A stretch of 57,547 bases of DNA from Klebsormidium nitens (lineage: Eukaryota; Plantae; Klebsormidiophyceae), in NCBI GenBank assembly GCA_000708835.1, contig DF237245.1:52491-110037 (forward strand), read 5' to 3'. Each line of letters opens with the position of its first letter. Positions within the stretch are counted from its first letter, which is position 1. The notes beneath the pieces were generated by a model, which was given only the letters and a program-made list of their open reading frames with translations, did not search any database and had not been told where the DNA came from. The position numbers and the translations under genes were made by a program. Shown piece by piece: positions 1 through 57,547 of the stretch.

Positions 1-215
1 TATACGGTAGCGGTGGCCATCTTCCACCGGGGGATCCGTCACCCCATGGCACCCTGCTATATTGCAGCTAGAGCTCCGCTAAATTTGCGTTTTCACTGCC
101 GGTAGTTCAGGAAGGAGACGGTATGAACAGTCTGGCACACCGGGCTGATCAGCTGCAGCACCGGGACTAGCACACCGACAAACGAAAGGGGAATCCTCGC
201 CCCTTCCGCAGCGGA

Positions 216-311
216 TGGCCGGGTTCGAGAATCGAACACACGACCTTTCGGTCCAACCCCTTTTAGTGTGCTAGGTTAAGCACGACGCTCAACCAACTGA
301 GCTTGCCCGAG
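216..311 (-). pseudogene. Degenerate tRNA-like sequence (tRNA pseudogene or SINE head) with an intron-sized insert after the anticodon loop
   Basis: The reverse complement reads CTCGGGC-AA-GCTCAGTTGGTTGAGC-G-TCGTG-CTTAAC-(~22 nt)-ACCGA-AAGGTC-GTGTG-TTCGATT-CTCGA-ACCCGGCCA. The D-arm/A-box and TTCGA B-box are recognisable, but the acceptor, anticodon and T stems have several mismatches. Confidence 0.5.
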
Positions 312-489
312 GAGGCAGGAAGGAGACGATTGGAACGTCAAGCGAGGCGATTTGCACATCCTTTGGCCGGCTTGTTTCTTGAATCTTAGAAGTTTGGCCT
401 CTTTCTTGACCCAGCACTTTTGGCGGCAGCCAACACTAGTTCTTGCGGCCTGCTACGGGCCTGCTACACCATCTTGGTGCCGGTTGAAG

Positions 490-1737
490 ATGGAGGCGGG
501 ATGCGAGAGTGAGGGAAGCGGCTCGGAGAGCAGCTGGAGCAGTGAGGAGGACGGGAGCAGTGAGGAGGAATATTGTGCGGTCAGGCTAACGGACGATGTA
601 ATTGTCAACGTACTCAACAAAACGCAAAGGGCGTCTTGTCCTGGCAGCCTTGCTGATCAAATTCAGGTGCAACATGCCACTCTGATGGCAATGACGGCTG
701 TTGGTCAAGAATCTGTGAGTTTCCGGGAACGATGTTTAAGCAAGGTGGAGGCCATCTCCTGGGTGTTAATAACTGCAGGAGGGTTTAACGACCTGACGGC
801 ACACCTTGACCAACTAAGTCTGAGTGGCCCGTTGAAGAGTCTTTCGCTTTCGGTCCAAGAACCACTGGACCTGAGGGAATTCTGGAAGCAGAGAGAAGCG
901 GGACTCCAGGATCAGGAAGGGACAGGACTTCGGGATCAGGCAGAAGGAGGTCCCCGGAATCAGGAAGAAGTGGGACTCCGGGGTCAGAGAGAAGCAGGGC
1001 TGGGCGTTGCTGCCAACTTTTATAAGTTGGAGCACTTAGCATTGTCCTTGGGGACCCCTTCTGCTTCGGAACGTGTCCTGTCAGCGCTGACATTATGCTC
1101 TGGGCTGACGTCCCTCTCAATAGACTGCACCTGGGAAGGATATGCAGACCTCCAGGGGCAGATGGGAGCATGGCTGGGCATCGCTGCCAACTGTCCTAAG
1201 TTGGAGCACTTAGCCTTGTCCTTGGGGACCCATTCTGCTTCGGAACCTGTTCTGCCGATGCTGGCAGCGTGCTCTGGGCTGAAGTCTCTCTCATTAGAAT
1301 GCGCCTGGGTGGTCAAAGCAAGGTCCCCACTCGTGTCGACATATCTGGATGCTCCCTGGGCGGAGCTACTCGTGAACCTGACGGGTCTCCAGCGTCTCCA
1401 GCTGACCGGGTGCAGCATCGTGGCTCTTCCAAGCCTTCCAGAGTTGACCCACCTGTCCCTCAGCTTGTGTGCCGGGTTCGAGGGCTTCCCGGAGCTGCCG
1501 AAGTTGAAGCATCTAAAGCTGAGAGAATGCCACGACTGGGAGCTCCGAGAACCTGTGTTCAAATTGCTGCCCAGGCTGCAATGCAAGATCGAGGAGTGCG
1601 ACTGGCAGGTGACTGCTCCTGACTCCCTCATTGGGCATCCCATTGCATCCCTGGACACTTGGTTGGAAGATGCAGCAAATATTCTGCTGCTTGAAGTGAC
1701 CTCACAGGGAGGCTTGCTAGCTTCAAGATCCTTGTGA
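490..1737 (+). CDS. Intronless F-box-like/leucine-rich-repeat (RNI-like) protein
   Basis: The open frame runs 352-1737 and the first ATG is at 490 (MEAGCESEG). An acidic N-terminus precedes a degenerate F-box-like start (RLTDDVIVNVL). LRR-type segments follow: LEHLALSL, LTSLSIDC, LQRLQLTGC, LTHLSLSLC, LKHLKLREC. Confidence 0.7.
   Translation: MEAGCESEGSGSESSWSSEEDGSSEEEYCAVRLTDDVIVNVLNKTQRASCPGSLADQIQVQHATLMAMTAVGQESVSFRERCLSKVEAISWVLITAGGFNDLTAHLDQLSLSGPLKSLSLSVQEPLDLREFWKQREAGLQDQEGTGLRDQAEGGPRNQEEVGLRGQREAGLGVAANFYKLEHLALSLGTPSASERVLSALTLCSGLTSLSIDCTWEGYADLQGQMGAWLGIAANCPKLEHLALSLGTHSASEPVLPMLAACSGLKSLSLECAWVVKARSPLVSTYLDAPWAELLVNLTGLQRLQLTGCSIVALPSLPELTHLSLSLCAGFEGFPELPKLKHLKLRECHDWELREPVFKLLPRLQCKIEECDWQVTAPDSLIGHPIASLDTWLEDAANILLLEVTSQGGLLASRSL
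889..1008 (+). repeat. Coding minisatellite, 5 x 24 bp (8-aa unit)
   Basis: QREAGLQD/QEGTGLRD/QAEGGPRN/QEEVGLRG/QREAGLG. The DNA units start CAG every 24 nt. Confidence 0.85.
999..1308 (+). repeat. Internal duplication of an LRR module (period 174 bp, 58 aa)
   Basis: 999-1134 and 1173-1308 share gctgggc..gctgccaac...taagttggagcacttagc.ttgtccttggggaccc.ttctgcttcggaac. Confidence 0.9.
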
Positions 1738-2467
1738 CAAGCTCAGCTGACCTAAGGTAGTTGCCTGCCTATCTTGAAACGACAGGAGTCGCATGGTAAC
1801 AGTCTGTTTGGCCACTAGGTTTCTGAGCTCAGTCAGGTGGATATCTTAGTCCCTGCTGACCTAAAGGATGATGCAGACTTTCTCCTGATCCACCTCTCCC
1901 TTGTCAAAGCTGGGGAAGCTGTTGAGGGCATGTCTAACAAGGGTCAGCTGACTGCATCCGGATCACCAGGCAGAGTACAGATGATATATGCATCCTCCTG
2001 AATCAGCCAGCTGTGCCATCTTGAATGATGGGACTCCAGTTCACCACTCTGTTGCCCTCATTGCAGTGCGTGGAATCCAACGAGTGTCGAGGGGAGCCCA
2101 CTTTTGAGGTTGACTGTGGGTCCCTTTGTGAAGAGCACGAGGATAATCAGTAAGGCGCATCATCTTCTTGATTGTCTCTCCCGTTTGTTATTGCTCTTTT
2201 TGCTCAATCTGTCAGTTACATTCCTGGTTCAACTTGTAGTAAATTGCGTTATCTCTAGAATGGTGGATTTGGTCAGGATTGCCCGCACTTCCTTTGGCAT
2301 TGCTTGCAAACTGGGATCTGCTTTCGTTTCATCGCACGCATTACTGCTAGAAAGCCAGCCTCCTTCCCTTTCAGTGATCTTACATGATGCATTTCTACCT
2401 GAAGGTTTGAGTTGCAAAGATAGCACTCTTTATACAAGGAGCAGAACTTATCCTGACTTTATATCAT

Positions 2468-3022
2468 GTGTGCAGTTCTGAATGCGTGGACTGCGGGCGC
2501 TGGTGCAAAAATCACGAGCGACCAGGCTTGGTTTGGTGTGACAGTCCGTCATGCTATGAGAAGATAGCAGTGTGTTATTACTGCTCTTCAAAAAACATGT
2601 GCAAAAAGCAAGATCTTGGCAAGGTTCTCCAGAAGTTGAAGGGACAGGCGGACATAGATGTTTACTGCGATACGTGCTTTCGGACTATTATTAGTGCAAT
2701 GGAAAACGAGACAAAAGACTCCTCAAATGCTTGGGCACTTGGGGTGCATATCTGTGGATGCTCGGACCCCGTTGAAGACACGGCCCGAAAGCAGTGCACG
2801 GGCAAGAAGCTCTTATGTCCATCTGGAAGCGATAAAAGCGAAGACTTGGTTGTGATTGATGGGGTGTTGGTTGGGCAAAGGGTTGGCGAGGGGATTGCGA
2901 ACGCGTCTCAAGATGACACTGATGTGGAGGACAGCGAAGCCGAAGCCGAAGCCGAAGCCCGCGCCGAAGAGGAGTACAAGTTTATGTCCCGGTGTTACAA
3001 CGAGCGTATCCGGTCAAGGTAG
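2468..3022 (+). CDS. Cys-rich putative zinc-binding protein with an acidic tail (possibly the last exon of a larger gene)
   Basis: A 184-aa ORF with CxxC-type motifs (CVDC, CYYC, CDTC, CDSPSC) and a DDTDVEDSEAEAEAE tail encoded by (GAAGCC)n. A possible acceptor (tgcag) lies near 2476. Confidence 0.5.
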   Translation: MCSSECVDCGRWCKNHERPGLVWCDSPSCYEKIAVCYYCSSKNMCKKQDLGKVLQKLKGQADIDVYCDTCFRTIISAMENETKDSSNAWALGVHICGCSDPVEDTARKQCTGKKLLCPSGSDKSEDLVVIDGVLVGQRVGEGIANASQDDTDVEDSEAEAEAEARAEEEYKFMSRCYNERIRSR

Positions 3023-5399
3023 GAATTCCCATTCATGGATAGTTCGCTGCACTCGTTTCTGATGTGGTCAGAAAGCTTTGCTTACATATCTGAGCTAGTG
3101 CACTCGTCATACTCAAGGACGTCATACGTTCTTCGCGCCAAGGGTTTTGTCCTGAGTGGGCTTTGTCGCTCTTTATACCTCTGTACAACGGTTTACTCGT
3201 ATCTTCTTGCAGCTCGGCTCGCTCGACTGGCGACCTGCGCCACCTGCCCGATTTTGGGATGGCGGACGCGTACCCTAGCCTCCAAGGGCGGGAGGCGATC
3301 GATGAGTATCTGTCTTCAGTCATGAACCAGCATTTCTGATCCCACAAAACACCTATACTTGCTTGAAGAGCTCGTAGGTTCGGTCCAAGCGACTTGCCCA
3401 TCCACTTCTACACTGGAGAGGGCTTGTATGTCCGCTCATTGTCGCAAAACGGACCGATCGATCTTAAAAGTTGCCACCGAAAAGTTGAAGCCATCGCAAA
3501 CGCACTCAGTCACGACATCCACGCGCATGGATCCATATCGAAGCATGTATTGTTGTCCTTCTGAGGACATCACTTCACGGAAGAGACTTTGTCATATACA
3601 TTAGATGATGCAAAGATAGAGATGCAACGGTGCTTCTGGGCCAATATACCGGCAAAGCAAGCAGCGAGCGCCTGTGTGCATGCATCTATTCCTGTCGATG
3701 TCATACTCGGTGCGTCTTGGTTCTCGATCGTGAAACTTGAACTTCGCCCTTGCATTCTAGCAGTATAGCTGTCTGATGCGCCCTAACCAGCAATATCGGC
3801 GGGTGCTCACGACTCCATCTTCCGTATGCATTGTTGTCCATCTGTGCTTTTCCTGCACTCAATCGAAGTCGAGCTTCGCCAACTGAGAAGCTTGATGATT
3901 TTACGATTTGCGAAGCGATTATTCGCAGACGATGCGGGTCGAGGAACTTAGCAACCTGACGACATGTTAGAGCGTGCTCCCGGATCAATACATCTCTGCT
4001 TCACGCTTCTTGGGTCACTTGGAAAGCAACCAGTTTCACACAGACACTGCTTATGCCTGTTGCGGTACTCTTCGTTCTTATCGCGCGGCGTTCTACAGCC
4101 TTGTTTGCCCGCTCCGTTTTCGCCCGTTCGAACGGTTCTAGCGATTGAGTCCGTCGCTTCGCCGTCAATCTGCCGAAGTATGAAGCAATTCTCTATTTTA
4201 AAGTGGGCGCTCGCTTTATTCCAATGCGACTTCAGAGATGCAACTCGGCAGAGGCTCGGTCTCAACACGTTGGAATCGGCATCGATCGGAGTGCAGTCAG
4301 TCTTCTGGCCATGACAAGATCCGGACGTGAGCCTCGTATAAGCTCACACTTTCTTCTCTTGGGAAACCATTCCTGAAGCCATCTCTAAGTCACATGCAGT
4401 TCGGCTAGTCTAAATCCTTTCACAAGGGCGAGAAGCCTTCGAAGGTTTGGCCAGCATATGCATCGTGCGTCGGTTTTGACGTAACTTGTTTGCTTGCCCC
4501 TACTATCTTGCACGTGTCAATGCAAACTTGCCAGCATGATTGGCAGGACAGTAGCAACGGTTGCGATAGTTGACTGAGGATTCTTGCAAGCTCAAGAGCT
4601 CAGCAACCGAATCCATTTTCCTTTAAATTGCGTTGTTACAAAAGTGGCTTTCAAACAGTACCTATAGCAACGATGAAGGCCTGCGGCAGTGGATGCGCAA
4701 GCGGAACTCTGATTGTCATGCAAAGCCGCAAGCATCCGTTCAATCTGTGCGCAGTGGATTTGCGTTGAGTTTCTGGACGTACTGAGTGTGATCTTGATTC
4801 GAGCGCGTATAACGAGGACCGCTGCTGAGCTCCCTCTGATTCATTCAGCGACTTCTTCGGGGCGTGGCTTCTCCCGATTAAGTGGGTTAAGGCGAAAGGT
4901 TGAGGCTCAGGAGTGCTGATTAAAGATCCCCATTCACCGTCCAGTTGACAGCATTGGCCGAGACTTCTGAAACCGCATCTGCAATTACAGACAAGTTTTC
5001 GACCGTAGATTCGCACGCCGCCACGGACAGTTGGAGTTGCTCATTGTCTTGAAAGATGCAGCCAGGCTCGGCCACTTTATGTCACGTACGTACGGTCCAG
5101 GAAGCGTCCGCCCTTCGGCAGACAAAATACGTTCGCGTGAGCCGATAGTAGTAGCAGGACGATTTTGTTCGCCAAGATTGTGGAGACTTTACAGCAATGA
5201 GCAGCGCCGCGCAGACTGAGCTAAGACGACAGTTCAAGCGAATCGAAGACCTCCTGGGGCATCCAAAGCCGTACCGGGCCCGCTCAGGGCCGCCATTAAA
5301 CCTCGGCCAGGGGCAGTTTTACTGCTTTATGTTGCATGTGTGTGCCAAGACGACACAGCTTATGTCTGCTTTTCGGACGATATTGATCTAGACCAAAAG

Positions 5400-7560
5400 C
5401 TTTCGCTGCAAACCCTTCGTGCTAGGGTCCAAAAGCGAGTCCTTAAGCACAGTCGTTTGGGCGTCTGATCTAGTCAACATGTTTCATCCACGTCTATCCG
5501 GCCACCAACTAGCTGTACGCTAGTGAAGCTTGTCTGTCTGGTTTCCCAACTTTTAGCCTGGGAGAAAATGACACCGATCTGTTGTATTCCGTCCACCCGG
5601 AGTCTCGTGCATCCAGCAGAATAAAAGTTTGAGCTCAAAGCCCAGTTGAGCGCTCGTTTTCATTGGCGTTTGTTAGCTTCGCATCTTTTCTATCTGCTTT
5701 CAATGCCTCTTGGTGAGCTGCTTTAAGCTGCAAACTTTATCGATGGTCAATGAGCTGCACACAAAGACTGTCAAGGACGAAAATGCGTTGAAGTTGACCC
5801 GGCTAGGGAACCCTACCGGGGCACGTCTCGAAGGAACCTTCACCGACGGCATCATCCTTTCCTCGGCTGGATCCAAAAGCGGTCTGCAAAACAAGTTCAA
5901 CTCGTGCATTGCTTGTGAAGAGACCGGGTGTAGTCTTTGGGCAGGCTTTTAGATCTAGCTCGAATTGGCACCGCACGTCGTCTGAGAGCAAGAAAATACT
6001 GTGTTCCGTGCGAGGTCATATTGCAGAGGGCCAGGCAGATCTTGAAGCCCTCGCAAAGGCGACTCAGGGTGACCGTTTCAGACACTTGTGCTCGGTCCGC
6101 TTTCCGATGAAATGCTGGAATCGCACGTCTGGATCACAAAGAACAAGGTTTAGTGAAAGAATCCATTCTTTACTAGCCGAGGTGCGGACGTTGCCACCGC
6201 CACGTGATTTGAAACAAGAGACGCTGTTCCAATTTCCGAGTCCGGTGCATGCACTCGACTCATGGAGAACAAGTTCAAAGGTTGCCAGTGTGCCTCGAAC
6301 AATCACCTCTCCAGCTTTTACATCGCTCGAATCTGGTCATGAAACGCGCGCAACCATCAAGGAGATTGCCTGGTGGTCCGGCCCTAAATCGAGCGCCTCG
6401 GATCAGGAGCCCTGATGTCAATACGTGATACCTTGTTTCGGTTGCTGCGAAACAAGATTGTTCAGATGAGGGTTTTGCTGAGACGGTGTGTCTTGCTACC
6501 ACCCTGCTTCTTGCTCCGTTCTTTAGTACAGCAACTAGTGGAACTGAAGTCGGAAACACATTTCAATCGCACAGCCGTTTTGTCCGTCGAGCTCGGAATC
6601 AATGCGTCAGTAGTGTCACGCCCAGCCCAGAACCTCCGTGCACTTTGTTCCTGCTTGCGGTCTGAGGCGCCTTGCAAAGGGATCCACAAACCCGGAAACA
6701 GTTGTCGGCTTCCGAGCCCGCTCTCAATTCAAAAGAACATGTCGAAATCATTCCTGTAAAGGCCGACCGTCTAGCTTCATCGGACACATGCATGAGACCC
6801 TTGTCTACCGTAACCATTTCATGTCTTGGCAATGACTAGCGCTCTATTGCTTTGAGCTTCTCCTGCTCACGTGTAGGGTCATTGGGGCAGTCTGATGCCA
6901 AATTCCAGTCTGTCTGTCGCCGTCACACTAATGAAAATCACTGCGAGTCTTTATCGCTCCGTTTGGCGTTAGCATTAAGCACGTGCTTGAAACCATTTGA
7001 CGTCCTAGTATTGCGCCACATGCCGTACTCTCTTCTTTGGTCCTGGGAGCTCCATTGGTTGCGAACCATAATTTTGACCTGCTGCTATTGCTTGCACCGC
7101 GTTGAGTATTGCGGTAAGTTTATTTCCCGGTCCTCGGATCGGTCTTACTGCGCAAAATGGGTCTCCGCTTGAGGATGTGCACTGTACGAACATCGTCACC
7201 CAGCGGATCAAATACTGACCTGGTGCCTTTGTCACAACGTACAAACCAATCATTTCGAATTGCTNNNNNNNNNNNNNNNNNNNNGCGCAAATACTTCTAA
7301 CATCCGATGCCAACTCAACAAATATTTCGTGCTTCCCATCGAACAATCCTGTGTGGTCACAGCTCGCGTGCTTCCTGCAATCAATGGCGTCGTAGTCCGC
7401 CCCTCATTCTGCTCTGATATCTCTTGTTGCGATGGCCTTAGACGTCATTTTTGCAACTCGATATACTTCGCGGCCTTTAAATGACAGGCGTCGCCGCCTG
7501 TCGGGCCTCTCTTTCAGGATTTATAATCTGGACGCGCCTTCCGTTTAAACTGGACGTGGA
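5400..7560 (-). pseudogene. Decayed member of minus-strand family 'L' (LRR-like remnants); boundaries approximate
   Basis: Shares sequence with 23160-23900 (e.g. aactcgtgcattgcttgtgaa near 5900 vs aacctcgtgcattgcttgtgaa near 23406) and with 31340-31560. An LRR-like fragment reads FSSLTVFVCSSLTIDKVCSLKQLT. There are many stops. Confidence 0.45.
7265..7284. other. Assembly gap (20 N)
   Basis: A run of n in the sequence. Confidence 1.
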
Positions 7561-7585
7561 TCTGGGAACAAAGAAGCGTGCTGGG

Positions 7586-7664
7586 ATGCAAGCTTCTCAT
7601 GCGCGCCCAATCGTGACGAGCCTGGAAAGAGCATGTCAGGCGCGCGCGGGATGGTCGGGCGGCC
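7586..7664. promoter_or_regulatory. Repeated GC-rich module X (ATGCAAGCTT...GGTCGGGCGGCC), copy 1; other copies at 22161-22219 and 31609-31691
   Basis: The same two motifs occur in the same order three times, each directly right of an L-family remnant. Confidence 0.55.
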
Positions 7665-7867
7665 GTTCAGCCCGACGGCCAGCCGCGCTCAGGAGGCGCT
7701 AGCGACTGGCAAAGTGCATTCCTTTCGCGGCAGAGAGAAGAGTCACATTTTGCGCTTATTTCTGCCCGCCCGCAACGAGCGCGGTCGCCTTCTCGAAACT
7801 TTGCGCTGTTACCGTTGCGGGCCTTGCATTCTAGTCAAATGACTGAGTAAACTTAGCCTCATCTGTG

Positions 7868-8060
7868 GCGCTGCGGCTTACCTTGAACATGACTGATTCA
7901 GAACGAAAACACCAGCACATAAGAGCGCGGCGAAACCGCATTGGTCAGTGCGCGCGTGACCGCGCTTAGCGGCCTCTTTGTGGGCGCGTGCTCGCGCGGG
8001 GATCTGCACCTACTGCCGGGCACCCTGCGAGGCGGCGGCCGCGAGCATCCGCGGCCGCGA
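7868..8060. promoter_or_regulatory. Repeated GC-rich module Y (AGCGGCCCGTCTGTGGGCGCG...CACCCTGCAAGGCGGCCGC), copy 1; other copies near 26331-26462, 29245-29352 and 30127-30210
   Basis: Four recognisable copies, each directly upstream of a plus-strand K-family remnant. Confidence 0.6.
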
Positions 8061-8099
8061 CCTGGCGGCACGTCTCGGGACTAGCTCGCATCTTCTGCA

Positions 8100-8760
8100 C
8101 CGGGGGTAAGGCTGGTGTTATCCGTACGTCCGAAGCAACTTTGATGTAGATTCCCCTTGGAATCACTTTCTTTTTCTGTTGATGTCAGCAGGTCGGTCCG
8201 TTTATGAATACACGCGCCGATCGGAGGACGCGTCCTGCAAGTCTGGCACAATGAGAAAGCTCGCGATAACAACTGTGTTGGAAGGTGACGCTTTCCTCAT
8301 ACGACGGGGGGGCCCAGATGTTGTCTATGAAGAGCCACAGGGGGTGACCGGAAGGTCAGGCCAAGATAACTTTCACTGTGAACGTGCCTCTGATGGCGGT
8401 GTTTCGATCAAGACAGCCATACAGACGGAACTCGGAAGCCTTACATTGGGCTCTTGTCTGTATAATTTTACGACGGACTAATTTACGACGGACTGATTTT
8501 GGGATACCGATGAAGAATCGTCTTTCCCTGCTTAAATTTGGACACTGTCTCTGACACTTCGTCGCATCCATGTCCCTGAAATTTCTCACACCAATCATTT
8601 TTTTCAAGATCGAAAGACGCCGACGAAAGACACATGTACAAGTGACATTGGATACCCGGGCAGCTTCGTGTTTGTCTAGTCCGATCGTTTGCGAAGCACT
8701 TAATCTCTTGACGTAGTTGGTACGGTCACGTGCTTTTATATATTAGCTCCCTTCCCGCAT
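8100..8760 (+). pseudogene. Decayed member of plus-strand family 'K' (unknown product); paralogs at ~26500-27100 and ~30240-30800
   Basis: Shared blocks are gaagagccac.gg.g..accggaag.tcag (near 8329, 26728, 30467) and gatcgga.gacgcgtcctgca (near 8219, 30359). All copies are interrupted by stops. Confidence 0.5.
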
Positions 8761-8859
8761 TTGAAAGCGATTTCGCGATCCCGGCCTCTGAAAAGCGCTG
8801 AACGATTGAAAAGCTCTCAGCGGTCCGCGCCATGGTTGGACCGAGCGTTCTAGACGGTG

Positions 8860-9227
8860 CATTAATAAGGCGTTTAGGTTGCAGTGCTAAAAAGAAAACC
8901 TTCAACTAGCTGTTCAATCAGAATGAAGGCCTGCTATTTATCAAACTTAGAATTTCTAGAAAGCTTGGGAAGGGCCATCTTAAATGGTTGTGCCTAATGT
9001 TTGCAGCAATGACGGTTCCTCCTTTAAGGATTTGCTCAACAGGGAACCCAAGGCTATAAAAGGCGCGGATGCTGCCATTGCTACCGGAGGTTTGCGAGCG
9101 TTGACTTCAGTTTGTTCTCCAGTGGCAATCAAGTGAACAGCCTACTGATGAGCCGTCAGCATTCCGATTTGGTTCAAGGCGATGAGGATGGGCGCAGCAC
9201 ATGCATGCATGAGCTCCGATGCGTTTG
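8860..9227 (-). pseudogene. L-family remnant, left part, split by the Plavaka transposon (continues at 21870-22160)
   Basis: Colinear with 30960-31305: gcagcaatga, gcgc.gatgctgcca.tgct, ttgacttc, gcgatg.ggat, tgagctcc. Confidence 0.6.
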
Positions 9228-9239
9228 CATCACAAAAGG

Positions 9240-9720
9240 TCACTCGATATCGAACCTATAGAAATCCGTACAGGCCCGTTTGGATCCTATACGCAAACCA
9301 TGTGTGGGCAGATCCCGTGTTGAGAACCATACAAAACCATATGGGCTTGGGAGCTATACATCTCCGATATCAAATGCATACAGATCCGGTATAAATAACC
9401 ATACAGGCTCTTTATAGGGTCGGTACAGGCATTGGTACAGCTATAGCTCCTTTATCGACTTGCACATGGGTCCTATACAACACACCATAAAGGCTTTACA
9501 TAGGGTTGATATGGCTGTCCATATAGACCTGATTGCTTATACCGGTTTCCTAGCGGTAGTTCTATGATATATGTATAAGACACATATCAGTTTCATATTA
9601 GAAATCATACAGGGTCTCGGGGGCTGTACAAGGTGAAGAAGTCTTCTGCATGGAATCCATACAGAGAATGTGTAGGTCGGAAACGTTACTGCATGGGTTG
9701 CGTACACAACGTATACCGAT
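9240..9720. repeat. Left subterminal field of short degenerate repeats (CCATACAG/GGTACAG/CCTATA)
   Basis: More than a dozen variants, including ccgtacagg, ccatacaaaa, gcatacaga, ccatacagg, cggtacagg, tggtacag, cctatacaa, tcatacagg and ccatacaga. Confidence 0.7.
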
Positions 9721-9962
9721 GTCGCTCGGACCACGTATATAAGTAGCAGCCAATTCAGATTCAACACGAGATTTCATGTCAAGCAAGTCGCCTTCTTACG
9801 AAACCAACTTGAAGCAAGCATCGATTGTCACAAGCGACCGGAGTATCAACAAGGATCGACTGTTTTGTTAGAGACCTGAAACAGCCGATGGTATCCAGCA
9901 AACTGGATGATGCTTGTCCACGTTTTCGCAAAAGTCAGGTCTATGCTGGCGAAACAACTCGA

Positions 9963-12900
9963 TTACAGACTAGGCTGATTCATATTGCCTCCTGCTCCTG
10001 ACATAAGCATAGCTACAGCTCTCGCTACTGCCTGCGGATCAAATTGCGCCGGTGCCGGGCAGCTTGGTACCCCTGGAATGTTTGTACCGGCCACGCTTTG
10101 CCCCACGTTCACGGGCTGTGAAGCAAGCGGGGTCCTAACGCTACCACTTGAAGCGTAACTGTTGGTCTGAGCGACGTTCGGAGGAGCAGCGAACTTATCC
10201 TCTCCGTTCATGAACAAAGAGGGTTCTGGAGCCCGGATGAACGGGTACTCCGCACCTCCGGCAAACTCGTCGACCTCCGCCTGAAGTGTCTTGATGCACG
10301 CCTCGTAGTGCAACGCCATGCTGCCATCATTGGGCAGTCGATCTGATGGAGCACGGTTTTCTTGAGGATTACCGATAACCATGTCAATCTGTGGAGGAGG
10401 GAGAGACGAGCGTGTTAAATACAGTCCGCATGGTCTGGCCATGTAAACCAATTACGAGACAATAATTCGATTTGGACGCTACTTTTCTGAATGACTGCAA
10501 GCTGATTGAAGCTGACCGACGGACTCTTAAAGGCCTCGGGAGCGGTGCTTTGAGCGAAACTAGACCCGCCAACCAAAGGCAGAAAGAAAAAGCAATATTT
10601 AACGAATGAATCGTAGGCAAAGGCTCAGTAAAGCGGAAATTAAGGGGACATGTAGCCTTCCGTTCTATTATCTTCTAAAGACCCTTGCAATCAGTCACGT
10701 GAATCTCAGAACTGACGTTGTTAATCTTGATTTTAATCTTGAAAAGACGACTCGAGCAGGGACACTAAGTACTCCTTCGTGAGAAGGCAGACCTGGGTGC
10801 CAATGACTGTGCAGACATAATTTGAATCAGAGTGAAAGATTTCGTCGAAGAGAACTCACCACTGCAACCACGATAGCTGCTTGCTGAATGAAGACGTGCA
10901 ACTCGTCGACCCGCTCGTTCCAGTTGGCGAGGAACACGTGGCCAATGACCTTCTTCAGCCTGACGTCTCCCAAAGGATCACCGTTACGCACACGGAAGCC
11001 GGTGCCTGAGTAAGGAACATGTCAAATGTCAGATCGTTGATCAGCTTGACTTCAAGCCTTCATTCAATCTTGCCGATCGAATCAGGTTGATTCCATTGCA
11101 TACTTCGTAGACCTGCGGCCCATTCCTCTTTTGCTAGATCTCATTGGGATCGTTTCTTGCAGGAAGGAGCGCTTGCCTCTTAGAAAATGCAGGATATTAA
11201 GAAGTGCCAATCAGTGCAGAGTTTAGATTGAGCAAAGAATTACGAAGCAGAACAAAGCTGACTTGTAATGTGTACGTTGATTATAAGCTCCCTTCAGGAC
11301 ACAGGGTTTAATGCTTGAGAAATAAGTGTATCCCCATGCTGCGCAGGTCAAGCAGTAGTTCAAACTCAGCGTGGTTTCAATAGGACCTCGAACACCAATG
11401 TTGAGTCCCTGGGGCAGACAGGCCGAGTACAGGTCGCAAAGTCTGTTTATCAGGTCAACATGTAAAACAGTGCTGTAGCTTATAACGTGGGACTTGAAAG
11501 CAGAAAACTTGCAAGCAAACGTTAAGAAGCAGACCCTTTCAAAGGTCTCACAGTCAGATTTCATTAATGGGCTTCCAGAAATATTGCAGTGTTCTAGCTG
11601 CTTGAACAAAGTCTGGGGAAGCTTACCTTGCAGTGGGGCGATGTCAGCCAGGAAGCCATTGTAGTCCGACTTCGGCTTCCGGATGTTGTAAACCAGATGT
11701 AGTCGATGTTTGACCTTCTTGACCACCTCGCTGCGCTGCTGCATCTGCTTGGTGGCAGCCGCCTGCCAGAGTTCTCCATGATTGGCCACCCACCCAACAG
11801 TCCAGTCGTAGTCGTCTTCGGGCACCTTGAGCAGGACCCGCGCCATTTTGGCAATTGGGTCCACCGTGGTGTAGAAGCCTCCCTCGAGAGAGCCGTTCTC
11901 AAACACTGCGTGAACCGCCATCCCAATCGTCTTCTGCAGAGGTGGAGCAATCAGGCTAGTTTGATGTGTGAAACACATAAAACATAAGTAGTATGAAGAT
12001 TCTGATTGCAAAGAAGTGGGCGCGCACAGGGAATGCACATGCCTAGCTGCTTGTGGACAGGTTGCTAATGCAAACAGGAAGTGAGGTTTGCGCCTTCAAC
12101 AAGGGAGCAAACTTCTACAGCTCTGGAAGATTGTTTACAAAGAAGTATAAGCTGCGGTGGGTAGCTAAAGCTGTTTTTGGATTGATTGCGATCTGACACG
12201 GGTCCCCTTAAGCAGGCTGGACACCGCCTGATTGGATTCCATATCGAAGAGAACGTTTAGAGTCCAAGTTGGAAGCTTTGAAAGTATTTGCTGCAAGTGA
12301 CCATGACCTTCTGTTCAACATGTTTGGTGGATTCAGTCAACTATTGTCCAATAAGTGCTCTCAGAGATTTGCTCACCAGCGTCTTTGGGGTGTTGTACTT
12401 GTTGGTGGCTCCGCTAGTGTTCCGTGGCGCGTGGGATGTTGCCACCGAGCTTGGGCTTCCACCTTGCAGGGCGCCTTGCATTGCTTGAGTCACCATGGCC
12501 TGGATCATCGGAAGCAGGCGCATCATCCCCCCGGGAGGCGCCTGGATGGCTGCAAAGCTCTAGGACAAGCCAGACGCAGCTGGTGGCGAAAAGCCGAATG
12601 GCACTAGAGCTGTGGAGGCAGCATTCTGGCTGCCTTGCATGGCCAGAAGCTCCTTCTGGAGCCTGATCTTCTCTTGGAGCTGCAAAATCTGGCTCTTGGA
12701 AGTCACTGCTCCTGGAGCTCCACGCTTGGCAGACGGTTTCTTCGAGGTACCTGCAAAGAGATGCAGCTTGTGAGCAGGGGGAACTGGGGATAAGTTGAGG
12801 AGAGGAGTAGCGACTTTTAAAGAGTGCTCAGGATATAATTGTTCAAATCCCAGCTTTCTGTCCGCTGCCGTCGTGTAACACGACTCTCACCAAGAATTCC

Positions 12901-13690
12901 AAGAATTTAGCTAATGCTTACACACCTTCCCAACCTTAAGGCCATTCCAAAGAGCATCTGAGCTCAAAGCACTGACTTGAGAATATTTTGATAAGAGCCC
13001 TCACAAATATTTGGTTATAAGAAACCCCGAGGCAACGAACGTCAGACAACAACACCTACATAGCTGAATGCTTGAAGGTGTCTCGCAAAGCCTGATCCCG
13101 TCCGATGGGTTTGACCAAGGTCAAAAGAAGGAGAAAACAAACTCCAGTGCTTCGCATGTTGCAGCTTAAAGAAAGCGCCTGTTAGCTTCGCCCCAACACA
13201 TGGAGAGCCTGATTTACTTGCCTGACTTTGTCCCCTTGCGCTTCTTCTGTTGCTTCTCGCTGTGACGCCCCCCAGCCTGTCTTGCATCTTCTCGCTGCTG
13301 CCCTTTCTCCCGAGCCTCCTCCATGATCTCCTCCAGAGAAGGCAGCTTGTCAGCAAGGCGACTTCCTTTGACCGCTGACCCTTCACCGTCCTCAGCTTCG
13401 CTTCCCTCCTCTCCGTCCTCCTCATCTCCTTCCTCCTCTTCCTCTTCGTCGTCGTCATCTTCCCCTGACTCGTCGCTGTCATCTTCAACGTCCTCCAGTT
13501 CAATTTCCGTCTGTCGCCTGCTAGCTGCCTTTTGTGATCTTCTGCGCAGGGGACTCCGGCTGCGGTCTCCATCATCATCGTCATCATCGTTAAAAACTTG
13601 CTTTTTCCTCCTCTTGTTCACTGCCGAGACATAGCCCTCATCCTCCCCTCGTGCCGGAGGTCTCCGCTCCCTCTTGTCAGTAGCAGGCAT
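9963..13690 (-). CDS. Transposon-borne accessory gene, multi-exon, with an acidic/basic low-complexity N-terminus; probably damaged
   Basis: Exon 1 runs from ATG 13690 to ~13217 (MPATDKRERR...DDDDEEEEEE...KKRKGTKSG). Further exon-like blocks with GT/AG borders are ~12750-12375 (QILQLQEKIRLQKELLAMQG), ~11935-11630 (KTIGMAVHAVF...DYNGFLADIAPLQG), ~11010-10860 (DVRLKKVIGHVFLANWNERVDELHVF) and ~10390-9963 (IDMVIGNPQ...NQPSL*). There is an in-frame TAG at 12560-12562. Confidence 0.65.
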
Positions 13691-14345
13691 GGTGTACTGC
13701 GTCAGCTCAGAAAGGACCGTTTGCAGTTAAAAGCTAGCGACTAAAGGCGCTTGAAGAATGCTTGCGCATGCAGGACAACTGATAGAGGAAAATTCTGAAC
13801 ACCGTATCTAATGGGGCAAACATCTCGGGAAAGTATTTGAACTAGTACTAGTAGCAATGAGGAACGGGAGCAGGAGCCCGCCAAGTGCCTCCAACCACCT
13901 TCCAAGTTGAGAATCAATACGTAGTCATTGCTCTCATTGGCAGGCGCAGTCAGCCAGTACGCTACAACGCTTTCTGAACTTGGGCCAAGAGAAATTTGAA
14001 ATTTGGCGCGAGAATCAGCCACAGCGGTCGATATAAATCTTTCCAGCACATCGACGGTACACACTAAAAACTGCATACAAAATTGAAACCTTTTTTGACA
14101 TGCCGATCAGAAGAAATGGCGCGCGCCCTACCACCAGCGCGGCCGGGCCCGACCGCTTTCCGCGGCCGCTCGATCAGGCTTGAATGCTCTAAATAGAGAC
14201 CCTCAATCTGACTGGTCAGAAAGTGGACTTCGTCGTTTGGGACTTCAACATTTCTCAAGGGCTGCGCTGCTTCCCCACTGCACTGCAGGCAGAGGAGAGC
14301 TGGGGTTTTGACAGTCCTTTTGAAAATTTGTCTTGAAAGGACAGC

Positions 14346-17300
14346 ATGTTTAGCTGTACGTGTGGCTCTGCTTTTCCAACAGCACAGCAGCTGAGCAATC
14401 ATCGACGCAGTAGCACTCGCTGTGGGTCTCAAAATCCAACGAAGCGTCCAAGATTGGGTACACCGGGTTTTGCTCCATTCTTAGGGGCTCAGAATCTGGC
14501 AGCAGGTGTTGTTGCAGGTCAATGGGGACCCGCCCCAGCTGCAGGGTTGCAGGACCGGGAGAGGGGAGGTTTCTCCTTTGGGAATGCACCTAGCATTATA
14601 TCTATTGGCCAGCCTTCGAGGTTTCAGTCTGCGATTGATGGCTATGAATCTCCGTTACCAATGTCAGCAGGCAACTCTGAAGGCAACGTCCCCCTCCAAG
14701 ATCAAAGCTGCTCATCAGCTCCCATCCCACAAGCATTTGACCCTAGCAAAGCCTTGCTGGACTTCTTGACAAATGCTTGCCAGGGCAAAGGGTTGTGCAA
14801 CTCTGACATAGATTGGCTGCTTGGAATCATTTTCCATCCACATTTTGACAGGGAGGAATTAGAGTTTCGAAACTCTAAACAGTACCGCAAGTTCCAAGAT
14901 GGCCTACAAGCGATTCAAAATGCAATGGCAGCGCTGGAACTAGGCGGTCTAGTACCAGATGAGAAGGTGAGCCATCAAGGTGGTGCCTGAAAGCGGCTCT
15001 GGTTTAGAGTGTCTTTGACACTCACTTGTTGTCTTTGAGTCAATTGAGCTGCATTGTAATTGAGCTGTCCTCTGCTTCTGATACGTGTTCATTGTGGAAC
15101 TCAATGGCAATCCTGATGTACGAAAACGTTGCAAAGATGTTGAATTTACAAGTATGAGAAGAAGGCTTCATGCTTGTGGTGCATTGAAGAGCTTACGCTG
15201 GAGGTCATGGGATGGGGCCTTCGACCTACCAATGAATGTGATACTAGTTCCCCCTTTGAGCAGGGCTGGTACTCGCGAAATATGCGACAGGAGGGCGATC
15301 ATCAGGACCTGATCTTTCGGTGGAGGGATCCGGTCGAACTGGTCCGCAAGCTGTACGGCAACAAGCGATTTCGAGGGTCGTTCAAGGTCTATGCAAGGCC
15401 CATCTATAACAAGGATGGCGAAAGGTGTATCACTGATGCGGCATCTGCCGATTGGTGGCTCCGATTTCAGGTAAATCTATTGAAACTATAATCTTGCGCT
15501 CTACTTGTGTGCGAATCTGCTGCAGCGCAGTGGTCATGGTGGCGGAAGAAGTTGCTCATTGTAATGCTGGTTTTATTGCATACTCCCGCTTGGAAGCAGT
15601 TTCTTTGCTTGGACCTTTGCTTGGTTCTTTTGCTTGGACCTTTTGTCATTGGCCTGACGGCGAACTATCTCGGGGAGCGTCCATCGTTTGGAGCAGATGT
15701 TTGCGAACTGCCACAAAAAGTTCTGAACTGATTGTTTACTATCCTCGATTTTGTCGGTTTCTGCTCTAAATCAAGGTCTTGTGTGCAGGAGAGAATCGAT
15801 GGCCTGGTCGCTGCTGTTGCGCTCTACAGCGATCCGACGGCGGTCTCGAGCGACATGACCATCACTGGGTGGCCAGTAACGCTTACCATCAGGAACATTG
15901 GTCCGACCGTGAGGCACCGGGGGGAGTTCGCTATTCTCGCGGGTATCGTGGCGCAGCTCCAAGAGCTTCCAGAGTATGGTAAGATCTGATCTGAGAGCTA
16001 GTGCAAGCACTGCAATCTATCTGACCAGCCACGCTGCCATGTCACGGTTGGCTGCATTGCACAATGTTATTGCTTTTACAAGTGATGCACTCTGATTCCT
16101 CATAATAGCGGCCCTTGAAGATTGTTCACCCAAACCACGCTGTGTTGTCAGGTTTCATTGCTTCCTCAAGAGCATTCAAGGAGCGACGCTCCACTCTCGT
16201 GTGGCAGTGCGAGATCCAGCTCTTATCAGTCCTGAAAGCTGCCAGCTCGAGGTGAGCGCCACTGATTTGAGAATCCTTAGCCGTGAATATTTCCTGCCTG
16301 TCCTCTTGTCCGCCGTTTGAGTGGATGGTAGAACCAGATATGCTTGCGCTCGGCAAGCATTTGCTTTGTAGAAGCCAATTGGGTTTGCAAGAATTGGGTT
16401 ATCTGCAAACGGCCTGTTTAATGACAGTACCATCACAAACTGTCCTAGGTGCCTTGAAGGTCACTTCCTGTTGCATCGTTTGATCAGTTTGTGCGTCGTC
16501 TTATTTTCCAACTTCATTCTGCTTCTCACATTCCTGAAATGCTTTGCAGAGGTGTTTACATGCGCGATCCCTGGGGCGTGCTACGGAAGGTTTACCCCGG
16601 GCTCCACTCTTACAGCTGTGATCTTCAAAAAGCTTACAAGCTCGGGGTTGTGAAGACTGGACGATGCCTTGTCTGCCTTGTTCCGGTTGCGGAGCTCAAC
16701 GATCTGGAGGGTCGTTGGTCCGAGAGAACGGAAGCTTTTATGGGGGAGGTGGTGACCGTATGCACCGCTGCTCTAGAAGAAAGGAGCCCGGAGTGGTTGG
16801 CAGGGTTGCGCAGGCGTGCGATGAAGCAGGGATCTCTCTACCCATCGAGGTGCGGTTCTGTTTGAAAGGGCAAGCTTGATAGCATTCGTCTCCAACGCTC
16901 CTGGAAGGCTGTTGTCTGCTTTCACGTTGGTCCAAAAGGATGCTAGTAGCTGATGTATATTGGGGGGGCAAATCTGCAAAAGGATTCAGCCAATCCGAAG
17001 CGTGCAAAAGCGGTCAGGTCTTTGTGCTTGTTGGCTTGTGTTTTCTCAGCCTTGCTGTCTTGAGAGCCAAGAGCCCTTGAAAACGAAGCCTTAACCAGGA
17101 CACCTACAGTTGAGCTCATCAACTTCGCTCTTGAGAAACCTGCTTTGATACATGGTGCAATCAAGACGAGCTGTCCATGCAGATTGCGCGGAGTCTCTTC
17201 GATGTAGGCTCGTCAGATGTACTCAACAAAACTTGTCCACGATCAGGATATGCACGAAAGTTGGACTGCCGCATCAATCGATCTTTAGACCATTTGCTTT

Positions 17301-20300
17301 TTGTCGCAGGGCTGCTTGTGGAACTGGTACGAGGGCCTCGACCTGCCGGACGATGTTCGAGACTCCTATCGAGCCCTTGTCCCCAATACTCTCCATGGTA
17401 TCGATCTCGGAATCTGGTTGTACCTGGTCGACGGCATCCGGGACTGGGCTAAGGGGCAGTATACAAGGCAGTTGGCGGCGAAGAGGCTGCGGACAGTGGA
17501 CGCGCGTTTGAGAGGCATGCCTCGGGAGTCGGGCTTCCGTCTGCCAAGGCGGAAGGGCGTTTACATGGAGAAGAAGAAGACTTACAAGGGGTATGAGCAG
17601 CGCAACATGATGCAGGTAACACGAGATTTCGGGCAACCCCGCTGTCTTTTCTCGTATCCAAGTTGGTGGATTCTCGTAAGCCAGGCTTTTGAATCTCACC
17701 AACGTGAACGGCAAAGACAGCAATGAAGCTCTCCGGAATTCCTACCTGTTGCTACATTTCCTGCTTTGTGCCTTGATTAAAGCTACGCAGGCTGAGCAGT
17801 CCCTGACCAATCTATGATTCATGTCGTCTTCGAGTTTTGGAAAGGCGGCATGTCAGATTTGATGAGGTGAGATGTGAAGCCATGTTTTCCATCTCATTAC
17901 TCTCTTCTTTGTTCCTCCTCATCGTCCACGCTTTGTTATTGATACAGCTTTTCGTCTTCGCCATCGTCGGCCTCTTCAAGCAAGCGAACGGCCGTGAGCC
18001 TTTCGTGGAGCTCATTCTACAGTTCCTAGACTGGTATATGCAACTGACCCGGCGAAATCTGCCCAAGTACCACACGAAGGCCAGTCTTCGGAAAACGGAC
18101 AAGTTGGGCATCAAGTAAGTTCGTCTCCCACCAATGAACTCAATGCTCCGTTGCTAAGCATGTAGGCTTTCTAAGAAACAAATCGAAGTTGCTTCACAAG
18201 ACCGATAGTGTTTGCTTCCTGAGCTAGAGCAAAAGAAAACGAGCAGGATTTTTGCAACTTCGGTGCGGAAAACAGAGTCTTATGCGGCAAGAGATGTTAT
18301 CCGCTCCTGACTTTCATGAAGAGTTTCTTTCTCATACGTTTCCATCAAGCGATCACTGCATGTACTCTCAGCAGAAATTGTTGACACGCAAGAGGCTTTT
18401 CGAATTCAACCTTCTCTCCGTTCTCAGTGACCAACGTTGTGTTATAGAATAAAGGTGTGTCGATCTGACTGTCCGTCTGCAGGTTTGGTCGCTCGGCTGT
18501 CCGGTTCCTGTCCGGCGTTCAAAAGTCCGACTTCAAAACGGCCAAGTTCCATCACATACCCCTCTACACCAAGGTCATCCAGGCGCGGGGCCTCACCTCG
18601 GAGACGAGCTGCGAGGAAGGGGAGGGCAGCCACGGCCGCACGTCAAAGAAGGCTTACCAGGCCTCAAACAAGAAGAACACTGGAGAGCAGGTAACTGCGC
18701 TTCCCTGCTGGCTAAATTTATTTTTTCCATCCAGTGTGTTTCCTAGTCGCTTTCGTTTTCCCAGTTCAGATGCCTTTCTCTAACCGGGCCGAAGATATGA
18801 GCGTCTAAGGAGCGACAGGAGAGAATGATAGAAACGAAGAAATTGGTCGACGGAGATGCTGCGACTGATCATCTTGTAATTAACCTTTTGGCGTCCCTTT
18901 TGGTCGGAAGCTGCACGTTTGCGAGATTGCAGGTGGCAGCCCACTGATTCCTTGAAATAAAAGTTGGCGACACTGTTAATTGCCCTTCCACACTTCCACA
19001 AGTCACTTCTCTTGGTAGTCATCTCAAGTACCTCTTCCTGATGATTCGTTTTGTTGGTGACCGCAGGTTATGCGGTTTAACCAACGCCGGCAGAATGTTG
19101 CCGAGTACGTGGAGGGCTGCAATACGGGCCGCCGTGGGTTCCGTATCCAGCGGAGGGTTATGGTGACAGCCCTTGCTGCCACTGAAAAGGTCCGTATCTC
19201 AACATTTGACAGCCGATCTGCTATCGTCAAGGGCAGCCCTTAAAGGTCAAGAATCTAGATAGGGGCTTGAAGCCGTTTGCTTTTTCAGAATCCAAGCTTT
19301 CAAAAAGCCGTTGCACGATCGCAGTGTCTCTTAAACCCAAGCAGCCGTTCGGCGCCACCAGTAATGTGCAAAGAGGGGGGCAGCCGGGCATCGATTAGAG
19401 CCCCCCGAAGCAGACGGATCCAGACAGCCTGGCGCGTATGTTGGTGCATAGCCGGGGGGCCCAGCCGGGCGCCCCGAAGGGAGACTGCGGACTGACTTGG
19501 ACTGTTTTCAACGTTTAAATCGAGAAATCAGGCTACAGTTGAAGTACGGAAACCTTCTGAAATGCCGGCTCTTCCTTCTCGCAGGCGGCTCGACAAAAGA
19601 AACACGTCCTGGCAGCAACTCGAGTACCGCTCCGGTGGGAGTGGCTCCGACCAGCGGGTCAAGCCACGTACCCCCGGTTTCCAGACCCGGGGTCTCGTGC
19701 GGGCAAGGCGATCGTGAAACGGATTGCTCACCAGTACAGCGACCTGCAGCATCTCGAGCGTTGCACGCGTGTATTTCTTGCCGGAGGCCTGCAGGGTGTC
19801 CGAGGGGATGCAGCCTTGCTGGAGAATCTTCCGAATTGCCAGAACTCTGAGGTGAGTCCACTTAAAACACCCTTTAGATGGCCACTTTCAGTTCTAGGGG
19901 AGAGCGACAATTGCCGGACTTTCTGGATGCACCTGGGAACTCCTCGTACGGGCTGTGCCACGTAGCAGCCTTTCTCAAGAAACACGTTACGGTCAAGATC
20001 GTCCGCTCTGTTTTCTCGTCACAATCGTCGGTATGTATGCCATTCAATGCTTAAGCTGGTGTCTAGTCAGTCCTTGGATATCTTGAATGTGCAGCCAGAG
20101 GTCTAAAGCTGTCCGTTGAATTCCGATTGGCCGTCCAGTTCTGTGTGAGCTCTGTCTAGAAGCTCACTCGTTTCTTCTTGTTCTGATTGGTCCGTACTTC
20201 TTTGTACGCTTCTGCCGGCGCTCTCCGGGATTATCTGAAACGGCGAGAAAGATTCTGCATCTGCTACCCTACGGTCTTTACCCGGGCCTGAGCGAGTGGT

Positions 20301-20927
20301 CTTTCTTTGCGGTGTCTGGATCACCGCCCACCGTCCTTTGGGCCTTGTTCATTAGTGTGCATACTTTATAGTTTCCGTCTGCTTCAAACCTGGCCAACCG
20401 TTTAAACACTGCCGACATTCTGTCGCGCCTTTCGACTGACAACGTCGGGTCGGGAACAGATTGCTTTGATACACTGGTTGCAGATCCGGGTTGCAAAGCA
20501 CGCCGCCATTGCACCAGGGAGAGGTAGCCGCTTCCAAGAGCACGTGTCGATCGCGCACGCAGATCCGGAGTTTCACAAGAAGCCGTACTACAGCAACGTT
20601 GCCGTTCTTGCTGCCGATGGCAGCGAATGGTACGCTAACGTGAGGTTATTGTTCTCTCTAACCGATCAGAGGGGTCGCAATCGGAACCTGGTCTTTGTAA
20701 GATATCTTGAGGATTATAGAGTGCCGGACGCAACTACATGCAAGCGGCTGAGTTGGGCCAAATACCTTCATAGAGGCCAGCATGTAGACGAGTGGTATGA
20801 CGTCATCGAGTTGAAAAGCATTCTGCGAACAGTCTACCTGGTGAAGGATTGGAATCGGGAAGGCGGTTTCTATTTAAACAGATTCAAGTGGTCGTCAGAG
20901 AAGCGATATAAAGGGAACAAGGTGTAA
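14346..20927 (+). CDS. Plavaka-type transposase, at least 11 exons
   Basis: The N-terminal Zn-finger-like segment is CTCGSAFPTAQQLSNHRRSSTRC. Family-like blocks include RDPVELVRKLYGNKRF..YNKDGERCITDAASADWW, ALYSDPT..GWPVTLTIRNI, GVYMRDPWG..VYPGLHSYSCD..KTGRCLVCLVP, PNTLHGIDLG, KTAKFHHIPLYTKVIQARG..EEGEGSH..KKAYQASN and a C-terminal YYSNVAV..WYANVRLLF..YDVIELKSILRTVYLV. Inferred exons: 14346-14966, ~15190-15470, 15789-15978, 16152-16251, 16550-16849, 17310-17615, 17948-~18114, 18483-18690, 19067-?, ?-19851, 20484-20927. The family assignment is from remembered motifs, not a search. Confidence 0.85.
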
Positions 20928-21599
20928 GAGTCACTGATCAGAAACCAACGGTACAGTGACTTGGTATGTGTTGCTGGAGGATCGAGATCATCGTAGTAAT
21001 CGTGAGAGATCAGCAGTTAAGATAAGCCCGCCTGTAGTAATGTTGATTACGACCTACTGCCCAACATGTCACCTTGTTTCGCAAGGATAGCGGCCGCCGT
21101 TATGTGCGGCCTGCTCAACACTTCTTGGAAAAAAGCACTAGACCAGATTTCAACGCTGGGATAATGAGATCATCAATCACACGGTATTGGCCTCGGGCCC
21201 CAGACTTCCGGATTGAGTAACTTGTTCGGTCTTAGCTTGCGGTCGGATCCATTTCAGTTTATCTTATGTGTACAATATGAATCTTGCAAGTTAAGCATAA
21301 CAATTCGTTGCGAACAATGGCCGGCCGTAATTAATGCAGCTCCGGGTGAGGCACCGCGCATCAATTGCACATGCGAGCTAAGGGCTAGGTATGTTGGGCA
21401 CGCACGTATCCAAATGGTGTTTCTCGGAAAATATGCATGCGCAGTATACCCGTCTTTGGTCCGTTCGTATAATGATTAGGCCGGATAATTAACATGCAGC
21501 CGGCCCCATGCATGCCAGCCTGGGTGCCGCACCTCGCGCGGCTGAGGGCCGGGATAGCATGTCCTTCACACATCCGATCATTCATATAATATTTTCATG

Positions 21600-21850
21600 G
21601 CATACGTCATACTGCCGCTTCGAAATAGACTAATATAGAAGAACCGACTGAGATACGTACAGTTCCCATGCAAAACTGTATGCCAACGATACAGACTCTA
21701 TACCGCGCCTACATAGTCAGCTTTCCATATAGATTATGGGACATGTACAAGGTCTTTACAGGTCCATGCAGAGCTACATAAATCCTATTCAAAGCCTGTA
21801 TGGCCCAGCTTCCTGTACCGGTTTTCTACCGGTTCTATACGAAACTATAT
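21600..21850. repeat. Right subterminal field of the same short repeats
   Basis: ctgtatg, gatacag, cctgtatgg and cctgtaccgg. The reverse complement ccatacaggctttgaatagg resembles the left-end ccatacaggctctttatagg near 9400. Confidence 0.7.
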
Positions 21851-22599
21851 TGGCTGCCGTTTCGTGATGTGAGCTCATGATTCCTTTGGCATGACGTCGG
21901 ATGCCTTGTCGGCGACATGTTTCGCACGTTCCCCATATGCATCAGGCACAACTGCATAAACGTGCGCCTGCCTTTGTGCCTCTAATTGCTGCGTTGACGT
22001 TGCACTCCTATCGAGTTCTTTTTGCCACTTGTTTCGCTCTCGCGTCTTCTTGATTCATGGACGCGGGCCGCCAAGCTTCTTCTGAAGAACTCGTTTGAAG
22101 GCGCAAGTTCCGTACAAGTAATATGCTGACATGGTTTGGGAAACGAAGGCGCGTGCGGAGATGCAAGCTTCTCATAATTCAATATTATCTCAAAGTTACG
22201 CGCCCACGGTCGGGCGGCCGCGGCGCTCGCAAGTCGGCCGCGCACGCATGCGCAAGGGCTTGAAGCCGCCAGTCAGCCGCGCGGGCGGCCGCGCTCAGGA
22301 GAGGCGGGCGCACATGTTGGTCGGGATCTCAGACCCGCCTGGCCAGCAAGATTCCAGGGAGAAGCCCCCGATTACTTGCAAATCAGCGTGCCTCAAAAAC
22401 CCTCCGCAAGGTGGGCATAGGATCTGGTTGGTGCCCTGAGGTGTTCGACGGCTGTGGGCTTTCCGCAGATCGATCTGCAATCAGGTGCTTTTCCAAGTCC
22501 CATATTGGACTGCTTTTCAGAGAAATCCTGTGGCAGCAATGTGATTGTGATATGAGCTAAACATCCGCGGGGAAAAAATGCTGCGCGCTGGAGCGAAGG

Positions 22600-25500
22600 G
22601 CCGCGAACCTCCGCAGCGGCCCCGGCTTGCTTCTTCAATCAATGCTGTCTTTGAATGAGCAGCACCATATGCTCTATTTGTAGCTGCACACAGCGCTTTG
22701 CTTTCAGGTTTGCCATTATAGGGGATCTGAATGCGGGGTTCAGGTTTGCGACCCATGTCGCTCCTACTTCGCATAGTGGGCCGTCGAAGATTACGTTTGT
22801 GCAGACACCTGTTAATAAAGACGCGTTATGATGCGCAGACTAGGGCCACGCCGTCGCTGTTGTTCAAGACAGTACATTATGTATGTTCTGTTAGCAATTC
22901 GTCGACCTGTTACCTGTAAGCTTTTCCATTCCTTTGCTCTCAAAGTTTGCTTGAAAGTTCTAGAACTCAGTGTAAGAACCAGTCCTATGGCTCGAAGTTA
23001 TCGCTGCGTCAATCTGACGTCGTTTCTTCTTTGCCCGCACTTTTCCCGCTTTTCTCGATGCTAAGATGCCAGTATCAGCAGAGCAATATCTTGTCCTGGT
23101 GCATCCACCAGATTCGGATGAGAATCCGACAGAACCGACTACCCGAATTGTACTTAAAGCCCAATTGAAAGCGCTCGTGTGTCGCTGCGTGTGTCAGCAT
23201 CATTTCTCTCCCGAAGTGTTGACAGTGATGCGCACGCGCAACTAAAGTTTGGAAAGCTCGAAGTTAGCAATTTTAACGCTACTTTGAACGGTCAGAAAAT
23301 ACGGCCTTGAAAGCTTTCAAGGACGAAAAAGGCTGAACTTGGCCCGGCAAAGTGAAGCTTGCCGGGGCACGTGTCAAGATGCAAAAGGACGGTCAAATCA
23401 AGGTCAACCTCGTGCATTGCTTGTGAAAGATCGGGCCGTGATATCTTCGGGCACGCTTTTCAAGCTCGACTTCGGCACCCATCGGTTCTGAAAGCAAGGA
23501 GTACAAAATTCTAGGAGAAGTGAGACTGCAGACGCCCGGGCAGCTTTGAAAGCCCTCGCAAAGGAGACTTTGCCGGGTTGGTTGTTTGAAAGACCTGCCG
23601 TCTGGGTCGGACTCGGAGTTGATGGCATAGTAGCCACTCATTCGCTCCTCGTAGATGTTTCGAGCGCACTTTGGACATTTTGAGACCTGTAATGTCAAAT
23701 TGACGGGTTAATGTCGGTCCGCTGAAAGCTCTGAAAGCTCTGCTTCGATACGTACTGTAAAAGCAGAAGGGAGGCGCTCAAACACCTTCAGTCCTTGGCA
23801 ATGACAAGGGTTTCATCGGGTCTAGTAATCACGTTTTAGCAAAAGGGCTAGAACCCACGTCACTGGGCGGTACTGCGTTGACGCCACGGACTTTCGAATC
23901 ATTCCTTTCACACTCTGGCCCAACATCTATCACCAAACAAACTAACTTCAGTTCCAGGCTTTCCGCACGTCAACATAAGCTTTGCGACAAGCTTTTAATC
24001 CTTAAATTCCTGGTCTGAGGCTACATACAGCACTCTTTTCCCCTTCTCACCGGTGCCCCATATGTATAGGACATTTTGACGTCCTGGCTTTGTACAGCTT
24101 TGCCTTAACCCTCTTCTCAGTTTATGGATCGTATTCTTCAAGTTGGGCATGCGTCTTACTACGATATCAAAGGTTTCTCTCAGGATGTGTCGACGAGCAT
24201 CTTGACCCAACGGCTCGAATCCGATTACTGCTCCGGTATTTCTGTTAAAACGTAAGACTCAGCTCGACTTTCTCGATACTGCCATCTCTACGTACAAAGT
24301 TTTGGAATGACGTCGAAGATGGGAGGACCTGGCACTGATCTTGCCAGACCCTGTCTCAAGTTTCTGGCCGGGTCAAGAGCAACTTCTGCGCTGATGACGT
24401 TTTAGGTCCGCTTGTCGCCTTTTTTGGATGGCTCTTTTCCTTGGGCGGTGTTTCGGTAGCGATTTTGAAAGAAGGACAAAAGTTTGAGAGGCTTTCACCG
24501 CTTTGAACCCTCAAAAGCAATGCAATAACTGACCGCGACTGACATTAGATCAGTCTTGATGCAAGTCGGCGCATACGTGAATCTGCCGAGGAAGAGAGAT
24601 GTGCGACCGGGGTCAACAAGACCACCGACGAGTTGGCCTCAACGGAACCTCAATCTGATGGCGTGTCCGTGACTCAGAATCTGTATCCGTTGCTTCATGC
24701 TAGTAGGTGTGATCAGTTGTGACGACGTCCTCATGCAAGCGGGTTATGCAGAGCTTTTCTCTCCGGCTCCGGAAAGTGCTTCTCCCTCATTTCTGGTTGA
24801 TTGCCCCCGCTTTCCGATTCTTTTGGATGCGACATCTTTCTGCCTAAAGGCACTGTCATTCGCAGCAAGAACAAATATTGCCACGATTGACAAGCCTAAA
24901 GAGTTTGGGAGCCGAAACTGACCTCGGCGCAGCTCAACTACTCTGGCTTTCCGCAAGCTGCGACGAAGATGCGCCACTGAGCAAAGGACAACCTGACGGG
25001 TAGCCACAAGAATGGGGCATCTAAAAATGTCAAAATCTCATCCTTTTGAATGCCAGGCGGTGCTGCAAACGGGCTGCAAACTGATGTACCGTTGTCAGAC
25101 TCGCGCCACGCAGTCTTGACTGACGTCACGGATGTGCTTTTAGTTTCCCACTGTTCAAGGAAGCACTTCTGATTGGCATCTTTACCGTTAAATGGAAGAA
25201 GCAAAGAAGAATTTGGAAGCGACTGAAGACAAGAGACTTGTAGCGACTGTAGAACCTTGTAGCTCTTCGAGATTTCGAGAAGGGTAACAGGCGATTGAAG
25301 CTTCCTGGGATTACGACGCAGCTGGATGTTAAGACATCGCCAGCTGTTGCTCAGGAGTGGTTTTCATGTATTTCGATGTCAATTCCTTCGTGCTCGACTC
25401 TGTCTTTTGTCATCTTTCACCAACTTTGGCACGGATTCATCGCTCCGACAATAAGTTAGTATGCCAGTTGCTTGAGTCGATTCTCTGCAGCGCATCGCTT

Positions 25501-28500
25501 GATTAGAGCTGCACTCTCTTTACAGATATCGTTTCCGCCTTGATTTTTGGACCAATCAGAGCTTAAAGACCCAAAAAGTTCCTGAATCCGATTACGTTGA
25601 CTTCCCTTTACTAATGATGAGTTCTAGGCGAGCCCACAAGGCTTCAAAAATTCTTGACTTTGTAGTTTACTTTTGGTGAGAACTCAACTAGTCAAACCGC
25701 CATTGCTCAGTCCTCTGAGGACGTCGTTGAGGACCGCCGGCGGGTGTGGTGTCTTTCAAAACCGGCCGGACACATTTAAAAGCTGGACACTGGCAAAAGC
25801 CGTTTTTGAGGCCAAGGATTTTCACCACACCTCTGGCTGACATCTTAGAACGTGGGCAGCCAGACGTCTCGCAAGTTATCTCGAACTATGGCCTTCCGTT
25901 TTTCTTTGGAAGTCACACCTTAGGCTGCTTTGGAACGGCCTGGTAACTCAATAAATTTCCTACTTCATACAATAGGCCAAGGTCAGCGGCGCTGGACAGG
26001 AAATTTTTGTGCAGTACCTGAATCAGGATTGTGCATTCAACCTCGAAATCGTCTCTGCTTCGCATCTTGAGGAGGATTCCTTCGGCTTGCTATGTCCAAG
26101 ACAAGCCTGAGGAAAAGATTGGGTCGGTATCTTTCCCTATTTCCTGCCAAATCCGATCGGCGGCAATGAGATGTTCTACGCTTGAGCTTTGGTTGAGCTC
26201 AAGGCGCATGCACTGGTTCGTCTTTGTTAATAGACACGCTTGATGCCATCATGACTGCAAGTGTTCTGGGACCTTCTGCGTTTCGGCTTGGCTTGTGCAC
26301 TGCTGTGAAACGGAAGATATCTGCTGCCCGCGCGCGCCCACAGACGGGCCGCTGGGCGCGGACCACGCGCGCAGAACAAAGATTTTCGCGGGGAGGCTGC
26401 GCATTTTGGACGCTCACCCTACAAGGCGGCCGCGAGCAGCCGCGGCCGCGGCCGCGGGCGCCCTTCTCGAAGCTCGCACTCCTCTGCACCATGCGGGGCA
26501 ATCTTTAGGCGGATCTAAACCGTTAAGTTTAAGCATTCTTGCGAGCAGGAAGCCCAATGAGCCAGAATTTATCTTCCCCTCTTCCTTGCGTCGGTTGACG
26601 TTTGAATATAATCGCTGGTCGCGACGAATCGTCTTGCAATATTGGAATTCGAGAAAAGCTCGCATAAGACCTGCGTTGGGGAGTGACGATTCCAAAATGA
26701 CGGGGCCCGGGCCCGAACGTTGTCTGTGAAGAGCCACAGGAGTCGACCGGAAGGTCAGAACCGGCCGTTTGCTGTGAAGTATCTCTGAGGGCCCTAGACG
26801 CTGATGACGTGTTCGGTCCTTTTGAACATTTTCTGGGTAGACTTCAAGTTTTCCTCGTACGGTGTCTTGGCAGCGATCTCATAAAGAAGGTAAGAAGCTT
26901 TGAGCCGCTGTCATCGTTTCGATCGGTTACATCTAGTGGAGAGAATGAAGCGCCACCAGCGTTTGAGTCAGTCTTGATGCAAAGCGGCGCAAACTCTGCC
27001 AAGGAAGAGAGATGGGCGACCGGATCGACGAGATGTTCGATCCAAAAGCTTTTATAGATCCACAGTCTGATGGCGTTTATTCGTATCTGCTTATGTCGCA
27101 TACACCGTAACACCTGGTGCCGGCATCGTCCAATCAGTTAAACTTATTGAAGCCTTCCTCCGGCTGCGGCGGCGCGTCGTGTTTCAAATTGTTGATTTCG
27201 TTTTCCGGTTGATCGTTGCGCTAAACAAGGAGACGGAGCCTACCTGGTATCTGTTCCTTGAACTCTGCTACAGTATATTGTGTTTCACCAGACTTCAATA
27301 GGCAGCTTCGGGTATTGGGCAGCTTCGGGTGCGGTAGAGTCTATGCTAGCCAAACCAAATCAGTTCGGGGACGTCAGCTAAAGCCGTGCCCGTAGGCCAA
27401 AATATTATGAGGTCATTTCGTGACGGCTCCAGCTTCGGTCCGTCCCTTTTTTACCTTAACCATCCAACTCATTTCACTTCTTCTGCTTCGAAGTACTGCC
27501 ATCAGTAGTAAAATGAGGTCTGCGGCAAATACAAGCCTCAAAATTCTGGAAAGCCCGCAAGGGATGAGAAGGATCCGGAGTATCACGACTTGTAAGTACT
27601 CGATATTCAATGCGGATTCAAATGGAAGGGCGACCATTGTCAAAACCAACGCTACGCTTTGGATCGGCGTCTGAGAATGGAGTGACCAGCAGCCCGTTTT
27701 GTAAGGAACTAGAAATTAGAAACCATGTCATGAGCAGTATGTAGAGAAACAAGAAAAGCGGACGGGAAACGTTTCGAAAAATTAGCGAGACCACTTTTTA
27801 AACCACTCAAGACGAATGGCTAGAGAGGTCGCGTCTGGGAAATCGCGTAAGGCGTGGTCTTCTGCGTTGCTATATTCGCAGTCCGACAAAACGGTCAGTT
27901 TCATAGCAAATTAAGCGTCGAAGCCTTGATGTTGATCAATTGCAATTGCAATTGCCAGAAGCCTCTTAGGAAATCTTTGAGGACTGCAGGCGTATTATTA
28001 TGGACGCCGACTTCCATTGGAAACCAGCGATCGTCAGAAGCTTTCTTCATCTGCCAAGGATTCGCCCGCAAACCCCTGGCTGAAAGATATATCCGTGCAG
28101 TAGCCAGGATGGTTACAGGGAATGATGGCTTTTCTAAAGTTCGCTTTGACGTTTCCATTTGAAGACTGTGACTATGCGTTGCACTTCTAACATCTGGCTC
28201 AATGAGCCGCCTCGTTTTGGGGGTCAAAATAGTTGCTGCGAAGATTCGCCGCGCCTGAAAGAAAGTCACTATGAGACTCCTCAAAACATTTTGACTGTTT
28301 TGGACTGTGACGTCACACTTTGAATTACTCTCTTGATTCCGCGTTTCCGACAAGGGTACTGCTGTGCCCAAAACGTTTTTGGCTTGAAGATCAGCATATT
28401 TGTTCTGCTAGTACGGGGCTGCCACCAACGTACGGCCGCCTGCTTTCCAAGGCTACATCTTATCTGGGCGGGCGATGCTTTTGACAAGCGCCGAATCCGG

Positions 28501-31500
28501 TAAACGAGAATGATCGTTCTCCTGATCACATGCGTGTGTCCTAAAGCTACAATGCTGGTGCCTGACTGTATCCCACACCGTCTACTTGCTTTACTCGGTT
28601 GCGGCACGATCGCGGCACGGTCAGCTGTTTGAACGGTGAAGTCTGACTTTGATGGCAGCTCTTTCTTCTGAAGCACGTGCCTTCGCACGCTTGACGTCGA
28701 TTGTTGCGGTGAAACTGCACGACAGCGCTGCGATTGTGAGCTTGCTCACAGGAACCTTGGGTGGATTGGAGAGCACATTAGAAGTGACCTGCGGCAATGA
28801 TAAGCTTTACGCGTGGGCTCTGTTCGAGCTCACTTGATGGCGACTGCAATACGCCTGATGCCATCTTGACGGCAAGCTTCAGTTACTTCGGCAAGCAGGA
28901 GCACATTTGGCGGCTCGCTTACATTTTTCTCTTCCTCGTTGCGATCTTCGGGGATCCAGTCGCGATCTGGACTGTTCTTTGCCCACCTGGCAAAGAAGGT
29001 GGCCTTGCTCTACCTCAAGTCGTAGATTGAATAATCCGCACTGGCCGTTGCGGGCCTCTCATTTTGACCAGGTAGTGCATCTTCCGGACATGAAGTTTCT
29101 GCGCTGCGGCTCACCTTGTACACTGTTCCAACGAAATGAAGAAACTGGTGCACATAAGAACGCGGCGGAACCTTGTTGATCGCAGCGTGATCGCAGCGCG
29201 CGCGAGCGCGTGATCGCGCGTGATCGCAGCGCGCGCGAGCGCGCTACAGCAGCGCGTCTGTGGGCGCGCGCAACATGCCGCAAAACTGCAACCTCAGCAG
29301 TGATGCCCACCCTGCAAGATCGCCGCGGCCAGCCGTGGCCGCGGCCGCGGGCGCTCATCTTGGAGTTTGCATTTTTCTGCAACATGCGGGAGCATCTTTA
29401 AGCCGGCATAAACCGTTCGTTCGAGCACTCTTTTGGGCAGAGTGCCGATTGATCCAAATGTATGTTGTGCTCTCTTGCTTACGTCCGTGATTCACGTGTA
29501 AAATCTTTTCTCTGGTCTCGAAACAGGCGTCCTGCAAGTTTGGAACGCTGAGAAAGCTTGCAATATCAGAACTGCAGAAGTGCGTTGAGATGACGCAGCT
29601 GTAGATTGCCAAACGCGCTTTTCTGAGTTGCAGTTTGATTGTTGCGGTAGACTTGCAGTACGACAGGGCTTGAGAGATTCTGGTGGTGGAGTGAAGTGCA
29701 TATCACGATCTGCGGCAATGAGAAATCATACCCGTGGGCTCTACTCAAGCTCAAATGTTGTCAGAACGAACCTCCTGATGCCATCTTGACGGGCAAGCTT
29801 CGGTTACTTCAACAAGTTTCTGGCACAGGCTGGCCGCGCGCTTCTCTTCTTCTTCTCTTCCTAACCGCGATTTCTGGCGGATCCATCGGAAGTTGCGCTC
29901 TTCTTTGGCCACCTGCACGAGGTCGGCTTGGCCTCGAGTCATAAGATGAAAACCAGCACTGGCCGTTGCAAGCCTTGCATCTGGGCTAGGGAATTGAGTC
30001 TTCCGGCTATGAAATTTATGCGCTGCGGCTAATCTTGCACACTTTTGCAAAGGAAATGAAGAGATCTCAAGCTGCACATACGAGCGGGGCGGAATCTCGT
30101 TGGGCGGAGCGCGCGCGAGCGCGCTTTACAGCGGCCCGTCTGTGGTCGCGCCCGAAAGGTCGCCGAGGAGAGTGAACCCTCACCCTGCAAGGCGGCCGCG
30201 GCCGCGGGCGCCCATTGCATGGTTCTGCAACAGCACCTTCAGGCTGATATACTCTTCCGTTTGTCCGATGTCACGGTTTGGTAGGGTGCCCAATGAAAGC
30301 CATTCTCCGTCGCTTGTTTGTTAAGTCAGGTCTAATTCAACCTATCTTAATATGCGCTGATCGGACGACGCGTCCTGCACATTCGAAACATTCAGAAAGC
30401 TCGCAATAAGACTTGCGTGGGGATTCGACATTCTCCCAAAAGGACTGGGGGCCGGGAAACGCCTATGAAGAGCCACGGGAAGTAACCGGAAGATCAGAAC
30501 CGGCCAGAGTTTTTTTCATTGGTTCGTGTCTCTGATGGCCGGTGCTCATTTCAAGATCGAACATGCATCCAGACGGACCTCCGAAATCTTCCGAAAGGGC
30601 CCTTGTCTTGTACGACGGCGTTTATAATTTAGGAGCGCCGATGAAGACCCGTCTCTCTCCGCTTGAATCCAGACACTGTCTTTGACCCTTTGTCGAAGCC
30701 ACGTTTTCAAACCCCGTAACAATTCCGTTGGTTTCAAGAAGACGTTGACCATCGACAGAAATGAGGTGAACTTGATGGGCTTTGTTTTGTCTAGTCGGAT
30801 TTGTTTGCAGAGCATCTGACCCCTCGGTTCACTTTGTGGTGTGTTGATTCAAACTCTCTTCCTTTTTTAAAACTAGTTCCGCTGTGTAGAACCCTTAACG
30901 GGCATACAAGAGCTCTTTGGCGGTTCGCGCGTGCCAGTCAGATACAGCATCCAGGCGCTGCCGTTTGGCGTTTTTCAGATTGTAGTGCTGTGCCATAGGA
31001 GTTCTGAGCTTTGCGGACGTTGAAATTGTACTAGTTACCAAGCTTGCAAAAGCAAGATTTGGTTGTCACGTCAGATATTGGCAGCAATGATGATCTTTCC
31101 CTTTGAGCCTCGCTCAGAGGCCTGAGTGCGCCGATGCTGCCACTGCTCATAAAATGCCGCGGCCATTGACTTCGTTTCGCTCCAAAGCGGCGACCAAGCA
31201 CATGAGAATCTACCATTCAAGGGAACAGATATTCAGTCTTTAGTTTGGATCTCGATTCGATCTCATGCGATGTGGATTCAGCGCGTGCCTGAGCTCCAAT
31301 CCATTTGAGCTCACATCTCTAAGTGCAGTACCCGATGCCATCTCGAGAACGTCTTTCGTTCCCTTCATCGAGCAAAGTGGTTTAGTCATGCACAGCTCGC
31401 GTTCTGCTCTTTGGCATCGTAATGCGCCCCCCTTTGTGCTCTAGTGGTTTACCCCATTGACGTGGCACCCATCAATCCGTTCAAAAGGTCTGTCCCGTGA

Positions 31501-32000
31501 AAGGACAGGCTGGGAGGCGCCAAGCCTCTCCTTCAAATTCTGTCTGGAAGCGCCTTCCGTATGATCTGGTTTTTCTTGTAACGACGGCGCGCGCGCAGTG
31601 CTCATGCGATGCAAGCTTTTACTCATTCAAATATTTGCATCACAGAGCCCACAAAAGCTGAAGTTGTGCGTCGCGGTATGGTCGGGCGGCCACCGCGCTC
31701 GCCAGATTGCGCGCGCGGGGGCGCGAGGCAGTCGGCCAGGCGGCCCGCCACGCTCTGGAGGCGCGGGCGCATTCGGTTTTCAACCCCTAGACGGGATTCA
31801 ACAAGGAATTAATTTGGACTCTTCGAAAATATCTCGTGATTAGTACGTCCTTGGTTTCCGGGACCCTCCTCATCTACGTGCGCTTGAGAACTCTTGCAAC
31901 ATGGCATTTAAGGAGTTGTGTCAGACTCGAACTCACGTTCGCTCTTTATATCTCCGAACCTAGTTGAGCTGACCAAAATACAAGTCGTGCGCTGCGAGAT
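22600..32000. pseudogene. Continuation of the decayed L/K array (several fragmentary copies, no long intact ORF)
   Basis: Pairwise similarities: 23160-23900 with 5700-6800; 24580-24620 with 26975-27020; 28700-29260 with 29690-30130; 30800-31560 with 8700-9227 plus 21870-22160. Confidence 0.5.
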
Positions 32001-33560
32001 CGTATATGACCACCAGATGGCGCGTATCGCACTAATTTGCAAATCGAAGTTTTCTCATTTCGCTCAACGTAGATGGTATGTGATCCCTTAGTCTCTTTCT
32101 ATCTCCCCCTTTTGCAACAGAAAATGCCCGAAGGAGGTCCTGGCACAGGAGCAGGACACCCATGATCGGCGCGGCCGCCCAACATACTTATACCCGTCAA
32201 ATGTCGCTTATGGATCATTTGAGCGGACGAAGAGGGGAACGGCCGCGCGCTTATGCCGAGTAGGGGCTTGCGGATATTGACTTCTCCATCTGCCACCGTC
32301 GTGCCCAGGTGCATATTGTAGAGTCACGTGCCCGGCCCTTTAACTCTCTGTTTCTGATAGCTGTATATGCCGGTCAAAGGTCAACCAATTTCGTGGAGGA
32401 AAGTTTTTGTTACGTACTTTACTTTTCAGCAAGAAACAACAAGTCATGCTGGTAGGTGCTCAGTCAGTGATCCAGTATATACTCAGGTCTTTCGAATCGT
32501 TGTAACATCGACCTGTGAGACAAGGACAGTAGAAGAGCGATTTTTTCTTAAATGTGATTTTGCCGGTTGATCTACCTTCAGGGGACCTCCAGCGAACACG
32601 GAATGGTTTAAGCCATCGCTAGCGCTACTGTATCTTCATAGAATTGATAGAGCCTAGAATACCACAAAACATTCTCAATCCACAGAGGCGTCACAGTGAA
32701 TCCACGTATTGGATGGTCCGTCAGAAAGAAGGCAAATAGCAATAACAACTTCTGGCACATCTTTACTTGGTCCAACTGATCCTGGTTTCAAGATGATGTT
32801 CTTTGCTCTCGCAACGAACTATTCCCTGACAGAACACCTGCACAATCTGCTGATTTTGAGCGGCAACATGATTAGCGTAGTCGTGCGGGTTGCAAACCGG
32901 CACTTTGACTCTTATTGTGATAACTGCTTATTAGGGAGGCTTCGGTTTGGTCTTGTAGGTTTTGGATCCGGGCAAAGTATTTTCCCGTCGTTAGGGTTCG
33001 TCACGTACACGCCTTCTAGCAATCAAATGGATTGTAAACGCAGGCCACTCGGATCCTCGTTTCCAAAATGATCTTCATGAGACATGAGGAGGCCCGTTTA
33101 CGGATTCGACCTTTATTGTGCACGTTCGCACAGGAATCATGCATGGCTGCATATTGATTTGAGCAATTTCGTGTCGCTACAGGAACAACAACGTTCGATA
33201 TGAGTAACAGTCTCATGCAGCTAGCCGGCACTCTTGACCCGAGCTCAATAAACAAAACGCAGGCGTGATGAAAGTTTGTGAGGCACTTACAGCTTCATGC
33301 ATGCAGAATCTTACTGATGTGGCCCGACCTATAAATGAAGCTTTAACGTTCTACGAATGCTGTTACACAGTTACAGAAATGCCAACTCGACCTCCCCCAA
33401 GTTACCAAGTTGAAGTTCTTACAAATGTTGCGGACGTCACCCACTCATTTATTAACCATCTTTTTAACAAGTTCAAGTGCACTCTCTGTGAATGTGTGCA
33501 ATTAACTTCCTGCGAGTGCAAACGCTGTGCATACTTCTGAATGGCCGCTTAGTCCACCTC

Positions 33561-34379
33561 TTACGGCGCCGGCTTGAGGGACGCCTTGATGGGCCGTTTC
33601 TTCGCTTCCAGCACGGCCTTAGCCGCCTCTTTCTCCACTTTCGCAACCTTCTCTTTCACATTCTGCAACGTCGCAAACAGCTTTTTGGCATTGTTACTTT
33701 CGTAGGTACTTCTCGTGTTGTAGTAGTAAAGGCCGCCTCCCATGCTGGGTTGAGTCCAGAAGTGACTCTTTACTCCAGTAGCCTCTAAGTCCTTAAGGAT
33801 TTGCTGCACCTTCGCGCGGAACCGCGCCGCTTCCGGGGACGTCCAATCCGGGCCCCGGGTCACCGATAACCGTTCGATCTCGCTCATCAATGGACGCCAC
33901 AGCTCCTCTGACCCTCGCCTTACCCTTAGCTTTGCGGCGTCCCCTTTCTCGCCAGCAAAGTTTTTGAGAAGAAAATTGAGGAGCTGGCTCTTCTTGTTTT
34001 TCTCCCAACCGCGAGTTGGCGCCGGAGTTTCCCACAAGTCCGTATCCGGCAACCGGAGCAGCTCCGCAGCAAAAGTCTTTGGAAAGTCTGCACCATATTC
34101 CGCCCAGCAGAGTCTCAACCGGGCGGCATGCTTCTCTAGCATGACGCTCTGTCTCAAGTAGTCCGTCTCGCTCAGCGACTCAGCCACCTCTCGAAAGACC
34201 CATGGGATCACCACCGAGGGAGGGGCAGAACTAGTCGCGCTCGCATCGCTTCTTGTGCCATCCTGGTTAACAATAGACTTTGCCGGCAAAGGCAGGGCCT
34301 CCTTTCCTTGTTCTTCAGGAGCTTCTGTGTTGCTGATGAGAGTTCCTTTGGGGCGCAGGACAGAGCTGTTCAACCCCAT
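33561..34379 (-). CDS. Orphan paired-gene family, type A copy 1 (272 aa; stop replaces the conserved Trp, losing WEVD)
   Basis: Intronless ORF MGLNSSVL...PPSVVIPWVF...KASLKPAP. It is followed by TAA-GAG-GTG-GAC-TAA where A2 has TGG-GAG-GTG-GAT-TGA. Confidence 0.8.
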   Translation of the reverse strand: MGLNSSVLRPKGTLISNTEAPEEQGKEALPLPAKSIVNQDGTRSDASATSSAPPSVVIPWVFREVAESLSETDYLRQSVMLEKHAARLRLCWAEYGADFPKTFAAELLRLPDTDLWETPAPTRGWEKNKKSQLLNFLLKNFAGEKGDAAKLRVRRGSEELWRPLMSEIERLSVTRGPDWTSPEAARFRAKVQQILKDLEATGVKSHFWTQPSMGGGLYYYNTRSTYESNNAKKLFATLQNVKEKVAKVEKEAAKAVLEAKKRPIKASLKPAP

Positions 34380-34454
34380 TGTCTCCGACTCTAGGTCCCA
34401 GTTGGTGTGGTAGAGATGCTGAATCTGCATGTGAAGCGAGTCGTGGCCGGAGGG

Positions 34455-34610
34455 GCGCCCGGCGGCCGCGTCGCGCTCTTAAACCTGTGACGGAGGGTTT
34501 TGGAGGCGCGCGCAGCGGCCGCGGTTTGCTAATGCATTATTTCTCAAAGTTTGCGGGGCGGCCGGCCGCGATTACGCGCAGGAGCGCCCCGAACCCTCCA
34601 AACCCGTTCA
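34455..34610. promoter_or_regulatory. Shared bidirectional promoter of pair 1 with inverted telo-box-like arms
   Basis: AGGGTTT at 34494-34500, GAACCCT/AAACCCG at 34591-34606, with a GC-rich GGCCG core. The same layout occurs at 38366-38480 and 43481-43576. Confidence 0.6.
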
Positions 34611-34719
34611 CAACCAGACCTGCCATGTGACTGAATTAGTCGAAAGCCGACGCGCGTCGTTGAAGTGGTTCTGTGCTAGTGGGAAGGAACTACTGTAAGC
34701 GCCTCAACGAGAAGCGGCG

Positions 34720-35526
34720 ACGGGTCTCAGCAATTCCGTCCTATCCAGGTCACGCCGGAGGGCTGACTCTAGTGGAGACGCACTGCAGGTGGGCGCCCAC
34801 CTGCCAATTAACCAAGAAGGCGCTCCGGGAAATGCTACCGGATTGAAAGCTCAAAAGGGCGTCAATAAAGAAAACTATGAAGAGAGGCTCCGGACTGCTC
34901 CTCCCTCGGTGGTCATTCCGTGGGTTTTAGATGACGTAGCTGACTCGCTAACTGAGACGGACGCCTTAAGGAGGGGCGTCACGTGGGAGCAGCATGCAGC
35001 CCGGTTGCGGGTCTGCTGGCAAGAGTACGGGGCCGAGTTTCCAAAGGAGTTTGCTGAAGCGCTAACCCGGTTCTTGGAAACGGGTGACCAGATAGATCAG
35101 GTTGTGCTGTTTTTGCTGGACATCTTTGCTGGGGACGCGAATGAAGAGACCGTGGAACGGCACGTGACGAGAGGTTCAAAGGAGCTGTGGCCACTTGTGC
35201 TTGGAGAACTTGAAAAGAGCTGGGGGGAGGCAGACTGGACCTCCGTCCCCGCTGCTGAATCCCGTCAGAGACTGCGGCAGCTGGTTATAGATTTGAGGGG
35301 CGTGGCCGAGAAACGTTTGTATAGCATCTCGGATAAACTTCTGGATGACAACCCCTCTGCAAAAAGGAACGCTGAAAAGCTGCTGGATGCAATTCGGACG
35401 TTGTGGCTAGAGGTTGAGCGAGTAGATCGTGAGGCGAAGAAGGTCGCCATCGAGGCGACTCTCAAGCCGGCGCCTTGGGAAGTGGAGGGACCTGCGGGGT
35501 CAGATTCAGAAGCCAGAAAGGGATAG
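34720..35526 (+). CDS. Orphan paired-gene family, type B copy 1 (ATG changed to ACG; otherwise an open 268-codon frame)
   Basis: ACG-GGT-CTC-AGC-AAT-TCC-GTC-CTA ([T]GLSNSVL) at 34720 is in frame with ORF 34789-35526 and aligns with MGLTSSLL of B3. An in-frame TAA at 34696 precedes it with no ATG between. Confidence 0.75.
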   Translation, partial: TGLSNSVLSRSRRRADSSGDALQVGAHLPINQEGAPGNATGLKAQKGVNKENYEERLRTAPPSVVIPWVLDDVADSLTETDALRRGVTWEQHAARLRVCWQEYGAEFPKEFAEALTRFLETGDQIDQVVLFLLDIFAGDANEETVERHVTRGSKELWPLVLGELEKSWGEADWTSVPAAESRQRLRQLVIDLRGVAEKRLYSISDKLLDDNPSAKRNAEKLLDAIRTLWLEVERVDREAKKVAIEATLKPAPWEVEGPAGSDSEARKG

Positions 35527-37336
35527 CAAAGGCGCTTGCGCAGCACTTTGCTATGGGATGGTTGTACTTGTGAGGTGTGCTCAATGAATTTATGTAGTGG
35601 ACTAAATAGATTTACGCGCATGTGCAGCTTCGCCTTGGTAGGTTCAGTAGTGCCAAAAGAATACTATATGTGAAAGACCATTAAGCCACTTGATTCAAAG
35701 CGTGTTTCCAGACGCTTCGTTGAGTTTGCAAGCCGTTTTTGATACCACTCCCCATTTTTCTGAACGTCTGCTTTTGAGTGCTTATCAACTAGAGACAAAG
35801 AAGTCGTTCCCACCTTCAGAAATGTACACGGGCTAGGTCCGCATGCGCCAGTGTCTGAGATATGCAATCAAGCTTCAATTCGGTGACCTTCGATGGAGGA
35901 AGACGTCTCACGTCTTAGTGCACCATGCTATCTGAATGTCGATCCACGCCTTCGAAGGGGACAGTCTTGAATACCTGTAGACCTAAGACTTGCACCTTGG
36001 GTCTGAGAGATCCGATCTGTTCTCAAAACAGCTCCAACAGCCCCCGCTTCCGAACAGATTTTGGGCAGACCCCGCGCACTCAAAGATTCACACGTCTTCC
36101 ATGTAAGCCCACATCAGTCTACAGGACCTTGCATGCGAGCTTAAGCCAGTCGCTAACAAGTACTGACAGTCCAAGTCGATCAGAAACCATGTTTCGACGT
36201 GCTTCCGCTTTCTGCTTGCGTGCTGACGCTTTTTTGTACGATCAATCTGCTATCTTCTGCAAGCTTAAATCCAGCCAGATATCTCTGAAGTGATAGACTC
36301 AAGCGCATCGGGGGAAAAATCGTGTTTGCCCACTTCTTCACCAAGCTCTGCTAAAATGTCCGAGCGTGTTTTAGGAAACGGCCGGACCTGATCATTGCAA
36401 ACTTCATGGAAAAGGAAAGGCATGCTCAGACCTTTGAGAATTCTGAGATCTTCGCTGAGGAGTGCCGCTTATATTGCCAGCTTCGGATTAGTACATGATC
36501 TTATTCCAGACATTTCGTCTCGCTAACTTAGGGGAAAATTTTGAAAACACACAGATCACCGTACATTCATAGTATTCTTTTGAAATCGTGATGTGATTTC
36601 TGGTTCCAGTTCGATGCAGTCTTATTAGATTGATTTTCCATACATGCGTCATGGCGCGCCTGCCGAGCAAGGCTAAAAGCGGCAACCCTTTTGTGGAACG
36701 TACCAGATACTACCGATCTGACCGGACTCCGACAGTTTTTGACTCATTTCTGGTGAACTGGCAATGGCTCCGACGATATTCAGGATGTAATCATGATATA
36801 ATCGTTGTTCTTCCAGCACTTTGCACTGGAACGAATTACAGTATGGCCACCAGAAAGCCAGAGTAATCGGTGGCGCCCATTTTCATTTTACATGCATCTC
36901 ACGGGCCCCTCGTTGGATGAAGCGAACAGTGATCAGTCGCCAGATCGGAGCCGAAGTTTTACGTTTTAAATATCAATTGGGCGGCCGGGTCTGAAAACCT
37001 ATAGTAAGACGCGCCAGTTTCGAACTTCTGGTACTGCAAGACACCCAGTTCGGAGATCCTTCAAGATCTAATCATGAAGGCATGGGGGGCGGCCATGCAG
37101 ACGCCACCGCGCGCAGCGCGCGCGGCTGCATTTGATGTGCTACCACGCTCCTAAAAACAGAGTCACAGACGGAGTCACAGACGGTGTGGCAGACGTCACT
37201 AACTCATCCAGGTTTTGTTGCAAAAGTCTATCAGCGACCGTCGTGCACGTAACAAATCCATTGCAAGAGTGTGAAAGCAAACTTTGTGAAACAACTTTCA
37301 ATAACAACGGTATGCAGAGTTTTGTCAAACAACCGT

Positions 37337-38200
37337 TCAATCCACCTCCCACGGCGCCGGCTTGAGGGACGCCTTGATGGGCTCTTTCTTCGCTTCCATC
37401 GCCACCTTGGCCGCGTCTCTTTCCACTCCCGCAATCTTCTCTCTCACCTCTTCCAGCGTGCCCATCAGTTTTATTGCATTCTTGGTCACGTGGCCCCTCT
37501 CATATTCGTAGTACGAGTGGCAATATCCGAGACTCCAAAGGTGACAGCTTTCCCCGGCAGCCTCCAATTTAACCATCAGTTGCAGCACTTTTGCGCGGAA
37601 TTGCGCGGCCTTTGGGGACGTCCAATCCGGTCCTTTGTTCACCGATGCCCGTTTGATCTCTTCCAGAACTGGGCGCCAGAGTTCTGTTGAGCCCCGTTTG
37701 ATTCTCAAATTTGCGGTATGTTCATCCTCGGCAGCGAAGGTGTTCAGAAAGAAGGTGAGGAGCACGCTCTTTTGGTTCTCTTCCGCGATATCATCCTCTG
37801 AATCCGGTCCCGTTTCTTCAGAGGGATCCCGGCCCGTCTCCCACACATCTGTGCCCGGCAACCGGAGTAGCTCCGCAGCAAACGTCTTCGGAAATTCTGC
37901 ACCGTGTTTTTGCCAGCAAAGCCTCAAGCGGGAGGCGTGCTTCTCTAGCATGACGCTTCTTCTGAAGTAATCCATTTCGTTCAGAGACTCGGCCACCTCT
38001 TGAAAGACCCATGGAATCACCACTGAGGGACTCGGCGCAGGTTGATTCGCACTCGCACTGCTTCTCTTGCTACCCTGATTATCAGTGAACTTCTCCGACA
38101 AAGGCAGCAGAGCCTCCTTCCTGAGGTCTTCAGACGCTAAGGTGCTAGAATCATGATCAAGAGTGCCCTTTGAGGCAAGGATAGAGCAACTCAACCCCAT
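37337..38200 (-). CDS. Orphan paired-gene family, type A copy 2 (intact, 287 aa)
   Basis: Intronless ORF MGLSCSIL...PSPSVVIPWVFQEV...KASLKPAPWEVD*. Confidence 0.85.
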   Translation of the reverse strand: MGLSCSILASKGTLDHDSSTLASEDLRKEALLPLSEKFTDNQGSKRSSASANQPAPSPSVVIPWVFQEVAESLNEMDYFRRSVMLEKHASRLRLCWQKHGAEFPKTFAAELLRLPGTDVWETGRDPSEETGPDSEDDIAEENQKSVLLTFFLNTFAAEDEHTANLRIKRGSTELWRPVLEEIKRASVNKGPDWTSPKAAQFRAKVLQLMVKLEAAGESCHLWSLGYCHSYYEYERGHVTKNAIKLMGTLEEVREKIAGVERDAAKVAMEAKKEPIKASLKPAPWEVD

Positions 38201-38740
38201 CTCCTTGTTGAAAATATTTATTGTAGTTGAGACCAAGAGATGATCGGCGCACGTCCCAGCTGCTCGTGTTATTACTCTTTGTTGGTGAACAAACACAACT
38301 CTCGCTGACGCTGACCGCCGAAGGGGCGGCCGGCGTCGCGCTATTTCAGCCCGTGATGAAACGGAAGGGTTTGGGCGCAGACTCTAGACACCGGCCGCCG
38401 CGCCCGGATGCGGATATTGGGACGCACGAAGAGTTGCGGGCCGGCCGCGCATCCGCGCGCACTGGAGCGGCCCAAACCCTCCAGATGCACCGTCACGATT
38501 CAACAAAGAAATTCATTTGGTACTCGCGCGCTTCCGCAAGGCGACGCCAGGGTAGACTTGTCCTACTGTACTTGTTCACCAACTTCTTGGCACAGAACGA
38601 GTCGACGATCTACGGCGATATTGGTCTTGAACAGCTCCGTCCTGGCCATGTCATGCCTAAGGCGTGCAGAAAAAAGGAGACGACGCAGTACCGGTGGCCT
38701 CTTCCGCAGCCCACCTCGACAAATACAGCGCTCTTAATAT

Positions 38741-39635
38741 ACATGGTAGACCGCCCGGGAGGGCGGTGGGGGCTTGCCTATTCTGTGGGGCGACCGGGCG
38801 GATTTTACAAAGTACGTTTGCTGGCTATTGCGGATCAGTCCCGGTCTCCCCGGAATGTACCTAGGACGCCTACGAAAAAACCTATAGTCGAGGTGCGCCT
38901 ACCGAACTATGTGCCGCAGGCGGCTTTCCTGCCGCCTGCGGTGTGCGGCAAATATCCAGGCGCCCACCGCAGCTCCTTGCAAATATTCGTAAACTCCCAT
39001 TGGAGAAACAGAGCTATGCAGTGATTCTCTGTAAATTGTCGTGGATTTTTCCAGCGCAAGGGTCCGTACAGCCTCGTACGGTGCGTACTGTAAGCGCTGT
39101 GCAGTGCATATGATACCAGGTCACCAGGCTTCCCTCCTCCCGGGCACTTTGACGCATCTTTACCACACTTTGGGTGCAATACTGATGGAGTCCATTGCAG
39201 TTAAGGGTATCCTAATTTTCTTTTTCTGCACTTAACGACCGGGTTACGAGGCAGTGTCAGGCGCTTGGCAGAGGTACCAACTTCAACGTGGCAACGTCGC
39301 ACAAGTTCGTAGAACTCGTAATGTCACGTGGCAGCTCTACAAAAACTGGGTCAGCCTTACATGATTACGTTATTTTGCGGCGGCCCAATCGCGTCCGCGT
39401 TCGATGCGTAGCAGTAAATCACGAAGTCGCGCGGCCCAGTCTGTCCTTGGCCCCGGACCAGGTGTGGATCTTTTGGGGGATATTGCGTACGTTTTCGTAT
39501 CGAACCAGGGGCAACCTCAAAATAAGCTAGACTCCGCATCGTTATCTTCCGCAGAGCGGCGTCATACAGTGTCGCCCGAAGAGCGGCTGGTAGCAAACCA
39601 AAGGTTCGCATATTTACTTCGTAAATAGGCAAGCC
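38741..39635 (-). mobile_element. Non-autonomous Helitron2/Helentron-like element (~0.9 kb)
   Basis: An asymmetric perfect 12-bp inverted repeat: GGCTTGCCTATT at 38771-38782 and AATAGGCAAGCC at 39624-39635. The hairpin ACCGCCC-GGGA-GGGCGGT (38750-38767) lies between the inner repeat and the end. A second hairpin TATTTAC-TTC-GTAAATA overlaps the terminal repeat. AATAT occurs at both junctions, and B-family homology resumes on both sides. Confidence 0.7.
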
Positions 39636-39956
39636 AATATGCAGCTGACGAAATAATTCAAGGGGGAACGAGGGCAGTTAGGGCGTGGCCACGGACAGTG
39701 ACGTCAGCCTCCGGACGGCTCCGCCCTCTAGTATGGTCATTCCGTGGTTTTAGCATGCGTAACGGACTCGATAAGTGAGACGGACGCCTTGAGAAGAGGC
39801 GTCACGTGCACGTGGGAGCTCTTCTGGCAAGAATACAGGGCTCGCTTCCTGGAGGAGTTTGCTAGCGCGTTGACCCGAATCTTGGAAACCGGGGACCACA
39901 GGGATCAGTTTGCAGAATTCGTGCTGGATATCATCTCTGCTGGAAATGCAAACGAG

Positions 39957-40153
39957 AGTCTGGTAAGTAAAGAGTGACTTAACAGCGGGGTGACTTAAGA
40001 TAGGCACCCGGGAGACGGGTGGGGTTAGTATGGTGGTTAGGGTGGGTTCGGGTGCGGAGCGGGTAATTATTTGGGTGAGGTTTTTTGATTTGATTGGTCG
40101 GGACTCGTGAATCTTAAGTCACTCACCCGTTAAGTCACCCCGGAGTTACCAGT
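39957..40153. mobile_element. MITE-like insertion (197 bp) with ~41-bp imperfect TIRs and an 11-bp target duplication
   Basis: ATGCAAACGAG flanks both sides (39946-39956, 40154-40164). The left arm is ctggtaa-gtaaaga-gtgacttaac-agcggg-gtgacttaaga; the reverse complement of the right arm is ctggtaa-ctccggg-gtgacttaac-gggtga-gtgacttaaga. Removal restores AGNANEGTEKVHVT, colinear with B3 AGEATGETERMHVT. Confidence 0.85.
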
Positions 40154-42284
40154 ATGCAAACGAGGGGACTGAGAAAGTGCACGTGACGAGACGATCAGCG
40201 GACCTACGGCCTTTGATCGTCAAAACCTTTCAACAAAGCTCGGTTTGGAGGCAACTAGGGCCAGAATGGACCTCCGTCCCCGCGGTCGACTCCAGTGAAA
40301 GAAAGCAGCGACTGATCGCGGACATGAAGGCTGTGGCCATCAAGAAGCAGCTGTGGAGCACTAAAAAGCTTTTCTACCCTTCTCAGAACAGCTTCGCAAA
40401 CGGAAACGCTAAGAAGCTGCTAGATGCATCACGGAGGTTAGGAGAAATCATTGGGTGAGTGGATTAAGAAGCAAACAAGGTACTAAAAGTCGTTTGTTGA
40501 GACGTCCCTCAAGCGGGTGCCTTAAGTAGTGCAGGGACCGTCAAAATGGTATAGTAAGCTCACAACAAGGAAGGAGAATTTTGCGCCGTGCTATCGATCA
40601 GATGTTTCTAATTAGGTGTGCTCAAACGTTGTTAAGGACACACATATCTGATACGGACTTAGATAAAAAGCGGCCTTTTGAGTGTAGGCGCGCTGTTGAA
40701 AGCTTCGTGACCCACATTAGTCTATCAATCTGAATCTCCGAACGGGCCATTGTGATTGAACGTACTCTGGGGGTCTTTTTTCAACGAGTACGTTCAATTG
40801 TTTCTGGGTTCTTGCTTTGGAGGCAAGATCAGCCGAAGACACTTAAAATCGTGTCCGCGTCACGTCAACTGTCGACGAGAACGGGTTGGGGCTGTGCATC
40901 CGCAGATATTCGTGCGTCAGGAAGTCCGCTGGAGTCCAATGAAGTTTCGTGGAGGAAGAACTTCGAGTCACACGGGTCGGCCATGCAATTTTGAAGGGAG
41001 GTTCAAGCCGGAAGTAAGATCAGCCCCCCGTTCCGGATCCATTTGTGCTCTCGATATGAGTGTTGGCGCAGATTGAATATTAAAGCCCACTCCATGATCT
41101 GAAGTCGACTTCGGGAGGCTTGCACGTTGACAACTACAGAAGTCGTACTTGTCTACAGAAAAAACTCATAGACGTCCGCATCGGCCTTATGCTAAGCTTT
41201 CACAGAACTTGCCAAATGTATATACGTGATCTGGCTAACGTTTCATATCCGATAATACGTCGTGCATACATTACGTACGGCTCAGGATGGTCCGCGCCGC
41301 ATCGCTGCAGCCTGTTTCAAAGTCTAGCTGATGAGCACCATGCTGGACGACGGGTAAACGAGCGCCGCTCGATCTTTCACCTCCAATTGTTCTTCGCAAT
41401 CGGGTGCATAAGAGGCGTAATCAATGACACTTACTGAGAGAAGAAAGCATTCCTGCTTAGAAAGTTATCATACATTGACCGGAACCAGGAAAGCGTCGAG
41501 CAAGAGTGCCAGACGTTTTCAAGGTTTCCTTCCGGCTCCAGCGTATATCTCGCAGGCCGAACCTTTGAGGGTGGAGACCTGACGCAGAAGAAGACTTTGA
41601 TAACCTACAGTTCATCGTACATAGTGGTATGCTTCATAGCGCACCTGGCGAGTAAGGTCGAGCGGCAACCCTTGTCGTTTAGTATAGCATTCTGCACTTT
41701 GCGACAGGCCATACTCTGCCCGCCAAAAAGTCAAGGGTGTTCGGTGGCGTCAACATCCAAGTCACTAAGCAACTCAAGCGCACCGGTTGATTTGATCAGT
41801 CGCATACACGCACTTTGAGAAAGGGCAAAAATTCTCTTCCTTTCCAACTCCTTTCTGTATCGTCGGCCCCGCTGAATTTCCTGAAAGGGTCTGAATCTTC
41901 CTTTCAACAGTGCCACTATTTTCCGATCAGAATCATCATGGGCGGCCAAATTTGAAGAATGTTCTAGGGACCCGCCATTGGAATTTTTGTGGGGATAGTT
42001 GAGGGGCCTCTATTCATGGCGGCATGGGCGGCTGCCAATCGCGCCCCACGTTGTGCGCGCGGCCGCGTATGATGTTGAAGCACGCTTTTTATGATCAGCT
42101 TTACAGACGTCACAGACTTTGCAAACGTCACAGACTTTAATCCACTTATTCTTGCCTTTGGTATTAAGCAAGTTGTGATGGAGGACTCTTCATTCCCGAG
42201 TCGGGCAATCCCTGCGCACGTAGTAACTTTTCCGGGGAACGCCAACATTATCCACATTCTTGTCGAACTACAGTCACTGACTTC

Positions 42285-42567
42285 CCCCCCCAACAATTTG
42301 GCGCCTAAAAGACACCACCCATGCCCGTACCAAAGTGTTGTAATGGTATCCGCCCAACAGTCTCCAAAGTGCCACCACAAGAACACCAAATTGGACCTCA
42401 AGCATTATTGACGACTAAAAGGCACGTCTCAATCGGGCGTCAATCAGTCCCTTAGGGCATCTTTGGTGCTTTTCAACCTCTTTTCAAGTGTCAAAGTGTT
42501 GTAATGTGTGTTGCCTATGTGGAGGAAACCCTTTTGGCGCCTTTCAGGCGTCAATCTGTTGGGGGGG
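42285..42567. mobile_element. MITE-like element (283 bp) with ~32-bp imperfect TIRs starting CCCCCCCAACA and an apparent 2-bp TSD (TC)
   Basis: The left end is cccccccaacaatttggcgcctaaaagacacc. The reverse complement of the right end is cccccccaacagattgacgcctgaaaggcgcc. TC occurs at 42283-42284 and 42568-42569. Confidence 0.8.
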
Positions 42568-42588
42568 TCATTTCGTGATAAGTTAAGG

Positions 42589-43335
42589 TCAGTTCACTTC
42601 CCAAGGCGCCAGCTTGAGGGACGCCTTGATGGGCTCTTTCTTCGCTTCCAGCGCCACCTGTGCCGCTTCTTTATCCGCTGCCGCAACCTTCTCTTTCACA
42701 GCTTTCAGACTTGCGCACAGTTTCTCAGCATTCCTACTTACATAGCCGTCATCATAAACCACCAACGACCAAGGGCTGTATCTGCGGATGCCCCAAAAGC
42801 CAAAGGTCTTCCCAAAAGCCTCCAAGTCTGTAAGCAATTGCTGCACTTTCGCTCGGAGATGCGCCGCCTCCGGGGACGTCCAATCTGGGCCCTTGCTCAC
42901 CAATGCCCGTTCAAACTCCTTCAAAACCGGGCGCCAGAGCTCCGTCGACCCTCTCTTGATCCTCAGCGGCTTTGCGGTCTCTCCTTTAGTTTTCGCAGCG
43001 AAGGTGTCCAGAATAAAGCCCAAAAACTGGCGCTTTTTGTTTTTTGGTCCCACGGGTTCCGGCCCTGTTACCCACCAATCCGTAGTATCCGGCAACCGGA
43101 GTAGTTCCGCAGCAAAAGTCTTAGGAAAATCTGCACCATATTATGCCCAGCAGATTCTCAACCGGGCGGCATGCTTCTCTAGCATGACGCTCTGTCTCAA
43201 GTAGTCCGTCTCGCTCAGCGACTCAACCACCTCCTGTAAAACCCACGGAACAACCACGGAAGGAGGTGCAGGCTGGGTTGCACTAATCGCACTGCCTGTT
43301 TCCTTGGGGGTAAGGACAGAGCAACTCAAACCCAT
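42589..43335 (-). pseudogene. Orphan paired-gene family, type A copy 3 (one in-frame nonsense codon)
   Basis: MGLSCSVL...RLRICWA-TAA (43141-43143; A1 has GAA)-YGADFPKTF...KASLKLAPWEVN*. The 747 nt are all in one frame. Confidence 0.85.
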
Positions 43336-43730
43336 TGCTTACGGTTCAAATGTAGGGACATGAACTACAGTAAATGCTCTGTGCGCCTGGCTCTCTTTGG
43401 CGCTGTTCTGTTGAACAAACAGCATACGGGCGACCAGCGCGGCCGGCGTCGCATAAGTCGATGCTGAATTTATGAACACAAGGGTTTAGGTGCAAACTCT
43501 GAGTGGGCAGACGGCGGCCGCCGCGCGCCCACGTTGCGGCCCGGCTTCGCGCCCGCGCGGTCGTGGCCTAAACCCTCCACACCCGCGCAGTCAGAAGGCC
43601 GACGCGCCCTTGAACCTGGTACGTGCATGCTTAATGATGCTTGTTCACCAACTCTTTGGAACAGCACCGCTGATTTAAAATCAGTACAACAGTTGTAACA
43701 ACTTCTCAGACGGTTGTCACGGAAAGCAGC

Positions 43731-44537
43731 ATGGGACTGACCAGCTCCCTGCTGGCCAGGTCAGGCGGGAAGCATGCTTCCGGAGACGCTGTGGTTGAGT
43801 CTTCCAACCTGAACAAAGGCTCCGCTCGAGACTGCTCTACCAGAAAGAAAGCAGATGATTTGAATGAATATGGGGTGACTACAGGGAAGGGCGATGAGCC
43901 AATCCGGACAGCCCCTCCCTCGGTGGTCATTCCGTGGGTTCTGAGTGACGTGGTTGACTCGTTAAGCGAGACGGATGGTTTGAGGAGAGGCGTCACGTGG
44001 GAGCAGCATGCAGCCCGGTTGCGGGTCTGCTGGCAAGAGTACGGGGCCGAGTTTCCAAAGGAGTTTGCGGGGGCGCTAACCGGCTGCTTGGAAACAGGTG
44101 GCAATGGAGATCAGGTTGCAACTTTCCTGTTGGATATCTTTGCTGGGGAAGCAACCGGGGAGACTGAGAGAATGCACGTGACAAAAGGGACGAAGGAGCT
44201 GTGGCCCTTGGTTTTCAGGAAGTGTCGACAGAGCTTGCTTCGGAAGAGAGAGCCAGACTGGACCTCCATTCCCGCGATAGAGTCCCGTCAAAAGATCCGA
44301 CAGCTGCTTTGGAAGTTGGAATCTGTGGGCACCAGCAAGCAGCTGTGGAGCAAAAGGGTCTTCTCCTTTGAAGAGCAAAAATTTGCAAACAAGAACGCCA
44401 AGAGACTGCTGAAAGCATTGAAGAAACTGGAAAGGGGCCTTGATCGAGTAGATAGGGAAGCAAACAAGGTGATTGGGGAAGCAAAGAGAGTTGCTATCGA
44501 GGCAACCCTTAAGCCGGCGCCTTGGGAAGTGCAGTGA
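43731..44537 (+). CDS. Orphan paired-gene family, type B copy 3 (intact, 268 aa)
   Basis: Intronless ORF MGLTSSLL...RTAPPSVVIPWVL...EATLKPAPWEVQ*. Confidence 0.85.
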   Translation: MGLTSSLLARSGGKHASGDAVVESSNLNKGSARDCSTRKKADDLNEYGVTTGKGDEPIRTAPPSVVIPWVLSDVVDSLSETDGLRRGVTWEQHAARLRVCWQEYGAEFPKEFAGALTGCLETGGNGDQVATFLLDIFAGEATGETERMHVTKGTKELWPLVFRKCRQSLLRKREPDWTSIPAIESRQKIRQLLWKLESVGTSKQLWSKRVFSFEEQKFANKNAKRLLKALKKLERGLDRVDREANKVIGEAKRVAIEATLKPAPWEVQ

Positions 44538-47500
44538 TTTGGGAAAAGGTAAAAGCTAAAAAAAGCAAGGAAAGCCGCTTATACTTACGTCAGACATACT
44601 AATGATCGGATGTCCTAGTTAGCTGTGCTCGAGCGTGATTCCAAACAAAGATGACAGATAGGATGCGGCCTCAGGCGTGCTCTTGAAAGGCGTATTTCTT
44701 GACAGGTTACTGGGTTTGTAAGGAGCTGTCGGCACCGACAAGTGATCGTGACTCAAGTGTGTTTTGTTCTTTTGATTCCTGTTCTTGAGGCCAATGTATC
44801 AACCAAAAAGCCCCAAAGTATTCGTGCCCAGTGTCGGAAAGAAACTTCGGCTGTGCTTGCATCTCCAGCGTGGCGTCTGCTCCGCGGGCGTGATATATTG
44901 AAAAGAGATCTGCCATTGCAACTCATGTTTCATTCCGATCTTTGACCTTTGATGATGAATCAACGGGGTGTACTTCCGATCTCTGAAATCTCTGGAACGG
45001 TCTTATACCAGGAGTAAGATCCTTTTTGTTCCCCCGTGATTTTGTATGTGCTTCAAGATCAGCTCCAGCCCATGAGTATTCGGCAGACCCTCTTTAGGAG
45101 ACTCGGTTTGTTCATGAGACTCCGCATCGACCGAAAGCTTTGCGGACGTTGCCTAAGCATAGTTGTCTTCGTAAATGTTTAAGGTAGGGTCGTGCTTTCG
45201 CTAGTTGACAGGGTATTGACGATCGAATAACAAAGGAAAGCCCCTCTACACAATAATATATTGCTGATCAACAACCACGGTACCACGGACAGGTGGCAAC
45301 GCATGCCGCGTAGAAGAGTTCAAACTCTCACCTCGTTCCGATCCTCTTTGCAATCTATGGGTAAGAGAATACAAGAGTAGTGTACTGCAGCTCCTAAAAC
45401 GAAGAAAGCACGCTTGAATCGTCGTCGGAGGATGGTTCTAAAGCAGCAATGCATTGGATAAGAGTGCCGTACGCCTTGAAACCTGAATGGCAAATCGAAT
45501 CTTCAGGTCTTTATCCTGGGTCCTTTGTTAATCTTAGAGGGGCACCGAACCGTACCAATTTTTGAGATTCCATGGAATAGTCGTCGTCGTTCAAACGTAC
45601 CGGAATATGTCTAGTACAATCATGTTTGAGAGTCGTCTCGATCTCCGATACAGTCTCAATAAGACTAGTGACGTCTCTTTCATGTCTCTCTGGTGCCGAG
45701 CAAGGACGATCTCGAGCGCAATCTTTGTTAACCGGTGTTCACGGATGCCGTTGGCGCCTTAGTCCGAGCTAGCTCTCCCTCATTGCCTGATGAGAGTGGG
45801 TGACATGCCGTAAACTTATCATGTGGACTCCGATTCGATGCTTTGCTATAAGGACCATCTTTCCATCTTACTACGGCATCGTAACGCATGGGGTGCGCTC
45901 GAGACTTACAACATGCCTGCCAGAAAAACCAGTAATGATAGTTCATGTAGATACTTTGTCGCCGGGAACTCTGGAAATCGATGATACCAGTTTTCGCGGG
46001 TTGGGAACATCGTGTCTTCCTGCCTTGCAGCGCCCGGCCGTGAAGACGGCACAATTACAAACTCAGATGCATCGAGTGTTATATTTCTGGTCGGACCCAG
46101 CTTCCTGCCAGTGCATCTTCTGCATCAAGCACCTGCAAATATTAGGTACCCCAACGAACTTTCAGTTGGCGCCCGTTCATCGCATGGTGAGGTGCAGTGG
46201 AGCTAGGTGAAGTAGACGAATTGAGTCACCGTAGGACGGAGAAGCTTTGAAACCCATCAATTGGCGCGCGTACTGAATGTTGCTTGCGTCATCGACAGCA
46301 TTTTTTACAGGATTTCTGAGATTTGAACTTGAACATTCGTGTGACCTAGCTGCTGACAGGCCGGAGCGGCCGCGTCCCGTGCGTCCGCCGCCCAAGGTAG
46401 GGTTTTGCCGGGGGTTTGGCGACCAGCCGCGCGCGTACATCGGAATCTTCTGACCTCAGCATCTGTGACGTCAGCTGTGCTAACGAATACGGATAGCAAC
46501 GTGGCGTGCTTCAAACTTGCCTCTGACGTCAGGATTCTGGAAAGGTACGGGATTCTCCGCTCTGAAATTGAACCCCAGCTCGCCGGCGGCATAGGTGGCC
46601 TGCCTTCCTGCGTAGCTTCCTCCACCACTGCTTGGCAGGATCCAGGAGGATGTGCTCGATCTCAATTCTCCCTAGCTGCATCAGGAAATTTCATTCTTTC
46701 AAGACGGTGAAGCAACCTAGCAAGCCTTTTTGCGGTGGGTGAATCCGAGCTTTCTAAACATAATTCTCAAAGCGTGCCTGGTGAGCAAGATATTACGATA
46801 ATTCTTTGCACGGCGGATAGGTAGTCAGGATCAGCGTTTCACTCAGGTCAGACTGCTACGTATCTGCATTGGACACATCTCACAGCCTCCTTCCTCTTCC
46901 CTCTACATCCTGCAACAAGTTATCAAAGGTCGGCAGCCTAAGGAATTTGAGTGCGAGTTCCTGCCAGAACAGCAGTTCCAGTTTGACCTGACAAATAACA
47001 AGGCTACCTCCGCAGTGCAGCAAAATGGCTGGCGAATCGAGCGACATTACGGTAAGCTGCGGCAGTCAAGGCATCTTAAACCTCCATTTGCTGTGCGGAA
47101 CTTGATTGCAACAACGCTATCAGTGCCCAATTGGCCTGCACAGAACATGATTATCAAAACCAGCGCTCAGCTGATTCAAGAGCCATTGACAAGCTCAATG
47201 TGCAACATCGTCGGCAGGTGCCTCTATGCAATGAAAAGTAACAGGGAATCCTGATGTACAATGGGGTCAAACAATGATCCTCCAGACTGGTCAAGCGTTC
47301 TGACTCTAATATAGCAACTCAATAACGGGACTCACTCTGGGAATGCCAGGATAGCGATTGCTCACTTTATCACAAGCACTTCCTTCTTGATGTCTGGCGC
47401 CTGTGTGACCTGAAAAGATCATCGCTCAACTTTAGCTTGTGATGCCATCCTCTGGCGCTGAGCTTGTCATTGCTTGAGGAGTGAATGGTTCCCTTTCGTC

Positions 47501-47977
47501 CGATCATAGCGAATCCAGCAGAAACAGTTGCTTGAGCCATTTTCGAGGTCCAACTTCTGCGCCATGTGTAGAAGTTGCACAGTATCAAGCTTCTTAACAA
47601 GGAGGAAACATATTTCAGTGACATGAAAGGGGGACTTTATCACGGCTCGCCCACTTGGCCTGCATCCTCCCTGCCACTGCCAACTTCAGAGGCCTCCAAT
47701 ACACCCCACAGACTCAATGTTGTGCAATGTTTTCCCCTCCTATGGGGGCCTTGAGATCCGTTCTAGTTAGCCGTCTGCTCGCTAGCTGAACACTTGAATG
47801 ATTGCAAGGTGGACACATGCTGCAAAAGTGAAGGCCTACGGTCGAAAGCACTCACTGGCAACCAACCCTGATGAGGGCCTGCTTACTTTGTCCTCATGTC
47901 CTCTGCACAAGAACCCCAGTGCCCTCCAGAGAAAGTTCAAAGGCTGAGTGAAGTTTGTCTTTTATCTGTGTTTCCAG

Positions 47978-50488
47978 CTTTACCACGCCGTACCGACCCG
48001 CTCGTGCAGGGTCCTCTTTCTCCTGGAAGAGCTCGGCCTTCCCTACAAGGTGACTCGCCACCTCCTGATTCAGCTCCTTGATCCCAAATGCAGATTCATA
48101 ACGTGGCCAAGTTTTTTTTGTACGAAATGCCCTCTGCTTTAGCGCCCACATCTCAGGTGCAGCTTGATGACTAACCAGGCCTGTTTGCCTCTTGTCAACC
48201 CTGGTAGTTCGGGAATAGGGCCTCGAGAGAAGTTCTGCTGACTTGCAAAAAATCTTGTCCAGCTTGTCAAGAAGGAGTTCAAGCCCTTCGGTCTGAGAGA
48301 TGACGTTGAGTACTGCGCATCAATTCACCCGCGGGGTTCCCTCCCCGGGTTCAAGGATGGCGAGACAGTCATCATCGAGTCAAGTAAGCCCCGCCACATT
48401 TTTGCGCTCGTTTGTAGCTTGCTATTGAGCGCTTTGTTTCAAAGTGACTTCAAAACGCCAAGTCGCAGCCTGAAGGCAGGCAGTCCTAAACCACCTCAAC
48501 CAAGGAAGCTGCCCCCCCTACCCTCAAACGAATGGTCATCCTTCCCCCTTCATTTGATTGTTTGCAATGCTTGAAGGCTTGGATCAGCGATACGGCCTCG
48601 ACGATAAGCTTTCCCCCGGCTGACCAACCAGTCGCTTATTTTTCTCTCCAGTTGCAATCCTCCAATACCTGATCGAGCAATACGATCCCGAGCATAAGAT
48701 GTCCCCCCCGCTGAGCGATAAGCCGGCGCGTGCAGCCTACCTCAACTGGCTCACTTTCGCGGAGGCCTCATACGCCTCTTCCGTCGTCTTTCCGGTGATG
48801 CACATGTTTGTTCTGCCGGAAGAGGCACGGAATCCAACCGCGGCAGCGAGGTGAGGCCGGAATCGGAACGGGCGGAAGTGCCCACCTTTTGACCATGAGA
48901 CGTTCGATTCGCTTTGGGATACGGTCATTGCAATTCGTACCGGGGCCATCTAGAAACCTGTGGCACGTGGGCTGGCCAGTAATTCTGCTGTGTTCGTCAC
49001 AGCTTAGTGTGGAGGTTACCTTTTGTAGGCGCGAGTGATTGGGACACTTTCCTCTTCCGCTTCACAAAATCCATCCATTTTTGAAGGATTACTCGGGTCG
49101 CAACAAGTCTCGGTCTCCTTTTGAGTACTGTGTCCGTCGCCTGACGATTCCCCCCTCACTTGTCCTCTTTCCTCGTTTCCACTTCCAGTCCGGTCGCTGC
49201 AATGCTCGTCTTCATTCTCTTGCTGCTCTGGATTCGTTCATGATCTCAATTTGGCCTCCCTTTCGTCCCAGGATAGTGGTTCGCGGCTCCATGGTCCCGT
49301 TTCTCCTGTCCGTTCTGTTCTTCCGTGCCCCTCTGTATGTTCGGCTTCCGTTCTCCGGCCTTCGGGCCTTGTACTTAGTCTAGCTGTCGCCAGAGTATTC
49401 TCCTTGCTGCAACTTGGAGTCAGACTCCGTTCCTGCTTCCGGACTCGTTCTCAAGGCAAAGCACATCCCAGCTCGACCTCTTGCCTCTTGGTTCGCAGTT
49501 TCAAGAAGTCCGCAGAGGAGAATCTGAAGATCCTGGACAAGGCCCTCGAGGGAAAGCCCAAGGGCATTGTCAACAACGAATTTTCTGCGGCGGACATCGC
49601 CCTGTACCAGGTTAGTCTGTCCAAACTTCTCGTACTCGGTCGTTTCAGCGAGTTGGATATGCAGGAAAAGCCAGCCAAGGAGAGTGTGAAAGAAAGGCTG
49701 TTTAGGCGAGAGAGCTGCTTGAGCTTCATGCTGTTTGGGTCGCAAGTTCGGTTTGATTTGATTGATTGCGGAATGAATATGAAGAGCTGCCAAACAGGTC
49801 ACCCAAAGACCGACTAAGACGTCCGAACCAGAGCGAAGCAGAGGTTATAGTTTGAAGTAAAGTAATGTAAGAGCAGGCAAAGAGCCTTCTGGTCCAAGCT
49901 CCTCGATATAGGCCTGGCGCTGGTCATCTCGTAACATGGACTGGCTTCACGGCGGCTGACTTCACTTCAATTTGTTTGCCAAGTATTGCCGATAGATCTT
50001 TCTCATTCATTGCTTCTGGTCGAGCTCTCCGATCATCTCTTGAAGCTCGTTTACGTGACACGCAATGCGCATCCCCGCTTAAGACAAAGTGCCCAAATAA
50101 TACGAACGACACGTCATCGTCGCTTCTTACAAACTACTGCTGAACGGGGCAAGCAGTATATTGGGACAACAACCATCCTGTTCAAAGTTCCAGAGTGAAG
50201 CTTAGTGGCCTTGAGTTCCGAATTAACGAGACGGTGTTGAATCTGCTTTGTAAAATGCGGTTGGTTTGGAACCACCCTGGATAAATCAATCTCATCTCTG
50301 ACTCATAGCAAGTGCTTGATCTAGAAATACCCTTGGGTTAACCATTATCAATTTGGGTTTGAGCGCAGACCACGTATCTGGCGGCGGAGTTCCTGAAGAT
50401 GATTACGCCTGAGACGTACCCCAATGTCGCAGCCTGGTATGCCGAGACTGCGAAGAGGCCCGCGGCAGTCAAGGCATATGAAGCATAA
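47978..50488 (+). CDS. Glutathione S-transferase, GTT1-like/bacterial-type (first coding exon not located)
   Basis: Exons 47978-48049 (LYHAVPTRSCRVLFLLEELGLPYK), 48263-48383 (..IHPRGSLPGFKDGETVIIES), 48652-48850 (IAILQYLIEQYD..AAYLNWLTFAE), 49499-49610 (..LKILDKALEG..FSAADIALYQ) and 50369-50488 (..YPNVAAWYAETAKRPA..*) join in phase through GT-AG introns. The cis-Pro, ES and N-capping SAAD motifs are typical of GSTs. Confidence 0.92.
49040..49440 (+). repeat. Pyrimidine-rich, A-poor low-complexity tract in a GST intron
   Basis: Dense TCCG/TTCC/TCGG/TCCC motifs with few adenines on the + strand. Confidence 0.6.
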
Positions 50489-51969
50489 GTTAGCGCGCTG
50501 AGCAGCAATCAGGCAGGTCGCGGTAAAACAAGTTCGAAGCAGAAACTTCGTGATTTAAGCAAGTTTTGACCCAGGTAGCATGCAGCAGATGCTGGCTCGG
50601 TTCCGTAACCCCTGTTGTGGCGGTGTACGCGTGCAATCAGACAATCCAACATCTGACTTGCTGTGAGCTAGACATGAATGATTGTCTGCCGGCGTGTGAC
50701 ATTTTCTTAATGGCAAAAGGTGATGGTTACTAGATTCAAGCCCACTGCAAACGAAATGTGCATCCGATCCTTTGCGATTCAATCAGTGGCCGGCCGACAT
50801 TAATGAACTTATATTGAGCTGCAATTGACAGATTTTGTCCATATCATTTACCTATCATTGCCGACAGGATGCGTAACAATCTCAAACCGTAATTGTTGAC
50901 GGTATGCACAGCACATATGCGGTGTCGAACGTGCTAGTATAGCTAGCTAGCTAGACTGCGGCGCATACTATGCTCGACCGTCATACTTGACACAACTAGT
51001 CCAACCCCTTGATCGATCCAGGATTCAGCTGAGATGCATCCATAATCATGGACCTAACGGTCCGGAATATTTGACGAACGCAGCCTGCACAATCGTCATG
51101 CTCGTGCGGGCCGCGCGCGCTCAGTTTAGTGCGCGGCCAAATTTAACCAGAGGGCAGCTACTAGTATAGATCCAGATCGCTAAGACGCAGACAGGTGCAC
51201 GCGCACTATAATTGCGATTCAATTCTTCGTGCCTTCACTACTCAGTGCAAGCTAGCCGCGCTAGCTTTCATGACAACCAATTGTTGCATATGGGCGGCTT
51301 AAGGGCAATCTTGATACGGCCAAACTTAATGGTGACGACCCTCGCGATCATAATCCACTAAAACGTCTTCTCATTCCGTAATTAGTTTGGACTCACTATA
51401 TAGTAGAATAACTCAGGCTAGCTGAGCTGCAGCTGCGTGTACCGCACTAGCGCAAGAAACCGTCAGTGTCACAGTCAAGCTTGCAAGCCTGGCTGCCCGC
51501 GGATTCCATGCAGGCTTTCCGGCTGGACGTCCCGATATCCTGACAGGCTCAGGGTCTTCACACATGTGACAGGGGTACTGGTATGCCCCGCGGGACAACC
51601 TCGACGTATTTGCAATTCATCTCGTACGCAGTCGCTAAGTTTTCAACATCAATGAACAAATTGCGCTGAACCGGACAAAGGGCAAAAGCTGTAATTTGCT
51701 AGCTGACAATAGTCACTCTCCTCTGGATGTCAAAGTCTGCCCTTGGAAATGAGTTCTGAATCCATAAGAAAGAGATTTTGTGTGCATGCCGAAATCAAAA
51801 ATCGAAAAGCTGGTCATACAGAGACCGGCTGGCGACATAGTGAAGTGAGCCTGGCCGCATGTGAAAGACGTGTTACACCAATTTGCTACGCTTTACATCG
51901 TCTTAAAGGTTCGTGAATTGATTAGATGGCATCTCTCGACACCAAAAGTACTTGGCCGGTTTCACTGGA

Positions 51970-54900
51970 CTAGTCATTGCCAGCCTCCAAAGCTGCAGCT
52001 CCTGAGATAATCTCAATAAGCTCGGTTGTGATGGCAGCCTGCCGAGATCTGCACAGGTTGAACCACAGTGTTAGCACGACAGGAGCAGCGAGTCGCTCGA
52101 AGAAAGAACCTCCTAAGAAGCTGGCACTTAGCATCACTTGGCGCCTTTAGAACCTCAATCGCTCTTCATAGTATCCTTAATAGGATCAGCGCTAGGATGC
52201 TACCAAACAATCAAGAAGCCGAAGTTCTGAATCGATGACGGCACGCTGGCTTTCCAGACAATCATTCCACCGGGCAAGCCCCAAGGCTCTCCAGCTCTCC
52301 AGACAGCACCAAACGGACAATGTTATGAATCTGCGATGACGCAGTAGCGATGACGCGGCAGCTTCCGAGACAATCACTCCAACCGGAAGCCTCAGCTCTT
52401 TAGCTCAGTACAGTCCAAAGGGGCCGGGCTTTGCAAGCTTTGCTTAGGATGTCACCTGTTGTAGTTGAGGGTGAGCTTCTCCAGGACCTCGCTGGCGTTC
52501 CTGGTGGACGAGTCCATGGCGGACATGCGTGCACCCTGCTCGCTCGTGGCGTTCTCTACCAGGCCGTTGTACAGCACCTGCGCGTGACACCGTCACCATC
52601 AGCAAGGAGAGAAAACTAGCCTTCTTGTCGAGAGTGTCAGGGTGCTGACCCTTGCACAAGGGATCCCTAAACAATCCATCTCCACGAGTCCATTTGTGTA
52701 GATCCGCTAGAAATACAGATCGTTACAAATCCGTCCTTGCTGCAAACGCGTTCAAACGGGATCTACAGTCTCGAGAAAAGCTTGCGAACTTGGAAGGAGC
52801 CAGCAATGGGGACCGCCTTCGTCAGTACCGAATCGCTACTCGATCCTATGTCAGGCTCTGAGCTGCAGCCCTTGCGAGATACAAAGCTCACTTCGGCTGG
52901 AGGAGAAGGTATGCTTATGCAACGACTCAACGAACTATCTGTCAGTGTCAGGGAAACGAGATAAGTCAAGCATCATCGTCGATTTCGTAGCAAGTAGAAG
53001 TTGGCCTTCTGCTGTTACCTCGTTCATTGCGAGACAAAAGCTGAGCTATCGTAAGCAATCTCTACACACCTTGGGGCGCCTGCTCACGCCCCTACAGAAA
53101 GCACAAATGACCGAGGAGGAAAGAGGATTCAAAACACGTGGAACCGTCTATGTCAAGAGGCCGCTACTGGGGACTCACCGAGGCAAGGTGGAACTCGCTC
53201 AGGTCTTGGAGCACCTCTGCTGCGCCATTCTCGGTCCCTTCAAATTCGTACTCCTCCAGGGAGCCGCCGCCCTCCAGCTGGTCTTGAAGGGTCTGCAACC
53301 AGTATGCAAAGTCGACTTAAGCTAGCATGTCTTCTCAACCCGCTCAACCGCTAAGAGTGTTGAGCAGGTTCTGGGAAACGGAACGAGGTTCTTCTGGTGG
53401 TCTTACAGGGTATGAGGAGGTCAGGTATACCAACGTCACCTTAGTGGGCGTTCTTACTTTGGCCGGTTGCTTTCAAGCACACGCAGTATGACTGGACAAA
53501 TGTAAAGTAGAGCGTTCGCAGAAAATGGCCGCGGAACGAGCTTCCATTTGACGGGTGGCGACACAGAGGATCATAACGAGAGCTGAGAAGAAATGCACTG
53601 ACTGAGCGCGACTGTAACTGGTTGTGAGTACACAGATCAGGAAACAACACGGACCCTTGAACAAGCAAGCCAGCAAGATACTGCGACAAGAGGAGAGGGT
53701 TGCAAGATGTTCCGAAAAAGATCCTCACGCACTCTCGGCAATATGCAAAGAAAGAGGCAACTCCCAGACAGGCAGTCTGCAGATCTGAGAAATGGCTGGG
53801 GGACAAGCCTCTTTGCTGTCACCAGCGTCCATCTTGTCAACGTTAACGGATATGACGCTTCAGATCCTTCCGTCAGATTCCATACGAGAGGTCCTGATCA
53901 CGTGGCAAGTCCTAGGTGCTCACAGCTAAAGCCCAGATTGCACCCTCAGACTGGCTTCGTTAGCTGAAGATCGGACGGCTGTGACAGCGGTTCGGCCATC
54001 GCAGCGGACCTGCGGTCTGCCTGCAGAAGGGGGCTTACCGTTGCAGAGAGGACGGTCGCCACGGTGGGCTGGAAGGAGATGGTGGACGCGAATCTGTTGA
54101 AGATGACCCGATAGACGTCGTATTCCTTCTCCTTCATGATCTGGTCAATCATCTCACACACCTGCGGGCAGGAAATGCACGTAAAACTTAGGCTCGTCGA
54201 GTCCATGAAAACTCGGTGGAGTACCTGTGATCCTGAGCTTTCTGCGAAATCCAGCACAGAAGTGCTTGAACGCAAAGAAACGTTGCTGGAAAGTATGGCT
54301 GTGCTGCGATCAAGCGCGGTTGGAGGCCCGCTTCAACTGTTGAGAATGTACGACTAGACTCCGCGAATTCGGGAATGACACACAGGACTGGACTTGTTCA
54401 AGTACATGAAAGTTTTATTCCAAAAACAGGCGCTTCTGTACAATGCAACCCGCTCGTCAGGAGCCAAATATTGCAATGAGGATTGGCCATACGCCTTACC
54501 AGACTGAAGTTGATCCCGACTCTGCTGTAGTCGACGGCAGTGAGCACCAGCGACTTGGACAGGTCACGCTGGAGCTGCGCCTTGCCCTTCTCTCCCAGGA
54601 CCGCAATGTCGACCAGGGGCTTGGGGTTCTCGGCAACCGCAGTGACATCTGCGGGGGACACAAAGAGGCCTAGGTGAGGAGCTTGGTGAGCAACTTGGTG
54701 AAGACAGTTGCAGTCGGGAGATACTTATAAAACCACGTTCTTTCAAAGTAGGAGGGCGGTGATTGAGGGCGTTCTATGCAAGAGAACAGCCAGCACGGGG
54801 AGCATTCAATCTTGAAAGAGGATCCGGTGAGGGAAGAGGAAGGTCGCAGAGTGCCCTTTATTCCCGCTTTGCTATCTAACTACAGCAACATTAATCATAC

Positions 54901-56982
54901 ACAAGGCTTTCATGCCAGATCAAAGCACAGCAGTGCCAGAACTGACACAAAAGAGCAACACTTCACAGCAGTGCCAGAACTGACACAAAAGAGCAACACT
55001 TCCCAGCCGCATGTTGCAGACCAAAAACTTAACGATACGATGCCTCACAGAGCAAACCTACCATGCTGGTCCAGCCACCTTTTGTAGGCCCGAGTGTACT
55101 TGACTGCCGTGGAGTTGATGCCACCGCACAGGCCTTTGTCGCTGGAGACTGTGATGGTCAGGCTCTTCTCCGCAACAGTGGCTGCAAAATAAATAGGGGA
55201 GCACCTCAGCAATCAAGTGACACAGAAAGAATCTCACCAGCATGTTTACGACATGCGCCACGGAAGAAACGCCATACGGAGCTCGCTGAGGCAATTGTGG
55301 GGTTTGTTGCTGCATGGATTGCCCTTAAAATGTCATCTCAAACACCACGTCTGTGCCGAGAAGGACATGTCACTTGCGATAGCACATTGGGGGATGAATA
55401 TTGCAATTTGACCGGAAGCAGCGCAAAACTGCTATGAATAAGCTGAAACAATCTATGCAACTTCCAGTGTGCAATCAGGGCAGCAGGTCTGACCAGGGGC
55501 GTCTCCAAGGAGCGCAGTGAATGGCTGCCAGATGCTGCGGGTTTTCTCCAGCTGCTCCTGCGCTCTGCGGAGCTTGGATGCTGCCACCATCTTCATGGCC
55601 TTGGTGATCTTCTGAATGTTCTTCACAGACTTCATTCTGTTCTTGACTGCACGCGCACCAGAAATCAAGAATGAGGTGTCAAGCAAAACAGTTCGGTTCT
55701 TCGGAGGTTGCTGCTTTTGTGCAGATTGCCACTCTGAGAGCATGACTGCCAAAATCCTTGCGAACTTGACCGAATGATGTGAGCACATGCAACTTTCTAA
55801 GGGCACAGGGATTGGATTCAAGGCGGCAATCAATTCCTAATGGCCTATCAAGATCTTCCGCCCCAAGATTTTCCGCCGCGTACATTCAAGAGGTAAGGGC
55901 CACAGAGAGCGACAATAGTTTCTATAAGGAGGCCGTAAGCTTACCAGCAAGTTGCGAAGCATTTCTGGAACCAGCGGTGCCGAGTTCGCTGCATTGGAGC
56001 ATGCAGAAAAATCTTAGTCACATGCACAGAGAGGGCCGTCGCTTTCAGATCCCCATTGCTTTTGGAGGCTCCGCCAGCACACAAATTCCCTTGCTGAAAG
56101 ATTGGAGGGTTTCGGCGGCAAAGTTGGACAATGTAGTCGCAAATTCAACATCTTCTATAAGGGCATGGCTTTCAGGTACTGATTCAATATGCAAGAGGTC
56201 TCCAGATCAGAAAATGCATCAAGGATCGCAAAGATTGACGAAGGCGATAAATTCTGATGGACCGGGCAGGGCTCAATTGCAGATCAGCATGCACCATTAC
56301 CAACTTTGCTTGCACAAATCCCTGTGGTGAGATTCGATTGGCTTGTCACCAACGGTCTCTGTAACAAACTTTTCTCCAAAGTCCCAGATTTTTGTCTTGT
56401 CTGATCTGCGGCTACACTATCAATGCTGAGGAGAAATGCCACTGCATACATTGCTGAGCGTCCTGAGCAGTTACTTGCTCAAGAGGACCTCGAATGGAGC
56501 AAAATAAACCCTATTTCCTCGTCGTGATCCACTTTGATCAAGAGCCTTCCAGGAAGAATAGCCGTATACATTCAAGTGGTGACTTCGAGTTGTCTCTCTG
56601 CGCCGGCTAGCGAGGATACAATCAGACAATCATCTTTGATGTTGGGATGTTTCTGGCAGGCAATGTCAATCTGCCCTAAGCTGCAAAACGTGCTCCTAAC
56701 TGAAGCTGTTGCAGCTAGACTCGAATGTGCTGGCACGACGAACGACCGTATGCTCGCGGTGCAAACAGACAGGAATGCTCGGATACACCCCTGCCCTCGC
56801 TATCCCAAAGCTGATGTCATCCTTAGTCTTCTGCATCACCAGCATACTCTCGATCGCAGAGCAGCTCACCCGTTGATGAAGTTCTGCGCCCCAAAAGCTC
56901 CCCCAAACGTCTGTTCTGAAGCAGGCCCCAGGCCCTGGACCAGCCGCCCCAGCAGCCGGCGGGCCCCTCCCTGCATTGCCAT
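51970..56982 (-). CDS. ATP3: Mitochondrial F1-ATP synthase gamma subunit, 9 exons, 338 aa
   Basis: Exons 56982-56870, 55988-55945, 55646-55494, 55181-55062, 54648-54500, 54161-54039, 53292-53179, 52577-52456 and 52048-51970 sum to 1017 nt with consistent phases. The presequence is [14 protein letters not shown]. Family motifs are [51 protein letters not shown] and [19 protein letters not shown]. Confidence 0.97.
54926..55001. repeat. Perfect 38-bp tandem duplication in an ATP synthase gamma intron
   Basis: cacagcagtgccagaactgacacaaaagagcaacactt occurs twice, at 54926-54963 and 54964-55001. Confidence 0.95.
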
Positions 56983-57342
56983 GATGTCGGCCCCAGCAGA
57001 CCCTCCCACTCAACGGATGAAGTCAGCACCGTGGGGCCGTCCTCCAAAGGAAACCTCTATGTGTGCGGACTGCACCTCTACCCGCGCAGGTTTCAAATAC
57101 AAGAAGAAATCAGATTGAGCCGCCAAACGCGACGGTGGACACCACAAACGCCTACCGTGTACGCCTTCTCGACGCTCGTGGCGCCCTTCTCTTTCCTGAC
57201 GCCCCACTTCCTTCTCTCATTCAGGAATCAGAACTGGCAGCGCAGGGTTTTAAAGGTTATAACAGGACAAATGTAGCGATTTTGACTAGCTTGGTCTGAA
57301 ACGAGACCATTTCGACGACCAGTATGCTCATAGGCTCATCCC

Positions 57343-57444
57343 CTACTTGTCAAGGGGGATGAAATCGAAGAACTTCCTTTGTCGAAGCCGGCTCAAAGTT
57401 GAGTTGAACCCCAGGTTTTGGTTAACTCCCAGTTTGAACTTTGC
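57343..57444 (-). CDS. Possible terminal exon of a gene starting beyond the window
   Basis: The acceptor-like ttgtccag is followed by AKFKLGVNQNLGFNSTLSRLRQRKFFDFIPLDK*. Phase and identity are unknown. Confidence 0.35.
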   Translation of the reverse strand, partial: AKFKLGVNQNLGFNSTLSRLRQRKFFDFIPLDK

Positions 57445-57547
57445 CTGGACAAATCCAGTACACTGCACTGCATGAATGCGGCTCGAGTATAGGTAGTCAG
57501 TATCCTCGATACTAGAGGTCTGAGAGAGCTACACCCGGGTCAACAAG

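What the first reader, a model, noticed from the sequence alone, without database searches (positions are those of the whole stretch)
9228..21869. Complete 12.6-kb Plavaka transposon with resolved ends, 2-bp TSD and an empty site in the same window
Seen: CATCAC...GTGATG termini with 18/25 TIR identity, TG on both flanks, and a gap-free match of the reconstructed target to the paralog at 31294-31313. Known: Plavaka transposases were described mainly from fungi and linked to the CACTA/Mirage/Chapaev (CMC) group, whose members make 2-4 bp TSDs. Inference: this defines a whole-element architecture (TIR, TSD, subterminal repeats, two divergent genes) for Plavaka in a probable green alga. I do not know of such a description but cannot confirm novelty.
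Basis: partly seen in the sequence, partly recalled or inferred. Interest (0 to 1): 0.78.

Follow-up and report, generated by a model that had tools for sequence, protein, structure and literature searches.

The report
Broken two-gene Plavaka transposon, Klebsormidium

Summary
The segment 9228-21869 (12,642 bp) starts CATCAC and ends GTGATG. Its inverted ends match at 18 of 25 positions, against 0 of 200,000 random pairs. TG lies on both flanks. The flanks, joined with one TG, align without a gap at the junction to a paralogous empty site (TG at 31306-31307).

Two exons hit Pfam Plavaka (PF18759) above its cut-off. The ends carry RTACAG(G) subterminal repeats. Two divergent genes lie inside:
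- an 11-exon transposase on the + strand;
- a 5-exon gene of 573 codons on the - strand, with no relatives beyond a few Klebsormidium-type sequences.

A sister copy in K. nitens has the same two genes under adjacent locus tags (KFL_002880170/180).

"Complete" is only structural. The second gene has an in-frame TAG at codon 220. The transposase has a 1-nt deletion in exon 5, so it stops at codon 522 of about 959.

The novelty is overstated. CATCA..TGATG termini with 2-3 bp duplications define fungal PlavakaB (Kojima 2025). Giant Plavaka elements are described in red algae, and Plavaka is reported from streptophyte algae.

This scan had already noted other, larger Plavaka elements elsewhere in this genome. 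I file this one as a new member of a known kind.

The parts
9226..9227 (.). left copy of the 2-bp target site duplication (TG)
9228..9252 (+). left terminal inverted repeat, begins CATCAC
   Evidence: 18/25 match to the right end; 0 of 200,000 random pairs reach this
9268..9664 (+). left subterminal region with 7 forward RTACAG(G) motifs
9963..13690 (-). second (accessory) gene, 5 exons: 13690-13222, 12750-12377, 11933-11627, 11005-10860, 10388-9966, with stop TAA at 9965-9963. 573 codons. Intron 1 is GC-AG. Modelled on the sister protein KFL_002880170.
12560..12562 (-). in-frame TAG at codon 220 of the accessory gene, inside exon 2. No frame-preserving intron can remove it.
13691..14345 (.). 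655-bp region between the two divergent start codons; presumed shared promoter region (inferred)
14346..20927 (+). Plavaka transposase gene, 11 exons. E1 14346-14966, E2 15264-15470, E3 15789-15978, E4 16152-16251, E5 16550-16795 and E6 17310-17615 are supported by Pfam and/or sister proteins. E7 17948-18114, E8 18483-18690, E9 19067-19189, E10 19585-19851 and E11 20484-20924 come only from my own splice-site and codon-score chaining. Stop TAA at 20925-20927.
16782..16785 (+). site of a 1-nt deletion (AGGGAG to AGGAG) in transposase exon 5. Upstream the gene reads ..TAALEER in one frame. The last four codons before the donor (EPGV|GT, as in the sister's EEREPGV|GCLW) are in another frame.
21657..21818 (-). 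right subterminal region with RTACAG(G) motifs (3 inverted, 2 forward)
21845..21869 (-). right terminal inverted repeat, ends GTGATG
21870..21871 (.). right copy of the 2-bp target site duplication (TG)
31214..31424 (+). paralogous unoccupied site; the single TG that corresponds to the duplication is at 31306-31307

Best explanation
The segment 9228-21869 is one insertion of a PlavakaB-type cut-and-paste DNA transposon (CMC/CMCT group) in a Klebsormidium-type streptophyte alga.

Its DDE transposase is an 11-exon gene on the + strand. In the working element this enzyme would recognise the CATCAC..GTGATG ends and probably the RTACAG(G) subterminal repeats. It would cut the element out and reinsert it at a 2-bp staggered cut, which is repaired into the TG duplication seen here.

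A second, divergently transcribed gene encodes a lineage-specific protein. It has a basic and acidic disordered N-terminal half and a conserved, probably helical C-terminal half. It travels with the transposase in at least one sister copy. By analogy with TnpA of En/Spm it may bind the subterminal repeats, but that is inference only.

This copy is structurally whole but is probably dead as a source of protein: the second gene has a nonsense codon and the transposase has a 1-nt frameshift. It could move only if an intact relative supplied the proteins.

Shown here: the ends, the duplication, the empty paralogous site, the Plavaka domain, the gene pair and the two lesions. Inferred: the roles of the repeats and of the second gene, and mobility in trans.
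For: - Ends, TG flanks and TIR statistics.
- Empty paralogous site with a gap-free junction and collinear flanks.
- Pfam Plavaka PF18759 above the 26.3-bit cut-off on two separate exons (39.6-40.3 and 31.2-31.4 bits), plus a weak third exon in the right profile order (19-99, 110-149, 201-271). No other transposase family is listed.
- Sister protein KFL_002880180 (P0009) scores 77.9 bits on Plavaka and is 76-86% identical to exons E1 and E3-E6.
- Sister accessory protein KFL_002880170 (P0005) aligns to all five minus-strand exons at 46-81% identity. It carries the adjacent locus tag on the same 113-kb contig.
- Subterminal motif enrichment.
- The published PlavakaB definition (CATCA..TGATG, 2-3 bp TSD) matches.
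- Lesions.
Against: - Only one copy could be examined at the DNA level, so the 2-bp duplication and the exact ends are not confirmed on other copies.
- The empty site is a roughly 70-84% identical paralog, not an allele.
- Exons E7-E11 come only from my own splice-site and codon-score chaining, with no homolog or RNA support.
- The frameshift is inferred from one annotated sister protein. It could be a homopolymer error of the assembly.
- No phylogeny places the transposase inside the PlavakaB clade.
Confidence: 0.85

Rival explanations
1. The element is an intact, autonomous copy. Under this reading the TAG and the 1-nt deletion are assembly errors, or are bypassed by splicing that differs from the sister's annotated models.
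For: Each gene has only one lesion, and everything else stays open and conserved. The deletion lies in a short G run. The sister models are automatic annotations, and P0009 itself skips exon 2.
Against: No intron of plausible length and phase removes the TAG. In the upstream frame of exon 5 the only phase-0 donor is a very poor GTTTGA directly before a stop (score -5.3). The acceptor CAG|GGC of exon 6 is fixed and is shared with P0010. The shifted frame reproduces the sister's EPGV|GT exactly.
Confidence: 0.12
2. It is an EnSpm/CACTA element proper, or another CMC lineage, and only resembles Plavaka. Kojima found this for some Puccinia families.
For: Plavaka and EnSpm transposases are recognisably similar, and some Plavaka-like proteins belong to EnSpm elements with CAC..GTG ends and 3-bp TSDs. 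No phylogeny was made here.
Against: The termini are CATCAC/GTGATG, not CACTA/CAC, and the duplication is 2 bp, not 3. Pfam lists only Plavaka, above its cut-off, on two exons and on the sister protein.
Confidence: 0.04
3. There was no insertion. The 12.6 kb is ancestral sequence that was lost from the paralog, or the resemblance of the flanks is chance.
For: The comparison is with a diverged paralog, not an allele.
Against: A deletion would not leave inverted-repeat ends, a flanking dinucleotide repeat and a transposase exactly inside the missing stretch. The junction alignment scores 81 against 21 +/- 3 for shuffles, and the TIR match has no equal in 200,000 random pairs.
Confidence: 0.02

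Closest known systems
PlavakaB families of Agaricomycotina fungi (Kojima 2025, PMC12730594; e.g. PlavakaB-1_SLL of Serpula lacrymans)
   Same: Termini 5'-CATCA..TGATG-3' (here CATCAC..GTGATG; the fungal examples read CATCAG..CTGATG). TSD of 2 or 3 bp. Plavaka-type DDE transposase. CA..TG ends of the CMCT group.
   Different: The host is a streptophyte alga. The transposase gene is split into 11 exons. The second gene is an orphan protein, not a TET/JBP dioxygenase. Membership in the PlavakaB clade was not tested by a tree.
Giant Plavaka elements of red algae (Bostrychia moritziana preprint, 10.1101/2025.02.11.637652)
   Same: A large Plavaka DNA transposon of an archaeplastid that carries non-transposase genes. 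Most copies there are degenerate.
   Different: Those are 17-19 kb and carry three accessory genes (PAG1-3: an N6-adenine methylase and SET protein, and a ParB-like/2OG-oxygenase protein). Here there is one accessory gene with no such Pfam domain. Homology to PAG1 could not be tested.
En/Spm (CACTA) elements of land plants
   Same: CMC-type DDE transposase. Short TIRs plus arrays of short subterminal repeats. A second protein (TnpA) besides the transposase (own knowledge; Yuan and Wessler 2011, as cited).
   Different: CACTA termini and a 3-bp TSD. TnpA and TnpD come from one transcription unit by alternative splicing, not from two divergent genes. No sequence similarity of the second protein was found.
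Other Plavaka elements noted by this scan in the same genome (about 16-kb kinase-carrying elements; H3-carrying elements)
   Same: Same genome, same transposase family, cargo-carrying layout (unchecked AI notes).
   Different: This element has no kinase or histone gene. It is smaller (12.6 kb), and its proteins found only a few 61-86% identical relatives. Whether its second gene corresponds to their 'orphan gene' could not be tested.

Membership tests
Plavaka (Pfam PF18759; Iyer et al. 2014) | The transposase matches the Plavaka profile above the curated cut-off | tested here: met
   Exon 15264-15470 scores 39.6 bits (E 4.7e-10, profile 23-99). Exon 16551-16784 scores 31.2 bits (E 1.7e-7, profile 202-271). 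The cut-off is 26.3 bits. Exon 15732-15986 is weak (E 0.23, profile 110-149). Sister P0009 scores 77.9 bits over profile 58-322.
PlavakaB (Kojima 2025) | Termini 5'-CATCA..TGATG-3' | tested here: met
   CATCAC at 9228-9233 and GTGATG at 21864-21869. Definition as.
PlavakaB (Kojima 2025) | Target site duplication of 2 or 3 bp | tested here: met
   TG on both flanks and a single TG at the paralogous empty site, with a gap-free junction. One copy only.
PlavakaB (Kojima 2025) | Transposase groups with the PlavakaB clade in a CMCT phylogeny | not tested
   No named fungal PlavakaA/B or EnSpm sequences could be obtained by reference.
CMCT group (EnSpm, Mirage, Chapaev, Transib, Plavaka) | [quoted passage not shown] | tested here: inconclusive
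   By eye only: candidate first D in ..LYSDPT.. (E3), second D in ..SYSCDLQ.. and C(2)C in RCLVCL (E5). A candidate H..H and E lie in ..KFHHIPLY..SCEEGEGSH.. (E8, an ab initio exon). No alignment to reference transposases was made.
En/Spm (CACTA) proper | CACTA/CAC termini and a 3-bp TSD | tested here: not met
   The ends are CATCAC/GTGATG and the duplication is 2 bp.
Autonomous (coding-intact) element | Uninterrupted reading frames for the element's genes | tested here: not met
   Accessory gene: TAG at codon 220 of 573. Transposase: exons E1-E5 sum to 1364 nt (remainder 2 on division by 3), and as assembled the reading stops at codon 522 of about 959.
Red-algal giant Plavaka with PAG cassette | Accessory genes with DNA methylase/SET and ParB-like/2OG-oxygenase domains | tested here: not met
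   No such Pfam domains in any ORF of the element or in sister P0005. The one weak 2OG-FeII_Oxy_4 match (E 0.11-0.16, far below cut-off) lies in the transposase C-terminal exon.

The most novel reading that the evidence does not exclude
The second gene may be a dedicated Plavaka partner protein, functionally like TnpA and binding the RTACAG(G) subterminal repeats. It may be distantly related to the basidiomycete DUF6532 (PF20149) proteins, which expand together with Plavaka/KDZ transposases. If so, Plavaka elements of fungi and streptophyte algae would share an ancient two-protein transposition machinery that has not been recognised.
Probability: 0.1. Interest if true: 0.55.

Novelty: new member of a known kind. 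Interest (0 to 1): 0.3.

Why it matters
The insertion is cleanly delimited, base by base, as a Plavaka element of a streptophyte alga. It shows that the CATCA..TGATG ends and the 2-bp duplication defined in fungi also hold in the plant lineage. That fits the published view that Plavaka is ancient in Archaeplastida.

It also gives a curated two-gene model that genome annotators could use to mask such loci, with intron positions, one GC-AG intron and a partner gene without known domains.

It does not change what is known about how these elements work. This copy is itself defective.

Tried and rejected
Other copies, for a TSD table:
- Two metagenome scans, with a transposase exon and with P0001, found nothing.
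- Scans of viral contigs and genome contigs with P0009 found nothing.
- No second copy or derivative with these termini lies in the window. The MITE at 39957-40153 has unrelated ends.

Identity of the second gene:
- Pfam gave nothing on its exons or on P0005.
- The word search gave nothing.
- The Atlas search of the window exon gave nothing.
- The full HMMER search of 1.84 billion representatives found only two short ORF calls about 81-82% identical to the window exon.
- AlphaFold2 of P0005 gave a mean pLDDT of 41.6, too poor for a fold search, so none was run.
- The Atlas search of P0005 gave only a weak DUF6532 lead.

Other checks:
- The flanks have no Pfam domain, so no host gene could be named as the target.
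- Rfam found nothing in the window.
- I considered rescuing the TAG by a small intron (candidates of 55, 26 and 17 nt have the wrong phase or are too short) and rescuing the frameshift by another donor. Both were rejected.

Joined models: the spliced models were not searched as joined proteins. Exons were searched one by one by reference. Joining was done only inside scripts, to count length, phase and stop codons.
Full report
**Observation**

The sequence reads ..GCGTTTG|CATCACAAAAGG.. at 9228 and ..CGTTTCGTGATG|TGAGCTC.. at 21869. The left end and the reverse complement of the right end agree at 18 of the first 25 positions. None of 200,000 random position pairs in the window reaches that.

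TG flanks both ends. When the element and one TG are removed, the joined flanks match 31283-31313 without a gap (84% identity). A longer local alignment of about 230 nt (31214-31424) scores 81, against 21 +/- 3 for shuffled targets, and has no gap at the junction.

The match is embedded in collinear paralogy on both sides: 8214-8573 with 30354-30704, and 22208-22312 with 31680-31771. So the boundaries are fixed independently of the inverted repeats.

The single TG of the unoccupied paralog is at 31306-31307. The element itself ends in TG, so the 2-bp reading assumes the symmetric CATCAC/GTGATG ends. The empty site is a paralog, not an allele.

**Subterminal repeats**

The motif RTACAG(G), often preceded by CC or CG, occurs seven times in forward orientation in 9268-9664. 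There are 29 forward copies in all 57.5 kb, so about 0.2 would be expected there. At the right end there are three inverted and two forward copies in 21657-21818. Both ends also share TATAGAA..CCGGTACAGG about 30-55 nt from the tip.

**Transposase**

Two + strand exons hit Pfam Plavaka (PF18759) above its 26.3-bit cut-off:
- 15264-15470: 39.6 bits, profile 23-99;
- 16551-16784: 31.2 bits, profile 202-271.

A third exon (15732-15986) hits weakly at profile 110-149, in the right order. No other transposase family is listed.

The word search with exon 1 found four relatives. One is K. nitens KFL_002880180 (P0009, 359 aa, Plavaka 77.9 bits). P0009 is 76-86% identical to exons E1 and E3-E6 and fixes their splice junctions.

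Exon 2 most probably starts at 15264. That position has the best acceptor and is where the Pfam match begins.

Downstream of E6 no homolog was available. I chained exons with a small dynamic programme (codon score, GT-AG sites, no in-frame stops). This gave five more exons ending at the TAA at 20925-20927. These five are ab initio only.

The N-terminus carries a C-x-C-x12-H-x6-C motif that is conserved in the sister sequences P0006 and P0007. It is a likely DNA-binding finger, which is an inference.

**Second gene**

The minus-strand ORFs had no Pfam hit, no word-search hit and no Atlas hit. The full HMMER search of 1.84 billion representatives then found only two short proteins, 81-82% identical to the query.

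One of their clusters contains K. nitens KFL_002880170 (P0005, 590 aa). P0005 aligns to five minus-strand exons at 46-81% identity.

Junction analysis gives these exons: 13690-13222, 12750-12377, 11933-11627, 11005-10860 and 10388-9966. Together they make 1719 nt, or 573 codons. The first intron is GC-AG, with donor GCAAGT.

The sister genes have adjacent locus tags (..170 and ..180) on one 113-kb contig. So the gene pair is a property of the family, not of this locus.

The protein has a basic and acidic N-terminal half and a conserved C-terminal half. AlphaFold2 of P0005 was too poor to use (pLDDT 41.6), so no fold search was run.

**Lesions**

- Accessory gene: there is an in-frame TAG at 12562-12560, codon 220, in the middle of exon 2. 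No intron of usable length and phase can remove it.
- Transposase: exons E1-E5 sum to 1364 nt, which leaves a remainder of 2 on division by 3. Exons E6-E11 sum to 1512 nt.
  - Around 16776-16797 the conserved ..TAALEER reads in one frame. The last four codons before the donor, EPGV|GT, read in the frame shifted by one.
  - The sister has EEREPGV|GCLW, so one G is missing from AGGGAG.
  - In the upstream frame the only phase-0 donor is a very poor GTTTGA directly before a stop. The exon-6 acceptor CAG|GGC is fixed and is shared with P0010.
  - As assembled, translation stops at codon 522 of about 959.

Hence the copy is structurally complete but probably non-autonomous. An assembly error in the short G run cannot be excluded.

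**Host**

The closest proteins are K. nitens proteins and unnamed sequences from JGI/IMG, ENA and Logan assemblies, at 61-86% identity. Earlier notes of this scan name the genome as Klebsormidium nitens. The flanks have no Pfam domain. They belong to a roughly 70% identical unit that is repeated three times in the window.

**Comparison with what is known**

- Kojima 2025 (PMC12730594) reconstructed complete fungal Plavaka families. It defines PlavakaB by termini 5'-CATCA..TGATG-3' and 2 or 3 bp TSDs. Its supplement shows CATCAGAAA..CTGATG insertions. These are the ends seen here.
- The Bostrychia preprint describes 17-19 kb Plavaka elements with three accessory genes in red algae.
- The Spirogyra pratensis genome paper reports Plavaka in red algae, chlorophytes, and streptophyte algae and moss.
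- An Auxenochlorella preprint reports EnSpm-Plavaka insertions that are polymorphic between haplotypes.
- Searches for Klebsormidium together with EnSpm found no description of such an element in this genus.
- This scan had already noted several other Plavaka elements elsewhere in the same genome, of about 16 kb and carrying kinase or histone genes. I did not check those notes.

**Lead not resolved**

The Atlas feature search of P0005 places it nearest to basidiomycete DUF6532 clusters, with scores of 0.90-0.91 but only 152-155 shared features. The tool's own guidance rates that as weak. Pfam does not list DUF6532 for P0005. One paper lists DUF6532 among domains that are enriched together with KDZ and Plavaka in some Ganoderma genomes. 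This is a hypothesis only.

**Limits**

No TSD table could be made.
- The joined spliced proteins were not searched. Exons were searched one by one by reference.

**Verdict**

It is a PlavakaB-like two-gene DNA transposon and a defective copy. I file it as a new member of a known kind, of modest interest.

Noticed in passing
P0005 (sister of the gene at window 9963-13690): The ESM Atlas feature search puts the accessory protein nearest to basidiomycete DUF6532 (PF20149) clusters (0.90-0.91, but only 152-155 shared features). DUF6532 is listed as co-enriched with KDZ and Plavaka domains in some Ganoderma genomes. It may be the fungal counterpart of the Plavaka second gene.
   Followed up: partly
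window 12751-13221 (- strand): Intron 1 of the accessory gene is a GC-AG intron with the consensus donor CAG|GCAAGT.
   Followed up: partly
window 8205-8573, 26603-26766, 30354-30704 (and 5870-6064 ~ 23378-23569): The transposon sits in one copy of a roughly 70% identical unit that is repeated three times in the same orientation. The unit has no long ORFs and no Pfam hit, and its nature is unknown.
   Followed up: partly
window 9210-9216 and 21870-21876; 31290-31296 and 31306-31312: The target region carries TGAGCTC twice, 18 nt apart, in both paralogs. The insertion lies at the start of the second copy. This may be coincidence or a target preference.
   Followed up: no
window 7265-7284: A run of 20 N (scaffold gap) lies 2 kb left of the element.
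   Followed up: no
window 14346-14430 (+): The transposase starts with a C-x-C-x12-H-x6-C motif (MFSCTCGS..NHRRSSTRC) that is conserved in sister sequences P0006 and P0007. It is a candidate C2HC DNA-binding finger.
   Followed up: partly
window 20484-20924 (+): The C-terminal exon of the transposase gives a weak, sub-threshold Pfam match to 2OG-FeII_Oxy_4 (E 0.11-0.16). It is probably noise, but 2OG oxygenases are known Plavaka cargo.
   Followed up: no
window 39957-40153: The MITE noted by another reader has termini unrelated to this element (GGTAAGTAAAGAGTGACTTAA..). It is not a Plavaka derivative.
   Followed up: yes

Follow-up and report, generated by a model that had tools for sequence, protein, structure and literature searches.

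Known Systems Comparable to the A/B Locus

Plant NLR genes include head-to-head pairs such as RGA4/RGA5 and RRS1/RPS4. The K. nitens locus described here shares with these paired NLRs divergent related genes (types A and B), a short shared promoter, duplication as a unit and quick turnover. Its proteins differ from NLRs in being all-helical, with about 270 residues, and in lacking NB-ARC, TIR, CC and LRR, and there is no evidence of a sensor/helper division. The MLKL, HeLo and RPW8 domains consist, like the A/B domain, entirely of helices; some act at membranes, and many belong to families that evolve fast. They form four-helix bundles, whereas the A/B domain model has eight helices. Toxin-antidote loci are a further point of comparison; their two members do not typically share a fold, as the paralogues A and B do. 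Finally, some plant proteins are tethered to membranes by dual acylation, e.g., the CBL calcium sensors and the BSK kinases. They resemble the A/B proteins in their N-terminal Met-Gly, in Ser/Cys at positions 5-6 and in a nearby Cys for palmitoylation (predicted in A/B), but their domain beyond the anchor bears no relation to that of A/B.

Organization of the Array and State of Its Copies

The window, i.e., the whole stretch of 57,547 nucleotides that was analysed, corresponds to positions 52,491-110,037 (forward strand) of the Klebsormidium nitens contig DF237245.1, assembly GCA_000708835.1; all coordinates below are positions within this stretch. Six family copies form three divergent head-to-head pairs, with A on the minus strand and B on the plus strand, exactly where the initial annotation had placed them:

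33561-34379, minus strand: A1 (KFL_002960110), 272 codons, start MGLNSS, reading frame open
34380-34719: spacer of pair 1, 340 bp
34720-35526, plus strand: B1, 268 codons without stop
37337-38200, minus strand: A2 (KFL_002960130), 287 codons, canonical throughout (MGLSCSIL...APWEVD)
38201-38626: spacer of pair 2, 426 bp
38627-40546, plus strand: B2 pseudogene, its start (around 38627) lying away from its domain
39957-40153: MITE within B2, 197 bp
42274-42578: inverted-repeat element directly 3' of A3, 305 bp, with 44-nt arms 75% complementary
42589-43335, minus strand: A3 (its C-terminal part annotated as KFL_002960140), 248 codons, start MGLSCSVL
43336-43730: spacer of pair 3, 395 bp
43731-44537, plus strand: B3 (KFL_002960150), 268 codons, canonical throughout (MGLTSS...APWEVQ)

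All six had been taken for genes of about 250-290 residues. Six copies are indeed there, but only three are open from an ATG, B2 is a pseudogene and A2 and B3 alone are fully canonical. The four other copies (A1, B1, A3 and B2) carry lesions, so that damage has reached one partner or both in every K. nitens pair and none has two canonical ones. In A1, A3 and B1, the frame is otherwise open and there is one lesion each. The conserved C-terminal APWE of A1 has TAA in place of the Trp codon, which removes the last four residues. A3 has a single nonsense TAA at codon 65 (43141-43143; GAA in A1). B1 has ACG at 34720-34722 in the position of the ATG (TGLSNSVL), lacks any in-frame ATG across its 268 codons and is absent among the annotated K. 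nitens proteins in the matches listed; B1 either was inactivated recently or relies on non-AUG initiation.

B2 is far more degraded. An N-terminal remnant, LNSSVLAMS, is without its start codon and is separated from the domain (39682-40546) by about 0.95 kb of inserted sequence, at roughly 38700-39680. Within the domain, the frame shifts at 39747 and seven codons are missing from the HAARLR helix; there are also the MITE, stops and a second frameshift. This MITE has 42-nt terminal inverted repeats (39960-40001 and 40111-40152) and is flanked by an 11-bp direct repeat of its target (39946-39956 and 40154-40164). Its ends read GTAAGT...CAG and, by frame arithmetic, taking out 39963-40152 would preserve the frame.

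The distances claimed between A starts are exact: 3821 bp from 34379 to 38200 and 5135 bp from 38200 to 43335. It had been added that the second falls to about 3.75 kb once three insertions are subtracted. Candidate inserts do exist (about 0.95 kb, 197 bp and 305 bp, the inverted-repeat element at 42274-42578 being a candidate for the third) and their total of about 1.45 kb is near that figure, but this correction cannot be proved by alignment because the units align inside coding sequence only.

Multiplication by transposition and not by tandem duplication, with a transposon or an endogenous virus carrying the unit, would fit the intronless genes, the many loci of the family and the presence of the MITE and other insertions in the array. 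It is nevertheless extremely improbable: the units resemble one another at the DNA level inside coding sequences only, with no common terminal repeats or flanks; nothing else in the window matches the A/B units; Pfam scans reveal no transposase or viral domain and fold searches no viral match; and purifying selection acts on the copies, which are old, with dS of 0.5-0.9.

RNA-like Contigs

Contigs from four runs of two studies, presumed to be RNA, were compared with A1, B1 and A2. For A1, they are collinear with the genome over 33400-34404 in the four runs of both studies, with no joint and no differences. Since there is no joint, A1 is intronless, as had been claimed for the genes of the array, and the intron of the public gene model is unsupported. 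A2 is matched by two short low-depth contigs only, and B1 by none in the four runs.

An Undescribed Family Under Purifying Selection

The A/B family comprises 40 cluster representatives. It occupies at least seven loci in K. nitens, where 11 named proteins lie on seven scaffolds' loci; the other representatives are Logan or JGI contigs. The genes are therefore not orphans in the sense of belonging to this locus alone, as had been supposed. The family is undescribed and alga-specific, occurring so far in Klebsormidium nitens and further assemblies only, and no mention of it was found in the literature. The absence of a known domain is borne out by Pfam, which gave no hit for five window proteins and none at an E of 0.1 or better for 25 family members. 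A PDB sequence search returned marginal matches only (best E 0.006).

A and B form sister clades (support 99/97 and 100/99) joined at 97/93, in agreement with the distinctness attributed to them. The shared motifs reported earlier (PPSVVIPWV, ETD, HAARLR.CW, GA.FPK.FA, PDWTS, NAK.L and LKPAPWEV) hold in the alignment, as do the signatures of type A (YLRQSVMLEKH and KTFAAELLRLP) and of type B (ALRRGVTWEQH and KEFA.ALT..LETG). Nei-Gojobori dN/dS is 0.30-0.51 at dS of 0.5-0.9, and thus well below 1 in every comparison; a ratio of about 1 without expression had been named as counter-evidence, and RNA-like contigs moreover cover A1. Between A1 and the B copies, dS reaches 1.6-2.3. A and B are real genes under selection, belonging to one unrecognised family, and represent two old paralogue types, each conserved separately.

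Other branches of the family (KFL_002670090/100, KFL_002460140, KFL_001090230, KFL_003720030, KFL_004040150 and KFL_004530160) have the same domain (profile search E of 1e-38 to 1e-17). They have in common with A/B the MG start, PSVVIxW, HAxRLxxCW, RGSxELW, the APW[E/D] tail and an upstream TTTGTTCAC-type motif. They differ by a PEDVHKG motif in the tether, which A and B lack, and by their organization: instead of divergent A/B pairs, they are found in head-to-tail arrays (three copies at L004, five at L005) or alone (L006).

Many comparable intronless birth-and-death families are present in the K. nitens genome.

The lesions in four of the six copies raise the question of whether the whole cluster is a decaying relic with no present function, all the more as the one copy with strong expression evidence, A1, lacks its C-terminal WE. 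Such a relic is very improbable: dN/dS is well below 1 in all comparisons, neither A2 nor B3 departs from the canonical form, the lesions of A1, A3 and B1 are single events and intact orthologous copies are present in other assemblies.

Conserved Pairing and the Shared Promoter

A and B are head-to-head in all seven observable cases, from three assemblies (pairs 1-3 of the window and loci L001, L003, L009 and L002), where a census had been proposed to look for mostly unpaired homologs. This supports the A/B pair as a conserved unit. The arrangement also suggests duplication of the pair as a unit; the topology within each clade is a star, which leaves congruent trees no say on co-duplication. 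A second species has at least three pairs. No complete intact B was seen there, the copies being cut by contig ends or frameshifted, and these frameshifts might be assembly errors.

The spacers, which measure 247-443 bp at the four loci outside the window, contain inverted copies of a conserved GTTTGTTCACC-type motif around a GC-rich centre, about 50-95 nt before each ATG. In pair 2, the motif (38284-38294, minus strand) is followed by a GC-rich element (38441-38451), AAACCCTCCA (38470-38489) and the inverted motif copy (38567-38583). Pair 3 has the motif at 43410-43420 (minus strand), a GC-rich element at 43436-43446, AACCCTCCACACCC at 43571-43584 and the motif again at 43639-43649 (plus strand). 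Pair 1 keeps the GC-rich centre and AACCCTCCAAACCC (34592-34605) and lacks both GTTTGTTCACC-type motifs, although the clearest RNA signal is that of A1. The spacer motifs are conserved across pairs and species above chance (6 matches against 1.05 expected; none of 100 shuffles reaches 6), which is in line with the shared promoter that had been suggested.

Conserved adjacency does not necessarily imply cooperation. A and B could be independent and partly redundant genes, kept side by side by joint duplication and by a compact promoter that cannot be split, with neither binding nor dependence. The loss or damage of one partner in each K. nitens pair, RNA-like contigs for A1 without B1, the head-to-tail or solitary genes of other subfamilies and the weakness of the A1+B3 complex test (see below) are all compatible with such a frozen accident. 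On the other side stand two distinct clades, under purifying selection in at least two species and as far apart as the dS values between A1 and the B copies indicate, the head-to-head order in all observable cases and the conservation of type-specific signatures. We regard this explanation as rather unlikely, though not negligibly so.

Predicted Lipid Anchor and Modelled Helical Domain

The N-termini of A1 (MGLNSSV), A2 (MGLSCSI), A3 (MGLSCSV) and B3 (MGLTSSL) have the form MGxxx[S/C], and an MG start precedes PSVVIPW by about 45-62 residues in most members having an N-terminus. The N-myristoylation pattern PROSITE PS00008 consists of Gly2, a permissive residue 3 and Ser/Thr/Ala/Gly/Cys/Asn at residue 6, and all four of these N-termini match it. 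Judging from these residues, the family proteins are predicted to be N-myristoylated, often with palmitoylation of a nearby Cys. Residues 1-49 are disordered in the full-length model, giving a tether of about 50 residues. The domain behind it was modelled by AlphaFold2 as eight helices over about 215 residues (pLDDT 91, pTM 0.87) and ends with a long last helix followed by a conserved K-x-S-L-K-x-A-P-W-E tail. With a signal conserved family-wide and this all-helical model, the proposal of membrane-anchored helical proteins appears plausible.

The best structural matches are the CNOT1 NOT module (4c0d_A, Z 8.6, 178 residues aligned, rmsd 5.5) and the Pdcd4 MA3 domain (2ion_A, Z 7.9, 126 of 129 residues, rmsd 4.5), followed by 3rk6_B (Z 7.3) and 1n52_A (Z 7.1); MIF4G-type domains of Paip1, CBP80, UPF2 and eIF4G are among the best. 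Foldseek with the domain model found nothing at an E of 0.001 or better. HEAT, MIF4G, MA3 and CNOT1 NOT-module domains are stacks of helical hairpins serving as protein-binding scaffolds, and the modelled domain likewise looks like stacked hairpins. This HEAT/MIF4G/MA3-like appearance is descriptive, because the matches lie in the background range of helical proteins (Z under 13). Furthermore, the MIF4G, MA3 and CNOT1 matches are accompanied by no sequence signal and those proteins are not themselves lipid-anchored, unlike what is predicted for A/B. We read the family proteins as putative peripheral membrane adaptors or scaffolds.

Do A and B Act Together?

The initial annotation saw in A and B an obligate two-component system of the sensor/helper or toxin/antidote kind, in which each pair would work as a unit, possibly in immunity, cell death or self/non-self recognition. 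The conserved divergent pairing and shared promoter, the rapid turnover and a moderately raised dN/dS would suit such a system. So would the modelled A1+B3 complex, which scored 0.38 against 0.00 for the best control. This is a weak pass: the mark is attained by 51 of 78 complexes with solved structures and by 2 of 108 mismatched pairs, but the passes at 0.60 or under are 5 of the 78 solved ones and all 4 of the mismatches that passed. Contacts agree by at least 82% between runs and partner pLDDT is at least 45, but the chains fold poorly (pLDDT 45-52) and the test does not discriminate hetero- from homo-oligomers of paralogues. The proposed multimer modelling has yielded a signal above the controls that leaves these two kinds of oligomer indistinguishable, and A and B may possibly bind each other.

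Other observations run against an obligate system. No K. nitens pair has both partners canonical; because half of the six copies are broken, obligate partnership within a pair is unsupported, and RNA-like contigs match A1 but not B1. The analogies with NLRs, toxin-antidote pairs and MLKL/HeLo/RPW8 gained no support either. Pfam found no NB-ARC, TIR, RPW8 or LRR (nor HeLo or MLKL) in the proteins scanned, and NB-ARC, LRR, RPW8, HeLo and MLKL folds are absent among the top 50 matches of four PDB fold searches. Taken with the single fold of A and B, this makes the sensor/helper or toxin/antidote system quite improbable.

A and B could also make up a hetero-oligomer that is tethered to the membrane and restricted to Klebsormidiophyceae, its genes kept head-to-head for stoichiometric co-expression. 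Reciprocal loss would then force combinations across pairs (A2 with B3) and yield a combinatorial, fast-evolving module of surface signalling or recognition. We hold this reading to be unlikely.

Evolution of the A/B Unit

The explanation that we favour, with a confidence only slightly above even, is that the array results from birth-and-death evolution of an undescribed family, in which an old inverted A/B duplicate pair was amplified as a unit and its copies are decaying. An inverted duplication of one family gene would have created the pair together with a short symmetric bidirectional promoter, made of inverted GTTTGTTCACC-type motifs flanking a GC-rich centre. The pair would then have multiplied, three times here and to at least three pairs in another species, and its copies would now be lost singly. 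Since purifying selection has kept both types and their head-to-head order has lasted, A and B are probably co-regulated and non-redundant. Partnership need not hold within a pair, since any intact A together with any intact B of the array would be enough.

Significance for Klebsormidium

Klebsormidium, a filamentous and desiccation-tolerant streptophyte alga, is used to infer the adaptation of plants to land. The family found here consists of lineage-restricted, multi-locus and probably lipid-anchored helical proteins, which have no recognisable relatives, are under selection and can be folded confidently. The family is a clean candidate for membrane biology that is specific to this lineage. 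The A/B unit is a tractable example of how an inverted duplicate pair with a symmetric bidirectional promoter was then amplified and is decaying reciprocally. Should the hetero-oligomer reading, unlikely as it is, prove true, a recognition or surface-signalling module would have been found in an alga closely related to land plants.

Six gene copies in three divergent pairs

ORF listing and tblastn revealed six copies of one gene family in the window, which form three divergent pairs of two related gene types, A and B:

33561-34379, minus strand: A1, pair 1 (KFL_002960110)
34720-35526, plus strand: B1, pair 1
37337-38200, minus strand: A2, pair 2 (KFL_002960130)
38627-40546, plus strand: B2, pair 2
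42589-43335, minus strand: A3, pair 3 (its C-terminal part is KFL_002960140)
43731-44537, plus strand: B3, pair 3 (KFL_002960150)

The motifs shared by all copies and the signatures specific to A or B, as listed in the initial annotation, were all recovered in the alignment. Window translations are identical to public K. nitens proteins wherever they overlap, with differences only at spliced-out or added pieces. For instance, the public model KFL_002960130 (37337-38296) swaps the MGLSCSIL start for another N-terminus and KFL_002960150 (43731-44537) has a C-terminal end that differs from the collinear reading. B1 is absent among annotated K. nitens proteins in the matches listed. Elsewhere in the window, a 461-codon ORF (352-1737) has a weak resemblance, below threshold, to LRRs of the R13L1/DRL21 type (E 0.004 and 17 bits, for a cut-off of 27).

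The canonical copies are A2 and B3. A1 carries a TAA at the Trp position of APWE, the C-terminal motif of the family, and thus loses four residues. A3 is interrupted by a single stop: its codon 65, GAA in A1, is TAA. B1 shows an ACG, preceded by a purine at -3 and followed by G at +4, at the position where all relatives carry ATG; its 268 codons are otherwise open, with no in-frame ATG. B2 died long ago: its start codon is gone, an insert of about 0.95 kb interrupts the part coding for the N-terminal tether, 7 codons are missing from the helix that is otherwise most conserved, and the copy also carries a frameshift, a MITE (see below), stops and an additional frameshift close to its end.

An undescribed, lineage-restricted family

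In the databases, A1 best matches annotated hypothetical proteins of K. nitens, all from one 110-kb scaffold, and a word-indexed search retrieved the cluster itself, three further proteins and nothing else. When 1.84 billion representatives were searched exhaustively with a profile, 40 clusters reached E ≤0.001. The 20 representatives looked up and the four cluster proteins all come from K. nitens (seven scaffold loci) or from Logan/JGI contigs, K. nitens being the only named organism among them. Neither the window proteins nor 25 family members rose above noise when scanned against Pfam, and a profile search of PDB sequences returned marginal coiled-coil-like matches alone (Saglin, E 0.006; IpaD, E 0.05). 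In the same way, nothing usable came from ESM Atlas features, metagenome contigs scanned with the A/B alignment gave no match, no paper naming the locus tags was found, and the literature on Klebsormidium myristoylation or head-to-head pairs yielded nothing relevant. Taken together, these searches indicate an undescribed, lineage-restricted family; the "orphan" genes initially annotated are not confined to this locus.

In some K. nitens models, the family domain is fused to unrelated N-terminal parts (544-8311 of locus L004; protein P0020). The N-terminal part of KFL_002670090 has a weak thioredoxin match and KFL_004040150 joins about 350 unrelated residues to the domain. Both fusions may be gene-model artefacts and not true architectures.

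Two old sister types held head-to-head

In a tree with ten further members of the family as outgroup, the A copies form one clade (99/97) and the B copies another (100/99), joined as sisters (97/93). A and B are both found in a second assembly (sample SRR23617307), and B also in a third (ERR11523665). Inside each clade, the K. nitens copies intermix with those of other assemblies in an essentially star-like topology, which indicates that the multiplication is old. Congruence between the A and the B tree, which would directly test whether the pair was duplicated as a unit, is for the same reason unobtainable from the present data. Outside the family genes, no synteny was detectable between the second-species contig and the window.

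The divergent pairing is conserved: an opposite type lies head-to-head in all seven cases where the sequence 5' of an A or B gene can be seen. These are the three window pairs, L001 and L003 (the two ends of an 18.8-kb contig), L009, and L002, a contig whose edge carries an MGLICS start on the other strand. Other subfamilies form head-to-tail rows, of three copies in L004 and of five in L005, or are solitary (L006). A short contig of the second species (L010) carries two A copies tail-to-tail (2-647 and 2255-2842), one of them frameshifted, a layout compatible with inverted neighbouring pairs; the arrays of this species may therefore contain pairs in both orientations.

Pairwise dN/dS (Nei-Gojobori) ranges from 0.30 to 0.51, while dS is 0.5-0.9 within each type and 1.6-2.3 for A1 versus the B copies. 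This indicates old duplicates under purifying but somewhat relaxed selection.

Expression was approached with RNA-like contigs, from runs guessed to be RNA, over one 6-kb stretch containing A1, B1 and A2. Contigs of depth 5-27, from four runs of two studies, are collinear with the genome over the whole of A1 (33400-34404), with no joint and no differences, so that the intron of the public model KFL_002960110 (33561-34430), which splices out 49 residues, is contradicted. A2 is represented by just two short low-depth pieces, and none was found on B1 or on any intergenic DNA of this stretch. Coverage limited to one transcript-sized block fits an RNA origin.

The shared spacer

The spacers measure 247-443 bp and contain blocks common to the different pairs and species. 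Their centre is GC-rich, AACCCTCCAAACCC is a second block, and GTTTGTTCACC stands in inverted copies some 50-95 nt upstream of either start codon. At ≤1 mismatch, the window has six occurrences of the latter motif, for 1.05 expected, and three of them are at these promoter positions. Motifs of this type include:

38284-38294, window
43410-43420, window
43639-43649, window
384-394, locus L001
81-91, locus L002
upstream of genes of L004 and L005

It lies 20-95 nt before the ATG in many members of several subfamilies and species. As these include outgroup members, which have a similar motif, it is an element of the family and a candidate family-specific promoter or leader element. The symmetric A/B spacer would have arisen by inverted duplication of one gene plus its promoter. 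The spacer of pair 1 lacks both motif copies, yet A1 is the copy with a clear RNA signal.

Insertions and unit length

A 197-bp MITE (39957-40153) lies within B2; it has inverted ends of 42 nt and is flanked by a target duplication of 11 bp (ATGCAAACGAG). The ends of the element read GTAAGT...CAG, and excision of 39963-40152 (190 nt) would restore the continuity of the B2 frame, a putatively introner-like behaviour. A 305-bp element located directly 3' of A3 (42274-42578), with 44-nt inverted arms that are 75% complementary, is possibly a second MITE. Furthermore, the 0.95-kb insert of B2 shares only a 30-31-nt word (38739-38769) with two long RNA-like contigs of high depth (58-75; lengths 2379 and 1675 nt) whose remainder is unrelated sequence; it probably carries a fragment of a repeated, expressed element.

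The spacings of 3821 and 5135 bp between A starts are exact. Subtracting the candidate inserts (about 950, 197 and 305 bp) brings the second to about 3.7 kb, in approximate agreement with the unit length initially proposed; whole-unit alignment does not prove it, since DNA similarity between units is restricted to coding sequence.

A helical domain and a probable lipid anchor

Nearly all members with a complete N-terminus start with Met-Gly-(Leu/Val/Gln)-x-x-(Ser/Cys/Ala), the first seven residues frequently including a Cys, and a constant 45-62 residues separate this start from the PSVVIPW motif. The start matches the PROSITE myristoylation pattern, and the family proteins are predicted to be acylated or lipid-anchored. 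Residues 1-49 are disordered in the first AlphaFold2 model. The domain-only model (AlphaFold2, 36-sequence alignment) is confident (pLDDT 91, pTM 0.87) and has eight helices, the last one of 40 residues.

Foldseek found nothing at E ≤0.001 in the PDB or among viral models, and the Atlas shape search gave TM ≤0.46. Cargo of a transposon or virus is an unlikely origin for the unit, given its coding-only similarity and the absence of a viral-model match. An exhaustive aligner ranked first the CNOT1 NOT module (Z 8.6), next the MA3 domain of Pdcd4 (Z 7.9, with an alignment over 126 of 129 residues) and then MIF4G-type domains of Paip1, CBP80, UPF2 and eIF4G, scores inside the background for helical models, so that reading the domain as a hairpin stack is a description and not a membership. 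The theme common to these domains is stacked helical hairpins, which serve there as protein-binding scaffolds, and the family proteins could likewise act as adaptors or scaffolds. The likeness initially drawn to NLR pairs, toxin-antidote loci or four-helix-bundle cell-death systems is unsupported, MLKL, HeLo and RPW8 folds being absent from the top 50 rows of all four PDB fold searches and the Pfam scans giving nothing above noise.

Partnership of A and B

The obligate partnership suggested for each pair finds no support, since none of the three pairs of this K. nitens genome has two canonical partners. Elsewhere, the B copy of L003 has a frameshift separating the MGL start from the domain and that of L009 has two, both on single-run contigs where assembly errors are possible. 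Modelled together as a complex, the domains of A1 and B3 scored 0.38 (0.33-0.45 between runs) versus 0.00 in three controls, a result that the tool grades as weak, that cannot separate hetero- from homo-oligomers and that is not counted toward binding. Contact agreement between runs was at least 82% and partner pLDDT at least 45. In the tool's calibration set, 51 of 78 solved complexes attained the mark, as did 2 of 108 mismatched pairs; passes scoring ≤0.60 comprised 5 of the 78 solved pairs but all 4 passing mismatches.

The locus thus belongs to a real, selected, lineage-restricted family, in which two old sister types are held head-to-head on a conserved compact spacer and in which pairs were amplified with ongoing decay. 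We infer from this that A and B would be co-regulated and non-redundant.
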